A stretch of 64,000 nt of DNA from an uncultured Mycoplasmatota bacterium (GTDB taxonomy: Bacteria > Bacillota_I > Bacilli_A > RF39 > UBA660). The notes beneath the pieces were generated by a model. That model had not been told where the DNA came from, did not search any database, and was given only the letters and a program-made list of their open reading frames with translations. Positions 1 through 64,000 of the stretch are shown piece after piece (within the stretch, counting starts at the first letter, position 1; the number at the start of each line of letters is the position of its first letter). Made by a program: the position numbers and the translations under genes. The stretch lies in the NCBI GenBank assembly GCA_900552495.1, contig URZY01000003.1, positions 110,627 through 174,626 of the forward strand, written 5' to 3'.

Positions 1-186
1 AAAAGAAGAATATATTATAGAGAATATTGCTAAAGCACTAGAAGAAAATATTGAATGCCTAATTAAAGTAAAAAATAAATTTCACTACCTTGGATATTTT
101 GAAGATGAACGAGCAATCGGAACTAAAATTGAATATTTAAAATTACAGAATACTACACTAAAGAAATATATACCTATTGAAAATGA

Positions 187-215
187 TAAAGACAATGCCA
201 CCTAAGCATTGTCTT
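187..215 (-). terminator. Perfect 11-bp hairpin (aaagacaatgc / gcattgtcttt, 7-nt loop) just 3' of the minus-strand permease gene, with a U-rich tail on the minus strand
   Basis: Inverted repeat read directly; rc(aaagacaatgc)=gcattgtcttt; lies 24 nt past the stop of the 239..1375 gene. Confidence 0.45.
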
Positions 216-238
216 TATGAATATTAAAAATTTACATA

Positions 239-1375
239 TTAGTTTTTGACTTTTTTTGCAATTATAATCTTGCTAATGGAAAAGTATATAATTCCAAATG
301 CTAATATTATTCCACAATTTTGAATAACAGGTTGTATAGTTTCATAATTAAATGTTGATAATTTGGTTATATCATAATTTCCTTGTATAAACCAATATGA
401 AGGAAATATTTTAGAAAAGTTAATTATATTTGTGTCTAACCATTCAATCGGAACAAAACATCCTGAAATAAAACTTAATCCCAATGAAATTACATTTTGT
501 ATTCCAGAAATTACATTTTCATTCTTAATTAAACATCCTATCAAATAAGCTAAACTTGTAGCAGTAATTGCAAAACATAACGAATTAAGTATTAACAGTA
601 ATCCGTTTATAGTAAACATCAAATCTTTATAAAGAATAACACTTATTAAAATAAAAATTGCCCATATACTTAAAGTTAATGTCATATGTCCTAAAAACAA
701 TTGATTTGAAAAACTTTTAGGATTTAGTTTGCTTACATTATTTCTTTTTCTTATTGTTTCCTTATTAAATATGCACATTATTGTTCCAATTATAAATGTA
801 AATATTGATAGGAAAGCATAATTTTCAAAACTATAATAAACCGCTAACTTTTCCATATCAGATTGATTTTCACTTGAAACTTTTACTTCAATCTCATTTT
901 GAATATCTTTTTCTATATTATTAATTATTTCATTTTCGGTCATACCAACTTTTGAATAATTTTCTGCTATTTTAAAATATCTGTTAACCAAAAGTTCAGT
1001 ATATTCTGAAACATTTTGTGTGGATTTTTTAATTTTTACATTTGGTTCATTTCCCATTAAAAGATTTGCGCCAAAGTTGTCAGGTATTATTAAAATAGAA
1101 TCTACTTTATTCAAATATAAAGAATCCTGAATTGCTTTTTCATTATCTTCAACTTCTACTATTTCTGCTCGTTCTGTAATGTAATCTACAAAATTATTAG
1201 ACAAAGAAGACTCATCATAATTTATTACTGCTATTTTGGGCTCTACACTAACATAATCTTCTGTACTTGTATAACTTGTATTTATAACAGATACTCCGAT
1301 AGAGATAGCAGAAAACATTATTATAATACCTAAATGTCTTTTAACTATATTAAAATAATTCTTAAATACTATCAT
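239..1375 (-). CDS. ABC-2 family exporter permease with N-terminal TM, large extracytoplasmic domain and C-terminal TM bundle (YfiN/LnrN-like)
   Basis: 378 aa; single N-terminal hydrophobic helix, ~170 aa hydrophilic domain, then 5 predicted TM helices; overlaps upstream paralogous permease by 14 nt; operon with ABC ATPase. Confidence 0.7.
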   Translation of the reverse strand: MIVFKNYFNIVKRHLGIIIMFSAISIGVSVINTSYTSTEDYVSVEPKIAVINYDESSLSNNFVDYITERAEIVEVEDNEKAIQDSLYLNKVDSILIIPDNFGANLLMGNEPNVKIKKSTQNVSEYTELLVNRYFKIAENYSKVGMTENEIINNIEKDIQNEIEVKVSSENQSDMEKLAVYYSFENYAFLSIFTFIIGTIMCIFNKETIRKRNNVSKLNPKSFSNQLFLGHMTLTLSIWAIFILISVILYKDLMFTINGLLLILNSLCFAITATSLAYLIGCLIKNENVISGIQNVISLGLSFISGCFVPIEWLDTNIINFSKIFPSYWFIQGNYDITKLSTFNYETIQPVIQNCGIILAFGIIYFSISKIIIAKKVKN

Positions 1376-2507
1376 ATTTTTTCCTCCTTATAAACATAAA
1401 AGATAATGCTATTAATACCAGAGAAAAAATTGATATTCTTGCTAAACAATTATAATAAACATCTAAATTATCGTAAGCAAATAATGAATATAAACCATCA
1501 GTAATAATATTTACTGGATTTATTTTAGCAAGCAATGGGAATGTTTCATCAAAGAATACTTTTATATCAATAACTCCCATCATTCCAGAAAAGAAACAAC
1601 AAGTCATTGTTACAGAAATTAATATTCCTATTTTAAATCCTTCTGATTTTCTGTTAGAAACTCCTACAAAAGTTCCTAATGATGTACCTGCTAAGCATCC
1701 AACCATTGCTAACACTACTGTTGGTAATATTTGATTTCCAAAATTTATATTAAATACAAATATCAAATATAAGAACAATAATGCAAGTGCTACAAGTTGA
1801 ATGACATAACCTGCAAGTAATCCTGCTAATATCATTTTAAATTTATTTACTGGAGCCATACACATTCTTGCTCCTTTTTTACTTAAATTAGCCTCACAGT
1901 CTTTTATAACTTCAAGACCAATTAAACTTCCGTATAAACAAGTCATTGCGATAAGAGTAAAAAAGTAATTTATACTGAAATCTATATTTTCGTTTGAATC
2001 ATCTGTAATATAATTCTTTTCTTCATATAATGTTTCTAATACACCATTATATAAAATTTCTGGATTATAATTTATCATTTGAGTTGTTGCATTAGACATT
2101 TGATAATATTCATCTAGCACACTCTTTATAATAGTTTGATTTATTCCATTTGTTTTTACTATCATTTGGGGATTATTATCTTCCTTTAATAATATGTATC
2201 CATCAATTTCCTCATTATCTAATAATTTTTGTGCCTCACTTTCATCAACATACACAGTATTAAATAATTGATTTTCATTTTCTTTTGACAAACTAGAAAT
2301 CACTTCTTTTAATATTTTATCTTCTTGATAATATTGATTATCCACAACTGCAACAGGTATAACTTCCATTTCAAAAGCCTCACCTACATTACCTAACGCA
2401 AGTTGAAAGAATGTACCTAATACAAAAGGAAATATTAATGACCAAAAAAGCATCGCTTTATTTTTCAAAAGAATCTTCATTTTATTCATAAATAAATGCT
2501 TAAACAT
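1362..2507 (-). CDS. ABC-2 family exporter permease, paralog of the downstream permease (YfiM/LnrM-like)
   Basis: 381 aa; same architecture (N-terminal TM, ectodomain, C-terminal polytopic region); translationally coupled to both neighbours. Confidence 0.7.
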   Translation of the reverse strand: MFKHLFMNKMKILLKNKAMLFWSLIFPFVLGTFFQLALGNVGEAFEMEVIPVAVVDNQYYQEDKILKEVISSLSKENENQLFNTVYVDESEAQKLLDNEEIDGYILLKEDNNPQMIVKTNGINQTIIKSVLDEYYQMSNATTQMINYNPEILYNGVLETLYEEKNYITDDSNENIDFSINYFFTLIAMTCLYGSLIGLEVIKDCEANLSKKGARMCMAPVNKFKMILAGLLAGYVIQLVALALLFLYLIFVFNINFGNQILPTVVLAMVGCLAGTSLGTFVGVSNRKSEGFKIGILISVTMTCCFFSGMMGVIDIKVFFDETFPLLAKINPVNIITDGLYSLFAYDNLDVYYNCLARISIFSLVLIALSFMFIRRKKYDSI

Positions 2508-2517
2508 AATTTCCTCC

Positions 2518-3456
2518 TTAATCTCTTAATTGTTTTCCTGTTAATTCTAAAAATACATCATTCAGAGTTGGAAGTTCAGAAAATATTTTAGTATATTTAA
2601 CATTATTTTCTTTTAGGAAAGATATCATTTTTTCAAGATTATCTTCACCTTTTTTATATGTAACAAATAAAGTAGCATCTTCATACTTAACATCTATTAT
2701 ATTTTCCATAGTCTTTAATTCAGATACAATTGCTTTCTTCAAGTTTGGGGCTTCTACTGTGATTTTTTCACCCATTGTTGTTAATTCTTTTAAAGCCTCT
2801 TTTGTACCAAGTGCAATTACTTTTCCTTTATCTAAAATTGCTATTCTATTGCATAATTGCTCTACTTCTTCCATATAGTGTGTAGTATAAACAATTGTAG
2901 CACCATTTTTATTTAATTCTTTAATTCCCTCTAAAATACTATTTCTACTTTGAGGATCTACTGCAACAGTTGGCTCATCTAAAAATATAAGTTCTGGTTT
3001 ATGTGCAATACCACAAGCAATATTTAATCTTCTAAGTAATCCACCAGATAGTTGTTTTGGTCGGAATTTTTTAAATTCTCCAAGTCCAGTTAATTTTATT
3101 GCGTCCTCAACATATTGTTCTCTTTTGTTTTTATTTTTTATATATAATCCACAAAAATAATTAATATTTTCATATACAGTTAATTCATCAAAAACTGCAA
3201 CATCTTGAAATACAACGCCAATTTTTGATTTTATATCATAACAATTTGGTTGCATTTCTTTACCAAATATTTTTATACTTCCTTTCTCAAAATTTAATAA
3301 AGATAAAATACAATTTATAGTAGTTGATTTACCGCTTCCATTTGGTCCAAGAAGTCCAAATATTTTACCTTTTTCAACATAGATTGATAAATCATCTATT
3401 GCTTTAAATTTACCATAACTTTTAGTTAAGTTTTCAATTTCAATTACTTTTTCCAT
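2518..3456 (-). CDS. ABC transporter ATP-binding protein (ABC-2 exporter ATPase, YfiL/LnrL-like)
   Basis: Walker A GPNGSGKST, ABC signature LSGGLLRRL, Walker B IFLDEPT, H-loop; RBS ggagg 7 nt upstream of ATG. Confidence 0.9.
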   Translation of the reverse strand: MEKVIEIENLTKSYGKFKAIDDLSIYVEKGKIFGLLGPNGSGKSTTINCILSLLNFEKGSIKIFGKEMQPNCYDIKSKIGVVFQDVAVFDELTVYENINYFCGLYIKNKNKREQYVEDAIKLTGLGEFKKFRPKQLSGGLLRRLNIACGIAHKPELIFLDEPTVAVDPQSRNSILEGIKELNKNGATIVYTTHYMEEVEQLCNRIAILDKGKVIALGTKEALKELTTMGEKITVEAPNLKKAIVSELKTMENIIDVKYEDATLFVTYKKGEDNLEKMISFLKENNVKYTKIFSELPTLNDVFLELTGKQLRD

Positions 3457-3520
3457 AACTTCCTCCTTGTTTTGAACTGGTATAATTATACTATAAATAT
3501 CAAAATTTTTCCATACTCCC

Positions 3521-3548
3521 TTGAAAATATATAGGAAAATGATATAAT
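3521..3548 (+). promoter_or_regulatory. Orphan near-consensus sigmaA promoter: TTGAAA, 16-nt spacer, TGaTATAAT (extended -10)
   Basis: Read directly: ttgaaa (3521-3526), tg at 3540-3541, tataat (3543-3548); no protein ORF follows before the terminator at 3629-3659. Confidence 0.45.
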
Positions 3549-3554
3549 GAATTT

Positions 3555-3660
3555 ATCAGAGAGATTTAATCAAATCTTATAGCTTTAATTTCGCATACGT
3601 GTATAGTTAAGGCTCCATTTGAAAGTAACTCACGAACCTAATCGTTCGCGAGTTTTTTTA
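3555..3660 (+). ncRNA. Candidate ~105-nt small RNA bounded by the orphan promoter and an intrinsic terminator
   Basis: Promoter and rho-independent terminator on the same strand about 100 nt apart, with no ORF of 15 codons or more between them; family not recognised. Confidence 0.3.
3629..3659 (+). terminator. Rho-independent terminator on the plus strand (ctcacgaac-ctaatc-gttcgcgag followed by TTTTTTT)
   Basis: 9-bp stem with one mismatch, 6-nt loop, 7-T run immediately 3'; GC-rich stem is unusual against the AT-rich background. Confidence 0.6.
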
Positions 3661-3725
3661 TTTTTTTAAACTAATTTATTTACTATTAATCATAAAATAT
3701 CATAAGATTAATATTTGATAAAGAA

Positions 3726-3754
3726 AAGTTAGTGATTGATTATATCACTAACTT
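3726..3754 (-). terminator. Perfect 11-bp hairpin (aagttagtgat / atcactaactt) 3' of the MATE gene; U-rich on both strands, so possibly bidirectional
   Basis: rc(aagttagtgat)=atcactaactt; 7-nt loop; minus-strand tail UUUCUUUAUC; 33 nt past the stop at 3787. Confidence 0.55.
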
Positions 3755-3786
3755 TTTGTCTAATTATAATTAATTGTTATTTTAAA

Positions 3787-5724
3787 CTATCTATTTTTTA
3801 CATAATCGCAAATTATTTTAACTACATTTTCATTTCCGATTTTAGAGTCTATACATAAATCATAATTGTTTTTATCTCCCCAGATTTTATTAGATATAAC
3901 ACTATAATAATTTGATCTTAATTTATTGGAATTTAAGATATGACTTTTAGCCTGTTTTTCATTATCCCCATAATTTTTCATGATGTTTTTGATTTTGTAG
4001 TCCATTGGAGCATATATAAATATTTTTATTAAATTTTTATTTTCTTTTAATATGTAGTCAGCAGCTCTACCTATAATTACAGCATTACCGTTATTAGCAA
4101 TATTTTTAATTACTTTGGATTGATTTATTATCGCTTCCTTGCTTGCATCAAGTGATAGAAAATGCTCATAAAGTTCTTCATTAGAATAATTAGAATTAAT
4201 TATATTATTTTTAAGAGCATAATCTTTTATTTCTTCTTTATCATAGAATGGTATATTTAATTCCTTCGCAACGAGTTTTCCGATCTCTTTTCCATTTGTT
4301 CCATGCTCTCTTGATATGGATATGATTAAATTACTTTTAATTTTATCAGGCTTAATTACTTTAATCTTTTTATTATATGAATCTTTTAAAATAATTAGTG
4401 AAATAATTGCCGTTGAGACTTCTGCGATTGGAAAAGTCCACCAAACAAGTTCAGTAACATTTTCTAATTTTGTAAATAAAAATGCTATTGGAAATACAAA
4501 AATCACTAATCTTAGTAAAGAAATTATTAATGGCCTTAAGGCATATCTTATTGATTGTAAAATTCCTTGAACGGCTACTGATATACCCATAAAGACAAAA
4601 CCAGTACTAGAAATTTTTAACGCTGTAGTACAAACGTTAATTATTTCTTTGGTAGTTCCGCCTGTAAGTCCAAATAGTTTTGCAAGTGGATAGGCAAATA
4701 TTTCAAATAATATACTTATTATCAAGGTTACTATTATAGTGTCAATAATTCCATACTTAATACAATCATCTATTCTTTTTTTATCCTGCATACCATAATT
4801 AAACGATAATATTGAAATAATTGTATTTGATAATCCAAATGCAGAAAATAAAGCAATTTGTTGGATTTTATAATAAATACCAAATGAACTAATTAGAACG
4901 GTTTGATTTGCTTGAGCTAAACCTAATATTGCATTCATTCCAGCCATCATTACAGCAAGTAGTGCTTGCATTAAGGCTGCCGAAATACCAATACTATAGA
5001 TTCCTTTAATTAAATTGATATCAGGGTTTATGTATTTTATGTCACTATTAATTTCATTATTCTTTTTATAATGAAAATACATTGCAATAAATAATGAGAT
5101 AAATTGACCAATTACAGTGGCCCAAGCGGCTCCTGCAACACCCATTTTAAAAGGATAAATAAAAAGATAATCCAATATTATATTTGCAACTGCTCCAGAT
5201 ATCTGAGAAATGGTCGATAACATTGTTTTTCCTGTTGCTTGTAAGAATCTTTCGTATACAGTATAACCTATTGATCCCAATGATAAGCAAGTGCAAATTC
5301 TTAAATAAGTTGTTCCCATGTCTATAATTTCTTTATCATTAGTAAATAGAGAGATAAATTGCTTAGAATAAAATAGTCCAAATAATAAAAATATAATATA
5401 GATACAAATACTTAAAAATATTCCGTTACCGGCTATCTTATTTACTTTCTCAGTATCGTTTTCCCCTAAGCTTTTAGATAGTAAAGCATTTAGACCAACA
5501 CCCGTTCCAACACCAATAGCTATAATCATTATTTGGATTGGAAAAGCATAAGTTAAAGCTTGATTTGCAATAGCACCCTTTGCTCCCATATTAGCAACAA
5601 AAATACTATCAATAACATTATAGAGTGCTTGTAAAACCATAGATACAATCATTGGTAAACCCATTTTTAAAATCAGTTTATTCATTGAAGCTATGGCCAT
5701 TTTATTTTGTTGTTCTTCCTTCAT
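3787..5724 (-). CDS. MATE family efflux transporter (~450 aa, 12 TM) fused to a C-terminal cytidylate-kinase-like (Cytidylate_kin2 / AAA-like) soluble domain
   Basis: N-terminal polytopic membrane region typical of MatE/NorM; C-terminal ~190 aa begins LIISISREHGTNGKEIGKLVAKELNIPFYDKEEI, matching the GxxGSGGxxIgkxLAexLgipyyDkeli signature of the cytidylate kinase-like family; RBS ggagg upstream. Confidence 0.7.
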   Translation of the reverse strand: MKEEQQNKMAIASMNKLILKMGLPMIVSMVLQALYNVIDSIFVANMGAKGAIANQALTYAFPIQIMIIAIGVGTGVGLNALLSKSLGENDTEKVNKIAGNGIFLSICIYIIFLLFGLFYSKQFISLFTNDKEIIDMGTTYLRICTCLSLGSIGYTVYERFLQATGKTMLSTISQISGAVANIILDYLFIYPFKMGVAGAAWATVIGQFISLFIAMYFHYKKNNEINSDIKYINPDINLIKGIYSIGISAALMQALLAVMMAGMNAILGLAQANQTVLISSFGIYYKIQQIALFSAFGLSNTIISILSFNYGMQDKKRIDDCIKYGIIDTIIVTLIISILFEIFAYPLAKLFGLTGGTTKEIINVCTTALKISSTGFVFMGISVAVQGILQSIRYALRPLIISLLRLVIFVFPIAFLFTKLENVTELVWWTFPIAEVSTAIISLIILKDSYNKKIKVIKPDKIKSNLIISISREHGTNGKEIGKLVAKELNIPFYDKEEIKDYALKNNIINSNYSNEELYEHFLSLDASKEAIINQSKVIKNIANNGNAVIIGRAADYILKENKNLIKIFIYAPMDYKIKNIMKNYGDNEKQAKSHILNSNKLRSNYYSVISNKIWGDKNNYDLCIDSKIGNENVVKIICDYVKNR

Positions 5725-5740
5725 AATTCCTCCTTATCTT

Positions 5741-5804
5741 GACGAGAAAAAAGAGGCAAAATCCACAAACTGGATTTACGCCTCTTATTTGAAAGCTACT
5801 CGTC
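5741..5804 (-). promoter_or_regulatory. Structured 5' leader of the MATE-fusion mRNA: three nested stems (GACGAG/CUCGUC, AAGAGGC/GCCUCUU, AAAUCCA/UGGAUUU) whose middle stem is followed by UUUU (terminator/attenuator-like)
   Basis: All three inverted repeats are perfect and nested; located between the predicted TSS (~5808) and the RBS (5728-5733) on the minus strand. Confidence 0.4.
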
Positions 5805-5814
5805 ATATAAGTAA

Positions 5815-5843
5815 ATTATACTATTTTTTTTACTTTTTTTCAA
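5815..5843 (-). promoter_or_regulatory. Perfect consensus sigmaA promoter for the MATE-fusion gene: TTGAAA-17-TATAAT on the minus strand
   Basis: rc of 5838-5843 = ttgaaa; rc of 5815-5820 = tataat; spacer exactly 17 nt. Confidence 0.6.
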
Positions 5844-5905
5844 CAAGCAAACTTACGATAATTTTTAATTTTTGTTAAAATATTATATGTAAGGAGGAAC
5901 ATTTT

Positions 5906-6397
5906 ATGTACAAAATAGGTGAATATGTTGTCTATAGACATGACGTATGTATAATTAAAGAGATTAAAGAAAATAAGTTAATAGGTAATACATATTATGT
6001 AATGACTCCAGTCGATGATGATTCATTAATAATTGAGATTCCTATTGAAAACAAAATGGGATTTTTAAGAAGTATTATTTCCACAGAAGATGCAAAAGAA
6101 TTAATAAAAAAAATACCAAAAATAAAGCCCCTGGAGGGAATTGATGAAAAGAAATTAGAAGCAAAATATAAAGAACTGTTAAATACTGGTGATTATGAAG
6201 ATCTTATTAAAATTATTAAGACTACTTATTTAAGAAATGAAAATAGAATTAATAATAAAAAGAAAACTAGCGAAAAGGATGTTAATTTTTTTAGGTTGGC
6301 TGAAAAATATTTATATAATGAGTTGGCCATTTCTTTAGATATGTCAGTTGAAGAAGTAAAAAACTACATATTTGAAATAGCAAATAACGAACTATGA
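5906..6397 (+). CDS. CarD_CdnL_TRCF family RNA-polymerase-binding transcription factor (CdnL/YdeB-like)
   Basis: 163 aa; N-terminus MYKIGEYVVYRHDVCIIKEI...YYVM matches the CdnL/CarD RNAP-interacting domain pattern (M-F-x-I-G-D-x-V-V-Y...G...I...YYV); C-terminal helical half; strong RBS aaggagg. Confidence 0.6.
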   Translation: MYKIGEYVVYRHDVCIIKEIKENKLIGNTYYVMTPVDDDSLIIEIPIENKMGFLRSIISTEDAKELIKKIPKIKPLEGIDEKKLEAKYKELLNTGDYEDLIKIIKTTYLRNENRINNKKKTSEKDVNFFRLAEKYLYNELAISLDMSVEEVKNYIFEIANNEL

Positions 6398-6582
6398 TTT
6401 TAAATGATTTAAAGATTCAGGAAAATATATTAAGTAAATTACGATTAAAGGAAATTGATTCTATTGAAAAGCTATGTAAAATAAGTAGAAAAGAATTAAA
6501 AAGACTAGGATTTACGAATGAGGAAATTAATTTAATCGCTATAAAATTACAATTAAACGGTTTAGACTTAAATAAAAGATAA
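6394..6582 (+). CDS. Small protein resembling the C-terminal domain of RNA polymerase alpha subunit (HhH DNA-binding fold)
   Basis: 62 aa; pattern I..L.I....LSKL....I.SIEKL...S..EL..L.G....EI..I..KL...GL.L parallels the RpoA alphaCTD consensus; start overlaps the stop of the CdnL-like gene (ATGA). Confidence 0.5.
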   Translation: MILNDLKIQENILSKLRLKEIDSIEKLCKISRKELKRLGFTNEEINLIAIKLQLNGLDLNKR

Positions 6583-6597
6583 AAGTGCAAATAAATT

Positions 6598-6626
6598 AAC
6601 CAGTCCATAAAAGGAACTGGTTTTTT
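6598..6626 (+). terminator. Rho-independent terminator after the CdnL / alphaCTD-like operon
   Basis: aaccagt...actggtt stem followed by TTTTTT. Confidence 0.6.
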
Positions 6627-6678
6627 ATTAAAATACTAAGAGGTAGAAAGATAGATAAAACGCCCTTCTAACCTCGGT

Positions 6679-7227
6679 TTAAATATTTACTTTGATATCA
6701 CTTCTTTCAGTTGGCTTGTTTTCATACATTTTACTTTTTTGGAAACCAAAAAGTCTAGCAACTAATCCACTTGGAAAAGTAATAAGTTTTTCATTATAAT
6801 TTCTTACCGTTGCATTATAATATTTTCTAGCATTAGCTATATCTTCTTCAACAGTTGTTATTTGTTGACTTAAGTCCAAAAAATTTGAATTAGCTTTTAG
6901 ATCTGGGTAATTTTCAGCAACACCTATAATTTTGGTTAGTTCTTTAGATAATTGAGCATCAGAAGAAAGCTTATTTTGCATATTCGTTTTATCATAGGAA
7001 CTTAGGCGGTATTTTGTTAAATTTTCAATTAATTTCTTTTCATGTTTCATGTACCCTTTTACGGTCTCTACGACATTAGGAATTAATGACCATCTTTTCT
7101 TTAAGTAAACATCCATAGTTGCATAGCTTTCCTCTACTCTAATTTTTAATTTTACTAGTTTGTTGTATGTTAGTATTACGTATATTATTAATAATAATAT
7201 TAGTAGAAAAATAATATATTTGAACAT
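6679..7227 (-). CDS. lemA: LemA family membrane protein
   Basis: Start taken at internal MFKYIIFLL (RBS ggagg 7 nt upstream); N-terminal TM then ...YNKLVKLKIRVEESYATMDVYLKKRWSLIPNVVETVKGYMKHEK...YPDLKANSNFLDLSQQITTVEEDIANARKYYNATVRNYNEKLITFPS, classic LemA; the track ORF's extra N-terminal 95 codons read through the neighbour's 3' end in another frame. Confidence 0.85.
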   Translation of the reverse strand: MFKYIIFLLILLLIIYVILTYNKLVKLKIRVEESYATMDVYLKKRWSLIPNVVETVKGYMKHEKKLIENLTKYRLSSYDKTNMQNKLSSDAQLSKELTKIIGVAENYPDLKANSNFLDLSQQITTVEEDIANARKYYNATVRNYNEKLITFPSGLVARLFGFQKSKMYENKPTERSDIKVNI

Positions 7228-7279
7228 ATAATATACCTCCTTATTTTTTTCTAACTTAGAAAAAGGAAAAAGTCTTTTC

Positions 7280-9598
7280 CTACCAAGAACCTCCGCCTCC
7301 GCCGCCGGAGCCACCGCCAGAAATTCCTCCGCCAGTTGATGATGAACTCGTTGAAGAGGAAATAGATGACACCGATGATAGTGTTGCATCAGAGATTGTT
7401 TTATTAAGGCGGTGACCAAATGATACAACATTAAAATTGGTTGAAGTTTTATACCAGCTTGGTTCCTGAAGAAGGATTGTCTCAAATTTATTAATCCATT
7501 TTCTTGAAACACCTAAGACATAGGTATATGGAAGAATATCATAAAAATAATTCGGATTTTCTTCTACTAATGATTCTAATTTCTCTTTTTCAGCAGTTTC
7601 TAAAAAAGTCTTAAATCCTTGGATTTGACCGAGCATTTCGTTACCATAAGGGGTTCTTTTGGGCATATTATTTAGACAAATTATCATTCCAGTAAGACAT
7701 ATTACTGAGAAAAGTAAGGCTGAAGCATACAGAAAATTAGCAGTTATAGCGGTTGAAAGCGGTAAAACAATGGAAATCATGGCAAAATGAAGAATAATAA
7801 ATATTAGCAACCCGATGCGAATTGACCTTGTTAGTTTTGGTGAAGTGGCAATAACGAGAAACGGTAAGTACATAGCTGATATTATAAGCGTAATAGCAAC
7901 TTCCTCCCAAGTAGAATATAAATATGTTGGGACACCAATTGAAAAAAAGTATGTTAATACAATTAAAACTATTATTAACCAATTATATCGATTAGTTCCT
8001 TTAACAAATATTTTTTTAGTATTCTTTTTAGCATTAATATTGCGTTTTATTTTGCCAATTGTCGTATGAAATTTGTACTGTAAATCTGTAGAAGTCACAA
8101 CGTTAGACTCGCTGGCTAAAACTTTTTCTCTTTCGCTTAAATTGTTAGTTATCCTCTTTCCGGTACGCTTACATTTAAATAGTCCTTCTAAGAACATTTT
8201 TTCATGAATATTGGTTCCATCATAATCCTTTATTTTTCTAATTGAAAAATCGTTCCGAGAATATTTACTAAATTTCTCTTCTTCAATTTCAATATATCCT
8301 TTATTAGCTAGGTATACAAGTAATGAGATAATGTCTCTTTCAGAGGCTTCTCCTTTGTAGTTCAAAGCAATATCTAGACTATTTAAGTTTTGAGGAGGAT
8401 AAAAATTAATTACTTCCGTATACTTGTCATCCTTACCATATTTGTTCCAAATGGCTATACAGATGATTAAACAAACTAAAGGAATAAAGAAAAGTAAATA
8501 ATCTATTCCTTGTAGAAATGGTGATAATTCAAAGTATCCTTCTTCTAATTCTAGACGAAAAGTTAACGCCTCCCCTTTTTCAAGCGGTTTCTTATAAGTA
8601 CCAAATATTTTATTACCAGTTCGTTCCCAAGTAATTGAATCTGATGCAAGGCTCTCTCTTTTTCCGGCTGCAAAGCCTAATTTTTCCGTTGGGAAATCTT
8701 TTGGCATAGTTATTTCAAAAGTAATATAGCCAATAGCAGTATCCCAGTCTGAACCAATAAGGTTCAAATAGACTTCATCAAAATTTTTTGATTGGTCTTT
8801 GCCTAGATCATAATGATAAGAAATTACATATTCTTGTTGTCCCGTTACTAATCTATTTTTATCACCTATTTTTATTTGATAATTATTGTCACTTTTGGTA
8901 ATGGCAAATTTTTCGTTTACTTTTATATTTGAGATTTTAGCATAATTTTTGGCAGTTGTCCCATCTTGTCTAATAATATTATTGATAGTTGGTATATTAC
9001 GATATATCCCATGACGTTCTTCATTAAAATAAGCCGTAATAGTCTCTGTTATGTCATAGGTATTATCGGAATTAACATTTACTTTTATATCATAAGTATC
9101 AATTAAATATGGATAGGTGGCATAACGCGATTGTTGGTGCAATGTATTGATAGGCGCCGAAGGTGCTAAGGGAGTCTCTTTTACAGTTAAAATATAGTAT
9201 TTTAGGTCAGAAACATTATAGCCTGATGGCAGTGAAGTATACTCAATCATATCGTTATAAGTAGTTGGATAATTATCAACCAAAGACAAAGGGGTTGTTT
9301 TCTCAATGATTAAGCTATGTTCTTGATTATAAAAAGAGGCAATTATTTCAACGTTCTTAGAAAAGGTACTTTTATTTTTTACAATTCCCGTTAGACCAAA
9401 TGACGGAGTCGTTGTAGTGGCATTATTATTAATAAATGTTATATTTTCAACAACAATATTATCACTTACCACTTGTGTGCTTTCGGATATAGGATGATAG
9501 TCTTTCTCTATCGAAAGTGCCCAAACTGAGACTGGTTCTAAAAATAGTGTTAGGATTATTAATGCTACTCCTAATATTTTTTTAATTATATCTTTCAT
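7280..9598 (-). CDS. DUF2207-family membrane protein (LemA partner) with signal peptide, large ectodomain, TM cluster and Gly/Ser-rich C-terminal tail
   Basis: 772 aa; N-terminal signal-like helix, ~350-aa extracytoplasmic region, 4-5 TM helices, C-terminal SSISSSTSSSSTGGGISGGGSGGGGGGSW; the conserved LemA-DUF2207 gene pair is established. Confidence 0.7.
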   Translation of the reverse strand: MKDIIKKILGVALIILTLFLEPVSVWALSIEKDYHPISESTQVVSDNIVVENITFINNNATTTTPSFGLTGIVKNKSTFSKNVEIIASFYNQEHSLIIEKTTPLSLVDNYPTTYNDMIEYTSLPSGYNVSDLKYYILTVKETPLAPSAPINTLHQQSRYATYPYLIDTYDIKVNVNSDNTYDITETITAYFNEERHGIYRNIPTINNIIRQDGTTAKNYAKISNIKVNEKFAITKSDNNYQIKIGDKNRLVTGQQEYVISYHYDLGKDQSKNFDEVYLNLIGSDWDTAIGYITFEITMPKDFPTEKLGFAAGKRESLASDSITWERTGNKIFGTYKKPLEKGEALTFRLELEEGYFELSPFLQGIDYLLFFIPLVCLIICIAIWNKYGKDDKYTEVINFYPPQNLNSLDIALNYKGEASERDIISLLVYLANKGYIEIEEEKFSKYSRNDFSIRKIKDYDGTNIHEKMFLEGLFKCKRTGKRITNNLSEREKVLASESNVVTSTDLQYKFHTTIGKIKRNINAKKNTKKIFVKGTNRYNWLIIVLIVLTYFFSIGVPTYLYSTWEEVAITLIISAMYLPFLVIATSPKLTRSIRIGLLIFIILHFAMISIVLPLSTAITANFLYASALLFSVICLTGMIICLNNMPKRTPYGNEMLGQIQGFKTFLETAEKEKLESLVEENPNYFYDILPYTYVLGVSRKWINKFETILLQEPSWYKTSTNFNVVSFGHRLNKTISDATLSSVSSISSSTSSSSTGGGISGGGSGGGGGGSW

Positions 9599-9712
9599 AG
9601 TGCCACTCCCTATTCTATTAGTATTATAACATATAATATGCCGTATTAAAATGCACCAAGAAACATTTCTTTTCTTTTAGATAAATGTTAAAATAACTTT
9701 AGGTGATGTTAC

Positions 9713-10510
9713 TTGAATATATATAAATCATTAAATAATATTACTAAATATATTGATGATAATTTAGATAAAGAAATTAGTTATGAAACAATGGCTAAAA
9801 TTATTGGAGTAAATATTTTTACATTACAAAAAATCTTTTCCCTCCTTACTAATGTATCACTTGCGGACTATATTAGAAAAAGAAAATTATTAGTAGCAGG
9901 GGCTGATATATACACGAACAAATTAAAGGTAATGGAGGCAGCTATTAAATACGGATATGAAAGTGCAACTTCTTTCTCACGCGCCTTTGAACTTTTCCAT
10001 AAAGTTAAGCCTAGTTTGGTTACTAAACAGTCAACATTAGTAGAATTTCCAAGAATTGTTTTTGATGAAAATCAAAAAATAACAAGTACAATGGCTTATG
10101 AAATAGTTGAGTTAAGTGAATTGAATTTATTTGGAAAATATATAACTACTACTAATTTGACTATTGAAAATGATGCACCTAACTTTTTTCAAGATTTTAG
10201 AAAAAAATATGAGGAAGAATATGGAGAACCACAATATGGGATGATTACTTATTCTAATCCTTGCCGTGAAGAATGTGAACAATATTACGTTCTTTATGAT
10301 AAGGAAATTACTGGCTTTGAAAAAGTTGATATTACTAGTGGTAAGTGGCTACGTTTTAGAATCAATTCACAAGAAGCTACTGATATTAGAGATATGTCCC
10401 AAAAATTTTATATAGATTTTTTGCCAAGCTGTAAATACAATTTACGGGATATTTATGAGTTAGAATATTATCATGATGGGGTTACAGATTTTTTAGTTCC
10501 TATTTGTTAA
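9713..10510 (+). CDS. AraC/XylS-family transcriptional regulator with C-terminal GyrI-like effector-binding domain; TTG start
   Basis: N-terminal AraC HTH (…SLADYIRKRKLLVAGADI…YGYESATSFSRAF…) then ~150 aa GyrI-like region; RBS aggtga 6 nt before TTG. Confidence 0.7.
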   Translation: MNIYKSLNNITKYIDDNLDKEISYETMAKIIGVNIFTLQKIFSLLTNVSLADYIRKRKLLVAGADIYTNKLKVMEAAIKYGYESATSFSRAFELFHKVKPSLVTKQSTLVEFPRIVFDENQKITSTMAYEIVELSELNLFGKYITTTNLTIENDAPNFFQDFRKKYEEEYGEPQYGMITYSNPCREECEQYYVLYDKEITGFEKVDITSGKWLRFRINSQEATDIRDMSQKFYIDFLPSCKYNLRDIYELEYYHDGVTDFLVPIC

Positions 10511-10593
10511 ACTGACAAATCTTGGATAGAAAAAGTCAGTTTTTTTATGGAATAATTTTATATACTTCTATTATTACTGGGGGTATTTAGGGA

Positions 10594-12441
10594 ATGATTA
10601 CTTATGAAGTACTACTTGCTCAAAAAAAGATAGAAGCTGCTGATTGGAAGCTGTTTGTTGAGGCCATTGCCAATTATGTTGGCTATTTTAAGACTTTTAA
10701 ATTAATAATTGTTTACCAAGAAAATACCATTAGATTTTTTGTCAGATGTAGGTGCTTACTACCAATTACATTTAATGGATTAAATGTCTTCTATTTAAAA
10801 AAGTTTAGTAATTTTGAAATACCAAAATGTAAAACAGGATTATTTTTTCATGAAACAAAGATTAATTCTTGTATTGATATTATTGATTACTGTTTCAATA
10901 AATTAGGAGCAAAATTTAAAGGGTTGGTGTTTAATTTTGTTAAAGTTACCAATAAACTAATAATAAGTAAAAAAAATTTATATTTAAAAAAGCATTATTC
11001 ATTAAAAAAGTATTCTTTATTTTGGAGTAATAGTTATGATCTTTTAACCATCAATTTTGATAAGAATAAACGCTTTTTTTATAAGAGGATTGGCAAATAT
11101 TTAGATATTTCTAAGATTTTACCTCTACTTAATCGTGATAAAACTTTGTGTACAATGAAGATAGACACTTTCCCCTATCTACAAGGGGATTTTTTTCTAA
11201 GACAAAGTAGTTATGATTTTTGTAAACACTCATTAGTAATTGGTGCTAGTGGATCGGGAAAATCTAAGTTTATTAGTAGTTTTATAAAAAATATTTATTT
11301 ATTAAATAAATCAAGTAAGAATTATAAAGTTATTATTATCGATCCTCATGCAAATATTGAAAATGATATTGGTGGATTGGGACAAATAATAGACTTTAAA
11401 GAGCCTTTTTCTAGCATTGATTTGTTTTTAAATAAAGGTCATGATGTGGTAAGTGGTGTGGAACTGTTATTAGAACTGTTAAAAGAATTAATTAAGGATC
11501 AATATAATTCTAAATTAGAAAGAGTGCTTCGACATGCATTATACATACTACTAATTAATGAAAATTTTTCTTTTAGAAGTCTAAAGTCTCTTCTTTTAGA
11601 TTTAGAATATCGTAATAATATGATTAACCTTTCAAAAGAAAAGCTACCAGATAGTGTTTTAAGTTTCTTTCTAAATGATTTTAATGAATTAAAGACTAAA
11701 GCCTATGGTGAAGCAATTGCGCCTATTATATCATTCGTTGATGAGATGGAAATATTACCGACCTTCGGTGAAAGTAGGAATGTTAGTAATTTGGAAAATG
11801 TTATCAGAAATAACTTCTTAACTATTTTTTCTTTAGATAAAATTTATTTAGGCAATAAAATTACCAAGGCAATTGCAGGACTTATTATGCAACAGTTATT
11901 AATGTTAGTTCAAGGCCAAGCTTTTTCAGAACAAATCATTTTAGTGATTGATGAGATAGCAGTAATCGAAAGTCCTATTTTAACTAGATATTTAGCCGAG
12001 GCAAGAAAATATAATTTAGCACTTATTTTAGCCGGGCAATATTTTAATCAAATATCGGATAATCTAAAAATGGCTATTTTTTCTAATGTCATTAATTATT
12101 ATATTTTCCGTGTTTCTAAAATGGATGCTAGTGTTTTGGTAGAAAATCTTAATATGAAAATTCCATTAGATAATAGTAAAGATACTAAAATTAAATTATT
12201 GACAGAGCTTAATAACAGAGAGTTCATTGTTAGAGTGGCAAATAATGGGATTTTAATTTCAGCATTTAAAGCTAAAACTTTAGATTTTAAAAAAATTCCA
12301 CGGAAAAAGATGAAAAAACCTAAGGATCTAGGAGTCCTAATAAGTAAACAAGAAAACAAAAATACTTTTGAGATAACAAGTTCTATTAAAGTAAAAGAAG
12401 TATTGAAAAAAAATTCAACTGGTAGGAAGGTGGTTAAATAA
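10594..12441 (+). CDS. HerA/FtsK-superfamily (DUF87 / AAA_10-like) P-loop NTPase with an uncharacterised ~210-aa N-terminal domain
   Basis: Walker A LVIGASGSGKSKF; Walker B QIILVIDEIAVIES followed by AEARKYNLALILAGQYFNQI, matching the HerA/VirB4/FtsK post-Walker-B signature (DEAH...eGRKyG...tQrP); no TM segments. Confidence 0.6.
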   Translation: MITYEVLLAQKKIEAADWKLFVEAIANYVGYFKTFKLIIVYQENTIRFFVRCRCLLPITFNGLNVFYLKKFSNFEIPKCKTGLFFHETKINSCIDIIDYCFNKLGAKFKGLVFNFVKVTNKLIISKKNLYLKKHYSLKKYSLFWSNSYDLLTINFDKNKRFFYKRIGKYLDISKILPLLNRDKTLCTMKIDTFPYLQGDFFLRQSSYDFCKHSLVIGASGSGKSKFISSFIKNIYLLNKSSKNYKVIIIDPHANIENDIGGLGQIIDFKEPFSSIDLFLNKGHDVVSGVELLLELLKELIKDQYNSKLERVLRHALYILLINENFSFRSLKSLLLDLEYRNNMINLSKEKLPDSVLSFFLNDFNELKTKAYGEAIAPIISFVDEMEILPTFGESRNVSNLENVIRNNFLTIFSLDKIYLGNKITKAIAGLIMQQLLMLVQGQAFSEQIILVIDEIAVIESPILTRYLAEARKYNLALILAGQYFNQISDNLKMAIFSNVINYYIFRVSKMDASVLVENLNMKIPLDNSKDTKIKLLTELNNREFIVRVANNGILISAFKAKTLDFKKIPRKKMKKPKDLGVLISKQENKNTFEITSSIKVKEVLKKNSTGRKVVK

Positions 12442-13139
12442 TGAAAGATCGGGAATACCTAGAAATAATCAATAAAATTTTTAGAGCCGTTTTTGATAAA
12501 GATAATCTATTTAGTTTAGAAGGAATTTGGGAGAACTTTGCTTTTGATGTAAAATTACCTAAAATGGTAAATGATTCAACTACTGGTGAAATCACATGGG
12601 CTGATGCTATTAATAATGGTAAATTTATTACCTTAAAAAATATGGAAGCAAAGGATATAAAAAATGGTTGGATGGTAGAAAAAAAAGATATTAATAATTT
12701 GGATGAGCTATTAAAAATTTGGGAGATGATTAATTTAACAACTACTGAGCGAGTATTTGATTCAGTTAATGTTAGTAAAAGCGATACTATATATCGTTCG
12801 AGCAATGTTTACAGATCGACCGGTTGCAGTGATTCTAAGAATATTGTATTTTGTGATTCGTGCAGTAATTCTGAGTTTTTATTGGCTTCGCAAAGATCTA
12901 TTGGTTGTAATTTTTGTATTAGAACAGATGATTCAAAAGATTGTAGCAATAGTTATAGTATTATCTGTTCTAATAAAATAAGTAATAGTTTATTTATTCA
13001 AGATTGCTTTAATCTTTATGAATGCATGTTTTGTTGCCATATTGCTAATAAAAAATTTTGTATTGCCAATATGCAGTTTGAAGAAACCGAATATTATAAG
13101 ATTAAGAAGACTATCGTAGACTGGATTTTGAATCAATAA
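12441..13139 (+). CDS. Cysteine-rich repeat protein (12 Cys in the last ~110 aa; ~12-residue S/C-x-N-hydrophobic repeats; three CxxC pairs), translationally coupled to the HerA-like ATPase
   Basis: 232 aa; start ATG overlaps the ATPase stop (TAATG); C-terminal half CSDSKNIVFCDSCSNSEFLL..GCNFCIRTDDSKDCSNSYSIICSNKISNSLFIQDCFNLYECMFCCHIANKKFCIAN; family not recognised. Confidence 0.5.
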   Translation: MKDREYLEIINKIFRAVFDKDNLFSLEGIWENFAFDVKLPKMVNDSTTGEITWADAINNGKFITLKNMEAKDIKNGWMVEKKDINNLDELLKIWEMINLTTTERVFDSVNVSKSDTIYRSSNVYRSTGCSDSKNIVFCDSCSNSEFLLASQRSIGCNFCIRTDDSKDCSNSYSIICSNKISNSLFIQDCFNLYECMFCCHIANKKFCIANMQFEETEYYKIKKTIVDWILNQ

Positions 13140-13157
13140 TTTTTAAAAATCACTGTT

Positions 13158-14081
13158 CTACATTTGACCTTTAAATTTATACAGTTTTTTTGTAGCTGGA
13201 GAATAGTCTACTCGGGATAAGTCTTGTGCTGTTTTTTCCGCTAAGTCTTTGGATAGAAACATAGCTTGATAAGTAAGATAAAAATCATTAATAATTGGAT
13301 CATCATAAGCTGACGGTAATTCTATCACTTCGTGATAATATGGGTAGCTGCTCTCTTTTATGACGCTATCTAGTTCGGTATTTGGGGCTAGATGAATTAA
13401 ACTATTTTGATTATGGTAAGATGTCGTAGTACGTCCATGACAATAGGAATATTTATCATGAATTAGTGGTAATGCAAGAGCTGCTTCAGAGAAAGTTGTT
13501 TCTAAATAGGTAGCAGCTGTGTTTGTATCATAACCACTTAAAATTTCAAAGACTTTATTAGAATTGAGGCTGTACTCTTTTTTTGTTTTTAAGATTTCTT
13601 TAATTATTGAAAGATCTAAATCTGTGTAGTAGCTTAAGAGGATACTCATTGGTATTAAGGTGGCAGCTAAGGATATGAAACTATCCTCTTTAGGAAGGGT
13701 GGTTTTATATTGCAGTGAAGTAATATTTGTTTCTAAAGCAGGATTAGATGATAATAGAAATTTATTTAAATTATTTTCAAAAGCCATTTGAACACCTTTA
13801 TTATTACCTCCATAACTACAAGCCAAGACATTATCATAGCCATTAATATTTTTATAGTTTAACGTTCGTGGTTCTTCGTGACTAGTAATAATATTATTTT
13901 TAGCGGCTAAGATTTTGGCGGCATAAGTACTCACAACACTTGATCCGCCAACTCCAACACTGATAGTTGGAGAAGTTATTTTTTTTAGATGGGAACTTAT
14001 CCGTTCTAAATCCGTATTTTCTAGAGAGTCTAAAACTCTCTCTTCTAGCATATTAAAATTATCATACATTGTTGGTTTCAT
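13158..14081 (-). CDS. Uncharacterised protein with SIS-like (sugar-isomerase/phosphosugar-binding-type) N-terminal motifs
   Basis: 307 aa; ISVGVGGSSVVSTYAAKIL and NVLACSYGGNNKGV resemble the two SIS-domain signature segments; assignment tentative. Confidence 0.35.
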   Translation of the reverse strand: MKPTMYDNFNMLEERVLDSLENTDLERISSHLKKITSPTISVGVGGSSVVSTYAAKILAAKNNIITSHEEPRTLNYKNINGYDNVLACSYGGNNKGVQMAFENNLNKFLLSSNPALETNITSLQYKTTLPKEDSFISLAATLIPMSILLSYYTDLDLSIIKEILKTKKEYSLNSNKVFEILSGYDTNTAATYLETTFSEAALALPLIHDKYSYCHGRTTTSYHNQNSLIHLAPNTELDSVIKESSYPYYHEVIELPSAYDDPIINDFYLTYQAMFLSKDLAEKTAQDLSRVDYSPATKKLYKFKGQM

Positions 14082-14139
14082 AAAAAAACACTTCCTTTCA
14101 AGTTCAATATAGCACTTGATGAGGAAGTATTTCGGCTAC

Positions 14140-14742
14140 TTAGAAAGTTTCTTCTAAGAGTTCACAATTACTTATTCGTTTTAGTTCAAAATGGCGAATA
14201 TCATTTTTCATTAGACAAAAAGCTGCTACATACCACCCATCTTGAAATAAGAACATTTCAGCAGGACAAATCACACGATTATTTTCTCCTTTATTATATG
14301 AATAGTAGGTTATTTTGACTTTTTTTCGTTCTTTAATAGCACGTGTTAAAAGATTATATTTACGCTGAACTGTCTCGGTTAAATTTAACTCTTTGGCTTC
14401 TTTCTTGCTGCCAATATAAACACCTTGAATTTTATCTTTTAGCAAAAGTAATTGCTCCTTTTGCTTAGAATCTGGTTCTGCTTGAATATATTTTTCGAGA
14501 AGCTCATAATCTTGTTTTTTAAATTTTCTGGCTGGGAGACGAATTGATTGATTTAAGACATAACCACCATAAGGTCCCATTATAGTGTCAATGTAGATTC
14601 CTGCCTTTTCAAGTTCTTCTTTGTAGGAACGGACCATGCGTGGAGAAACTTCTAATTTTTCGGCTAATTCAGTGATTGTGTATTTTCGTCCGGTTTGAAG
14701 ATAATCAATTAATAATAAAACATTACTTAATTTTGACATCAC
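14140..14742 (-). CDS. HTH + WYL-domain transcriptional regulator
   Basis: 200 aa; N-terminal DeoR/HTH_11-like helix (TITELAEKLEVSPRMVRSYKEELEKAGI); C-terminal KVKITYYSYNKGENNRVICPAEMFLFQDGWYVAAFC...IRHFELKRI has the W-Y-[LV] and R-x-F-x-x-x-RI hallmarks of the WYL domain. Confidence 0.65.
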   Translation of the reverse strand: MMSKLSNVLLLIDYLQTGRKYTITELAEKLEVSPRMVRSYKEELEKAGIYIDTIMGPYGGYVLNQSIRLPARKFKKQDYELLEKYIQAEPDSKQKEQLLLLKDKIQGVYIGSKKEAKELNLTETVQRKYNLLTRAIKERKKVKITYYSYNKGENNRVICPAEMFLFQDGWYVAAFCLMKNDIRHFELKRISNCELLEETF

Positions 14743-14807
14743 ATTACTCCTTTGTATGTATTATATCAAAAAAAAGAAAAAGTTTAGTATTTTCATACTA
14801 AACTTTA

Positions 14808-15278
14808 CTACTTACAAGTTGCTCCGGCTTCTTCCATATCAGAAATAGCGCGATCAAAGCTTTTATCAACACCGGTTAAGTCCATACCGATTTTCTTTAG
14901 AACTTCTGGGTCTGCTTTAGTAATATCTGCTTTAACTTCAACTGTCATTTGATCATCTATATCAACGATAATTTCAAGTCCTTCATAAGTATCACTATCA
15001 AGTCCTAAGTTCTTTAGCATTGTTGATTTAATAGTTTCTTTTTGTGTATCATTTAGAGTTGAAAGTGTATCAACACCAAATAGTGAATTATTGAAAACCA
15101 TTTTTAATTCCATTTTATCAACTTCATTATTAGTTGCGGAAAAAACAAAAGTTTGATCAATTCCATTTACTTCACCCATTGTACATGTTTTTGTTTCAAC
15201 TTTTGAACCAGTCATAGCACAACCACTTACCATAAAAGCTAAAACTATTGTTAATGCTAAAATAGATAATTTTCTCAT
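14808..15278 (-). CDS. Small secreted lipoprotein (YehR/DUF1307-like)
   Basis: Lipobox LAFMVSGC after signal peptide; 156 aa, acidic. Confidence 0.5.
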   Translation of the reverse strand: MRKLSILALTIVLAFMVSGCAMTGSKVETKTCTMGEVNGIDQTFVFSATNNEVDKMELKMVFNNSLFGVDTLSTLNDTQKETIKSTMLKNLGLDSDTYEGLEIIVDIDDQMTVEVKADITKADPEVLKKIGMDLTGVDKSFDRAISDMEEAGATCK

Positions 15279-15330
15279 ATTACTCCTCCTTATTGTTATT
15301 ATACATAATTTACTTTAACTATTCAACAGC

Positions 15331-16544
15331 TTATTGATGATAAAAATATTTGATAGTAAATGTTGTTGTACTTTCATCTGAGGTTACTTCTAAACGCCCA
15401 TTATCTCTTTCTATAATTGTTTTAGCTAAGGCTAAACCAATACCAATGCTATCGGAGGAAGCATTTTCACCTTTATAGAATCGTTTAAAAATGTGAGGCA
15501 AATCTTTTTTAGAAATACTAGAACCATAATTGGTAATTTTTATATCAGAATAGACATTATTTTCGCTGGTTTCCAGTAAAATTTCACTTGAGTTTTTAGA
15601 ATGTTCTAAAGCATTTTTTAAAATATTAGTAATGGCTTCTACTTGCCACATAAAATCACAATTTATCTCCTTTGTTGTTGTATAGTGCTTAATAAAGCGA
15701 ACATTTTTTAAGTCAGATAAACTCGTTAGTTTTTCAATGGCGGTATCAACTAGTTTATTAATAGTTGTTTTTTCTTGGCTAAAATTAATTGTATTTGCAT
15801 CAAATTTTGATAGTTTTAAAAGAGATTGTACAAGAAAATTAATATTTATAATGTCCCTTTTGATATCTTTTAAAAACTCTTCTCTAATCTTCTCATCAAT
15901 ATCAGGATTGTCAAGTAAATTGTCAAGCATAATTAAAATTGAGGTTAATGGAGTTTTTAATTGATGAGAAATATCGGATAAAGAATTCTTCAAGTTTATT
16001 TTATCTTTTTTAGAATTTTCTGCTTGCTCTTTTAACATTACAGTTGTCTTATAAATTTCATTTTTTAGAATTGATAATTCATCTTCGGAAATGCTATCAA
16101 TATCAATCCTATAGTTTTTATTATTAATTTGTTCAATGTAAGTAGTTATAGAGGCTAACTCTTTATCTTTCTTATGATTATAGCTTACGAAAAAGTAAAG
16201 AATTAAGATGACTGTTGATAGCAAAATGACAAGATTTAAAATTAGGGTTTTTTGGAACGTTTTGGTGTTAGTTGGAATAATGAGTTCTAATTCAGTTAAG
16301 CCATAGGTTTGAAGAGTCTTAGAAGTTTTATTATTAGATGTTAATATCTTATATAAGTCTTCTTTTGTTAGATTTGGATAAGAGTCTTCTAATTGGGAAA
16401 GAATAGCATTTATTTTTTTATTGTATGTTGACTGATAAGTGTTATACTCATAAATATTCAATACTGTTAAACAGCAAATTGAAAATATAATTAGAATAAC
16501 TATTTTAGATAGAACATTTTTTAAATTTACTTTATTTGTCATCT
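15331..16544 (-). CDS. Sensor histidine kinase (two TM helices, ~80-aa extracytoplasmic loop, HisKA + HATPase_c)
   Basis: H-box SHQLKTPLTSI; N/G boxes (...LALAKTIIERDNGRLEV...); start taken at the internal ATG overlapping the RR stop by 11 nt. Confidence 0.8.
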
Positions 16545-17191
16545 TTATCAATCCTATAACCAATGCCTTTGATAGTAGTAATAATATCTGTGGCAAGTTT
16601 TTCTCTAATTCTTCTTAAATAAACGGTTACCGTGTGATCGTCAACATCATTACCAGTCCACTCCCAAATCTTATCAAGAATGGTTCCTCTTCTTACAACT
16701 TTATTGACATTCTCAAAAAGAAGATATAATATTTTTAACTCTAAAGAAGTAAGTTCAACCTTATTATTATTTTTCTTAACAGTCATTTTATCTAAATCAA
16801 AACTTATATCCTTTACTTGAATAATAGTGTTTTGCTTTGTGCGCAATATGATTCTATTTATTCTGGCTAGTAATTCTTTTGTAGAAAATGGTTTAGTTAT
16901 ATAATCTTCTGCGCCAAAATTTAATCCTTCTACAATAGTTTCTTCGTCATCTTGAGCGGTTAAAAAAATAGTAGGGATATTTAGAGCCATTATTATATTT
17001 TTATATAATTCTAGACCATTGCCATCTGGAAGAGCAATGTCTAATATTATGATATTAGGTCTATTGGTACTTAAGTAATCTTTGGTTTCTTTGACCGTGG
17101 TTATTGCGGTAAGATGATAATTATTTATTTCAAAAGCATAAGAGAGCCCCTTAATAATAGAAAGACTATCTTCTACTAGAAGTATATTCAT
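16532..17191 (-). CDS. OmpR/PhoB-family response regulator
   Basis: Receiver domain (ILLVEDS...IIILDIALPDGNG) plus winged-helix output (TVTVYLRRIREKL). Confidence 0.9.
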   Translation of the reverse strand: MNILLVEDSLSIIKGLSYAFEINNYHLTAITTVKETKDYLSTNRPNIIILDIALPDGNGLELYKNIIMALNIPTIFLTAQDDEETIVEGLNFGAEDYITKPFSTKELLARINRIILRTKQNTIIQVKDISFDLDKMTVKKNNNKVELTSLELKILYLLFENVNKVVRRGTILDKIWEWTGNDVDDHTVTVYLRRIREKLATDIITTIKGIGYRIDKDDK

Positions 17192-17244
17192 AAAACCATT
17201 CCTTTCTTTTTTATTATAGCATAAAAAGGAGATAACTCTCCTTT

Positions 17245-19926
17245 TTAAATATTTTCATTTCTAATGGTTTCAATTGTGTTTTGTTTATCTATTTTATTGA
17301 TTGAATATTTCATAATAAAGAATAGTAATAGGAAAACAACTAAAACTGAAATAATTATAGCAATATATGGAGGACGGAATTTTACAATAACATCTCCATC
17401 ACTTAGTAATGTATATATCAAATATGAAAGAAGTGTTCCTATTGGGATACTAAATATCAAGGCTTTTGTACCATAGAAAATACTTTCTAAACGAATCATC
17501 CGATTGAATTCTTTTTTGGTCATACCAATACTTTTTAGCATAGCAAATTCTCTTCTTCTAAGATTCATATTGGTAGTGATAGTATTAAAAATATTGGTTA
17601 TTCCAATTAAAGCAATAACAGTAATGAAACCATATAGGAAAATACTTACAAGTGTAATTAGTGAAGTCATCTGCTTAACACTTTCGTTGATATTCTTAAT
17701 GTAAATGTTAGTATTATCAAAGATTTCCTTTAAGGAAGCCGTTGTTTTATCAGGATTAGATGAATCGATATAAATTACTTCACTGTGATTTTGAGGAATA
17801 AGATTTTTAGCAGCGTCTTTATGCATAATTATAATGGCATCATAATTGACATCAATTATACCAGCTGGTACAATATCCGCAGTTTTACCAATTTCAATAG
17901 TTAATTCACCAACTGTTTTTTCTGTATCAGTATTAGCATCATATTCAAAGGCCTGAAGCGAAATCTTATCGCCAGCTTTGTAGGCATATTTTTCAAGTTC
18001 AAAAGCTTTTGTTTTATTATCATCGAGCATATAAGTCTCGTAAACAGTATTTAAAAGAATGGCCTTATTCTTTTTATCTTTATCGTTGTAATTAATTTCT
18101 TTGGTATAACGTGAATAAGTTTCATCATCTAAGGCAGCATATAAAATACTTCCCTTTTTGCTTGAATCCGAAATTAAATCCTCATAATATGACTTATTAT
18201 ATTTCTTTGTGGCCGCGAGATATTCTTTTGAATAATTAGGTTTTTTGACATTTAAATAGCCTTCAGTTGCATAAGTTATTCTTTTAATATTTGGAAGATC
18301 ATAGATTTCAGTTACGTATTCTGATAGTCCAATATTATCTTCAAAATTATAACGGACACTGACATTGTAATTTAGAGTGGCATAGTTAACTTTAATTAAA
18401 TCATAGGCAAAAGAGATAAAGGCCGATAAGGCAATAAAGACAGTGACACAAACAGCTATACTAACGACAGTGGCACGGTATTTTTTCTTACTACGCTCGA
18501 GATTCTTATGCGCAATTTCACCACCAATTCCGAAAGTACGTTTTATTAATTTTGATGTTTTAATTTTTTTCTTTTTGTTAATCTTTATATCGTCACTATT
18601 TCTAATAGCATTAATTGGCGTTATTTTGCTAGCGCGACGGGCACTTTTCCTTGCTGACAAAAGTAATGTTATTAAACTTAAGATACTGGCAAAGATTATT
18701 GCTAAATAAGATAATTTAAATACTAATACTAAATTCATTACATCCTTTAAGAAAACATTAGTAATAATAATTAAAATATAGGCAGCTAAGTTACCACATA
18801 ATAAGCCTATTGGGATACCTAAAAGTCCAAGTAGTAAAGCTTCTGTGTAGACATTTTTCTTTATTTGCTTTCTTGTTGCGCCAATACTTGCAAGCATTCC
18901 ATATTGTTTAGTTTTTTCTGTTATCGAAATAGCAAAACTATTATGAATACAAAAAACTGAAGTAACAATTATAATTCCGATTACAACCATAGCAGCATTT
19001 CTTAATGCTATTAGAAAGGAATCTTTAGTAGAACCAGATTCAAGAGTGACAACTTGACTATTACTGGCATAACTGTATTTAGCCTTTTCAATTTCTTTTA
19101 GAGTATTTTTATATTCTGCATTGGAAGTATAATCATAATTTTTACAGGTTTTTTCATACTCTGTTGGATTTATACCTAGAATTCCGGCTGTTGTTTTGCA
19201 ATGACTTAAAACACCTGCTTGAGTATATCTCGCATAAACACTAACATCCCCAGTAATATTCTTTTCGTCCAAATAAGTTATTATAGAATACCCTGGAGCG
19301 CTATATGGCTCAAATGTTAAAGGAGGTCTTTCTATAATTCCTACTACTTTATAGGTTTTTGTAGTTGTATTTTCAATTTTTTCATTATTTTCTTCAATAT
19401 AAGGATTATGTTGATTAGCAACACTTCCATCAATGGTACGGGTTCCAACGGCAATTGTTAATTCATCACCAACATTGATTTTTACTTGACCATTAGTACG
19501 AAGATGATTAGAAATAATAATTTCATTTTCATTTTGAGGAAGTTTTCCTTTTATTAACTTAATACCTAGATTCTTTAGAGCTTTCTTACTAAATGCGTTA
19601 ACATGAAGATAAGGTTTAGCCTCATTTTTTATTTCTTTTAGTTTAGCATAACCTAGTGGCTTTACGAGAGAAATATCTTCTATTTTCTTGTTTAATTTAA
19701 AATCATTAAGGTTTTTGGAAGGAACGTCGTAAAAAACATAGTGATAATTTCCACGCTCTTTAAGTTCAAAACGCAGAAGTGACTCTTGGGCACTAAAAAA
19801 CATACTAGCAACAGCTGTTATTAAGGCTGTTGAAAGAATTATTCCAATTACTGTAACAATGGTACGTTTCTTATTTAGTTTTAAGTTTTTTATTGTAAGT
19901 TTATTTAGCAAATTCATATTATTCAC
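17245..19926 (-). CDS. FtsX-family ABC transporter permease with two FtsX modules and large extracellular domains (BceB/MacB-like)
   Basis: 893 aa; repeated 4-TM FtsX-like blocks separated by large hydrophilic domains; overlaps the ATPase gene by 8 nt. Confidence 0.8.
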   Translation of the reverse strand: MNNMNLLNKLTIKNLKLNKKRTIVTVIGIILSTALITAVASMFFSAQESLLRFELKERGNYHYVFYDVPSKNLNDFKLNKKIEDISLVKPLGYAKLKEIKNEAKPYLHVNAFSKKALKNLGIKLIKGKLPQNENEIIISNHLRTNGQVKINVGDELTIAVGTRTIDGSVANQHNPYIEENNEKIENTTTKTYKVVGIIERPPLTFEPYSAPGYSIITYLDEKNITGDVSVYARYTQAGVLSHCKTTAGILGINPTEYEKTCKNYDYTSNAEYKNTLKEIEKAKYSYASNSQVVTLESGSTKDSFLIALRNAAMVVIGIIIVTSVFCIHNSFAISITEKTKQYGMLASIGATRKQIKKNVYTEALLLGLLGIPIGLLCGNLAAYILIIITNVFLKDVMNLVLVFKLSYLAIIFASILSLITLLLSARKSARRASKITPINAIRNSDDIKINKKKKIKTSKLIKRTFGIGGEIAHKNLERSKKKYRATVVSIAVCVTVFIALSAFISFAYDLIKVNYATLNYNVSVRYNFEDNIGLSEYVTEIYDLPNIKRITYATEGYLNVKKPNYSKEYLAATKKYNKSYYEDLISDSSKKGSILYAALDDETYSRYTKEINYNDKDKKNKAILLNTVYETYMLDDNKTKAFELEKYAYKAGDKISLQAFEYDANTDTEKTVGELTIEIGKTADIVPAGIIDVNYDAIIIMHKDAAKNLIPQNHSEVIYIDSSNPDKTTASLKEIFDNTNIYIKNINESVKQMTSLITLVSIFLYGFITVIALIGITNIFNTITTNMNLRRREFAMLKSIGMTKKEFNRMIRLESIFYGTKALIFSIPIGTLLSYLIYTLLSDGDVIVKFRPPYIAIIISVLVVFLLLFFIMKYSINKIDKQNTIETIRNENI

Positions 19927-20587
19927 CTACAATCTTACCATCTTCAATATGAATAATTCGATCAGCGTTTTTGGCAATTTCCATATTGTGAGTAATCATA
20001 ATAATTGTTTGTTTGTATTTTTTATTAGATAATTTTAATAATTCTACTATTTCATCACTGGATTTAGAATCTAGATTTCCTGTTGGTTCATCAGCCAAGA
20101 CAATGGTTGGGTTGGTTATTAAAGCTCTTCCAATAGAAGTTCTTTGTTGTTGTCCACCTGATAGTTCGTTAGGAAGATGTCCTCGCCTACTTTCTAAGCC
20201 TAAAGTTCTGATTAGAGAATCAAGATTTTCCTTATTTACTTCACGATTATCAAGACTTAATGGAAGAGTAATATTTTCTTCAACATTAAGAATAGGAATT
20301 AAATTGTAAAACTGATAAATTAAGCCTACCTGTCGGCGACGAAAAATAGCTAGTTTATCATCATCAAAGTTGTAAATATCTTTACCATCAATGTAGACTT
20401 TTCCACTAGTAGGACGATCTACTCCGCCAATCAAATGAAGAAGAGTTGATTTTCCACTACCACTTGCTCCTACTATAGCAACAAATTCACCTTTTTCCAC
20501 CGAAAAAGATACATTGTTGATGGCTGTTACCTTAGTAGAACCTTTGCCATATACTTTTGTTAATTTTTCAACTTTTAATATTTCCAT
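19919..20587 (-). CDS. ABC transporter ATP-binding protein (BceA/MacB-NBD-like)
   Basis: Walker A GASGSGKSTLL, signature LSGGQQQR, Walker B LADEPTGNLD. Confidence 0.9.
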   Translation of the reverse strand: MEILKVEKLTKVYGKGSTKVTAINNVSFSVEKGEFVAIVGASGSGKSTLLHLIGGVDRPTSGKVYIDGKDIYNFDDDKLAIFRRRQVGLIYQFYNLIPILNVEENITLPLSLDNREVNKENLDSLIRTLGLESRRGHLPNELSGGQQQRTSIGRALITNPTIVLADEPTGNLDSKSSDEIVELLKLSNKKYKQTIIMITHNMEIAKNADRIIHIEDGKIVGE

Positions 20588-20620
20588 AAATTAGACTCCT
20601 TTCGTTTTACAAGTTCATTA

Positions 20621-20650
20621 TATGTTAACCTATGTTACGACTAAGTTACA
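20621..20650 (-). promoter_or_regulatory. Three direct repeats (TGTTAAC / TGTTAC / AGTTAC; GTAAC on the transcribed strand) at 10-11-bp spacing abutting the -10 (rc attata at 20610-20615) of the ABC-TCS operon; probable OmpR-type response-regulator binding site
   Basis: Repeats read directly at 20623-29, 20633-38, 20644-49; helical-turn periodicity and the position replacing a -35 are typical of OmpR/PhoB-family activator sites. Confidence 0.4.
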
Positions 20651-20656
20651 AAAATA

Positions 20657-20681
20657 AAAAAAGTGATTAATTATCACTTTT
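20657..20681 (-). terminator. Rho-independent terminator for the upstream 174-aa gene (aaaaagtga / tcacttttt, 9-bp stem) overlapping its stop codon, followed on the minus strand by UUUUUUAUUUUU
   Basis: Perfect inverted repeat; strong U-tract. Confidence 0.6.
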
Positions 20682-21191
20682 TGACAATTTTTTTTTAGTT
20701 ACTGCTAATTGAGGTGTTTTGGGACCTTTTCCTAATATATAGTTATTGAATATTTCATGAGCAAATTCAAATGTTCTTACATAAGATTCTTCTTCATGAG
20801 TGGTTAATGAATCCCAATGCTTATCTGAATCAAAAGTTACTAAAGGATTATTTAATGTTTCTTGGGAATTATCCCCTACCCAAACTATAGAATATCCTTG
20901 AATAGTTCCGGCTATGTTTAAAAGGTAATGTGTTAAGTGACGAAGCGTATGGAAATGTTCTTCTCGGGGAATTAGTTCTCCCAAAATTTCAACTAAATCA
21001 TCTAATGAGACTTCTTCACGCTTATCTTCTGGTAATAGTTTTGTATTATCAAAAGCGGATATTTTTTCTAGAATATATTTTTTTAGTCCATCTTCAACAA
21101 GTCTCCCTTTCCCTTTAATATCTTCCTCCCAAAAGCCATTTTGAACTATTTCGCTATCTACTTTGAAATATACATCGTTAAATTCTCTCAT
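20667..21191 (-). CDS. Hypothetical cytoplasmic protein (174 aa, acidic, several His-rich stretches)
   Basis: Clean ORF with its own terminator; no family recognised. Confidence 0.4.
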   Translation of the reverse strand: MREFNDVYFKVDSEIVQNGFWEEDIKGKGRLVEDGLKKYILEKISAFDNTKLLPEDKREEVSLDDLVEILGELIPREEHFHTLRHLTHYLLNIAGTIQGYSIVWVGDNSQETLNNPLVTFDSDKHWDSLTTHEEESYVRTFEFAHEIFNNYILGKGPKTPQLAVTKKKLSKSDN

Positions 21192-21246
21192 AAAGTCCGT
21201 CCTTTCTAATGGTTTGTATTATAACATGGAAGAATAATATTGTCTA

Positions 21247-22395
21247 TTAAAGAGTTATTTTCTCTTTAGTAAATTTCTGTTCGACTAACTTTACAGGATA
21301 TGATTTGTCTCGTAAGATTGACGATATCGATAAGTCATTATGAATATTAAAAATAATTTCGGCAATATCTTTGGAGCAATCGCAGATGTGTAGCCATTTA
21401 GCAGTACTAAATTCTTTAGGGATGTAGGAAAGATTGGTAGTATATAAGCCATCAAACTTACCAGCTTTATAGTATTCTTCAAATCTTTCAATACCTTTGG
21501 TAAATAAAGCATAAGTCGTCATAAGATAGATATATTTAACATTACGTTTTTTTAATTCGTCTATCACATCAAACATTGAGGTTCCACTAGATATCATGTC
21601 ATCACTAACAATAGCTGTATAACCGGCAAGGTCTTCATTACCACAATAATCATGAGATATAACGGGATATTTACCGCCAATAAAGTTATTGTAATCACGC
21701 TGTTTTATAAAACTACCGGCTTCACGATGAATATATTTAGAATTAAAAGAATTTAGATAGACATTTCTTCTGCCTGTCGCACCATTATCTGGCGCAACGA
21801 AAACCAACTTTTTCAAACGGTTCATACTCATATCATTGATAAAACTTTCTAAAATTGTGTTGGTTGGAAAGAAATTGTCAAATTCCATATTGTGGATGGC
21901 ATGCTCTACACCTTGATCATGGGCATCAAAAGTGATAAAGCTTTTAATACTATGGATATTATCTAATTCGTGAAGCATCATTCCACAGGATAGGGCCTCT
22001 CTGGTATTTCGGCGATGCTGACGCCCATTATAAAGAAGTGGCATTATAATATTAATGGCTTTAGCGTGGCAATTACAAGCACAAATTCCATCCTTTAATT
22101 CCATTAATAAGTCATTAGGACTAGTATGATTTATTAGACCATGCATTTTATATTCTACAGAATAATTCCCAATATCAGTTAAAGTAAATATATCTTTTCC
22201 TCGAACGGTATCATCTATTTCTACTTTAAAATGACCATCTTCAAAAAAGTTTTCTTTAATAGGAACAATAAAAGTATATTTATTTTTGTCCAAATGATAC
22301 ATATCTAACAAGTGAGCATCTATTTTTTTCCCCAATTCCTCGGCACTCTTAAAAACTATTAATCTTAAATTTTCTTTTTCTATTTGTTTTTTCAT
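21247..22395 (-). CDS. Ribose-phosphate pyrophosphokinase (PRPP synthetase) family protein, long form with N-terminal extension
   Basis: 382 aa; Pribosyltran_N-like N-terminal half and PRPP-binding loop IVSDDMISSGTSMFDVIDELKKRN. Confidence 0.65.
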   Translation of the reverse strand: MKKQIEKENLRLIVFKSAEELGKKIDAHLLDMYHLDKNKYTFIVPIKENFFEDGHFKVEIDDTVRGKDIFTLTDIGNYSVEYKMHGLINHTSPNDLLMELKDGICACNCHAKAINIIMPLLYNGRQHRRNTREALSCGMMLHELDNIHSIKSFITFDAHDQGVEHAIHNMEFDNFFPTNTILESFINDMSMNRLKKLVFVAPDNGATGRRNVYLNSFNSKYIHREAGSFIKQRDYNNFIGGKYPVISHDYCGNEDLAGYTAIVSDDMISSGTSMFDVIDELKKRNVKYIYLMTTYALFTKGIERFEEYYKAGKFDGLYTTNLSYIPKEFSTAKWLHICDCSKDIAEIIFNIHNDLSISSILRDKSYPVKLVEQKFTKEKITL

Positions 22396-22476
22396 AATAA
22401 CTCCTTCTACTTAACTATATTTACATGAATTTCTAATTTAAAATCAAGAAAAAAATGCAGATCTTTTAATCTACAT

Positions 22477-23232
22477 TTATTCATAATCAACAACATTGAT
22501 CCATTTGCTTAGAAATTCTTGTTCTTCTTTTATATTCTTAGTCATTTGGGTTGCAGCAACAATTGGAATCCAACGTTGAATTGATTCCTTTGGAATTGAA
22601 CTAGCTTGTGAAAAGACAGTTAAATACTGGTCGGCTAGATCAGTTTTTCCTTCCATAGAAAATAATAAATAAGTTCTAGCGGCATCAGCTGCAGCATTGC
22701 CCTGGGTAACATGGGACCAGTCTATTACATAAACAGTTCCATCTTCTTTAATAATAACATTACTTGGATGATAATCACCATGGCATAGTTCGTCGTGGTT
22801 TTTCATACCGTGAAGGCGCTCCAGCAACTCATATTTGGTATTATCATCAATATTTGTGGCATTTTCTAATTTACGAGTAAATTTTTCTTTAATTCTAGTT
22901 AATAATGGCACTTTATTTTCTAAGATAATTAATTGTACTTTAACAAAAAGATTGAGATAATCATTTACTTTATCCGGTTCTTCAATCATCAATTGGCTAA
23001 TTGTTTTACCCTCAATATATTCTGAAACAATAGCCCAACGATTATCATATTTTTTTACTTCAAGAAGTTTAGGAACATTAAGATTAGAGTTTTCATCTAC
23101 CCTGGCTTGATTTAGAGCTTCATTTAAAATTTCTGACTTGGGATGAGACGGAACAAATAGTTTTATTACTTTGCCGTCTTCAACAAAAATTTCTTTATTT
23201 TTTCTTTCTGCGATTTTATTAGTTAATTCCAT
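22477..23232 (-). CDS. APH/choline-kinase-like phosphotransferase family protein
   Basis: Brenner motif HGDYHPSNVII and DWS in YVIDWSHV; 251 aa. Confidence 0.7.
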   Translation of the reverse strand: MELTNKIAERKNKEIFVEDGKVIKLFVPSHPKSEILNEALNQARVDENSNLNVPKLLEVKKYDNRWAIVSEYIEGKTISQLMIEEPDKVNDYLNLFVKVQLIILENKVPLLTRIKEKFTRKLENATNIDDNTKYELLERLHGMKNHDELCHGDYHPSNVIIKEDGTVYVIDWSHVTQGNAAADAARTYLLFSMEGKTDLADQYLTVFSQASSIPKESIQRWIPIVAATQMTKNIKEEQEFLSKWINVVDYE

Positions 23233-25839
23233 TTATTTGCCTCCATAATATGCATTTAAATACATTTGTTTTATTTCTCTCATTAATGGGAGTCTTGGAT
23301 TAGCTCCAGTACATTGATCATCAAAGGCTTGAGTTGTCATTTCATCTAAGGTACTTAAAAATAACTGTTCGTTAACATCGTAATCTCTAATTGTTTTCTT
23401 GATTCCAATTTTTTCTTTTAGTCTGTTAATCGCAGTAATTAAATTTTCCACCTTTTCCTCATCAGTTAAACCACCTAGGTTTAAAGCTTCGGCTATTTCG
23501 GCATAGCGTCTTAAAGTATGAGGATGATCATATTGCGGAAATGTTCCCATTTTAGTTGGAATTTCGGCACTATTGAATCTAATCACTTCTTCAATCATTA
23601 ATGCGTTGGCAATGCCATGTGGAATATGGTGGAATGCGCCCAACTTATGAGCCATTGAATGACAAACCCCAAGAAAAGCGTTGGCAAAAGCCATTCCAGC
23701 CATGGTTGCAGCATTGGCCATTTTTTCTCTAGCTTCTGGATCGTTGGCGCCATTATCGTAGGCACGAGGCAAATACTTAAAAATATTTTTCATTGCTTCT
23801 ATAGCAAGCCCATCAGTATATTCTGTTGCCATCATTGAGGCATAGGCTTCTAGAGCATGAGTTAGAGCATCTATTCCTGAGGCAGATGTTAAGCTTTTAG
23901 GAGCATTCATCATCATATTGGCATCAACTATAGCCATTTTTGGTAGCAATTCATAATCTGCTAATGGATATTTGGTATTGGTTTTTTCATCGGTAATTAC
24001 AGCAAATGGAGTTACTTCTGAACCGGTTCCGGCTGAGGTCGGTATAGCGATAAAGTAAGCTTTATCTCCCATTTTAGGGAAAGTATATACTCTTTTTCGA
24101 ATATCCATAAAGCGCATAGCCATATCCATAAAGTCCACTTCTGGATGTTCATACATCACCCACATGATTTTAGCGGCATCCATAGCTGAACCACCACCGA
24201 TTGCGATAATACAATCCGGTTTGAACATATTCATGGCTTTTGTTCCCTCAAGTGCGCAAGCTAGGGTTGGATCAGGTGCAACGTCAGAAAATGTTGTATA
24301 AGCAATATCTAACTCCTCTAATTTATCAGTAATTGGTTTGGTATAACCGTTTTCAAATAAGAAAGTATCTGTTACAATAAAAACCTTTTTCTTATTCATA
24401 ACTGTTTTTAATTCTTCTAAGGCAACCGGTAGGCAGCCTCTTTTAATATAAACCTTTTCTGGTGCTCTAAACCAAAGCATATTTTCTCTCCTTTCAGCCA
24501 CAGTTTTTATGTTTAATAGATGTTTGATTCCTACATTTTCAGAAACTGAGTTTCCACCCCAAGAGCCACAACCTAAAGTCAAGGACGGAGCCAACTTAAA
24601 GTTATATAAATCCCCAATTCCTCCTTGAGATGATGGAGTATTTACCAAGACACGACAGGTTTTCATACGCATATAGAACTTTTCTAGTTTGGCTTGCTCT
24701 GAAATAGTATTTATATATATTGATGAAGTATGGCCAAGGCCACCATCATCAATTAACTTTTCGGCTTTCTTGATAGCATCATCAAAGCTTGTTGCTTTAT
24801 ACATTGCAAGAACAGGAGAAAGTTTTTCGTGGGCAAATTCTTCGGACAAATCAACGCTTTCAACTTCGCCAATAAGTATTTTGGTATTATTTGGAACGTC
24901 AATTCCAGAAAGTGTAGCGATTGTTGAAGCTTGTTGTCCAACTATTTTAGCATTTAAAGCTCCGTTAATAATTATTGTTTTTCGAACTTTTTGTGTTTCT
25001 ATTGGGCTAAGAAAATAGCAACCTCTTTTTATAAATTCTGCTTTGACTTTATCATAAATGTCATCTAGAACAATTACCGATTGCTCGGAAGCACAAATCA
25101 TTCCGTTATCAAATGTTTTTGAATGAATGATTGAATTTACTGCTAAAATAACATCAGCACTGCTATCGATAATTGCTGGAGTGTTGCCGGCTCCAACACC
25201 TAGGGCTGGCTTACCACTTGAGTAAGCAGATTTAACCATACCTGGGCCACCAGTTGCAAGAATGGTATCGGCTTCGTGTAATAAGTAATTTGTTAGATCA
25301 AGTGAAGGAACATCAATCCAGGCAATTATATCTTCAGGGGCTCCAGCTTTAACAGCAGCCGATAAAACTATTTTGGCAGCGGCAATAGTTGATTCCTTAG
25401 CTCGTGGATGAGGACTTATTACAATACCATTTCTAGTTTTTAAGGCTAGTAGTGTTTTAAATATGGCTGTTGAGGTTGGGTTGGTGGTTGGAATAACAGC
25501 GGCAATTAAGCCTATTGGTTCTAAAACTTTTTTTATTCCATAAGCATTATCTTCTTCTATAACTCCACATGTTTTAGTATCACGATACTTATTGTAAATA
25601 TACTCGGCGGCATAATGATTTTTAATGATTTTATCTTCTACTACCCCCATTTTAGTTTCATTAACTGCCATTTGTGCTAAAGGAATTCGTGCACTGTTTG
25701 CAGCAATGGCAGCAGCTTGAAATATTTTATCGACTTGTTCTTGAGTATAATTAGCAAATTTTTTTTGAGCGTTTCTAACACGTTTTAATACTTCTTCTAA
25801 AGTTTCAACACTCGAAACAATTATTTCTTCTTTATTCAT
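23233..25839 (-). CDS. adhE: Bifunctional acetaldehyde-CoA / alcohol dehydrogenase
   Basis: 868 aa; N-terminal aldehyde dehydrogenase domain and C-terminal iron-containing alcohol dehydrogenase domain (...GGGSAMDAAK..., His-rich metal site). Confidence 0.95.
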   Translation of the reverse strand: MNKEEIIVSSVETLEEVLKRVRNAQKKFANYTQEQVDKIFQAAAIAANSARIPLAQMAVNETKMGVVEDKIIKNHYAAEYIYNKYRDTKTCGVIEEDNAYGIKKVLEPIGLIAAVIPTTNPTSTAIFKTLLALKTRNGIVISPHPRAKESTIAAAKIVLSAAVKAGAPEDIIAWIDVPSLDLTNYLLHEADTILATGGPGMVKSAYSSGKPALGVGAGNTPAIIDSSADVILAVNSIIHSKTFDNGMICASEQSVIVLDDIYDKVKAEFIKRGCYFLSPIETQKVRKTIIINGALNAKIVGQQASTIATLSGIDVPNNTKILIGEVESVDLSEEFAHEKLSPVLAMYKATSFDDAIKKAEKLIDDGGLGHTSSIYINTISEQAKLEKFYMRMKTCRVLVNTPSSQGGIGDLYNFKLAPSLTLGCGSWGGNSVSENVGIKHLLNIKTVAERRENMLWFRAPEKVYIKRGCLPVALEELKTVMNKKKVFIVTDTFLFENGYTKPITDKLEELDIAYTTFSDVAPDPTLACALEGTKAMNMFKPDCIIAIGGGSAMDAAKIMWVMYEHPEVDFMDMAMRFMDIRKRVYTFPKMGDKAYFIAIPTSAGTGSEVTPFAVITDEKTNTKYPLADYELLPKMAIVDANMMMNAPKSLTSASGIDALTHALEAYASMMATEYTDGLAIEAMKNIFKYLPRAYDNGANDPEAREKMANAATMAGMAFANAFLGVCHSMAHKLGAFHHIPHGIANALMIEEVIRFNSAEIPTKMGTFPQYDHPHTLRRYAEIAEALNLGGLTDEEKVENLITAINRLKEKIGIKKTIRDYDVNEQLFLSTLDEMTTQAFDDQCTGANPRLPLMREIKQMYLNAYYGGK

Positions 25840-25923
25840 GTTGGCCCTCCAATATTCTTTCTATCATACATTTAAAATTATACTATAATTTTTTTGCTTT
25901 TTCTATTATTTTTATACAAAAAA

Positions 25924-25941
25924 AAGATGAAAAATCATCTT
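25924..25941 (-). terminator. Intrinsic terminator (aagatga-aaaa-tcatctt) followed by U8 on the minus strand, separating the DUF3267-like gene from adhE
   Basis: 7-bp stem directly abutting the stop codon at 25942; long A-run on the plus strand 5' of it. Confidence 0.6.
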
Positions 25942-26652
25942 TTAGATAATTAGATTCAAAAAAAGAAAAGTTAGAAAAACTAAGGCGATTATAATACTGG
26001 CTTTACTAACATGAAATTTTTTTAAATCATTTCTAGGAACACTAGCAGTCGATTCTATATAATTCAAGCCAAAATGCGATATTTTTGAAACATCTTCACT
26101 TGAGTGAATAGCAAATTGAATTGGATTATCAAATTCAGTAAATTCAATATCTTTATTTAGTTTCAAAAGATAGAAAAACATAATCAAATCTCCACTACAT
26201 CCAGATATATTTAAAATAGATAAATATAAAAGGGTTGGCAGATTATAGAAAATGGCAATAATATAGGTAATTACGCCTATAAAAGTAAAGGGAAACAAAA
26301 TAGAAATACATATATTTCGTTTACTAATATTTTGTTTACATAAACAATAAAGAACACCCTTTTCTAAATATGCTCCATAAACAATTTTCTTAAATGACGC
26401 TTTATTTAGAACATAGCCAAGACTGTGTAATAATTCATGTAAAAACATATATCCTACATAAAAGACTAATAAAATAACTAAATTGATATTTTTTAAGTCT
26501 GCTGTTTTAGGGGCAATAATAAAACTTGCTGCCATACAAATGGCTAATAATATCAAAGATAAGATATTTGTTATAGTCATATTCATTTCAAAAATATAAT
26601 ATTTTTTATTGTCTTTTGCCATTGGAAACCTCCTATGCAAAATATTGTTCAT
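25942..26652 (-). CDS. DUF3267-like polytopic membrane protein with intramembrane HExxH motif (putative membrane zinc peptidase)
   Basis: 236 aa; HELLHS adjacent to a TM helix; 5-6 TM segments. Confidence 0.5.
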   Translation of the reverse strand: MNNILHRRFPMAKDNKKYYIFEMNMTITNILSLILLAICMAASFIIAPKTADLKNINLVILLVFYVGYMFLHELLHSLGYVLNKASFKKIVYGAYLEKGVLYCLCKQNISKRNICISILFPFTFIGVITYIIAIFYNLPTLLYLSILNISGCSGDLIMFFYLLKLNKDIEFTEFDNPIQFAIHSSEDVSKISHFGLNYIESTASVPRNDLKKFHVSKASIIIALVFLTFLFLNLII

Positions 26653-27301
26653 AATATTTAATTGATTTTTCTACTAAGTTTTCAGTTAAGTCGCTAACAG
26701 TATTAGCATTTTTGATAAAATCAAGAAATTTATCTTTTCCCATAGTTTCTAGTAGATAGCTAACCATTATATATGCATAGTCATAACTATCATAGTCATG
26801 AAAGCCAAATTCTTCTTCTAATTCACGCATTTTAGGAACGGGGATTTTTTTAATATAATTTTGAAGCAACCATTTAACTCCACGCTTATATGTACCATCT
26901 AAGTATTTAGCAATACCTTCTGTTAACCATTCTGGCTGTTTTCCATACAATGTGTATTCTATAGCATGAATTAATTCATGATAAATAACTAAGTCATATT
27001 CATTTTTAGACCATTCGTTAGGATTGGGATTTTCTTTTGGTTCAAAAAAGTTTAGAGACTGATCTTCATCCTTAAAACAGGCGCAACAATAGTCTGGTAT
27101 ATTTTTAAATCCTCGTTCTCTTAGACCGTCTTTTAAATCTTCTATCGTATCATAGACATAGATTTTATAATTAAATTGGTCGCTGTCTTTGACTTGAAAA
27201 AAATCAAGGATTGATTGTTTACTCTCCCTTATTACTGCATCAATTCTATTTACATATTTTTCTGTTTTTGCTGTGCAAACATATTCGTTCAATTTAATCA
27301 C
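26633..27301 (-). CDS. Putative soluble zinc metallopeptidase (HExxH...E gluzincin-like; DUF2268/YjaZ-like)
   Basis: 222 aa; VIYHELIHAIEY...TEGIA; overlaps the downstream DUF3267-like gene by 20 nt. Confidence 0.4.
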   Translation of the reverse strand: MIKLNEYVCTAKTEKYVNRIDAVIRESKQSILDFFQVKDSDQFNYKIYVYDTIEDLKDGLRERGFKNIPDYCCACFKDEDQSLNFFEPKENPNPNEWSKNEYDLVIYHELIHAIEYTLYGKQPEWLTEGIAKYLDGTYKRGVKWLLQNYIKKIPVPKMRELEEEFGFHDYDSYDYAYIMVSYLLETMGKDKFLDFIKNANTVSDLTENLVEKSIKYYEQYFA

Positions 27302-27352
27302 TCCTTATTATCTTGATTTTAACACAGTTTATATACTTTTAAAAGAAAAAGA

Positions 27353-27652
27353 TTAATTCTTTTGAGTTAATCTTTTTATACGTTTTTTGACAAGTAACAC
27401 TAATTCCATTGAAGCATTAATTTTATTTAAAACTAATAGAGCATCCTGGAGTTTTGTTATTTCTGATAATTCTTCTTCATATTTTTTTGCTTCTTCGACA
27501 TAATTAAAATTTGGGATAGGATTGATTTCAATAAAGGCTCTTATATAATTTTCAATATCTTTTAGTACATAGACTTTTAATGGGTAATCATCCATATAAG
27601 TTACACCATAGTAACCACCTACTAAATATTTAAATTGATCTTTTAAATCCAT
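27353..27652 (-). CDS. Small hypothetical protein (99 aa)
   Basis: ORF only. Confidence 0.3.
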   Translation of the reverse strand: MDLKDQFKYLVGGYYGVTYMDDYPLKVYVLKDIENYIRAFIEINPIPNFNYVEEAKKYEEELSEITKLQDALLVLNKINASMELVLLVKKRIKRLTQKN

Positions 27653-27663
27653 AATATCAGTCC

Positions 27664-28128
27664 TTACATTAGTATATATTTATGATTAGTATATTCAATT
27701 ATTTTAATTAAATCAGTATAGTTTAAGCATATAGTTTTTGTGTTAGTACAAGGATGAACTAAAATATTTTGCATTTTTAGATCTTGATCAATAATTACTA
27801 ACACTTTTTTATTTAAATCGTTAATTATTCCTAAGGGTGTAACACTACCTGGTTCTAGTTTTAAGTACTCATATAATTCTTCGGCGGAGGCAAATCTTAA
27901 ATTTTTGGTGTTTAAGAGTGTTTCTAATTTCTTAAGATTAGCCTTTTTATTTTCTTCTAGAACTACTAAGTAATAGTTTTTATGCTTATCTTTTAAAAAT
28001 AGGTTTTTACACCCAATCCCCGGTAAGGTTATGTTGGCAGCCTTGGCTTCTGCAACAGTATAGACCGCTTCATGGACTTGCTCCTGAAAAGAAATATTTA
28101 AGTCGACAAGATATTTATAAATATTCAT
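27664..28128 (-). CDS. YbaK/ProX-family aminoacyl-tRNA deacylase (prolyl-tRNA synthetase associated editing domain)
   Basis: 154 aa; KNLFLKDKH..YYLVV...LKKLE..L....LRFASAEEL...L.LEPGSVTPLG pattern. Confidence 0.65.
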   Translation of the reverse strand: MNIYKYLVDLNISFQEQVHEAVYTVAEAKAANITLPGIGCKNLFLKDKHKNYYLVVLEENKKANLKKLETLLNTKNLRFASAEELYEYLKLEPGSVTPLGIINDLNKKVLVIIDQDLKMQNILVHPCTNTKTICLNYTDLIKIIEYTNHKYILM

Positions 28129-29147
28129 TACTTTGACTCCGTATTTTGATCATACTCATCAACTACACTGCCAAGAATGTGTTCAATTATATCTTCGACT
28201 GTAACTATACCAATATACTCACCTTTTTCTTTAACAATAGCCATGGCTTCATAATTAGAATTTAACAAGAGAAAAGCATCATCAATAATTGTCTTACTAT
28301 CTAATTTTTCAACCTTGCGAAGGTATCTATAAACATTAAAGTCCTTATCGCGACCAAGAATAATATCCTTAATATTAATAATTCCTAAGATTTTACCGTC
28401 TTTTTCAATAGGAAAACGAGTAAATTTTGATTTGGCAACTTTAGAGAACATTTCTTCTGGTGTATCATTGACATTAATAGTAATAACTTTGTTTTTTGGA
28501 GTCATAACATCCTTAATTGAAGTGTCATTAAATTCAAAAACATTTAATAATAAACGTTTTTCTAGTTCTTCGAGGTTGGAATCAATAATTGTGTCTTTTA
28601 ATTCATCTTCAGTACTTTCTTCTTGCTTATTTATTTTGAAAAGACGTTCTAAAATATTAGTCGAAAAGGTCAAAACTGCGATGAATGGTTTAAAGAACCA
28701 AATTACGGCATAAATAATATCTACCATTTTAAAGGCAATTTGATCTGGATGAGCAATACCAAGTTTCTTTGGTAATAATTCTCCAAAAACCAAAGTAAAG
28801 TAAGAAAGAATTATAGTAATTACAACTATTAAAATCGTTGTGATGGTTCCTGTTGATAAGTAAGAGATATTAATTAGGCTGGCAAGTTCTCCAGCAAAAC
28901 TTTCGGCGGCAAAAGCGCTAGATAAAAAGCCGGATAGTGTAATGGCCACCTGAATAGCGGATAGAAATGTTGAGGAGTCATTAAGTAAGTTAATTATTTT
29001 AGTAGCTTTCTTATTCCCCTTTTTAGCTTCTTTATTTAATTTATATTTGTTAACTGAAAGAAAGGCTATTTCAGTGGCAGAAAAGACACCATTTATTAAT
29101 ATTAATATAATTAAAAGTATTATTTTCAATAACATATATCCTCCCAA
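28128..29147 (-). CDS. DUF21 (CNNM) + tandem CBS domain membrane protein (HlyC/CorC family)
   Basis: 339 aa; N-terminal 4-TM DUF21 region beginning LLKIILLIILILINGVFSATEIAF, then two CBS repeats. Confidence 0.75.
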   Translation of the reverse strand: MGGYMLLKIILLIILILINGVFSATEIAFLSVNKYKLNKEAKKGNKKATKIINLLNDSSTFLSAIQVAITLSGFLSSAFAAESFAGELASLINISYLSTGTITTILIVVITIILSYFTLVFGELLPKKLGIAHPDQIAFKMVDIIYAVIWFFKPFIAVLTFSTNILERLFKINKQEESTEDELKDTIIDSNLEELEKRLLLNVFEFNDTSIKDVMTPKNKVITINVNDTPEEMFSKVAKSKFTRFPIEKDGKILGIINIKDIILGRDKDFNVYRYLRKVEKLDSKTIIDDAFLLLNSNYEAMAIVKEKGEYIGIVTVEDIIEHILGSVVDEYDQNTESK

Positions 29148-29219
29148 TAATTTTGTATTTCTTATTTATTATAACATACTCTAATTAGAGAAAAAAATAA
29201 AAGATAATCAAATGCTTAA

Positions 29220-29738
29220 TTATCTTTTGTATTCTTGTAATAATCCACGATATATTTCCTTCATTGCTTGAACGTTTTCATAATCAGCTGGTTTTACTAC
29301 TTCTGGCAGTTTCAAAACTTGTGATTGTTCTAGAGCATATTTTACAAATTCAGCGCAATAGAAATGTCTTTCTCGTCTTATTTTGACATTTAAAGCTGCC
29401 GAAAGTAAACCGATGAAGTTGAAACGATAGGTATTCTTATTTTGTTGAATTTCTTTAATGATACTTTCTAACTTGTTGTACTTGTTTTCATCTATTTCTA
29501 AGGAATAAACTTTACATTTTGTTTTTTTAAATCTTTTAAAAGTACCCTCATCTATTTTCTCATGAACAAAACCGGCAAAAATTGGAGTATATGGATTAAG
29601 TCGACCAAAACTATACATTTGGTTAAGTTTTGAATCTAAGGCAATTGAGACATGAGAATATTCCTTTCTAGTGTAGATTTTAATAATTTTAGAAAGAAAT
29701 GTTCCGGTATATGTTAGTACTATATATATCTTTTTCAT
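29220..29738 (-). CDS. YiiX/YebB-like permuted papain-fold (NlpC/P60 superfamily) protein
   Basis: 172 aa; SHVSIAL...HFYCAEFV resembles the YiiX family His/Cys motifs; tentative. Confidence 0.4.
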   Translation of the reverse strand: MKKIYIVLTYTGTFLSKIIKIYTRKEYSHVSIALDSKLNQMYSFGRLNPYTPIFAGFVHEKIDEGTFKRFKKTKCKVYSLEIDENKYNKLESIIKEIQQNKNTYRFNFIGLLSAALNVKIRRERHFYCAEFVKYALEQSQVLKLPEVVKPADYENVQAMKEIYRGLLQEYKR

Positions 29739-29748
29739 TTATTACCAC

Positions 29749-30264
29749 CTACTTATTTTTACTTAATATATTAATAATTATTAAACCAGCTACTAACAGT
29801 ACTATAATTGGTAAAACTATATAATAAGGAATGCTTATTAGGATAGCAAAAAAGATAATAGCCATGGCTAGGCCAAAGGTAATTAAAATTCTAGGGACTA
29901 TTTTAGGAATGGAAAAACCTTCTCCAGCAACGCTTATTCTATTAATAGTAGCTGTTGGAAGGTATTTTCCACGAAGTTTAACACCAATAGGAATATTTTG
30001 TCTAGTGGTAATAACTTCTTCTAATTCCTGATTGTTATATGTAAATTTAAAAGTAGTTAAATAAATCTCCCCTACTTTTGTATTAGAACTGTTAAGTTTA
30101 TCTTCTTTTTGGACTGAGATAACTTCGAATAAGGTAGATACTCCATTTTTTTCAAAATCCAAATTCACTTTTCTAATATAGAGTCCAACGACTAAAGATA
30201 AAAAACTTATTAGTCCTAAGACTATTAAAATAATAATATTTTCCATCCCTACCACAAAAACCAC
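29749..30264 (-). CDS. Hypothetical membrane protein (N- and C-terminal TM helices flanking a beta-rich domain; DUF3592-like topology)
   Basis: 171 aa; hydropathy pattern only. Confidence 0.35.
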   Translation of the reverse strand: MVFVVGMENIIILIVLGLISFLSLVVGLYIRKVNLDFEKNGVSTLFEVISVQKEDKLNSSNTKVGEIYLTTFKFTYNNQELEEVITTRQNIPIGVKLRGKYLPTATINRISVAGEGFSIPKIVPRILITFGLAMAIIFFAILISIPYYIVLPIIVLLVAGLIIINILSKNK

Positions 30265-30366
30265 TACTCTTTCTTTTTTTAATTATACTACACTTTTTAT
30301 AAATTTGAAGAAAAATTTGAAGATTATTCTTTGATTGTTTGCTATAATGACTGATGGTGATTATGT

Positions 30367-31716
30367 GTGAAAATTATTATAGTCGGAGTGGGAAAACTCG
30401 GTGAATATTTAGCAAAATGTCTAGTAAAGGAAGGAAATGCGGTTACTTTAGTAGATGTCAGTTTTATGACAAGTATGGATGTTATTAATAATGAAGATCT
30501 TAACTATGTTGTTGGTAGTGGTCTTGATGCCAATGTATTAAATGAAGCTGGTATTAGTGATGCCGATTTATTAATTAGCGTTATGGAAAGTGATGAGCAA
30601 AATGTAATGTGTAGTCTTCTTGGAAGAAAATTAGGAGCTAAACATACAATTGCAAGGATTAGGACACCAGAATATTCAAATACAGTTAATCTTTTGAAAG
30701 ATGAATTAGGATTATCAATGCTTATAAATCCGGAAGCACTTACAGCAACGCAAATTGCTAGAGCATTAAGTATTCCAAGTGCGATGGAGGCTATTACATT
30801 TTTAAAGGGGCGAATTCAGTTAGTATCGTTTAAAGTAAAAGAAAATAGTCCAATTGATAAAATTACAGTTAGTGGTATTTCCAAGAAAGTTGGTAATTTA
30901 ATTATTTGTGCAATTGAGCGTGAGGAAAATATTATTGTACCTAGTGGAAATACAAAGCTTTTGGCTAATGATAAAATTTATGTTAGTGGCGATACTAAAG
31001 CAATTAATCAATTTTTAATCTTTTCTGAATTGATTCAAGAAAAAACAAAGAAGGTTATTATAAGTGGTGGCTCTTCAACGGCAGTTTATTTAGCTAAAAG
31101 CTTACTTGAGATGGGAATGCAAGTAAAGATTATTGAGATTAATGAAGAAAGATGTAAAGTTTTGAGTGAGAAATTACCAAAGGCCTTAATTATTCATGGT
31201 GATGTATCTGATCAAAATATTTTATTTGAAGAAGGAATTGAGTCAAGTGATGCATTCATTGCACTTACCAGTATAGATGAAGAAAATATTGTTTACTCCA
31301 TGTTTGCCTCAATGCATAAAGTTCCAAAAGTTATTACTAAAATTAACCATATTAACCTAGATGGAATTGTAGATAAGGCTCATATTGATACGGTGATTAC
31401 ACCACATAAAATTGCATCACATCAAATTGTAAAATATGTAAGAGCTATGCAAAATAGTAATCGTAGTAGTTGTGAAGCTTTATATTCGGTTGATGAGGCT
31501 TTTGAAATGCTAGAATTTACGATAAAGAAAGATTTTAAACAATTAAATAAAAAAATTAAGGAAATTAATTTTAAAGAAGGGTCATTAATTATTGCAATTA
31601 TGCGTGGGAAGCAGATTATATTTCCTACTGGAAACGATATTATTAAGAAAGGAGACATTGTCGTCATTGTTGATACTACGGAAACAGTTAAGGATCTCAA
31701 TGACATTTTAGCGTAA
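30367..31716 (+). CDS. trkA: Trk potassium uptake system peripheral protein TrkA (two TrkA-N/TrkA-C repeats); GTG start
   Basis: 449 aa; two Rossmann motifs (IIIVGVGKLG; VIISGGSSTAVYLAKSL); extended -10 TGcTATAAT at ~30341. Confidence 0.85.
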   Translation: MKIIIVGVGKLGEYLAKCLVKEGNAVTLVDVSFMTSMDVINNEDLNYVVGSGLDANVLNEAGISDADLLISVMESDEQNVMCSLLGRKLGAKHTIARIRTPEYSNTVNLLKDELGLSMLINPEALTATQIARALSIPSAMEAITFLKGRIQLVSFKVKENSPIDKITVSGISKKVGNLIICAIEREENIIVPSGNTKLLANDKIYVSGDTKAINQFLIFSELIQEKTKKVIISGGSSTAVYLAKSLLEMGMQVKIIEINEERCKVLSEKLPKALIIHGDVSDQNILFEEGIESSDAFIALTSIDEENIVYSMFASMHKVPKVITKINHINLDGIVDKAHIDTVITPHKIASHQIVKYVRAMQNSNRSSCEALYSVDEAFEMLEFTIKKDFKQLNKKIKEINFKEGSLIIAIMRGKQIIFPTGNDIIKKGDIVVIVDTTETVKDLNDILA

Positions 31717-31721
31717 GTAAG

Positions 31722-33137
31722 ATGAAAAATAAATTAGTATATAAATATATCGGAAAGGTATTGATTGCTTTTGCGTTATTGATGATTTTTCCTATTATTG
31801 TAAGTGTTATTTATAAAGAAAATATTTTACCTTTTTTGATACCGACAGGACTAAGTCTTGGTATTGGCTTAGTCTTAAACTCTATTAATACTAAAAAGAA
31901 ACTGCTATATGCTAAAGACGGGTTTATAATAGTTGCACTTTCTTGGATTATTACAAGCATTTTAGGTGCTCTTCCAATGTGGTTAAGTGGAGATGCTACT
32001 TTTGTGGATGGATTATTTGAAGCGGTATCTGGTTTAACGACAACTGGTGCGACAGTATTTAGAAATGTAGAAGGGCTAGGTAAAGGGGTTTTGTTTTGGC
32101 GTTCTTTTATGCATTTTATTGGAGGAATGGGAGTCTTGACTTTTGTAATGGCAATTATTCCTTTATCTGGCAATGATAAATCAATGCATGTTCTTAAAGC
32201 CGAGATGCCTGGTCCTTCTGTGGCCAAATTAGCTCCAAGTATCAAAAAAACGCTTCTTTATCTATATGGGATATATTTATTTTTGACAGCTGTCGAGTGC
32301 TTTTTACTATTGTGTGGGGGAATGAGTTTTTTTGAAAGTTTGCTTACCTCTTTTTCAACAGCCGGAACCGGTGGCTTTTCAGTTCTTAATTCAAGTATGG
32401 CTAGTTATTCAACATTTAATAAATATGTAGTTGCAATATTTATGTTCTTGTTTGGAGTTAATTTTAACATTTATTTTCTAATTTTAATGAAAGACTTAAA
32501 AAATGCTTTAAATAGTGAAGAATTACGAACTTATATTGGAATATTTGTTTGCTCAGTATTATTCATTTTTCTTAACACTTATAATTTATTTAATAATTTG
32601 CAAGAAGCATTTACACAAGCGTTTTTTCATGTTAGTTCAATTATGACAAGTACAGGATTTAGTATAGGAAACATTAATATTTATCCAACTGCATGTCAAG
32701 TATTAATCTTATGCCTAATGATTATAAGTGCTTGTTCAGGTAGTACTTGTGGAGGATTTAAAATTGCAAGATTGCTAATTGTTGGTAAAACTATAAAACG
32801 AGAAGTTTTGAAAGCAATTCATCCTAATAGTGTTAGAAGTATAACATTTGAGGGAAAGAAAATTGATGAGGATACGGTCAGAAGTACTTGTAATTATATG
32901 TTACTATATGCAATATTTTTGATAGCCACTATCTTTATTATTAGCTTTGATAAAGTTACTTTCTCACAAGCGGTTAATTCTGTATTTACTGCTTTTGGGA
33001 ATGTTGGACTTTGTTTTGAAATTGAAAATTTTGCAAATTTTACTTCTCTTTCAAAAGTGGTTTTGTCAACAGCAATGTTACTAGGACGATTGGAAATATT
33101 ACCAATGATAGTTCTGTTTAGTGATTTGAAAAAGTAG
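31722..33137 (+). CDS. trkH: TrkH/KtrB-family potassium transporter membrane subunit
   Basis: 471 aa polytopic; selectivity-filter-like GLTTTGATV and TAGTGGFS motifs. Confidence 0.85.
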   Translation: MKNKLVYKYIGKVLIAFALLMIFPIIVSVIYKENILPFLIPTGLSLGIGLVLNSINTKKKLLYAKDGFIIVALSWIITSILGALPMWLSGDATFVDGLFEAVSGLTTTGATVFRNVEGLGKGVLFWRSFMHFIGGMGVLTFVMAIIPLSGNDKSMHVLKAEMPGPSVAKLAPSIKKTLLYLYGIYLFLTAVECFLLLCGGMSFFESLLTSFSTAGTGGFSVLNSSMASYSTFNKYVVAIFMFLFGVNFNIYFLILMKDLKNALNSEELRTYIGIFVCSVLFIFLNTYNLFNNLQEAFTQAFFHVSSIMTSTGFSIGNINIYPTACQVLILCLMIISACSGSTCGGFKIARLLIVGKTIKREVLKAIHPNSVRSITFEGKKIDEDTVRSTCNYMLLYAIFLIATIFIISFDKVTFSQAVNSVFTAFGNVGLCFEIENFANFTSLSKVVLSTAMLLGRLEILPMIVLFSDLKK

Positions 33138-33162
33138 GACATTACTTATGTCCTTTTTTTGT
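33137..33162 (+). terminator. Rho-independent terminator after trkH (aggacat-tactt-atgtcct + T7)
   Basis: Perfect 7-bp stem, T-run. Confidence 0.7.
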
Positions 33163-33194
33163 TTTAAAAAGTTTGTTATAATTTAGGAATAGAG

Positions 33195-34454
33195 GTGATA
33201 AAGATGTTAACGATACCTGAAAAACCTGTTATTGTAAAAAATAAGGACTTTCAAACAATTATTGTTAGGGTAATGTTTCCTTATCAGGAGAAAGATGAGG
33301 ACTTAACTAAATTAACGATGCTACCTAACATGCTGATGTATATGAACAATAAGTATCCAACAGAAAGTGAATTTCAAACTAATAGAAAAAAGAAATATAT
33401 TTTAAATTTGAATTGTAGTAAGATGGTTGTTGGAACATCAATGTGTCTATGCTTTAATTTGGTAATTCCCGATGCTGAGGCTTTAGGTTTTGATAACTTT
33501 GATGAGCAATTTGAATTCTTTAGCGAAATGATCTATAACCCTAAAGTTAAAGATGGAGGATTTGACGAATTTGAAGTAAATCGTGAATTAAAGAACTTGA
33601 AATTAGGAATTGAAAACGGTTTAAAGGATATAAGAGTCTATCATAATGTTCGAGGATTAGAACTTGTAGATGATGAGGGAATTCTATCAAGAACAGTTCA
33701 CAATCATTGTCAACAATTGAAAGAGGTTACGAAAGAAAACTTATATGAACTATATTTAGATGTTATTAATAAATATAGGCCTGCTATTTTTGTATTTGGA
33801 AATATTGATGAAAAAAGAATTAACGAATTGGCAAATAAATATTTATATAAAAATAAAGAGGCTCTAATAAAATTTGAAAATGAGTATAATCATTTCTTAA
33901 AAGTAAGGGACAATGTTCAAATAGTTTGTGAAAAGAAAGACTTTAAAGATTCTGCCATTTCTTTGTACTATAAAATTAGAGATATTGATGAAAGCGATTT
34001 TACTAAAATTAGTTTGGTTAAAGGATTACTTAGTTCCCTATCTTCTAGATTGCTAAATAAAAAATTACGTGATGAAAATGATCTTGTTTATGCTTCAAAT
34101 GTGGCCACTTATTTTCGATTTGGAGTTTTTGAAATTACTGCATATATTAATAAAAATAGTAAAGATATTGTTATTGAAAAGATTAAAGAAGTTATGAATG
34201 ACTTAAAAGATCCTGATATGATAAGTGATTATTTGGAAAATATTAAGGAGCGTCGACGTATAGGATTGATTAAAAGTTTGGACGAAAAATTTGCTTTATT
34301 AGCTGATGTGGTCGGAGAAAAACTCGAGGTGGAAAAACGTGCAAGTGCGCGCTATGAGGAAGCTTTGACTGTTAGTGCAACTGATATTTCAGAATTTATG
34401 AATAGATTTGTACTTGATACAATTTATTTTGTTGAGGAGGGATCACATGAGTAA
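33195..34454 (+). CDS. M16-family peptidase-like protein, non-catalytic partner (no HxxEH)
   Basis: 419 aa; M16 fold-like length and composition, lacks the inverted zinc motif; coupled to the downstream catalytic M16 gene. Confidence 0.55.
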   Translation: MIKMLTIPEKPVIVKNKDFQTIIVRVMFPYQEKDEDLTKLTMLPNMLMYMNNKYPTESEFQTNRKKKYILNLNCSKMVVGTSMCLCFNLVIPDAEALGFDNFDEQFEFFSEMIYNPKVKDGGFDEFEVNRELKNLKLGIENGLKDIRVYHNVRGLELVDDEGILSRTVHNHCQQLKEVTKENLYELYLDVINKYRPAIFVFGNIDEKRINELANKYLYKNKEALIKFENEYNHFLKVRDNVQIVCEKKDFKDSAISLYYKIRDIDESDFTKISLVKGLLSSLSSRLLNKKLRDENDLVYASNVATYFRFGVFEITAYINKNSKDIVIEKIKEVMNDLKDPDMISDYLENIKERRRIGLIKSLDEKFALLADVVGEKLEVEKRASARYEEALTVSATDISEFMNRFVLDTIYFVEEGSHE

Positions 34455-35694
34455 GATTGAAAGTGTCAAACTAAATAATGGACTAACTATTTATTTCTAT
34501 ACGGATAAAAAACGCCATTCAACGTTTTTTCAACATATAACATTGTTTGGGGGAAGTTCAAAAGATTTTATAGTTGATGGCAAGGAATATCATATGCAGG
34601 ATGGAATTGCTCATATTCTAGAACATTATATTGTTGAAGCAAATGCTAATGGAAGCTTTTTAAAAATATTAGGTGAAGCTCAGATGGCAACGAATGCATC
34701 AACACATTATAATATGACACGTTACTACTTTGAGGCAGTTGAGAAAGTAGAATTTGGAATTAAGACAATCTTAAAAAGTATTTACTCCCCTATTTTTTCT
34801 TCTGAAAAGTTGGAAAAAATAAAGAAGCCAATTCTTCAAGAAATACGAGGAAAAATGGGGAGCAAGTTTTATCATAGTAATAGAAAAACGCTCGATAACT
34901 GTTTTTCTAAAATAAGAGTTCGTGATATTGGTGGAACACTTGAAGAAGTGGCAGAAACAACAGTTGAAGACTTAAAAATATGTTTTGAGGCGTTTTACCA
35001 ACCAAAAAATCAATTTATTGTTGTCGGAGGAAATTTTGATAAGGATAAAATCTTGAAAATAATTAAGGATTTTTATAAAAACTTAAATATAAAAGAAAAA
35101 AGTGTTAAACTTATTAAAATGGAAGAACCAAAGGAAGTTGCTTCTAATAAAGGAATAGTAGAATTCCCAACAGCTAAAGATTATTTGGAAATTACTTATA
35201 AGGTCAATGTTAAAAGCTTAGACATAAAAGAAAGATTAAAACTAGATTTTTATTTGCATTACTTCTTTAATATGTATTTTGGAGCGACATCTAATTTATA
35301 TAAAAAACTAGTTGATGAAAAGATTATTACAACAGGTCTTAAATGCAATGATTTTTCAATGGAAGATTATATCTTAATTTCTGTCGGAGCTTATTCCGAG
35401 AAAAATGATTTATTAGAGAAATATATTAGAGAGACTTTTTTGAAACTAGAGTCTTTTAATGAAGAAGTATTTGAAATTGATAAACGTGAATCTATTATTA
35501 GATTAGTATTACGTAAAGAAAACTTATTTGATACAATTATGCCTTTTGTAAGTAATATTGTGGAGTTTAATTATCCCTATCCAGATGAAGTTAGTGATAT
35601 TGAAACTTTTAATTTTAATGATTTTGTAAACACTATAAAAGGATTAGATTTTAGTAATAGTACTATTACATTAATAAAAAATAAAGAGACTTAA
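34447..35694 (+). CDS. M16-family zinc peptidase (pitrilysin/insulinase-like), catalytic subunit
   Basis: Inverted zinc-binding motif HILEH (GIAHILEHYIVE); start taken at the ATG with RBS gaggaggga, overlapping the upstream gene by 8 nt. Confidence 0.7.
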   Translation: MSKIESVKLNNGLTIYFYTDKKRHSTFFQHITLFGGSSKDFIVDGKEYHMQDGIAHILEHYIVEANANGSFLKILGEAQMATNASTHYNMTRYYFEAVEKVEFGIKTILKSIYSPIFSSEKLEKIKKPILQEIRGKMGSKFYHSNRKTLDNCFSKIRVRDIGGTLEEVAETTVEDLKICFEAFYQPKNQFIVVGGNFDKDKILKIIKDFYKNLNIKEKSVKLIKMEEPKEVASNKGIVEFPTAKDYLEITYKVNVKSLDIKERLKLDFYLHYFFNMYFGATSNLYKKLVDEKIITTGLKCNDFSMEDYILISVGAYSEKNDLLEKYIRETFLKLESFNEEVFEIDKRESIIRLVLRKENLFDTIMPFVSNIVEFNYPYPDEVSDIETFNFNDFVNTIKGLDFSNSTITLIKNKET

Positions 35695-35706
35695 AATTGG
35701 TCTCTT

Positions 35707-36390
35707 TTAAAATAGATTCTTATTGGTTTGATTATCATTAAATATATATTTTTTAGCTGGCTTTTTTCCTTCAAAGTTAACAGTTTGATTTGTGTCAACA
35801 ATGATTTTTTGAGTAAGAAGTTTTTTTCGAAAGTTGCGGCGATCAATGGAGATTCCTAAAATATTCTCATAAACTTTATGTAGTTCTGGAATTGTAAAAC
35901 CATTAGGATAAAATTTTTTTAAGATATTTGAAGAGGTAATCATTTCTTTTAATTTGTCTATAGCAGATAAAAGTAATTTATTATGGTCATAGGCAAGGCT
36001 TGGAACTTCTGTTATTTTAAACCAATTTGCATCACTAGTTTTAGTAGTAGTTCTTAAGATGTTTGCTTGGGCAATGTCAACTAAGCCTATAAAAATAAAA
36101 GCGAACATTCTTTGGAGTGGTGAGCGATTTAAATCATCATTTAGACTAGCAAAAGTTAACTCAATATTTTCAAGATTAGTTTTTTCTTTTAGTTCTCTTT
36201 TAGCTGCATCCAATATTAACTCGTTGTTGTACATTGCTCCACTTGGTAAAGCCCAGGCATCTTTAAATGGTTCATTGGTTCTTTTTATAAGTAAAACTTT
36301 AATTTCACCTTTATCAATAGTAAAAATAGCAGTTATGACATGTGCACCAATATTTTTATATAAGGGATTTTTTAATTCCAAGTTAATCAC
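35707..36390 (-). CDS. Nudix-domain + winged-helix protein (NrtR-like ADP-ribose-responsive regulator / ADP-ribose pyrophosphatase)
   Basis: 227 aa; Nudix fold with degenerate Nudix box (LDAAKRELKEKTNL), C-terminal ~70-aa wHTH-like region. Confidence 0.55.
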   Translation of the reverse strand: MINLELKNPLYKNIGAHVITAIFTIDKGEIKVLLIKRTNEPFKDAWALPSGAMYNNELILDAAKRELKEKTNLENIELTFASLNDDLNRSPLQRMFAFIFIGLVDIAQANILRTTTKTSDANWFKITEVPSLAYDHNKLLLSAIDKLKEMITSSNILKKFYPNGFTIPELHKVYENILGISIDRRNFRKKLLTQKIIVDTNQTVNFEGKKPAKKYIFNDNQTNKNLF

Positions 36391-36445
36391 TCCTTTACTT
36401 ATATATTATGTGTATTTTAAACAGTTGTCAAATAAAAATAGGATA

Positions 36446-36934
36446 CTAATACCCTATTTCTTTTAATAAAATATTTACTTCATTGCGATAGACATCATCA
36501 ACATTACTATATAAAACGGTGCTTCCTACTCTAGAAACGATGCTGTATTTGCCATTACAGATTTGTGTATATTTTGAAAAATTTCCAACATTAAGTTCAT
36601 TATAAGAACCTTGCCCACCGAGTGTATCGCGTTCTTTGACATAATAACTTTGAGCGGCGGCTTCGCTATTAAAAATATAAAATTCTAACTTATAAAAGTT
36701 CGACGGATGAGTTGCAACAAAATATGATTCAATTGACGACTGATTAGCTACTAAAGTGGTTTCGTCAACGACAGTAAAATTCTTCACTTTTAATGATTCT
36801 TGAAAAGTTTCACTATTTAGTGCTTCTTTAGTGTCACCACAGCCAATTACTAAAATTGATAAGATTGGTATTAATAAAATAAGTGCTAGTTTTTTCATAA
36901 GTATTCTCCTTAATATAATTAAAGTATAACACAT
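36446..36934 (-). CDS. Small lipoprotein of unknown function
   Basis: Lipobox LVIGCGD after signal peptide; weak hairpin overlaps the stop. Confidence 0.5.
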   Translation of the reverse strand: MCYTLIILRRILMKKLALILLIPILSILVIGCGDTKEALNSETFQESLKVKNFTVVDETTLVANQSSIESYFVATHPSNFYKLEFYIFNSEAAAQSYYVKERDTLGGQGSYNELNVGNFSKYTQICNGKYSIVSRVGSTVLYSNVDDVYRNEVNILLKEIGY

Positions 36935-36999
36935 TTAATTTTTTTAGTATACAAAGTATATTATTTTAAAATTAAGTAATACTAGTAAGGGAGGACTTT

Positions 37000-37434
37000 A
37001 TGAAAGAAGAGAAAAATATAAATTTATTGGATGACTTAAACAAAGGATGCTGTATGGGAAGAGATGCAGTTAGTTATGTTGTTGAAAAGATTGAAGGTAA
37101 AAGTTTTAAGAAAGAAGTTGAAAAATTACTAGAAGAATATGAAGATTTGGAGGAAAAAATCAATAAAGTTTATACTAAGTATAGTGACGGTGAACCAAGA
37201 GAAACTACAATTATGAATAAAGTAATGACCTGGTATGGGATTAATATTAGAACATTAAAAGATACTAGTGCAACTAAGTTAGCAGAGATGCTCTTACAAG
37301 GTTTAAATATGGGAATAATTGATGGTAAAAAACTTCTAAATCATGAAGATGCTGATAAAAAAGTAATAGGTCTAATAAAGGACTATGTAGATATGCAAGA
37401 AAAATATGTTGAAAAAATAAAGGAATTCTTATAA
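37000..37434 (+). CDS. Hypothetical helical protein (144 aa; four-helix-bundle/ferritin-like guess)
   Basis: Strong RBS gggagg; no recognised motif. Confidence 0.35.
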   Translation: MKEEKNINLLDDLNKGCCMGRDAVSYVVEKIEGKSFKKEVEKLLEEYEDLEEKINKVYTKYSDGEPRETTIMNKVMTWYGINIRTLKDTSATKLAEMLLQGLNMGIIDGKKLLNHEDADKKVIGLIKDYVDMQEKYVEKIKEFL

Positions 37435-37448
37435 AAAGAAATATAATT

Positions 37449-37862
37449 TTATATTTCTTTTTCTTTGTAATCATAATCCCAAAAACTTAATTTACCATTT
37501 ATTGAAATAGGATTTACTTCTTGAATGTTTTCTAATTTAAAGCCATAACCTTGCCAAGAAGAATCATTTCTTAAAACGCCATGGTAAATTAGAGAATCTT
37601 TTTCTCTTAAATATTTTTTTAATTTATCATCAACAGCTATGCAGTCTGTGATAGTGGCTTTAGCAATTATTTGACCGCATGGATATTCTAAATTTAAATG
37701 TTCATAACGTTTCATAGCTTCTTTGTCGATGCCTTTACCAGCATGAATAAGAATATCGCCACGATATTTGGTTCGCCAAGTACGAAACTCATATTCCTTA
37801 TAACCTTTAGCAATTAGGGTTGCGAAGGGCTGCTTAATAGTTAGTACTTTCAAAGTTATCAC
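37449..37862 (-). CDS. ASCH (PUA-like) domain protein
   Basis: 137 aa; IKQPFATLIAKGYKEYEFRTWRTKYRGDILIHAG matches the ASCH N-terminal signature. Confidence 0.65.
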   Translation of the reverse strand: MITLKVLTIKQPFATLIAKGYKEYEFRTWRTKYRGDILIHAGKGIDKEAMKRYEHLNLEYPCGQIIAKATITDCIAVDDKLKKYLREKDSLIYHGVLRNDSSWQGYGFKLENIQEVNPISINGKLSFWDYDYKEKEI

Positions 37863-37940
37863 CTCTTTTTCATTATAGCAAACAATTGAATTTATGAGAA
37901 GAATATGTTATAATAGCCAGTTAACTGAGGGGGATGAAAA

Positions 37941-38546
37941 ATGGTTATTCCAAAGAAGATTATGATTGAGGCGGTTCAACAGGCAAAGGTTCTTCCCTAT
38001 GAGGAAGAGCTAGTTAGTAATTTGCGGGAAATAAATTATCAAGGCTTGCCGCTTTCTATTTGTGTCTTAACAAAAGATATATGTCAGGGAGAATGCTATG
38101 TGACATCTATTAATTTGACAAGAGGAATGAATCAATTTCAGCTTGTTCATGGTGATGTTAATTGTATTGAATTAAATGATTCCTATCCAAATCACTCTTG
38201 GGTTGAAAAAGATGGTTTTGTCTATGATCCGACAGATGGCTTTAAATGGGATAAGAATTTATATTATACCTTGTTTTCTCCTATTGTAAGAGAAGTATAT
38301 GATGAAAATACTGTCGCGAATTACCCTTATTATAGTGAAGTTGTTAGTAAAGGTCACATTGAAATTCCGTTAGAACAGACTGCTTTAATGATTCAATATA
38401 TTGAAATGCTGAATGATGAGGAAAAAAGTGTTAATAGTGAACGCTTGCAAGGAGAGATTGATTTTTGGAGAAAACAAAATGGGATTAATTATCGCTATTG
38501 CGAAGAAACAATGAAAAAATATAAAGAATATATGAAAAGAAATTAA
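37941..38546 (+). CDS. Hypothetical protein with a Cys...His...Asp arrangement compatible with a papain/transglutaminase-like fold
   Basis: 201 aa; CQGECYV ... NHSWVEKDGFVYDPTDG; speculative. Confidence 0.3.
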   Translation: MVIPKKIMIEAVQQAKVLPYEEELVSNLREINYQGLPLSICVLTKDICQGECYVTSINLTRGMNQFQLVHGDVNCIELNDSYPNHSWVEKDGFVYDPTDGFKWDKNLYYTLFSPIVREVYDENTVANYPYYSEVVSKGHIEIPLEQTALMIQYIEMLNDEEKSVNSERLQGEIDFWRKQNGINYRYCEETMKKYKEYMKRN

Positions 38547-38582
38547 ATGATATGATATAATCTTCTAGAAGTGAGGTAAGTT

Positions 38583-39263
38583 ATGTATTTTTGTCAAAAA
38601 AACCTAACAAGATTGAGAAATAACCAAGCCACCTTTTTTCTAGATCCAAAAGAATTAGCAGAAGTTTGTTCTAAATTAAAAAAGACAGATTATGCTATTT
38701 ATTATCCTTATAAAGATAGTGAAAAAAATATTCTATACAATAGTAAATTACCAGAGATACTTCTTTATGAAATAAAACCAAAAGTACCTGTTCGGCATCA
38801 AGATATTTTAGGGAGTGTTTATTCAATAGGCATGACTCATGAAATGTTTGGGGATATTTTAATCATTAATGGACATTATTATATTTATATTTTAAAACTT
38901 GCGAGAAATTATTTTGAAAGTAATTTTTTAACAATTGGGAATAATCCAATTGAACTCATGAATATCGATATCGATACCTTAAAAGACTATGAACGTAATT
39001 ATGAAACTTTGGAATTAATAGTTTCAAGTAATCGTATTGATACAATTGTTGCGAGTATTTGCCGGATTGGGAGAAGTAATATAATAGACATGCTAAAGAG
39101 AAAAGAAATTATGCTTAATTATGATTTTTTAAAAGATTCGGCTTATAAATTAAAAGAAAATGATATTTTTAGTATTAAGAAAATTGGAAAGTTTAAGTAT
39201 ATTGGGATAATTAAAATAACAAAAAGCAATAATTATATAATTAGAATTTTAAAATATATTTAA
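38583..39263 (+). CDS. YlmH-family RNA-binding protein with C-terminal S4 domain
   Basis: 226 aa; C-terminal NRIDTIVASICRIGRSNIIDMLKRKEIMLNYDFLKDSAYKLKENDIFSIK matches the S4 motif (RLD..v.....SR....i..G.V.vNg....k.s..v..gD.i.v). Confidence 0.6.
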   Translation: MYFCQKNLTRLRNNQATFFLDPKELAEVCSKLKKTDYAIYYPYKDSEKNILYNSKLPEILLYEIKPKVPVRHQDILGSVYSIGMTHEMFGDILIINGHYYIYILKLARNYFESNFLTIGNNPIELMNIDIDTLKDYERNYETLELIVSSNRIDTIVASICRIGRSNIIDMLKRKEIMLNYDFLKDSAYKLKENDIFSIKKIGKFKYIGIIKITKSNNYIIRILKYI

Positions 39264-39292
39264 AAGACCCTATCATTTTGAAGGGTCTTTTT
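39264..39292 (+). terminator. Terminator hairpin aagaccc / gggtctt + T-run between the convergent YlmH-like and DUF4097 genes
   Basis: Perfect 7-bp GC-rich stem, 11-nt loop, T5. Confidence 0.6.
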
Positions 39293-39308
39293 ATAATTAT
39301 TAAATAAA

Positions 39309-40139
39309 TTAGTCATCATATGAGTTGACTTCAATATCACCACTTGTTGTTGTGATTAAAAGTTCATGAGAGGACTTTCTATTGTTATTAAAGATATCAA
39401 GCTTACCACTTGTTGTTTTATGATTTATATAAACATCTATTGTCCTTTTTATTTCGACTGAACCAGAAGTAGTTGTTATTTTAGAATCTTTTGTTAATGC
39501 TAAGGTGTTTATCTCAACATCTCCTGAGAGTGTATTTATATTACAACTTTCTGTTAATTTATTTATTTCAATGTCACCACTAGTAGTTGTTAATGTGCCA
39601 TTAGAAAGTTCATTTAATTCTAGGTCTCCACTCGTTGTTTGAGCAATTAACTCTTGTAATTTGTATATTTCAACATCTCCACTAGTTGATTTTATAGTTA
39701 CATCTAGACTTATTTCGTCTAATAGTTTTATATCCCCTGATATTGTTTTTACATTTAATTTACCAATTAAATTTTCTGGAACCTCAAGTTCTATTCTAGA
39801 ATCTTTTGAGGAAAAGAATTGAAAATTGGCATAATTATTTCGATCATTTATTTTTAAAACATCATTACTAATGTCAATATTAATATTTTGCTTGTTTTGA
39901 CCATATATTTTATAGCTAATATCTTTACTAAGTGATTTTTTTATATAAATATCAGAAGAAGTAGATTCTATATTAATAGTTTTGATATCTTTAGTTATAG
40001 TTTCACTATGCAATAATTTGGTAGTATTGTTTATTATTAAGGGTTGTCTTATAAGTAAAGCAACTAATAAGCCACTTAATAAAAAGATAACTATAAGTAA
40101 TAGAATTATTTTTATAATTGCTAGAGTTTTATTAGTCAT
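39309..40139 (-). CDS. DUF4097/DUF4098 beta-strand-repeat protein (putative adhesin-like solenoid) with N-terminal TM anchor
   Basis: 276 aa; repeated TxSGD[IV]E[IL] units (TISGDIKL, STSGDVEI, TTSGDLEL, TTSGDIEI, TLSGDVEI, TTSGSVEI, TTSGKLDI, TTSGDIEV). Confidence 0.65.
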   Translation of the reverse strand: MTNKTLAIIKIILLLIVIFLLSGLLVALLIRQPLIINNTTKLLHSETITKDIKTINIESTSSDIYIKKSLSKDISYKIYGQNKQNINIDISNDVLKINDRNNYANFQFFSSKDSRIELEVPENLIGKLNVKTISGDIKLLDEISLDVTIKSTSGDVEIYKLQELIAQTTSGDLELNELSNGTLTTTSGDIEINKLTESCNINTLSGDVEINTLALTKDSKITTTSGSVEIKRTIDVYINHKTTSGKLDIFNNNRKSSHELLITTTSGDIEVNSYDD

Positions 40140-40833
40140 TATTATCCCTCATTCCATAAATTAGTTTTATTACTGATTCAATAGCGGCATCGATAAGCCA
40201 AATTATCCAAGTGATATGCCAAGCCATTGTTAGAAAGCTGATTACTAAATATATTATTAAAGTGATTAGCTCGACTAACTCACAGATTGATTTTACTTGT
40301 TTATCTTTAGATGATATACTCTCTTCTAAATTATTTTTTGAAATGACTTCGTCTTTCTTAAAGGCAATTCCTTGGTATACTAAAATACAAGTAGCAGTGC
40401 CACATAACATAAGAAAACCACAAACTCCTATTATTTCGTTATAACCTAATTCTTCAAATAGTATTATTGTAATAACACTTAAAAAATAGAGAAAAATACT
40501 TACGGTAATACTTATGGCTCTCTTTTTTGACTGTTTTTCTTTGGGGTGCTGAATTGATATATCCCCTTCACTTAACAAACTTTCTGTTGAAATATTATAC
40601 AATTTGCAAATAGGAATTATTTTATCAAAGTCTGGTTTTGAGTCTCCAGTTTCCCACTTTGATACAGTTTGCCTAGTCACGTTTAATCTATCAGCAACTT
40701 CTTCTTGTGATAAGCCTTTACTTTTTCTTAAATTATATAGTTTTTCTCCTAAACTCATTTTCTCACCTCTTTTGTTAAGTATACCATTATTTGTTGGTTG
40801 CTTTCTAGCAATTACTGTTGGAAAGTTAAGCAA
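40132..40833 (-). CDS. XRE-family HTH regulator fused to a C-terminal multi-TM domain
   Basis: HTH LYNLRKSKGLSQEEVADRLNVTRQTVSKWETG; 4 TM helices after it; overlaps the downstream DUF4097 gene by 8 nt. Confidence 0.7.
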   Translation of the reverse strand: MLNFPTVIARKQPTNNGILNKRGEKMSLGEKLYNLRKSKGLSQEEVADRLNVTRQTVSKWETGDSKPDFDKIIPICKLYNISTESLLSEGDISIQHPKEKQSKKRAISITVSIFLYFLSVITIILFEELGYNEIIGVCGFLMLCGTATCILVYQGIAFKKDEVISKNNLEESISSKDKQVKSICELVELITLIIYLVISFLTMAWHITWIIWLIDAAIESVIKLIYGMRDNND

Positions 40834-40845
40834 CTAATCTTAACA

Positions 40846-42063
40846 TTATTCATACATTACATTTATATCAACGTTCCCATTGATTCCATCAACGCGACCA
40901 TTCGAGCATAACTGCCAGAATTTGTAATCGCCTTGATAAGTTGTTTGACTAGTATAATGGGCAAGCCAAGTTGGATACTTAGTTTCAAACCAAACTGTTT
41001 CTAAGTAATTTTTACTGCTATATAACATTCCTTTATAACCTGCTTTTTCAATTGTCTTTAGATAAGTATTGGCCATTTCGGTTAGATTATAAAAACTCAA
41101 ATTAAATTCTTGATAAAATGACCAGTTTTCCCAATCGAAGACAACTGGTAACTCTAGTTTATAATCTTTTATTTGCTTTAGAACCCATTCGGCTTCTACT
41201 TTAGCAGCTAAATTACTATTAGCATAAGAGTAAAAATAAACGCCAACAGGTATACCTACTTCTTTAAACCCTTTAATATTTCTTTCAAACTTATTATCAA
41301 CAAAGTATTCACCACCAATTCCTCGTTGACTTCCAACACGGATAAAAACAAATTCAACTCCCGCATCTTTTACTTTTTGAAAATCAATATCACCTTGCCA
41401 ATGAGAAACATCTAGTCCAATTTTTGTTTTTTCTGATTTATATTTAGAAACTATATCTGAAAAAGCTTGAGTTGGTGTAGAAGTTGGTTTACTAGAACCA
41501 GTATTTGGTGTTTTTTCTTTAACAATTAAGTTAAAATTATTGGTTGAAGTGTTACCACTAGAGTCTGTCCCTTTAAAAACTAGCGAATAGGTTCCTGGAA
41601 TATTGACATCATAAGTGCCAATTATTTCACACGTTGGTTGATTATCATAGTTGTCACCACAAAAAAGTTCTGTTTCAATATTTCCTGTATAACCTTTTGT
41701 TACAGTTAAACTTGATGAAGAATAAATAAGTGGTGGTGTTTTATCAACAATATTAATAGTAAATGTATATGGTACTTTTATATTATCATCATTGATATAT
41801 TGAAAGGATATCTCCTTTTCACCTACTTTAGTAGTATCAATCTTCTTATCTGTTATTAAATTACCATTAATAGATTCAATAAAATTTGATAAATGAACAT
41901 CTTCAAAAACAGATACTTCTAAATTATCATGTAGTTGAACAATTATTTCAGCATGGGCAATACGCCAAATATTGTATAACTTAGATAGTAGTAAAATAAC
42001 TAATATGGTTACTATAGTGATAGATATAACAATTATTATTTTTTTCTTTGTTTTTATACGCAT
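40846..42063 (-). CDS. Membrane-anchored GH25 muramidase (lysozyme) with Ig-like/DUF5011-type middle domain
   Basis: 405 aa; N-terminal TM; C-terminal GLDVSHWQGDIDFQKVKDAGVEFVFIRVG...GVYFYSYA...VVFDWE is a GH25 catalytic module. Confidence 0.8.
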   Translation of the reverse strand: MRIKTKKKIIIVISITIVTILVILLLSKLYNIWRIAHAEIIVQLHDNLEVSVFEDVHLSNFIESINGNLITDKKIDTTKVGEKEISFQYINDDNIKVPYTFTINIVDKTPPLIYSSSSLTVTKGYTGNIETELFCGDNYDNQPTCEIIGTYDVNIPGTYSLVFKGTDSSGNTSTNNFNLIVKEKTPNTGSSKPTSTPTQAFSDIVSKYKSEKTKIGLDVSHWQGDIDFQKVKDAGVEFVFIRVGSQRGIGGEYFVDNKFERNIKGFKEVGIPVGVYFYSYANSNLAAKVEAEWVLKQIKDYKLELPVVFDWENWSFYQEFNLSFYNLTEMANTYLKTIEKAGYKGMLYSSKNYLETVWFETKYPTWLAHYTSQTTYQGDYKFWQLCSNGRVDGINGNVDINVMYE

Positions 42064-42102
42064 ATAGACACCAAAGAAGAATAGTAACTATTCTTCCCTT
42101 TC

Positions 42103-43926
42103 TTATTTAAATTTTTTCCACATGATTGTTAAAACATTTAAGACTGATAGAAGAGTTACACCAACATCAGCAAAGACTGCCATCCAAACAGTGCTTAAGC
42201 CTAAAGCACCTAGTATTAAAACAATAATTTTAATAGTTAGCGCAAAAGCAAGAGTTTGAACTATTTTCGTTCTTGTGTATTTAGCAATTTGTAGAGATGT
42301 CTTTAATTTTTTTAAATCATCCTTCATAATGACTATATCGCTTGCTTCTATGGCAGCATCAGATCCTACTTGCCCCATTGAAACACCAATATCAGCAAGG
42401 TGAAGAACTGGAGCATCATTTACACCATCGCCAACAAACATTACCTTACCACTTTCTTGAAATTCTGTCACTTTTGTAACTTTGTCTTGTGGAAGAAGAG
42501 CTGCAAAATATTTTTTTACACCTACTCTAGAAGCTACTCTTTTAACAACCTCCTCAACATCACCTGATAAGATTATTAATTGTTTATTGAAGTCAGTGAC
42601 TAATTTTTTAAGAGATGAAGCAGATTTTTTAATAGCATCAGAAATAACTATATAACCAGCATATTCATTATTTATTGCAATATGAATGATTGTTCCTAAT
42701 TCAGTAATTGGAAGAGTTATAATATTGTGATCTTTTAATAATTTTTCATTTCCTATTAGGACTTTTTGTTCTTCAATTCGGCAACTAATTCCTTTACCAC
42801 TAATTTCTTTATAGTATTTTGCTTCTAACTTTGGTAATTTATTTTTCTTCTTTATAGCCTCAGCAATTGGATGAATAGAAAATTCTTCAGCAGAGGCCGC
42901 GATTTGAAGAAGTTTTTTACTTTGCATTTCAACAGGATAAATTTTTGTTACTTCAAAAACGCCTTCTGTAATTGTTCCTGTTTTATCCAAGACAATATAA
43001 TCAATATCATTTAATGTTTCTAATTCTTTACTTCCCTTTATCAAGATTCCTTCCTTGCTAGCTCTACCAATTCCACTAAAATAAGCAAGAGGAACAGAAA
43101 TTACTAGTGCGCATGGACATGATGTTACTAAAAAAACTAAAGAACGATATAGCCAATCTTTAAAGTCATAACCTAAAATAGTTGGGATTAGTGTCAAGAG
43201 AATAGCTAGAATGACAACAACAGGTGTATAAATACTAGAGAATTTAGTTATAAATTTCTCCGTTTCAGCCTTTTTAACATTGGATGTCTCTATTAAATTG
43301 ATAATCTTAGTTGTTGTCGTGTTGCGGTATGTTGCGGTTGCCTTTATACGAAGAACTTTTTCTTTATTAATACAGCCACTTAAAACCTTATCATTTTTAC
43401 TCACTTTACGGGGGATTGATTCACCAGTAAGAGAGGAGGTGTTTAAAGAGGAGGTGCCCTCAATAACTATTCCATCTAAAGGAATCTTCTCACCAGGTTT
43501 TACAACTAAGATGTCCCCTTCAGTGACCTTTTTTATATTTACTGTAACTATTTCATCATTTACTATGATATTAGCCTTTTCAACACGTAAATCTAGTAAA
43601 TCTTTTATCGATTTCTTGCTTCTATTAACCGCTAAATCAGCTAGATATTCACCTATTTCAAATAATAGCATGACCATAACAGCTTCTTCGAAACTACCGA
43701 TTGCAAAAGCACAAAGAGTTGCTATTATCATTAAAACATTTTCGTCAAAAAACATTTTCTTTTTTATATGTTTGAAAGCATTAATATAAATTGAAGCACT
43801 AATAATAGCATATGATACGCCTAAAAAGAAAATTTGAGTATTTGCTTCAGGGATAAATATTGATGTTACAAAAAAAGCAATACTAATAACTATTTTGATT
43901 AAATCTTCATTCCATATTTTTTTCAT
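42103..43926 (-). CDS. cadA: Heavy-metal (Cd/Zn/Co-type) P1B-type ATPase lacking an N-terminal HMA domain
   Basis: 607 aa; SCPCALVIS transmembrane metal site, DKTGTIT phosphorylation motif, VGDGVNDAP hinge. Confidence 0.85.
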   Translation of the reverse strand: MKKIWNEDLIKIVISIAFFVTSIFIPEANTQIFFLGVSYAIISASIYINAFKHIKKKMFFDENVLMIIATLCAFAIGSFEEAVMVMLLFEIGEYLADLAVNRSKKSIKDLLDLRVEKANIIVNDEIVTVNIKKVTEGDILVVKPGEKIPLDGIVIEGTSSLNTSSLTGESIPRKVSKNDKVLSGCINKEKVLRIKATATYRNTTTTKIINLIETSNVKKAETEKFITKFSSIYTPVVVILAILLTLIPTILGYDFKDWLYRSLVFLVTSCPCALVISVPLAYFSGIGRASKEGILIKGSKELETLNDIDYIVLDKTGTITEGVFEVTKIYPVEMQSKKLLQIAASAEEFSIHPIAEAIKKKNKLPKLEAKYYKEISGKGISCRIEEQKVLIGNEKLLKDHNIITLPITELGTIIHIAINNEYAGYIVISDAIKKSASSLKKLVTDFNKQLIILSGDVEEVVKRVASRVGVKKYFAALLPQDKVTKVTEFQESGKVMFVGDGVNDAPVLHLADIGVSMGQVGSDAAIEASDIVIMKDDLKKLKTSLQIAKYTRTKIVQTLAFALTIKIIVLILGALGLSTVWMAVFADVGVTLLSVLNVLTIMWKKFK

Positions 43927-44240
43927 TAGATAACCTCCGCTATATGTTCTAAGCCATATTTCAATATTATTTTTATATGATCATCGCTGATACTATATAT
44001 AATATTTTTCCCCTCTTTTGTCGTTTTAACTAGATTTGAGGCCCGCAAATTTTTTAGTTGATGTGAAACTGCCGATTGTGAAATATCAAGTACCTCACTA
44101 ATTTCATTTACACACATTGGTTTATTAAGCAATACATCTAAAATTCTTAGACGTGTTTGATCTGCAAATATTTTATAAAATTCGCTTAAGCCAGAAAGTA
44201 ATTCTTTACTGTGTATTTTCATAATTACACTCCTTTTCAT
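43926..44240 (-). CDS. cadC: ArsR/SmtB-family metalloregulator (CadC-like); true start probably the internal ATG at 44222 (RBS aaaggag, 7-nt spacing)
   Basis: HTH ...FADQTRLRILDVLLNKPMCVNEISEVLDISQSAVSHQLKNL...; stop overlaps the cadA start. Confidence 0.8.
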   Translation of the reverse strand: MKRSVIMKIHSKELLSGLSEFYKIFADQTRLRILDVLLNKPMCVNEISEVLDISQSAVSHQLKNLRASNLVKTTKEGKNIIYSISDDHIKIILKYGLEHIAEVI

Positions 44241-44292
44241 ATGAATATATGTTCATATATTCATATTATTATAATTCGTAAAATATGTCAAT
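44238..44292 (-). promoter_or_regulatory. cadC-cadA control region: consensus sigmaA promoter (TTGACA-17-TAATAT) immediately followed by a perfect 12-4-12 palindrome ATATGAATATAT-gttc-ATATATTCATAT (ArsR/SmtB-type operator)
   Basis: rc(atatgaatatat)=atatattcatat; -35 at 44287-44292 and -10 at 44264-44269 on the minus strand; palindrome at 44238-44265 spans +1. Confidence 0.65.
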
Positions 44293-44385
44293 TACTTTCT
44301 ACTTCTTTTCTATTATGAATTTAATTATATCAAAAGTTATTTAAGGTTTTCAATATTTTCCAATTAAAAAAGTACCGCTTGGTAC

Positions 44386-44637
44386 TTAGGTGTTAACTTT
44401 AATTTCTTCTAAAGCCTTGGCCAATTGATCTCCACAAGAAGTTTTTTTAAAACCACAGGTAATACCTGACAATTTTTCAACCACGGTGTCAATGTTCTGG
44501 CCTTCTACAAGCGCTGAAATAGCCTTTAAATTGCCATTGCAACCACCGGTATACTCAACATTATAGATTTTATGATCCTTAATATCAAATTCAATCTTAG
44601 TTGAACAGGTTCCTTTTGTTTTATAAGTGTAATGCAT
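44386..44637 (-). CDS. TSCPD-domain mini-protein (TIGR03905-like, four conserved Cys)
   Basis: 83 aa; GTCSTKI...GGCNGN...ITCGFKKTSCGDQL; start region overlaps the 3' end of the FemAB gene by 17 nt. Confidence 0.55.
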   Translation of the reverse strand: MHYTYKTKGTCSTKIEFDIKDHKIYNVEYTGGCNGNLKAISALVEGQNIDTVVEKLSGITCGFKKTSCGDQLAKALEEIKVNT

Positions 44638-45859
44638 ATTTTACCTCCTTGAGTTTATGAAAAAATTTAGATATATAATAGTAAATATTAATTGGCAACT
44701 CATATTCACCGATTAATTCTTCTACGACACCATTAAAGCCTTTTTTAAACTCATATATTCCATAATTATTAGGGTGCTCATTTATATTCTCAGGAATTCC
44801 ATAAAAGTTATGCTTCTTAAAACCATTATTGATACCATACTTAATTAATTCCCATTGAAGTAGATACTGGGAATTGAATTTTAAATACTCTTCATAATTG
44901 CCACTAGATAAATAGATTATTTCTGGATGAATTAGCATAAACATTGATCCTGATAAGGTTATTATATCACTATTTGTCTTGTTTTTAATATCTTTAGCTT
45001 CAGCAATTTTTCTAGTTAGTGAGGAAATATCTTTTTCTAATTCTCTTTTTCTCGTCGACTTAATATTATTGGTATCCAACTTGAGAAGTTTTTCATGAAG
45101 TTCTTTTTCCAAATATTCGACATAATCATTAATATTAAGTTCACTTACATAGTATTTTACTTCATTTTTAGGAGAAAATAACTTATACATATCTTCATAG
45201 TAATCTGCATTACGAGATTTAAAATTTCGCCTCTTTGCTGTTTCTTTCAAAATATGGTTAAATTTTGATAACTCATTGTAAGAAATTTCTTTAATTTTAA
45301 TTCCAGACTTTTCTGCCTTTCTGATAATATTTCTTGTGTTAGCTTTCATTTCGTTCAGAATATCTTCTTCTGTTTTTCCATCTAAATCGAGAGAAAACAT
45401 CCAACTAACTTGTTCATTATCTTTTGAAGGGACTTTTTTAAAGCCTATTTTTTCTAAATTCTTAACTATTTTATTATTATCAATTCCATTTTCAACTATA
45501 TTTCCATCACGATCACGTTCTTTATTAATAATATAAGGGTCTATTCTTAAGATATAGCCCTTATGCTTTTTTATATATTTAGTTATTTCCTTTGTAAAGA
45601 ATTCTAGTAGTTCTTTGTTACTATAATCTAGTAAATATCCCCTAGGACTATAGAATTCATACATATTTAGTCTGTTTTTTCGACTTAGCAGCATTGCTGC
45701 ACCACATATTCTACCGGATTCTTTGACTCCAACATAGTTAACATTCCAAGACCTTTTTTGCCTTAACTTGCCAATCTCAACGGCAGAAAGAAATGTTTTT
45801 AAAGGATGACTTTCCCAATAAGTTTCGTATTCTGTTTCGGTTAGTTCTACAAATTCCAT
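44621..45859 (-). CDS. FemAB-family peptidoglycan cross-bridge aminoacyl-transferase (FemX/MurM-like)
   Basis: 412 aa; two GNAT-like lobes separated by a coiled-coil insert (...KLLKLDTNNIKSTRKRELEKDISSLTRKIAEAKD...), characteristic FemABX architecture. Confidence 0.75.
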   Translation of the reverse strand: MEFVELTETEYETYWESHPLKTFLSAVEIGKLRQKRSWNVNYVGVKESGRICGAAMLLSRKNRLNMYEFYSPRGYLLDYSNKELLEFFTKEITKYIKKHKGYILRIDPYIINKERDRDGNIVENGIDNNKIVKNLEKIGFKKVPSKDNEQVSWMFSLDLDGKTEEDILNEMKANTRNIIRKAEKSGIKIKEISYNELSKFNHILKETAKRRNFKSRNADYYEDMYKLFSPKNEVKYYVSELNINDYVEYLEKELHEKLLKLDTNNIKSTRKRELEKDISSLTRKIAEAKDIKNKTNSDIITLSGSMFMLIHPEIIYLSSGNYEEYLKFNSQYLLQWELIKYGINNGFKKHNFYGIPENINEHPNNYGIYEFKKGFNGVVEELIGEYELPINIYYYISKFFHKLKEVKYALHL

Positions 45860-45908
45860 ATATCCCTCCTATTATTTAGTATATTCGGGATAATTTTTTT
45901 TATTAGAA

Positions 45909-46613
45909 CTACTGACGTTTAATTTTATTTTTAAATTTTTTTGTCAAATTATTAACTTTTTCTTTAAATTCTTCGGGAATGGTATATAAGATTTTATCTT
46001 TATCAAAAATGGTAAAGATGAATAAAGCAATCATAATAAACAATAATATCAATGAAATGAATAAGGCTAAACTAAAACGGTCCGTTTTCTCTTTGGTGGT
46101 ATTTAAATAGCTATTAGTTAAATAAGTTTCAAAGTTGTCCTTAGTAATTTTAATTTCGTTTTCTGCCGGGACAAAATTTGCAACATTCTTAATGGCTAGT
46201 TCCTTTAAATCTTCTTTTATTATTTCGGGATAACCATAGACCTTTAAAGGTGTTGGTTCTTTGTCTGTTCGTTCGTAAGTATAGTCAATTATGTCTTTAT
46301 ATTTATTATACTCATCTTCATTAATTCCTATTAAGTAGGTATGCCATAGACCTGTATCTTCTTTTTCAATAACAAAATGGATGCCTAGATTTTCTTCTTC
46401 ATAGTAAGCAAATTTTTCAGACATTTTTGAGACCTCAATATAAGAGTATTCCTCAACACTCTCAACTTCTCCCCAAGGTTTAGCATAGTATTTTTCTTGA
46501 AATAAACGATATGAACATACTGCTAAAATTGTAATAACAATTAGATAGATACTACATAAAAACATTTTTATAGTTAATTTTTTTTCTGAAATTTCTTTTT
46601 TTATTCTTTTCAT
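45909..46613 (-). CDS. Hypothetical bitopic membrane protein (N- and C-terminal TM helices around an acidic domain)
   Basis: 234 aa; hydropathy only. Confidence 0.35.
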   Translation of the reverse strand: MKRIKKEISEKKLTIKMFLCSIYLIVITILAVCSYRLFQEKYYAKPWGEVESVEEYSYIEVSKMSEKFAYYEEENLGIHFVIEKEDTGLWHTYLIGINEDEYNKYKDIIDYTYERTDKEPTPLKVYGYPEIIKEDLKELAIKNVANFVPAENEIKITKDNFETYLTNSYLNTTKEKTDRFSLALFISLILLFIMIALFIFTIFDKDKILYTIPEEFKEKVNNLTKKFKNKIKRQ

Positions 46614-46668
46614 ATACTACCTCTTATTATGTTAATATAATATAACCATTTTACGAAAAAAGAAAAGA

Positions 46669-47499
46669 TTATTCTTTCAATTTTTTATTAAATCTCGGGA
46701 TAAACTTTTCTAGTATTTTATATTCGTCTCTGTTTTTTACGTATAGATAACCTAATATTGAAAAAACGACTGCACCAATAAAGTTAACAAATAAATCTTT
46801 CATTGTATCATTAATACCTAATTCTAAATAACCACCTTCTATAGTTATTTTGTCTTTATCATTATTGTAATAGATATCTGTTTTGGTAATATCTTTTAGC
46901 ACAACTGGAACATTTTTATTTTCCTCATTTAGTTCAACTGATGATATTACTTGAACTATGCGATCTTTTTGCATATCTAATAGAAAATATCGATCTGATG
47001 CATATTCATAAAATTCCCATAAAACACCAACTGTCATAGAAAAGCAAAATGCTACTAGAGATAAAAATAATGGTGATAGTTTAATATTAAATCTTTCCCC
47101 TCTATTTATAATATCAATTAAGGAGAAACCGACGGCCGCACATAAGAATCCATTTAAGGTATGAAGCATAGTATCCCAATGTTTGAAGACACCATAGAAG
47201 TTTTGAATTTCTCCTAATATCTCAGCGGCAAAAATAAATAGGTAAACTGTTATTTCTAAGAACGATGGCAATTCAATATTTAATTTATTAGTTATTAAAG
47301 TGGGAACCGTAAATAATATTAGTGTCAATCCACATAAAAATACATTATTCCAATTAGAATGAACGGCTTGGCCAACCATACAAACAATAACTAAAAATCT
47401 TAAAGCAAAGTAAACGACGATGGTTTCCTTGGCCTTTAGTCCCATCACTTGCTTTGTTTTCTTTTTTAATTTTTCTTTTCTTATTTTTTTGTCATTCAT
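46669..47499 (-). CDS. Hypothetical polytopic membrane protein; start taken at MNDKK (RBS aagga)
   Basis: ~276 aa; 5-6 TM helices then soluble C-terminal domain; the longer ORF in the track overlaps the DagK gene end. Confidence 0.4.
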   Translation of the reverse strand: MNDKKIRKEKLKKKTKQVMGLKAKETIVVYFALRFLVIVCMVGQAVHSNWNNVFLCGLTLILFTVPTLITNKLNIELPSFLEITVYLFIFAAEILGEIQNFYGVFKHWDTMLHTLNGFLCAAVGFSLIDIINRGERFNIKLSPLFLSLVAFCFSMTVGVLWEFYEYASDRYFLLDMQKDRIVQVISSVELNEENKNVPVVLKDITKTDIYYNNDKDKITIEGGYLELGINDTMKDLFVNFIGAVVFSILGYLYVKNRDEYKILEKFIPRFNKKLKE

Positions 47500-47500
47500 T

Positions 47501-48433
47501 TTAATCCTTATTTTCCTCTTCAAATAGTTTTTTTATGTTAGCACGAGGCATTAACATTTTCATATCTTTTTCTACTCTAAACTTAAATTTAGTGGCTGGA
47601 GTTTTATATTCTTCACCATCAATACACCAAGAGCTTTTTGGTGGATCTAAAAACTCTATTTCTAAATCATCAGTCTTATAATAAGTTATTCCAGGAATGT
47701 ATTGGATATCTACAGCATTCATCATAATAAACATTTTTATAATATCACGATAGTTTTTTACATCTGCGAAAGCAACCTCAAATTTATTATCATCTAATTT
47801 AACGTCGTAATAAATGTCTTTGACCCCAGCAACACGAGAAGAATTTGTAATAAAGAGAAAGGAATATTTACCTTCGTATTCTTTGCCGTTTACTTTATAT
47901 TTTATGTTATAAGAATGGATTTTAGGTCTTAATTGCTTTAGGCCATACATCATATAAGCTAATTTACCATATTTTTTCTTTAATTCTCGTGGAGTATTGT
48001 ATGCCATATCAATGTAGTCTCCTAAGCAAGCAACATAGACAAAAGCGGTATCGTCAATATAACAAACATCTATTTTTTTGGGCTTTCCAGTTAATAACAT
48101 CTCTAAGTTTTTTAGAATATTTTTAGTATAACCATACATGTTTCCAACATCATTTGTAGTACCCATTGGTAAATTTGCGATTAGTAATTTATGTTGTCTT
48201 TTCATGTTGCCTGTAACAACTTCGTTTAATGTTCCATCTCCACCAGCACTGATTACCAAATCAATTTCTTTATCCAAGGCTTGTATAATTTCTGTTGCAT
48301 CCCCTTTTTTCTTTGTGAAAATTATTTCTGTATCATAACCATATTTTCTTAAAATATCGTAGAAATCATTATAATTTTTTAATTTTTTCTTTTTTCCACT
48401 TTCAGGGTTCATGATAATTACACATTTTCTCAT
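47501..48433 (-). CDS. Diacylglycerol/lipid kinase catalytic-domain protein (DagK/YegS/DgkB family)
   Basis: 310 aa; ISAGGDGTLNEVVTG signature; NPESGKKKK N-terminal motif. Confidence 0.75.
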   Translation of the reverse strand: MRKCVIIMNPESGKKKKLKNYNDFYDILRKYGYDTEIIFTKKKGDATEIIQALDKEIDLVISAGGDGTLNEVVTGNMKRQHKLLIANLPMGTTNDVGNMYGYTKNILKNLEMLLTGKPKKIDVCYIDDTAFVYVACLGDYIDMAYNTPRELKKKYGKLAYMMYGLKQLRPKIHSYNIKYKVNGKEYEGKYSFLFITNSSRVAGVKDIYYDVKLDDNKFEVAFADVKNYRDIIKMFIMMNAVDIQYIPGITYYKTDDLEIEFLDPPKSSWCIDGEEYKTPATKFKFRVEKDMKMLMPRANIKKLFEEENKD

Positions 48434-48538
48434 GATACACCAACTCCTCAGTTATACGCTTATTATAGCACTATTTGAAGATAAATACTAGCCTTTGTTT
48501 TTGATAGTTTGAATGTTGTAATTACACCATAAAAAAAT

Positions 48539-48561
48539 AAAATAGTTTCTATGGAACTATT
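48539..48561 (-). terminator. Terminator for the Wzm/Wzt exporter operon (aatagtt-tctatgg-aactatt, then UUAUUUUUUUAUGG on the minus strand)
   Basis: 7-bp stem abutting the stop at 48562; strong U-tract. Confidence 0.5.
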
Positions 48562-49299
48562 CTATTTTGAAAGTTGTTTTTTATAATACTCTTTACATAT
48601 CTTTTTCGTTTCGCCAACTTTAATTACTTTTCCATGCTCTAGCCAAACAACGCGATCACATAAATCTTCTATTGATTCTAAGGAGTGAGAAACATATAAA
48701 ACGGTTGTTCCTCCTTTAATCATTTCCATCATTTTATTCTTACTTTTTTCTTGGAACTTAATATCACCAACTGATAAAATCTCATCAACAATTAATATTT
48801 CTGGATCGACAACTGTGGCAATGGAAAAGGCCAACTTAGCAACCATTCCTGATGAAAAGTTTTTTACTGGTGCATCAAGAAAGTCTCTTAATTCGGAAAA
48901 TTCAACTATTTCTTCAAATTTTTCATCTATAAAGTTCTTAGAATATCCTAAGATAGAACCATTTAAATAGATGTTCTCACGAGCTGTTAATTCCAAATCA
49001 AAACCAGCTCCTAATTCAATCATTGGAGATACAGCTCCATTAACGGTGACTTTTCCTTTAGTTGGTTTCATCACTCCACTAACCACTTTTAATAATGTAC
49101 TCTTGCCAGCCCCATTGCTTCCAATTAGACCTATTACTTCGCCTTTTCTAACTTCAAAAGAAACATCATCCAAAGCCCAAAACTCTGTTTTTTTAGGTCT
49201 TCTTTTTTTATCAAATATCGATATAAATGCTTCTTTAATTGAATAGTTTGGTTCTATCCCTAAATTAAAGCGCATTGAAACACCTTCTAATTTAATCAT
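48562..49299 (-). CDS. Polysaccharide/teichoic-acid ABC exporter ATP-binding protein (Wzt/TagH-like, short form without C-terminal CBM)
   Basis: Walker A GSNGAGKSTLLKV, signature FSSGMVAKLAFS, Walker B ILIVDEILSVGD. Confidence 0.8.
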   Translation of the reverse strand: MIKLEGVSMRFNLGIEPNYSIKEAFISIFDKKRRPKKTEFWALDDVSFEVRKGEVIGLIGSNGAGKSTLLKVVSGVMKPTKGKVTVNGAVSPMIELGAGFDLELTARENIYLNGSILGYSKNFIDEKFEEIVEFSELRDFLDAPVKNFSSGMVAKLAFSIATVVDPEILIVDEILSVGDIKFQEKSKNKMMEMIKGGTTVLYVSHSLESIEDLCDRVVWLEHGKVIKVGETKKICKEYYKKQLSK

Positions 49300-49314
49300 A
49301 AATCTACCTTCCTT

Positions 49315-50127
49315 CTATATGTAATAGATATATTTATCTTGATTTTTCTTAAATACTAAACAACCAATTAGTATTGCAATTAATGCATAAACAATACACA
49401 ATATCAAATTAGCAGTACCTGGACAGTTTCCATATAAAACGATACTTCTTATTGCGGTTAAATATTGGTAAAGTGGATTGAATTGATAAAGAACTTGAAG
49501 TTTGACTGGAATTATTTCAATACTATAGAAGATTGGTGTGAAATATTGCCAGATTGTCAAGACGATACCATAGATGTAAAAGACATCTCGTAAGAACACA
49601 GATACACAAGATAGAAATAACCCTACTCCTATTGTAAAAATAAATATACATAGAAATATAAATGGTAAAATTAAATAATAAATATTAATTGAAGCAGGAT
49701 AATTGCCTAGACCAAATTGTGTTAAAATAATAATCAATATCCATGGAATTAAGGTTAATAAAAAGTTAATTCCCACAAATAAACATTTAGCTAATGGGAA
49801 AATATATTTTGGAATATATACCTTATTTATTAAAGTAAAATTATTAACAACAGATGTCATTGCTGAATTGGTAGCCTCACTAAAATAATTAAATACGATG
49901 ATTCCTGTTAATAAATATACTAAATAACTAACTCCATCGACTTGAAATTTAAACATATTAGAAAATACAGCGGCCATTACTGCCATCATAAGTATAGGAT
50001 ATAGTAAACTCCAAACTACTCCTAGGACAGATCTTTTATATTTTACTTTAAAATCTCTTAATATTAATTGACTCATTAGGAATTGATATTTTTTAAAATT
50101 AGACATTATGTTTTTTATCGTCTTCAT
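49315..50127 (-). CDS. ABC-2 type polysaccharide exporter permease (Wzm/TagG-like)
   Basis: 270 aa, 6 TM; adjacent to the Wzt-like ATPase. Confidence 0.75.
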   Translation of the reverse strand: MKTIKNIMSNFKKYQFLMSQLILRDFKVKYKRSVLGVVWSLLYPILMMAVMAAVFSNMFKFQVDGVSYLVYLLTGIIVFNYFSEATNSAMTSVVNNFTLINKVYIPKYIFPLAKCLFVGINFLLTLIPWILIIILTQFGLGNYPASINIYYLILPFIFLCIFIFTIGVGLFLSCVSVFLRDVFYIYGIVLTIWQYFTPIFYSIEIIPVKLQVLYQFNPLYQYLTAIRSIVLYGNCPGTANLILCIVYALIAILIGCLVFKKNQDKYIYYI

Positions 50128-50324
50128 TATTTTCCCTCACTTTATTTTCATTCGTTCCTACAAATTATATCATATAATAATTTGGATAGTCAATTTTAGT
50201 ATTTTTTTGGAGTTTTTTTTAAAAAAATTAGTAGAATTTTCTTATATCAGTTATAATATCTATAGATAGTTGTGACCTTGATAAATAAAGAAACAACAAT
50301 ATAGGACTACTAAGGTGATTAAGA

Positions 50325-51335
50325 ATGAGAAATAATATAGAAACTTGTAAAAAAGAGAAAAATCTGGCAATTCAAATTTTGAGAGTAACAGCTTGTTTAA
50401 TGGTATTTTTTGTACATTTTGGTCAGCGAATAAATGCAACGGGAAATATAAGAGCCTTTTTTGATTTTGGTGCCTATGGGGTGCAATTATTTTTCTTAAT
50501 TAGTGGGTATCTTTGTTGTTTAACTTTTTTTCGAAAAGATAAGATGAATGTTAAAGAATACTATATTAAAAGGGCAATTGCTATTCTACCACTTTATTTT
50601 TTGACAATTATTTATTATTTTGTAAGTGAAAATATTTTGGATTATTTTTTTGATATTATTCCAAATGATGATGTTGGTTTAGGCTGGTTTAGATATATTT
50701 TCTTATTAAATGGTTTTATTAATAGTGATACTTATTTTTGGAGTAATTTAGGTATTACTTGGACAATACCTATATTTGCCTTCTTCTATTTAATTGCACC
50801 TTGGATAATGAAAAAAGTTTCTTCAATAAAAAGTGCTGTTGTGACCTGGGCAATTATCTTTATTAGCACTTATGCAATTAGCTTATTTTATTCATGTACG
50901 ATAATAGAAAATTTACACTTTTTCTTTCTAGGTTTTATAATTTATACATGTGTTTATGAAAAGAAATTTAGATTACCAACTGTCGTTATATTAATAAATG
51001 CATTAGTTTTTTTGATACTTAAGAAATTTCTCTTGGCATATGTCTTTATTTTTGCAGCTGTTACGCTAAACTTAATTAGTTGTTCAAAAGAATTAACTTT
51101 ACCATTAAAAATAAAGAATATAATTAATTTATTAGACAAGTATTCATATACTTTTTATTTAGTGCATGGAGTTATCTTTTGTAGCTTGCTAGATAGACTT
51201 ATAGCTCTAGGAACAAATAGATTACTTATTGCGGAAATTGCCATAATTGTTACACCTATTCTAACTTTAATTATTGGGAGATTTATCGAACAACCAATTC
51301 AAAATTTTTTGAGAAAAAAGTTGTTAAAAAAATAA
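50325..51335 (+). CDS. Acyltransferase family 3 membrane protein (probable polysaccharide O-acetyltransferase)
   Basis: 336 aa; ~10 TM; AIQILRVTACLMVFFVHF acyltransferase-3 N-terminal signature. Confidence 0.7.
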   Translation: MRNNIETCKKEKNLAIQILRVTACLMVFFVHFGQRINATGNIRAFFDFGAYGVQLFFLISGYLCCLTFFRKDKMNVKEYYIKRAIAILPLYFLTIIYYFVSENILDYFFDIIPNDDVGLGWFRYIFLLNGFINSDTYFWSNLGITWTIPIFAFFYLIAPWIMKKVSSIKSAVVTWAIIFISTYAISLFYSCTIIENLHFFFLGFIIYTCVYEKKFRLPTVVILINALVFLILKKFLLAYVFIFAAVTLNLISCSKELTLPLKIKNIINLLDKYSYTFYLVHGVIFCSLLDRLIALGTNRLLIAEIAIIVTPILTLIIGRFIEQPIQNFLRKKLLKK

Positions 51336-51353
51336 AGTAACTTTTGTGTTACT

Positions 51354-52940
51354 TTATTTTTTGCCGTTTTCTCTTCGAATCTGTTTTTTTAGATGTTTAT
51401 GATCTATATATTTCTTTAACATTCTAAAACTTCTAGAAAACATTAATTCTTTTAGTTCATTACATCTTTCGTAGAAGAAAACTGGTTTGTCTGTTTTGGT
51501 ATATTTATTATAAATGCAAGCTAAATCATAACTAATTACTGCTTTTTGATATGTAGTTAGCAGATTCTTTTCTAGAAGGAACTCAAATAATTTATACATT
51601 TGATCAATATCATAATTTAAAGTACTTGTTATTAAGTAATTGGAATCTGTCATATAACAACCACCATAGTTAAACATATCACATATATATTGAGGCATAT
51701 TTTGATAATCTACTTTTAGTTTTGAATTAAAAAGTAGACAATCAAGTGGAGCAAATAAAGTTGCCGGATTATTAGAAACCTCATCTTTGTTTGGTCTATT
51801 AAAATCAGATATGATAATAGCACGATCAGTTATTTCGGCTGTTATAATTTCTTCTTGAATCCAATTGCTTTTTACTGTGATTCCGGCAGTTAAGAATGCA
51901 TGATAATCTGTCGAAATCTTTTTTTGTGTTTCAAGACGATTTTTAGAGTTTGGAATATTATTTAATTTGGTTTTGCCTTCAATAATTATTTTTATATTTT
52001 TTAGGGTCTGTTCTTGTATTGAGGCAACTGTTTTTTCAAGGTCTAAAGGATTACCATTATCGATTATTACTACAGTAGCGGTCTTTTCTGTGCAGGTTTT
52101 CTTTACTTTGTCATAGCATTTTTCGGCCAATAAGGCAACTTCTTCAGCTGCTTTACGATACGGAGTGGTATGTAGGTAATTTTCCATCTCTTTATAAAAT
52201 AAGAATTCACTACCTTCCGCCTTAATTTTCTTTTCCAACGGATAATTTTTTGTAATTTGATACCAAAATTCATTTCCTTCGACTAACATCCGTGGTGAAG
52301 TATTACTATCTTGCATACTATGTTGTCTTGTCATTGCTAGAACATCTTCCATATGGACAAATTTGTATTTATCTAATATTCTAAACCAAAAATCATAATC
52401 TTGAACACATCTAAGTTTTGGATCAAATTCACCATATTCTTCGAAAACTCTTTTTGGTAATAGTAAAGTTATCCCACCAATTGCGCTTCTCAATACTGCA
52501 TAATCGGGTTTTTCGGTAAGGAGCTGGTGATTTAGATACACAGTCCTTGTCTTCTCACCATGTTCATTTATTAAATCAAAATTTGAGTATAATATTATAT
52601 TTTCATCATCAGAGTATTTTTCTAGTTCTTCTATTTGACGTTCTATTTTATTTGGATAATACATATCATCGTGAGATAACCAACTTAAATAATCGCCTGT
52701 CATTTCTTTAATAGCTAGATTTAGAGCGGTTGATACACCACCATTTTCTTTTTCATAATATTTGATTTTATCGCCATATGATAAAGCAATATCTCTAGTT
52801 TTTCCTTCATCATTACTGCCATCGTTAACTACTAATATCTCTAAATTTTTATATGTTTGTGCCAAAGCACTATCTATTGCATCTTTTAAATAATTTGAAC
52901 CATTATATACTGGTATTACTAAAGTTACTTTTTTACTCAT
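51354..52940 (-). CDS. Two-module glycosyltransferase (N-terminal GT2 with DxD; second degenerate GT-A-like module)
   Basis: 528 aa; VTLVIPVYNGSNYLKDAIDSALAQTYKNLEILVVNDGS...; second block TVVIIDNGNPLDLEKTVASIQEQT. Confidence 0.7.
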   Translation of the reverse strand: MSKKVTLVIPVYNGSNYLKDAIDSALAQTYKNLEILVVNDGSNDEGKTRDIALSYGDKIKYYEKENGGVSTALNLAIKEMTGDYLSWLSHDDMYYPNKIERQIEELEKYSDDENIILYSNFDLINEHGEKTRTVYLNHQLLTEKPDYAVLRSAIGGITLLLPKRVFEEYGEFDPKLRCVQDYDFWFRILDKYKFVHMEDVLAMTRQHSMQDSNTSPRMLVEGNEFWYQITKNYPLEKKIKAEGSEFLFYKEMENYLHTTPYRKAAEEVALLAEKCYDKVKKTCTEKTATVVIIDNGNPLDLEKTVASIQEQTLKNIKIIIEGKTKLNNIPNSKNRLETQKKISTDYHAFLTAGITVKSNWIQEEIITAEITDRAIIISDFNRPNKDEVSNNPATLFAPLDCLLFNSKLKVDYQNMPQYICDMFNYGGCYMTDSNYLITSTLNYDIDQMYKLFEFLLEKNLLTTYQKAVISYDLACIYNKYTKTDKPVFFYERCNELKELMFSRSFRMLKKYIDHKHLKKQIRRENGKK

Positions 52941-52949
52941 ACATATTCC

Positions 52950-54527
52950 TCAATCTTTCTTTTTTAGTCTATTCAATACTTTTTCAATAAGAATTTCTCT
53001 ATCATATAGCAAAAAAAACATAAATCTTTGAATTAAATTTCTAGCTTTTATTTTTGAAGTTTTTGTTGTGATATCTTCCAATTTTATTAAATATTCTTCT
53101 AGTATTTCTTGAATATTAATATCCTCATAATTAATTTTTTTCTTTTTATCAAGATAACTCTTGTCAACATCATACGTCAATTTTTTTATTAGTTCTTTAT
53201 CTTTACTAAAAATTCTTATACTTAATTTATTCAAGTAATCTTTAAAATTGTTTTCATTTACTAAGTCTTTTTCTGGAGGTTGGCGTTTAATATCTTTGTG
53301 AGTTCTTTCCATTACTTTGACATACATGTCCTTGATGTTTTGATTGTATTTTTCTAGTTGGTATTCTTCGATAGCAATCTGTTTGGCAAGCGTTCCTCTT
53401 CTTTGGCGTTCTTTTTTATTGTTCACTAATTCAGCTATTGCTTTCATTAAATCTTTTGAATCACGATCATTGACCAAATAGCCACATTCTGGAGCATGAG
53501 TTACAGATGGTAAAGCTGAATTATTAAAAACAATAATTGGCTTAGCACACGCCATCGCTTCTATGGCCATCATACCAAAACTTTCACCAATTGATGGCAT
53601 CAAAAATATATCACAAGAATTCATTGCTACAATCATTTTGTCATCATTAATTTTCCCGAGTTCTATAATCCTATATTTATTCTCTAACTCAGATATTAAT
53701 CCTTTATTATCGCAAGTTAACAAAGTTATTTTTCGATCAGTCTCTAGTTCTTTTAAAGCTTCGATAATATATGGTGTTCCTTTAAATTCATTCTGGGCTC
53801 TAAAAAATAAAACAATTTCGTTAGACTTTATATCAAGCTCTTTTCTGGCTGATTCATAAGAAATTTTGGCAAACTTATTTACATCAATGCCAAATGGTAT
53901 TTTAAAATAGTTTTTCTGATTTTCAAAAATTGGACTTTTCTTAATTAGATTAAGCATCCAATTGCTCGGTAGAACAAGGTCAATATCAATATTGTCAAAA
54001 ATGTATTTCTTTAAATTCCATAACTCAGAACAGTTGTCTTTATCGAATGGAAATAAACTATGTAAGTCTGGGCAATTTTGACAACCTGTTTGCCAATTAT
54101 CACAGGATAAAAAATGGACACATCTTCCGGTTAAAAACCAAGGATCATGCAATGATATTACAACTTTTTTCTCTTTAGCAATTTTAATTAAACTAAATAA
54201 TGATAATTTGGTATTATGGAACATATGAAAGTGAATAATGTCTGCCTCTTGATATTCTGGTAATTTGAATAAAGCAGGAGTTGTAATTGAATAAATGTTA
54301 TGAATGGAGTTTTCTTTTTCAATACCATCAAATATAGCATGAATTATTTCTTGATTTTTATTTTTTAAAATTTTTACTACCTTATCATTGGATGACATTT
54401 TATGAATTACAGCTTGCTTTACCTCAATTGTTTCATCGGAAATATCTTGAATCATATCATATCCGTTGAAACGGCGACCGAGTAAGTCAATGTTATTTAC
54501 TTCTAAAACTTTTATTTTATTCATCAA
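52950..54527 (-). CDS. GT4 (GT-B) glycosyltransferase with ~130-aa C-terminal coiled-coil extension
   Basis: 525 aa; E-x7-E region IGESFGMMAIEAMACAKPII. Confidence 0.65.
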   Translation of the reverse strand: MMNKIKVLEVNNIDLLGRRFNGYDMIQDISDETIEVKQAVIHKMSSNDKVVKILKNKNQEIIHAIFDGIEKENSIHNIYSITTPALFKLPEYQEADIIHFHMFHNTKLSLFSLIKIAKEKKVVISLHDPWFLTGRCVHFLSCDNWQTGCQNCPDLHSLFPFDKDNCSELWNLKKYIFDNIDIDLVLPSNWMLNLIKKSPIFENQKNYFKIPFGIDVNKFAKISYESARKELDIKSNEIVLFFRAQNEFKGTPYIIEALKELETDRKITLLTCDNKGLISELENKYRIIELGKINDDKMIVAMNSCDIFLMPSIGESFGMMAIEAMACAKPIIVFNNSALPSVTHAPECGYLVNDRDSKDLMKAIAELVNNKKERQRRGTLAKQIAIEEYQLEKYNQNIKDMYVKVMERTHKDIKRQPPEKDLVNENNFKDYLNKLSIRIFSKDKELIKKLTYDVDKSYLDKKKKINYEDINIQEILEEYLIKLEDITTKTSKIKARNLIQRFMFFLLYDREILIEKVLNRLKKKD

Positions 54528-55584
54528 TTTCTCCCTTCTTTATACTTTCTTCCATTAGTTTTTCTATTTCTTTCGCTAACTCAATGTTACCAGTTAAGCG
54601 GAAGTGATGACTCAAATCTTTATAAAATGATGGTTCATTTATGCTAAGTTCCTTTATTTTGGCAGCCGGAATGGCTTTAATAATATCAAGGTTTTTAGCA
54701 TCTGATTCGATTTTTATTCTTGGATTAGTGTTAGTAACCTGTTGAGAATGAGATCTTGTTATGGCCGTTGTATATGGAATACAAATAAATTTATATTCAT
54801 TTATTAACCTAGACCACATATCGCGTTCTTGAGTTATTCTTTGTTTTTCGTCAAAATAACCATATTTAATAAAAGCTTCTTTAGGTATAAGTACACTACC
54901 ACCATTAATTTCACCTTTTAGTAAGGTAAAATAATTCTTTAAAACAGAAGTTTTATAATCATAACAATGAAGTTGTGCTTGAATTGATTCATCAACTTTT
55001 ATTAGTTCATTTTCGTCAACAACTTTAAATGCAGTATATGGAATATGCTTCTCATGACCGACTATAGCTACATATTCAACTAATTTTTCGATATGGACTG
55101 GTTCAATTAAATCGTCATGAGATAACCAAGCAAAATAATCACCTTTCATTTTCTTGATTCCATAATTTAAAGCGGATGATACTCCGCCATTTTCTTTTTC
55201 ATAATATTTAATTTGATTTTTGTATTTTTCAGCAATCTTTTTAGATTTGCCTTCGTCTGTACTACCATCATTAACAACGATAATCTCAATATTTTTGTAT
55301 GTTTGGTTTAAAGCACAAAGAATAGCTTTTTCGAGATAATTACTGCCATTGTAAACGGGAATAATTAGCGAAACCTTAGGATTAAAATTTTCTATTTTTT
55401 TACCTTTTGCTAAATTTAATTCATATAACAAAATATCAGTATATTCTTTGTTTTCACTTACTTTACTTTCCAATAATTTATATAGGTTATCGTATGAAAC
55501 AATAAAATTATTTAAATCTTCATAAGTTACAAACCCTAGTTTTTTTAAAATTCTTTTTATTACTCTTCTCATACTACACCTCAT
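54517..55584 (-). CDS. GT2 glycosyltransferase (paralog of the N-terminal module of 51354..52940)
   Basis: 355 aa; VSLIIPVYNGSNYLEKAILCALNQTYKNIEIIVVNDGSTDEG. Confidence 0.7.
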   Translation of the reverse strand: MRCSMRRVIKRILKKLGFVTYEDLNNFIVSYDNLYKLLESKVSENKEYTDILLYELNLAKGKKIENFNPKVSLIIPVYNGSNYLEKAILCALNQTYKNIEIIVVNDGSTDEGKSKKIAEKYKNQIKYYEKENGGVSSALNYGIKKMKGDYFAWLSHDDLIEPVHIEKLVEYVAIVGHEKHIPYTAFKVVDENELIKVDESIQAQLHCYDYKTSVLKNYFTLLKGEINGGSVLIPKEAFIKYGYFDEKQRITQERDMWSRLINEYKFICIPYTTAITRSHSQQVTNTNPRIKIESDAKNLDIIKAIPAAKIKELSINEPSFYKDLSHHFRLTGNIELAKEIEKLMEESIKKGEIDE

Positions 55585-55608
55585 ATATTAAAATTAATTG
55601 TTAAATAA

Positions 55609-56730
55609 TTATTTTTTCCATGTTCTAATATTTACAATATTGTAATAGCTTTGGATAATCTTTACAACTTTTAAAGAAACATTGGTATCTTTGTAATCTC
55701 TTACTAGATTATCTGCTCTTTCTTCTTTGGCATTTACAGCTAATTCAATCGCATTTAAAATGTCGCGTTCATTTATTCCACCTAGAACAATGCTACCAGC
55801 ATCAAGTGCTTCTGGTCTTTCGGTACTTGTTCGCATTGAAATACCAGGGAAATTTAGAATATCACTTTCTTCTGGAATTGTTCCACTATCAGATAAAACG
55901 CAGTAAGCATTTTTTTGAAGATTGACATAATCGAAGAAACCTAATGGTTCAAGATTTCTTATTAGTGGATTTAATTTAATGTTACTTTCTTTAATTCTTT
56001 TGGCAGTTCGTGGGTGTGTTGAAAAAATAATTGGCATATTATAAGTTTCAGCCACCTTGTTTAAACTGTTCATTAGACTCTCAAAATTTTTAGGAATGTC
56101 AACATTTTCCTCTCTATGAGCACTAACAACAAAGTACTTGCCTTTTTCAATACCTAAATCTGTTAAAGCCGTTGAATTGTTGATACTTTCCATATTCTTA
56201 AGTAAAACTTCTTTCATTGGTGAACCAGTAACATATAAGAAGTCATTTTTTATTCCTTCATTAATAAGATAACGTCTAGCATTTTCCGTATAAGCTAAAT
56301 TAACATCACTTACGTGGTCAACTACTCTTCTATTTATTTCTTCTGGAACATTAAAGTCAAAGCATCTATTACCTGCTTCCATATGGAAAATAGGCACTTT
56401 TAAACGCTTAGCAGAGTATGCAGCCAAACAACTATTAGTATCACCTAAGACTAATAGAGCATCGGGCTGTTCTTTTGATATTACTTCATATGTTTTTGAA
56501 ATAATATTGCCAACTGTTTCGCCTAGATGTTTTCCAGGTGCATCTAAATAATAATCTGGTTTTTTCAAGCCGAATTCTTCAAAGAATATATCATTAAGAG
56601 TATAATCATAGTTTTGACCAGTGTGAACTAAAACTAAATTAAAATATTTATCGATTGCTTTAATTACTTCTGACAATCTGATAATTTCTGGTCGTGTTCC
56701 AACAACAACCATTACTTTTAACTTTTCCAT
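55609..56730 (-). CDS. fnlC: UDP-N-acetylglucosamine 2-epimerase (non-hydrolysing), FnlC/CapG-type of the UDP-L-FucNAc pathway
   Basis: 373 aa; MVVVGTRPEIIRLSEVIKA epimerase N-terminus; position immediately 3' of the CapE/CapF homologues. Confidence 0.75.
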   Translation of the reverse strand: MEKLKVMVVVGTRPEIIRLSEVIKAIDKYFNLVLVHTGQNYDYTLNDIFFEEFGLKKPDYYLDAPGKHLGETVGNIISKTYEVISKEQPDALLVLGDTNSCLAAYSAKRLKVPIFHMEAGNRCFDFNVPEEINRRVVDHVSDVNLAYTENARRYLINEGIKNDFLYVTGSPMKEVLLKNMESINNSTALTDLGIEKGKYFVVSAHREENVDIPKNFESLMNSLNKVAETYNMPIIFSTHPRTAKRIKESNIKLNPLIRNLEPLGFFDYVNLQKNAYCVLSDSGTIPEESDILNFPGISMRTSTERPEALDAGSIVLGGINERDILNAIELAVNAKEERADNLVRDYKDTNVSLKVVKIIQSYYNIVNIRTWKK

Positions 56731-56763
56731 TTTTTACCTTCTTTCTTTTTTGAAATTAAAGTC

Positions 56764-57861
56764 TTAAACTTTTCTAAAATATGTATCTGGTTTTTCTTTA
56801 TCAAATAGTTCATTACACCAGATAGCTAAAATCATTTCATCATCACCAATATTTTCAATATTGTGAGTATATCCAACAGGAATTGTTACAACTTTTATGT
56901 CAGAATCATCAACTATAAACTCATAGTGGGAATTGTCGATAACGCTGGTAAAACCAATCTTAGCTTTTCCTTTAATAACAATAAACCTTTCTAGTTTAGT
57001 ATGATGATAGTGATTTCCTCTTACTATCCCCGGTTTACTGAAGGATACTGAAAATTGCCCACATTCCGTTGTTCTAACAAGTTCTGTAAAACTACCTCTT
57101 TCATCAACATTTTTTTGAGCAGTACAATATGTTTTTTCTAATGGTAGATAACTAATAAATGTCGAATATAGTTTTTTAGTAAATTCATCACCTGTATTTG
57201 GAACATAAATTGAATTCATACTTTCCTTAAATTCATACAATTTTTTGGCAATGTATCCTAGTGTTACATTATATCTAGGGTTAATATAGCAGATACCGGC
57301 AATTTGTTCACTTGGGGCATTACCATTTAATATTCTTTCAAATTCATAACATACGTCATCTATGTATATTAAATCCAAGGCAGCGGCCTCATCATTTATT
57401 GTTATATCTAAGTCATTAGCTATATTGTGGCAAAATGTTGCTACTACGGAATTATAGTTTGGACGACACCATTTACCGAAGACATTATGAAGTCTAACTA
57501 TATAGTATTTTTTTAGATTTTCTTGGATATACTCTTCGGCAATTTTTTTACTTTTTCCATAATCATTATCTTTTAATGCATGAATAGATGATGTAACTAA
57601 AAGTGGAATATCTTTATCTTTAATTAAATCAACTATTTTTTTTGTTAAATCAGAGTTGCCTGCATAGAACTCTTCAACAGTTTGAGGACGATTAACTCCT
57701 GCTAAATGAAAGATAAAATCTATATCGTTAATGTTTTTCTCTATTTTCTCAAAAGAATCATCTTTATCAAATTCAATAATTTCAATAGTTTCTTTTTCAC
57801 GTAAATGTGTTTTTAAATTTTTTCCAATAAAGCCGTTGGATCCGGTAATAAGTACTTTCAT
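56764..57861 (-). CDS. fnlB: CapF/FnlB-type bifunctional reductase/epimerase (SDR N-domain + C-terminal cupin)
   Basis: 365 aa; MKVLITGSNGFIGKNL Rossmann motif; ~100-aa C-terminal cupin-like region. Confidence 0.7.
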   Translation of the reverse strand: MKVLITGSNGFIGKNLKTHLREKETIEIIEFDKDDSFEKIEKNINDIDFIFHLAGVNRPQTVEEFYAGNSDLTKKIVDLIKDKDIPLLVTSSIHALKDNDYGKSKKIAEEYIQENLKKYYIVRLHNVFGKWCRPNYNSVVATFCHNIANDLDITINDEAAALDLIYIDDVCYEFERILNGNAPSEQIAGICYINPRYNVTLGYIAKKLYEFKESMNSIYVPNTGDEFTKKLYSTFISYLPLEKTYCTAQKNVDERGSFTELVRTTECGQFSVSFSKPGIVRGNHYHHTKLERFIVIKGKAKIGFTSVIDNSHYEFIVDDSDIKVVTIPVGYTHNIENIGDDEMILAIWCNELFDKEKPDTYFRKV

Positions 57862-57868
57862 ATTTCAC

Positions 57869-58876
57869 CTACTTAAATAAATCTAACTTCAATAGTAATT
57901 TTTTCATTCCCTCAACGTCTAATCTTTTCGTATTATGAGAATTATATTCTTCAACCTTGTCTAAATTCTTATCACCATTATTTTCATATTTAGCATAATT
58001 AAGATTTCTATTGTCTGCTGGTATTCTATAGTAATCACCAAGATCTTCAGCACCAACCATTTCTTCTTTAGTAACTAATACTTCATATAGTTTTTCACCA
58101 TGTCTTGAACCAATATGTTTAATTGGTGCTGATGAATTTTTTAATTCTTTTACAGCTTGAGCTAAAACGTCAATTGTTGCTGCTGGAGCTTTTTGAACAA
58201 ATAAATCTCCTTGTGAACCGTTTTCAAACGCATAGATTACCAAATCAACGGCATCTTCTAATGTCATCATAAATCTTGTCATTTCTGGATTGGTTATTGT
58301 AAGTGGTTTACCTTGAGCTATTTGATCACAAAATAATGGGATTACTGAACCACGGGAAGCCATAACATTACCATATCTTGTTCTGCAAATAACAGTTTGA
58401 TCGTCTCTTAAGTTTCTACCTTTAGCAACGGCTACTTTTTCCATTAATGCTTTACTCATTCCCATAGCATTAATTGGATAAGCTGCTTTATCAGTACTTA
58501 AAACTACTACTTTTTTTACATTATGATTTACGGCAGCCTCCAAAACATTATTTGTTCCTAATACATTAGTTTCAACTGCTTGAATTGGAAAGAACTCACA
58601 AGATGGTACTTGTTTTAATGCCGCAGCGTGGAAAATGTAATCTACTCCGTCCATTACATCCTCAATACTTCTATAATCTCTAACGTCACCTATATAAAAT
58701 TTTAATTTGTCATTGTTGTATTTTATTCTCATATCTTCTTGTTTTTTTTCATCTCTTGAAAATATTCTAATTTCTTTTAAACTACTATCTAGAAAACGTT
58801 TTAATACAGCATTTCCAAATGATCCTGTTCCTCCTGTAATTAATAGAACTTTGTCTTTAAATATGTCTTTTTTCAT
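57869..58876 (-). CDS. fnlA: CapE/FnlA/WbjB-type UDP-GlcNAc 4,6-dehydratase/5-epimerase (extended SDR)
   Basis: 335 aa; LITGGTGSFGNAVLKRFL...MGMSKALMEK (YxxxK variant typical of the CapE/FlaA1 clade). Confidence 0.75.
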   Translation of the reverse strand: MKKDIFKDKVLLITGGTGSFGNAVLKRFLDSSLKEIRIFSRDEKKQEDMRIKYNNDKLKFYIGDVRDYRSIEDVMDGVDYIFHAAALKQVPSCEFFPIQAVETNVLGTNNVLEAAVNHNVKKVVVLSTDKAAYPINAMGMSKALMEKVAVAKGRNLRDDQTVICRTRYGNVMASRGSVIPLFCDQIAQGKPLTITNPEMTRFMMTLEDAVDLVIYAFENGSQGDLFVQKAPAATIDVLAQAVKELKNSSAPIKHIGSRHGEKLYEVLVTKEEMVGAEDLGDYYRIPADNRNLNYAKYENNGDKNLDKVEEYNSHNTKRLDVEGMKKLLLKLDLFK

Positions 58877-59039
58877 TATTTTACCTCTTTCCCTTTAAAA
58901 ACTATTATCTTAGTTTTACCTTTATACATTTTGTTGATAATAGACAATTTAATTTTAACACAATAGGTTTTGTTTGTAAAACTTTTGGCTTATATTTCAA
59001 CAAAAAAAGCAAACCTTTTAAAGTTTACTTTTGTCTTTT

Positions 59040-60023
59040 TTATTTTGTAGTTAACTTATGATTAGTTTTCTGCTCTTCTAAATTATCTTGGATGATATAA
59101 CGAGGGCGTTTTTTTGTTTCATAATACATTTTACCAATATATTCCCCTATTATTCCAATACTAATCATTTGAAGTCCTCCTATAAACCATATTGATATTG
59201 ATAAAAAAGTCCAACCGTCAACTGTGTTGCCACCCATTTTTCTAATTAATGAATAAAGCATAATTAAAATACTGACAATTAAGATAATAAAACCACTAAT
59301 ACAAATCAACCGCAAAGGTTTAATACTGAAAGATGTAATGCCCTCCCATGCGAAGTTTAGCATTTTTCTTAACGGGTATTTTGATTTTCCCGCAAAGCGC
59401 TCACCACGGTTGTAATAAACAATTGCTGATTTGTAACCAATAAGTGGGAAAATGCCTCTTAAAAATAGGTTTACTTCATGATACGAGGCTAGATTTTCTA
59501 AAACGCGACGAGAAGTTAAGCGATAATCAGCATGATTATATACTATATCAACACCTAGCAGTTTCATAACTCTATAAAAACATAGTGCTGATGTTTTCTT
59601 AAATAATGAATCTTTTTTTCTAGAATTTCTCACACCATAAACAATTTCATTACCATCTAAGTATTTTGTAATCATTTCATCAATGGCATTTATATCATCC
59701 TGTAAATCAGCATCCATACTAATTACAAAATCAGCTTTTTCTTTAGCAGTCATTAATCCGGCAAGCAAAGCATTTTGATGACCAACATTCCTTGTTAGTG
59801 AAAGGCCTGTAAATAGATCATTTTCACTGCTAATACTTGCTATTAAATCCCAAGTATTGTCTGTTGATCCATCATTTACGTACATAACTTTACTTAGTTT
59901 TGAAATAATATTTTTATTGATTAAATTCTTTAGCTTGAGATTTAATCTCTTTGTTGTTTCGACTAATACCTCTTTTTCATTATAACAAGGTATAACTATA
60001 TAAAGAATGGGTTCCTTTAACAT
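59040..60023 (-). CDS. Polyprenyl-phosphate glycosyltransferase (GT2, GtrB/CsbB/ArnC-like with two C-terminal TM helices)
   Basis: 327 aa; YIVIPCYNEKEVL...DGSTDNTWDLI...DADLQD; two C-terminal TM segments. Confidence 0.7.
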   Translation of the reverse strand: MLKEPILYIVIPCYNEKEVLVETTKRLNLKLKNLINKNIISKLSKVMYVNDGSTDNTWDLIASISSENDLFTGLSLTRNVGHQNALLAGLMTAKEKADFVISMDADLQDDINAIDEMITKYLDGNEIVYGVRNSRKKDSLFKKTSALCFYRVMKLLGVDIVYNHADYRLTSRRVLENLASYHEVNLFLRGIFPLIGYKSAIVYYNRGERFAGKSKYPLRKMLNFAWEGITSFSIKPLRLICISGFIILIVSILIMLYSLIRKMGGNTVDGWTFLSISIWFIGGLQMISIGIIGEYIGKMYYETKKRPRYIIQDNLEEQKTNHKLTTK

Positions 60024-60025
60024 TT

Positions 60026-60970
60026 TTAACCTCTATATAGCTTACAGTAAAGCTTCGATAAGAATTTGTTTTTTTCAATAGTTCTTTTTAGAAGTCCTCT
60101 TTTTTCATAGTACTTATTGTCCTTATAATTTGGAACTTCTTTTTCTAGGTAAGAAAAAGCGGCATCAATAAATTCCATTCCTACTTTTTTGTCAATTTGA
60201 TTTCGTTGCTGGATAGTGTAATTAGTTATGATTCTTACAGTCAATCGGTCGACTACATCTTGCATATAGGCCTTTTTTTGAAAATATTTTCTAATTAAAG
60301 CAACTATTTTTAAGATATCAAAGACCCTTTTATCTCTTACGGTTGTTTCACTGTTCCCGTGAATGACATAATAATTTAAGCTCTTATCTAATTTAGATAT
60401 TTTTTTGGCTTTATCCAAAGCCTCAGCTACAAATGGAGCATCCTCGTATTTTAAGTTCTCTACAAATCTAATCTTATTATCCTTAATCATTGTGGCTTTA
60501 TAAAGTTTGTTCCAGGGAGATAAATTAATATCAATCAAAATATTAGGATTCTCTTTTAATGTTGTTGGTAAAAAACTCGGTAATTTTATTTCTTCGGTTT
60601 GTTTAGAATCATAAACTTTATAAAAATCACAAATAACTAAGTCTGATTTAGTTTCTTGAGCTTTTTTAAATAATTCTTCACAAGCATTTTCTTCGAGATA
60701 GTCGTCACTGTCAATAAATAAGAGATATTCACCGGTTGATTTTTCAATACCAAAGTTTCTGGTTTTACCAATTCCTTGATTTTTGTTTTTAAAATACTTA
60801 ATTCGTTTATCTTTATATTTTGATAAAATATCATGAGTTTTATCTGTCGATCCATCATTAATTAAAATAAACTCTAATTCTTTTTTTGTTTGATTTAAAA
60901 GAGAGTCAACACATTTTTCAATAAATTTTTCGGCATTATAAATGGGAACTATTATACTTATATCTGGCAT
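60026..60970 (-). CDS. GT2 glycosyltransferase
   Basis: 314 aa; ISIIVPIYNAEKFIEKCVDSLLNQT...DSDD. Confidence 0.7.
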   Translation of the reverse strand: MPDISIIVPIYNAEKFIEKCVDSLLNQTKKELEFILINDGSTDKTHDILSKYKDKRIKYFKNKNQGIGKTRNFGIEKSTGEYLLFIDSDDYLEENACEELFKKAQETKSDLVICDFYKVYDSKQTEEIKLPSFLPTTLKENPNILIDINLSPWNKLYKATMIKDNKIRFVENLKYEDAPFVAEALDKAKKISKLDKSLNYYVIHGNSETTVRDKRVFDILKIVALIRKYFQKKAYMQDVVDRLTVRIITNYTIQQRNQIDKKVGMEFIDAAFSYLEKEVPNYKDNKYYEKRGLLKRTIEKNKFLSKLYCKLYRG

Positions 60971-60978
60971 ACTTTCAC

Positions 60979-61905
60979 CTACTTTCCTATGGTCTTATAA
61001 TATATTTTAGGAGAAATTTTTAAAAGAAATTTCTTTATTTTTCTAGGAAGTGTATCAGTCAAGATGTTGTCAAATACTTTTTCTTTTCTTAACTCTTTTT
61101 TATAATACTTATAATCATTGCCTTTTAGAGAGCAAATTTTTAGAATCATACTATTTGAGATAAAACTTTTAAATATCTTACTATCTAAATTTGTTTTATC
61201 TATTTCAGTAATTAAATATTTATAATGCTGATACATATCAGATACTTTTTTCTTTGTTTTAGAATAATCCTTGGTATTCATTGTACTTTCTTCTCTTTGA
61301 AGATAACAATAACCAACATAGCTAATACTATTTACTACCTGGGCTTTTATAATTATTAAAGGGATTAAACCATAATCCTCATGGACCATTCCTTCTTTAA
61401 AAGCAAACTTATTCTTTAAGTAATATTCTTTTTTTATAGCATATGGACAGGCTGCATCAACTATATAATATTTACATATTGCATTAAATGCGGCTACCCC
61501 CGTTAAGCCTTCAAATGCTTTTTCGTTATGTTCTAAAATATTATCACTTTGTTCATAGACTTCTTGCATTTGAAATCTAACAACATCCGGATTATTTCTT
61601 ATTAAACTTCGGTTAATATTTTCTAACAAATCTTTTTTCCAATAGTCATCACTATCTAAAAATATTAAGTATTCTCCTTTTGCTATCTTGACCCCTGCAT
61701 TTCGTGCTGCACTTTGGCCTTGGTTTTTTTGATTAATTATTCGAACATTATACTTATTCACAATATCCATACTGTTATCTTTTGTTCCATCGTTGACAAC
61801 AATTATTTCATAATCTTTAAATGTTTGATTAATGACACTATCAAGACATTTTTGAATGTATTTTTCAACATTGTAGACTGGAATAATAATACTAAACTTC
61901 GGCAT
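60979..61905 (-). CDS. GT2 glycosyltransferase (tandem paralog of 60026..60970)
   Basis: 308 aa; FSIIIPVYNVEKYIQKCLDSVINQT...DSDD. Confidence 0.7.
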   Translation of the reverse strand: MPKFSIIIPVYNVEKYIQKCLDSVINQTFKDYEIIVVNDGTKDNSMDIVNKYNVRIINQKNQGQSAARNAGVKIAKGEYLIFLDSDDYWKKDLLENINRSLIRNNPDVVRFQMQEVYEQSDNILEHNEKAFEGLTGVAAFNAICKYYIVDAACPYAIKKEYYLKNKFAFKEGMVHEDYGLIPLIIIKAQVVNSISYVGYCYLQREESTMNTKDYSKTKKKVSDMYQHYKYLITEIDKTNLDSKIFKSFISNSMILKICSLKGNDYKYYKKELRKEKVFDNILTDTLPRKIKKFLLKISPKIYYKTIGK

Positions 61906-64000
61906 TAAACAACCACCTCATTAAATATTTTTTCTAGACTTTCAAAGCGCTTTCTTTGAATTTCTTTGTAATCTATTTGTTTCATTTTTCCTTTACTTTT
62001 AAGAATTTTTTTAACTTCAGAGACCATCTTTTTTTCGTCCTTCGAAACGATAAAGGCGAAGTCTTTGCCAATATTCATTTGTGAATCACTTACATCAACG
62101 GTACCAATTATTTCTTTATTTAAAATAATTGCTTCTTGATAGATTAGGGCAAAACCTTCATAATCAGATGTTAAAATGACATAGTCAGCTTTAGCTATAT
62201 ATGGATATGGATTTTTTTGCATTCCGAAGAAAGTTATGTTATTTCCTAGGTTATACTTTTTTACTAAATCCTCATACATTTTTCTATCGGGACCATCACC
62301 TACTATCCATAAGGCAAGATTATCAATCTCTTTTACTAGGTTGATAGCACGGGAAACTTTTTTAGAATGATCTTCTAGACGTCCAACAAAAACTAAAAGC
62401 TTCTTTCCACGTGGTTTCTTAGCAGCAATTTTTTCTTGGCTCTTTTTTAGGATAACATCAACTTCAGCAAATGTTGCATAAACTTCACATTTATCTTTCA
62501 AATGTTTATATCGCTTGATAAAATTGGCTTTAGCTTCATTTGTGACAAAAATAATTTTGTGGTAGTCTTCTATTTTACGGGTATTAAAGAATTTGTAAAA
62601 TTCGTTTTCATCTTTATATAACAAAGTATAATCACTGTGGATAAAGAAGGAGGTGTTATTAGAGGCAATCTTGGCCAATTTGTTGCAACTGAAACTATAA
62701 GTGGCATAACAAGAACTGCTATCAAACTTTTTATAATTAAAGATTGTAAAAAGCAATTTTCGACAAAAATTTATAATTTTCCGTAAAATAAGATTTGGAT
62801 TAGTTGATACTTTTACTTCTTTTAAATGCACATTTTTATTTACGTTAGAAAGAAGAATACCTTCTTTTTTCTCTAATACAACTGTAATATTATATTTATG
62901 GTAATCAAACTGATTTAATAAACTAATAAGCGATGTCTCTATTCCTCCCATTTCAAAATTAACGGTTGTAAATAATAAATCTTTTTTTCTTCGCGGCTGG
63001 AGTTCTAATATTAAGAAAATAGCGATAAGACTTACTGCTGGCGAGGTTATAATATGGCCTGTTAAAAGAGCAAGGATAATTATTAAAAAGACACTGACTT
63101 TTAACATGTAATTTTTAAAACTTTTTTGATTTTGGTCTTTCATAATTTGGTAAAGAATTAAACCATAAATTGAGAATATTAATGTAAAACCAATAATTCC
63201 ATGACTATATAAAATATCAAAGTAATCCATTTCGATTAGCTTGGTTGCTTCGCTATTTTCTGTATACCCTATTCCAAAGAGATTTTCATAAAGTGAAGCA
63301 TCAGCATAAAGCAAGGCTTTATTTTCTAGAAAGGTTAATCGCTGACTAAAAATAAAATGATCAATTAAAGACTTATCTTTTATAACATCAACAATGCTAT
63401 CAACTTCTAAATAGTCTAGATGTATTTTAATATTTTTATAAAATGTAGTTTTAGGAATAATTAGAAGTAAACTAGCGAAAGCAAAGATACTAATTAGTAA
63501 TGTATAAATGATTTTTTTATACACTTTTTGACGTAACCAAATTACTAAATAATAAAGAATGGCTAGACTAGCGGTTATTAGTAGTGATAACAATGGTGTT
63601 TTAGTACCAATTGAAAGGATTACAATTAGGTAGATTAAAATAAATGAAATTTTTAAAACTTTATTTTTTAATTCTTTAACAATGATAAACATAAGTGGCG
63701 TAAGTAACGAAATGATGGCACTTATCTCATTTGCAGCATTAAAGAAACCAAGATTACCAGATTTGGCAATTTCATAACTTTCAAAGCCTATTCCTAGCAT
63801 GTTTGGAATAAGTATTAATAATAGGTATATCAAAAGAGTCGCAAATAAGGTCATAATACTTATCCTAAATTCTTCTCGTAAATTATAAAGAGATAATAAA
63901 ATTACTGGGAAATAAAGTACTTTTAAAAGACCTTGAAGTTCAGTAAAAAGACCGCCATTTTTATAAAAAACTATACCCACCAGATATAAAATACTATAAG
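61905..64000 (-). CDS. Fusion protein with N-terminal O-antigen ligase/polymerase-like (Wzy_C-type) polytopic membrane domain and C-terminal GT4 glycosyltransferase; 5' end lies beyond the window
   Basis: More than 690 aa in window; ~10 TM N-terminal half, then LLVFVGRLEDHSK...EGFALIYQEAIILNKEIIG GT4 signature; ORF is still open at position 63980. Confidence 0.55.
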   Translation of the reverse strand, partial: YSILYLVGIVFYKNGGLFTELQGLLKVLYFPVILLSLYNLREEFRISIMTLFATLLIYLLLILIPNMLGIGFESYEIAKSGNLGFFNAANEISAIISLLTPLMFIIVKELKNKVLKISFILIYLIVILSIGTKTPLLSLLITASLAILYYLVIWLRQKVYKKIIYTLLISIFAFASLLLIIPKTTFYKNIKIHLDYLEVDSIVDVIKDKSLIDHFIFSQRLTFLENKALLYADASLYENLFGIGYTENSEATKLIEMDYFDILYSHGIIGFTLIFSIYGLILYQIMKDQNQKSFKNYMLKVSVFLIIILALLTGHIITSPAVSLIAIFLILELQPRRKKDLLFTTVNFEMGGIETSLISLLNQFDYHKYNITVVLEKKEGILLSNVNKNVHLKEVKVSTNPNLILRKIINFCRKLLFTIFNYKKFDSSSCYATYSFSCNKLAKIASNNTSFFIHSDYTLLYKDENEFYKFFNTRKIEDYHKIIFVTNEAKANFIKRYKHLKDKCEVYATFAEVDVILKKSQEKIAAKKPRGKKLLVFVGRLEDHSKKVSRAINLVKEIDNLALWIVGDGPDRKMYEDLVKKYNLGNNITFFGMQKNPYPYIAKADYVILTSDYEGFALIYQEAIILNKEIIGTVDVSDSQMNIGKDFAFIVSKDEKKMVSEVKKILKSKGKMKQIDYKEIQRKRFESLEKIFNEVVV

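Follow-up and report, generated by a model that had tools for sequence, protein, structure and literature searches.

A conserved WYL regulator-SIS gene pair of uncultured gut Bacilli with a candidate regulatory element in front of a putative phosphosugar enzyme gene

Two tandem SIS subdomains within about 300 aa make up the isomerase domain of GlmS as well as NagB-II/GlmD, AgaS, FrlB/FraB and Lmo0035 (PDB 2aml). NagB-II/GlmD is a glucosamine-6-phosphate deaminase, and FrlB/FraB is a fructosamine-6-phosphate deglycase. In the RpiR/MurR regulators (HTH_6 + SIS), a single, non-catalytic SIS domain that binds a phosphosugar shares one polypeptide with the DNA-binding module, and together they control sugar-phosphate genes. 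The heptose pathway comprises GmhA, which has a single SIS domain, the PfkB-family HldA-HldE and the HAD protein GmhB. WYL regulators are mostly known from the control of phage defence and DNA damage. In PafBC, DriD, BrxR and CapW, a winged HTH is followed by a helical linker and the WYL beta-barrel, and these proteins carry a WCX dimerisation domain. The known WYL ligands are single-stranded DNA (PMC11662680, PMC11804915, PMC12041258) and c-di-GMP (PMC11880434). The HTH-WYL protein MbpR of Lactiplantibacillus plantarum, which senses c-di-GMP and binds inside the coding sequences of mucin-binding proteins (PMC11880434), is an example of a WYL factor outside defence and DNA damage.

Here we analyse a WYL regulator gene and the adjacent gene of a SIS-like protein in a 64,000-nt stretch of DNA from an uncultured Mycoplasmatota bacterium, referred to below as the window (Table 1). 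The original prediction for this locus had named both open reading frames, and both exist on the minus strand, at 13158-14081 (307 aa) and, as listed, at 14140-14742 (200 aa). The distance of 18 nt between the end of the SIS frame and the end of a convergent HerA-like cassette was confirmed as well, the stop of the 232-aa ORF of this cassette lying at 13139. Our preferred reading, to which we give a probability of about 0.6, is that the pair is a WYL-controlled phosphosugar enzyme module that serves housekeeping rather than defence, and that the HerA-like cassette is unrelated to it.

Table 1. Features of the WYL-SIS locus, in window positions
Feature	Position	Strand	Basis or details
Double-SIS-fold protein, 307 aa, unannotated family	13158..14081	(-)	AF2/Foldseek and widened profile
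Conserved 61-nt putative cis-regulatory element, WYL stop codon to SIS ATG	14082..14142	(-)	85% mean column identity, 21 distinct loci
Predicted two-stem hairpin	14090..14128	(-)	P1 ACUUCCU/AGGAAGU, P2 UCAAGU/ACUUGA
Extended -10-like motif TGCTATATT in hairpin loop	14106..14114	(-)	TGnTAnnnT pattern
Near-invariant 5' box TAAGTAG(A/C)CNAAAT, continuing into ACTTCCT	14129..14142	(-)	A5 columns 1-21
WYL regulator gene, 199 aa	14140..14739	(-)	wHTH about residues 1-65, helical linker, WYL domain 129-194, no WCX
Extended -10-like TGATATAAT 5' of WYL gene	14760..14768	(-)	Read from sequence
Terminator-like hairpin and T-run after upstream lipoprotein gene	14771..14806	(-)	12-bp stem AAAGUUUAGUAU/AUACUAAACUUU, then U-rich sequence

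The 307-aa protein belongs to a double-SIS family of 712 clusters in the 90% collection that carries no Pfam or NCBIfam name. Scans of the protein against Pfam, NCBIfam and PADLOC gave no usable match (TIGR02128 at 0.003 only), and searches of the PDB sequences with the protein (phmmer) and with a narrow family profile returned chance matches only. For the AF2 model (pLDDT 87.6), the best 50 Foldseek matches were all double-SIS proteins, with E-values of 3e-12 to 1e-8 and TM-scores of 0.57-0.71. Among them are 2aml, NagB-II (8eym) and the GlmS isomerase domain (1mos), at E of about 1e-12 and TM 0.67-0.71, and the best structural matches are mostly characterised or annotated enzymes. A widened family profile (A2) matched the solved proteins 2aml (1e-9), 3odp (2e-7) and FrlB (3eua, 9e-7), and also the SIS domains of MurR/RpiR proteins (8e-6 to 2e-4). 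With Pfam SIS (PF01380; cut-off 25), the remote members that the family profile brought in reach 26.6-32.8 bits. The earlier SIS-like call is thus borne out by fold and profile, and the two glycine motifs that it had named are present, VGVGGSS as residues 42-48 and CSYGGNNKG as residues 88-96. SIS enzymes bind phosphate through GxGxS after strand 1 and SxSGxT after strand 3; in the model, G43-V-G45-G46-S47 and C88-S89-Y-[GS]-G92-x-N94 occupy strand-to-helix turns, so that a GxGGS and an S-x-[SG]-G sequence form putative phosphate loops at the places of sugar-phosphate binding in double-SIS enzymes.

The protein had also been described as having no recognisable catalytic residues, which did not hold. 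Invariant in A2 are G45, S47, E132, E199, H208, K210, H215, G216 and Y301, and in the alignments with 2aml and 3eua, E199 falls on a Glu and H215-G216 on a His-Gly; E199 and H215 were equated with the catalytic Glu and His of the second subdomain (GlmS E488/H504 type) in an alignment made by eye. Family members down to about 24% identity keep E199 and H215-G216 unchanged. On the other hand, the protein is only 10-16% identical to the known double-SIS enzymes and has an invariant set of its own (E132, H208, K210, R217, Y301). Its clade reads CSY[GS]GxN instead of the canonical SxSGxT at the phosphate loop, with Asn in place of Thr, whereas remote relatives read SYSGKT. The glutaminase domain of GlmS is absent, and for the Schiff-base lysine of GlmS (K603) no clear counterpart was seen in the family, K298 being invariant in A1 and variable in A2. 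Alignment of the family with hhalign to a single GlmS isomerase sequence from E. coli was non-significant (Prob 0.35); the C-terminal stretch alone aligned, in a topologically sensible way and with DLSR opposite DQPR of GlmS. Judged by the modelled fold and the conserved residues, the 307-aa protein is probably a phosphosugar isomerase, deaminase or deglycase-type enzyme.

Relatives of the SIS protein recur together with two kinds of enzyme, neither of which is present in the window itself. A Ham1-like NTP pyrophosphatase (P0124) is fused to or overlaps SIS relatives in about 11 distinct loci, and a PfkB kinase is fused to or adjoins them in L027, L041 and L042-44. Remote members above the Pfam SIS gathering score carry PfkB fusions, the PfkB parts of which match rfaE_dom_I weakly and reach no equivalog threshold. 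Pairing with a PfkB kinase resembles that of FrlB with FrlD, while the Ham1-like partner sets the family apart from the known double-SIS enzymes. In L042 and L044, the remote PfkB-SIS relatives form modules with HAD proteins, which we take to be the same trio of enzyme classes as in the heptose pathway (GmhA/HldA-HldE/GmhB). Next to two remote PfkB-SIS relatives, there are genes for restriction-modification, for a NERD/UvrD helicase and for a transposase. Judged by these neighbours, some branches may have a defence-related role.

An alternative is that the SIS-like protein acts as a non-catalytic phosphosugar sensor, a trans counterpart of the RpiR/MurR SIS domain, that modulates the WYL factor by protein-protein contact. 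As in RpiR/MurR, a DNA-binding module is combined with a SIS module, and the A2 matches to MurR/RpiR, the tight pairing with a DNA-binding protein, the non-canonical phosphate loop and the lack of an evident GlmS-type lysine would fit such a role. Unlike in RpiR/MurR, the two modules are encoded by separate genes here, the SIS part is double, and the regulator has its WYL domain as a sensor. Against a sensor role, the SIS part retains residues of catalytic type at high divergence, and its best structural matches are mostly enzymes. Moreover, the family occurs without WYL in seven loci and is fused to PfkB and Ham1, which fits a pathway enzyme rather than a sensor. We therefore consider a sensor unlikely and an enzyme the better description.

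The regulator is an HTH-WYL protein, as had been predicted, but its length is likely 199 aa and not 200 aa. Translation from the ATG at 14739 rather than from the listed GTG is likely because the Shine-Dalgarno spacing fits, 199 aa is the length of all homologues, and 63 contigs carry an identical protein of this length (P0271). Pfam assigns a WYL domain (1.1e-17, residues 129-194), in which the previously noted motifs DGWYVAAFC and IRHFELKRI are present, and HTH_11 (5e-8). A PADLOC model of CRISPR-associated WYL proteins (PDLC01457) covers the full length at 1.4e-33. A DeoR-type identity is not supported by Pfam (HTH_DeoR at 17 bits against a cut-off of 21, no DeoRC domain). With the AF2 model, the best Foldseek matches were PafBC, BrxR, DriD and CapW at E-values of 4e-10 to 2e-5, and the DriD C-domain superposes on the WYL domain with an rmsd of 1.8-2.1 Å. 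The WYL domain matches this group by sequence as well. The regulator shares with these proteins the order of the domains and a (here putative) regulated gene next to its own gene. Unlike them, it lacks WCX: its structural matches have 266-330 aa, whereas its WYL domain stops five residues before the C-terminus and the AF2 model closes on the last WYL strands. A further difference is that the apparent target is a phosphosugar enzyme and that no defence or DNA-damage set adjoins. Like MbpR, by description, it combines HTH and WYL, comes from Bacillota and has an apparent target outside defence; the ligand of MbpR is a nucleotide, but no diguanylate cyclase was seen near the pair. Identity of the regulator is 65-81% among the gut-Bacilli loci, above the conservation of its SIS partner. 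Equivalents of the motif upstream of the WYL gene, with the pattern TGnTAnnAT, precede WYL in most orthologous loci, and the terminator-like hairpin further upstream would set the WYL unit apart from the upstream genes.

Together, the two genes form a stable module on the chromosomes of uncultured gut Bacilli. The pair is kept in about 25 distinct loci (a protein-based metagenome scan gave 14 loci), nearly all of them from such bacteria. WYL lies directly upstream of SIS in 19 of the approximately 25, and five others have it at a distance of up to 3.6 kb; the contig of L014 runs out before WYL could be seen. The pair is single-copy and syntenic amid housekeeping genes: L001 and the window share the order AdhE-APH-PRPP synthetase ... 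WYL-SIS ... LemA-DUF2207, and HisRS, PRPP synthetase, Ham1, NUDIX, Macro and similar genes are its neighbours in orthologous loci. Very distant relatives with different flanks also carry it, namely L043 (WYL with a PfkB-SIS fusion, SIS 26% identical) and L046 (WYL-SIS-Ham1, SIS 29% identical). No PTS, sugar ABC or glycosidase genes adjoin the pair in most loci; exceptions to the lack of sugar genes are the PfkB kinases of L027 and L041 and a MalK-like ATPase in L024. A regulator with a sugar-phosphate metabolic partner, one of two options left open in the original prediction, comes close to this evidence. The opposing case named there, a sugar isomerase under DeoR-type regulation in a sugar-utilisation context, found no counterpart, as neither a DeoR-type regulator nor such an operon was present. 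Literature searches for WYL with SIS, SIS with anti-phage functions and PfkB-SIS fusions returned nothing relevant.

The other option was a defence system, in which the pair and the convergent HerA-like cassette work together against phages or in abortive infection, with WYL as the regulator and the SIS-like protein as sensor or effector. Defence systems are often flanked by WYL regulators (PMC9122601, PMC9122588), the CRISPR-associated WYL model matches the regulator, and the 615-aa ATPase of the cassette matches PADLOC mad8 at 9e-16 (HerA models weakly); the two remote PfkB-SIS relatives beside restriction-modification genes would also agree with it. However, when both cassette proteins were searched by tblastn in all loci, the HerA-like/232-aa cassette was found within the flanks of only four of about 20 informative distinct loci (the window, L004 with the equal L005 and L025, L020 and L029), so that the suggested conserved linkage to the WYL gene was not borne out. 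Its spacing and orientation vary, and outside the window it lies about 3.4 kb upstream of the pair and is co-directional, not convergent. Among the orthologous loci, no defence or DNA-damage gene set was met beside the pair. In addition, single-copy, syntenic and highly conserved genes are unlike defence genes, the SIS protein has no PADLOC model, and its recurrent partners are Ham1 and PfkB. The best reading is that the cassette is an unrelated neighbour, and a defence function of the pair appears highly improbable.

The two genes had further been called co-operonic, which is only in part correct. They are adjacent, but the 58-nt spacer between them contains a conserved terminator-like hairpin, a U-tract and a promoter-like extended -10 sequence in the hairpin loop. 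These parts belong to a 61-nt element aligned from 21 distinct loci, the SIS proteins of which are 41-64% identical to that of the window. The element is found in every locus with WYL, in diverged versions in L027, L043 and L046, and is absent from the seven WYL-less loci. Where WYL is displaced (L004, L018, L029, L041), it accompanies the SIS gene. Rfam 15 covariance models gave no match to the element and chance-level matches elsewhere (E 0.28 or higher). The 5' box, a candidate operator for the WYL protein, occurs as a single copy per locus in the window and all loci searched, and a related xGAC-N-AWAT core is seen in the three diverged versions. A pairing of AAGUAG in the 5' part with CUACUU as an anti-terminator was dropped, as the window and L017 lack it.

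The hairpin has a minimum free energy of -20.1 kcal/mol (z = -5.68), and folding of the individual orthologous sequences gave z-scores of -4 to -8.7 in 16 of 18. The 3' arm of P1 is at the same time the Shine-Dalgarno sequence of the SIS gene (AGGAAG/GGAGG forms the arm), and 6 to 8 U follow the stem (U-tract at 14082-14088). Since MAFFT and RNAalifold misaligned the 3' arm on the raw spacers, per-sequence folding and a hand-registered alignment were used instead. In this alignment, whose registration by hand and N-padding favour pairing, 96% of cells are paired, compensatory changes occur in five pairs, and covariation scores 0.254 versus 0.114 in shuffles (0/500). For 15 of 19 sequences, folding is better on the sense than on the antisense strand. 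Within the loop, T32, A33 and T37 of A5 (TAnnnT) are invariant and TG is nearly so, while hexamer positions 3-5 vary. The motif recurs in L043 (TGATACATT) and L046 (TGATACAAT), and it is spaced from the ATG much like the WYL promoter and the promoter in the WYL-less L035. It is a candidate promoter of the SIS gene; TAGAC as its -35 hexamer, 18-22 bp and usually 21 bp away, was dropped. A simple promoter/terminator scan left the element unflagged, and also found nothing in the 18-nt gap; an internal loop and a loop of 10 nt made it miss the terminator-like hairpin. The promoter, terminator and operator roles of the element are our reading of sequence patterns.

The same hairpin could be read as an RNA switch, in which the leader terminator and the Shine-Dalgarno-sequestering hairpin are opened by a small ligand as in a riboswitch, or by the WYL protein, whose WYL domain would bind the single-stranded 5' box, and SIS is expressed by read-through from the WYL promoter. 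Compensatory changes in both stems agree with this, as do the co-variation of anti-Shine-Dalgarno and Shine-Dalgarno sequences in distant loci (ACUUCC/GGAAGU, AAUUCC/GGAAUU, AUUACC/GGUGAU, GCCAC/GUGGU), the G-U pairs that make the sense strand more stable and the U-tract; binding of single-stranded RNA or DNA is possible for WYL domains (PMC6547453, PMC11662680). However, the conservation of the loop is that of a -10 profile (TG, T1, A2 and T6 fixed, middle free) and not of an RNA loop, about 60 nt with a single hairpin leave little room for an aptamer, and Rfam gave no match. The element also persists in loci with a separate WYL terminator (L004, L018) or with a gene in between (L041), and stem P2 has decayed in L018, which fits a self-contained promoter. 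An RNA switch therefore seems rather unlikely.

It is also conceivable that the adjacency is a legacy of gene order, the hairpin being the terminator of the WYL gene, and that WYL acts on other targets, such as a DNA-damage regulon of the kind that PafBC and DriD control. A hairpin with a U-tract fits an ordinary intrinsic terminator, synteny may be inherited as one lineage supplies most loci, and among solved WYL proteins, the closest are regulators of damage or defence regulons. Against this, the linkage persists at 26-29% SIS identity with different flanks (L043, L046), and the box and hairpin stay with SIS and not with WYL when the two are separated, and are missing wherever WYL is missing. 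We regard mere inheritance of gene order as improbable.

In the WYL-controlled enzyme module that we favour, transcription from the WYL promoter would run into the hairpin and U-tract, acting as a terminator, and read-through RNA would be poorly translated, its SIS ribosome-binding site being masked by the 3' arm of the hairpin. The SIS gene would be expressed from the extended -10 promoter in the loop, giving a transcript without the masking arm. The WYL protein would bind the invariant box just upstream of this promoter and switch it when its WYL domain binds a ligand, which by analogy with known WYL proteins might be a nucleotide-like molecule or a single-stranded nucleic acid. The SIS enzyme would convert a phosphosugar, and a Ham1-like NTP pyrophosphatase and a PfkB-family kinase would belong to the same pathway, which suggests salvage or sanitation of nucleotide-derived sugar phosphates over ordinary carbohydrate catabolism. 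That WYL-SIS-(Ham1/PfkB) forms an unrecognised pathway of this kind, with WYL sensing a nucleotide-like damage signal via an unusual composite element of overlapping terminator, anti-Shine-Dalgarno arm and promoter, is a speculative extension with a small chance of being correct. Taken furthest, this reading has the WYL domain bind to the single-stranded leader itself, and the HTH-WYL protein, if this were true, would be a riboregulator.

If the proposal is true, the regulator would be a WYL factor without the usual WCX that is dedicated to a phosphosugar enzyme, and the case cautions against taking every WYL gene as a defence marker. The 61-nt element offers a concrete target for finding the operator and the ligand of this WYL protein. 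The pair defines an unannotated double-SIS family, and its PfkB and Ham1-like fusions point to a novel step in the nucleotide or sugar-phosphate housekeeping of poorly known gut Bacilli.

The two ORFs and the sequence motifs quoted for them in the original prediction are present in the window as described, and the 307-aa ORF ends 18 nt from the stop (13139) of a convergent 232-aa ORF, which comes after a 615-aa DUF87/HerA-like ATPase. The regulator matches the Pfam families WYL (1.1e-17, residues 129-194) and HTH_11 (5e-8) and, over its full length, the PADLOC generic CRISPR-associated WYL model (1.4e-33). Its start is likely the ATG at 14739, one codon past the listed GTG, since the Shine-Dalgarno spacing fits, all homologues are 199 aa long and the identical protein is on record (in 63 contigs). 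In an AF2 model (pLDDT 75), a winged HTH is joined by a helical linker to a WYL barrel, with structural matches to PafBC, BrxR, DriD and CapW (E 4e-10 to 2e-5). The protein stops 5 residues past the WYL domain and thus lacks the WCX domain of this family. Known WYL ligands are ssDNA (PMC11662680, PMC11804915, PMC12041258) and ssRNA (PMC6547453), and c-di-GMP is the ligand of a Bacillota HTH-WYL factor with a non-defence target (PMC11880434).

Positions of the WYL-SIS pair, its leader and the convergent cassette in the window
Feature	Position	Strand	Details
SIS-fold ORF	13158-14081	-	307 aa
WYL regulator ORF as listed	14140-14742	-	200 aa, GTG start
Leader box	14129-14142	-	conserved spacer alignment
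Leader hairpin	14090-14128	-	folding and pairing conservation
U-tract	14082-14088	-	3' of hairpin
HerA cassette and regulator	9713-13139	+	AraC/GyrI-like 265 aa, DUF87/HerA-like ATPase 615 aa, 232-aa protein

The 307-aa protein has no match in Pfam or PADLOC, and the sole match in family-model scans was to an archaeal PGI/PMI model (0.003, residues 23-102). The protein is part of a tight family (712 clusters); each cluster is either nameless or called just "hypothetical protein", and none of the listed members has a recorded Pfam domain. Its AlphaFold model, built from 38 homologues, is confident (pLDDT 87.6, pTM 0.89). The top Foldseek matches in the PDB are double-SIS proteins only, namely Lmo0035 (2aml), NagB-II (8eym), the GlmS isomerase domain (1mos, 1moq), FrlB (3eua) and AgaS-like proteins (E 3e-12 to 1e-8, TM 0.57-0.71, identity 10-16%). 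First sequence searches with the protein and its family reached no link to the PDB. An exhaustive profile search gave remote relatives (333 representatives at E <= 0.001), several of which join an N-terminal PfkB kinase to the domain of this family in one protein of 640-670 aa; in four of five tested, Pfam SIS exceeds its gathering score. The widened family alignment, A2, matches 2aml over full length (1.1e-9), 3odp (1.9e-7) and FrlB 3eua (8.9e-7), and together with the fold match this bears out the label "SIS-like".

Throughout A2, which spans relatives down to about 24% identity, G45, S47, E132, E199, H208, K210, H215, G216 and Y301 are unchanged. HMM alignments set E199 and H215-G216 against the Glu and His-Gly of both 2aml and 3eua. 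The loops GVGGS and CSY[GS]GxN lie at the sugar-phosphate position of SIS enzymes. The statement that recognisable catalytic residues are missing was therefore wrong. From our own alignment to the GlmS motif KLKE...ELKHGP, we infer that E199 and H215 would correspond to GlmS Glu488 and His504. The 307-aa protein shows no evident counterpart of GlmS Lys603, as might be expected of a non-catalytic sensor, but with the Glu and His-Gly invariant we consider such a role quite improbable.

Recurrent partner genes suggest, by guilt by association, that the family acts on nucleotide-derived sugar phosphates. In about 11 distinct loci, a gene for a Ham1-like XTP/dITP diphosphatase comes after the SIS stop or overlaps it; in P0124, Ham1 is fused to the SIS protein. 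A PfkB kinase, which no equivalog model names, is encoded after SIS in loci L027 and L041 and fused to it in L042-44. NT5C-like, HAD, HD and deoxyribosyltransferase-like partners in relatives point the same way. In L047 (3583-7035), genes for a nucleoside 2-deoxyribosyltransferase-like protein and a 606-aa HD-domain protein precede a distant SIS relative (24% identical, Pfam SIS positive), by gene content a further nucleotide-processing context. L042 (2953-7412) and L044 (4025-9010) share a module of two overlapping genes, the first for a protein of 808-824 aa that begins with a HAD (Hydrolase_3) domain and the second for a 660-669-aa PfkB-SIS fusion; in L044 a 183-aa NT5C-like gene precedes both. 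The module has no match in PADLOC and lacks a WYL gene. Its neighbours are NgoMIV-type R-M genes in L042 and, in L044, genes for a NERD/UvrD helicase, a DNA methylase and a transposase; it might be cargo of a defence island or encode a sugar-nucleotide pathway.

Almost all SIS relatives come from gut MAGs of uncultured bacteria that carry the label "Bacilli bacterium" or Candidatus Coprovivens. The WYL gene lies immediately upstream of SIS in 19 of about 25 distinct loci (spacer about 58 nt), and in another five (L004, L018, L029, L041, L027) it is no more than 3.6 kb away; most loci come from one lineage, so these counts are not independent events. In L014 the contig covers only 196 nt upstream of the leader element, the conserved WYL-SIS spacer, so that WYL is not scorable there. 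The linkage persists in distant relatives: in L043 a WYL gene (212 aa) is followed, after a spacer of 61 nt, by a PfkB-SIS fusion, and in L046 a WYL gene (158 aa) is followed, after a spacer of 54 nt, by SIS (373 aa) and Ham1. The leader element is absent from all seven WYL-less loci (L022, L023/33, L024, L035/36, L042, L044, L047). Mere synteny, which the common lineage of most loci would allow, is a very unlikely explanation of the adjacency in view of these distant pairs and this joint absence.

The spacer far exceeds the genes in conservation (85% mean column identity, 21 distinct sequences). Its layout is TAAGTAG(A/C)CNAAAT - ACTTCCT - 2 nt - P2 - loop - P2' - 0-3 nt - AGGAAGT - U6-8 - ATG, with the Shine-Dalgarno sequence of SIS as the 3' arm of the outer stem. 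The hairpin folds at -20.1 kcal/mol (z = -5.68) in the window; of 18 orthologous sequences, 16 have z values of -4 to -8.7, and in 15 of 19 the sense strand gives a better fold than the antisense. In a hand-registered alignment, 96% of cells are paired versus 88.6% in shuffles (0/500), the covariation score is 0.254 versus 0.114 (0/500), and five pairs show compensatory changes; slid-alignment controls gave 34-55% pairing. The arms also co-vary in distant loci: AAUUCC/GGAAUU (L034, L041), AUUACC/GGUGAU (L027) and GCCAC/GUGGU (L046). An Rfam search with the element gave no match. The loop retains TGnTAnnnT, with TG, T1, A2 and T6 fixed and the middle variable. Extended -10 promoters have this profile, which makes the loop a candidate promoter; its distance to the ATG is similar to that of the predicted WYL promoter TGATATAAT (14760-14768).

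Where a terminator of its own follows WYL or a gene intervenes (L004, L018, L029, L041), the element is still found beside SIS. Genes for a 323-aa P-loop protein (L041, 3977-4948) and a PDDEXK_2 (Rpn/transposase-like) protein (L004, 7067-7936) are inserted exactly between WYL stop and element; insertions seem to be tolerated at this junction or drawn to it, with the element keeping to SIS. The heptamer TAAGTAG, the first 7 nt of the leader box, also ends the upstream lipoprotein gene (14805-14811) and stands just before the WYL Shine-Dalgarno sequence in L001, L007, L012, L013 and L016 (AAGTAGGTGAT). These copies may reflect a favoured context for stop codons or an additional regulator site.

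Drawing on sequence patterns only, we propose that hairpin and U-tract would end WYL transcripts, that the hairpin would mask the SIS ribosome-binding site on any read-through RNA, that the loop promoter would yield a translatable SIS mRNA, and that the invariant box just upstream is a putative WYL operator. An RNA-level switch, possibly with the WYL protein binding the leader, would suit the conserved pairing and the ssRNA known as a WYL ligand; set against the promoter-like loop, we regard it as unlikely.

The pair is flanked by housekeeping genes (HisRS, PRPP synthetase, NUDIX, Macro, ADP-ribosylglycohydrolase), and the order AdhE-APH-PRPP synthetase ... WYL-SIS ... LemA-DUF2207 is common to the window and L001, so that the HerA cassette and the upstream Bce-like two-component/ABC module are lineage-specific insertions. 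The latter (15331-20587, minus strand), just upstream of WYL, comprises an ABC ATPase (222 aa), an FtsX-type permease (893 aa), a response regulator (219 aa) and a histidine kinase (421 aa), annotated by eye and from one weak Pfam match; it is missing at the corresponding position in L001. A DUF1307-like lipoprotein gene (14808-15278) comes after it. Elsewhere in the window, a 645-aa ORF (3787-5724, minus strand) is an unusual fusion of a MatE/MurJ-like transporter domain (Pfam, 7.6e-40) and a C-terminal cytidylate-kinase-like domain (Pfam, 7.8e-38). The DUF2207 membrane protein (7280-9598, minus strand) has a long, Ser/Gly-rich tail at its end (SSISSSTSSSSTGGGISGGGSGGGGGGSW); since the LemA ORF as listed (6679-7512) overlaps the 3' end of its gene, LemA probably starts further downstream.

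The cassette has overlapping stop and start codons; the ATPase matches PADLOC mad8 (9e-16), and the Cys-rich 232-aa protein has no family match. Conserved linkage to the WYL gene was not borne out: among about 25 loci, the HerA-like/232-aa pair appears in the flanking DNA only in the window, L004 (= L005, L025), L020 and L029, and in these last three it lies about 3.4 kb upstream, co-directional rather than convergent. L004 has all three cassette genes, L020 the ATPase and 232-aa genes, and the fetched stretch of L029 the 232-aa gene only; with at least some of its genes in these loci, the cassette is itself conserved as a unit in the lineage. Across gut-Bacilli loci, identity is 65-81% for the WYL protein versus 41-64% for the SIS protein, a WYL conservation that, judged by these values, is unlike that of fast-evolving defence genes. 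A defence function together with the cassette is, despite the mad8 match, extremely improbable; a defence-linked role is possible in the L042/L044 branch with its R-M, helicase and transposase neighbours.

The best supported reading, with a probability of about 0.6, is a module of the core chromosome in which a phosphosugar enzyme is under WYL control. No paper linking WYL and SIS was found in the literature. New would be the subfamily of double-SIS proteins, the composite leader element and a WYL factor that lacks WCX and has a metabolic-type target.
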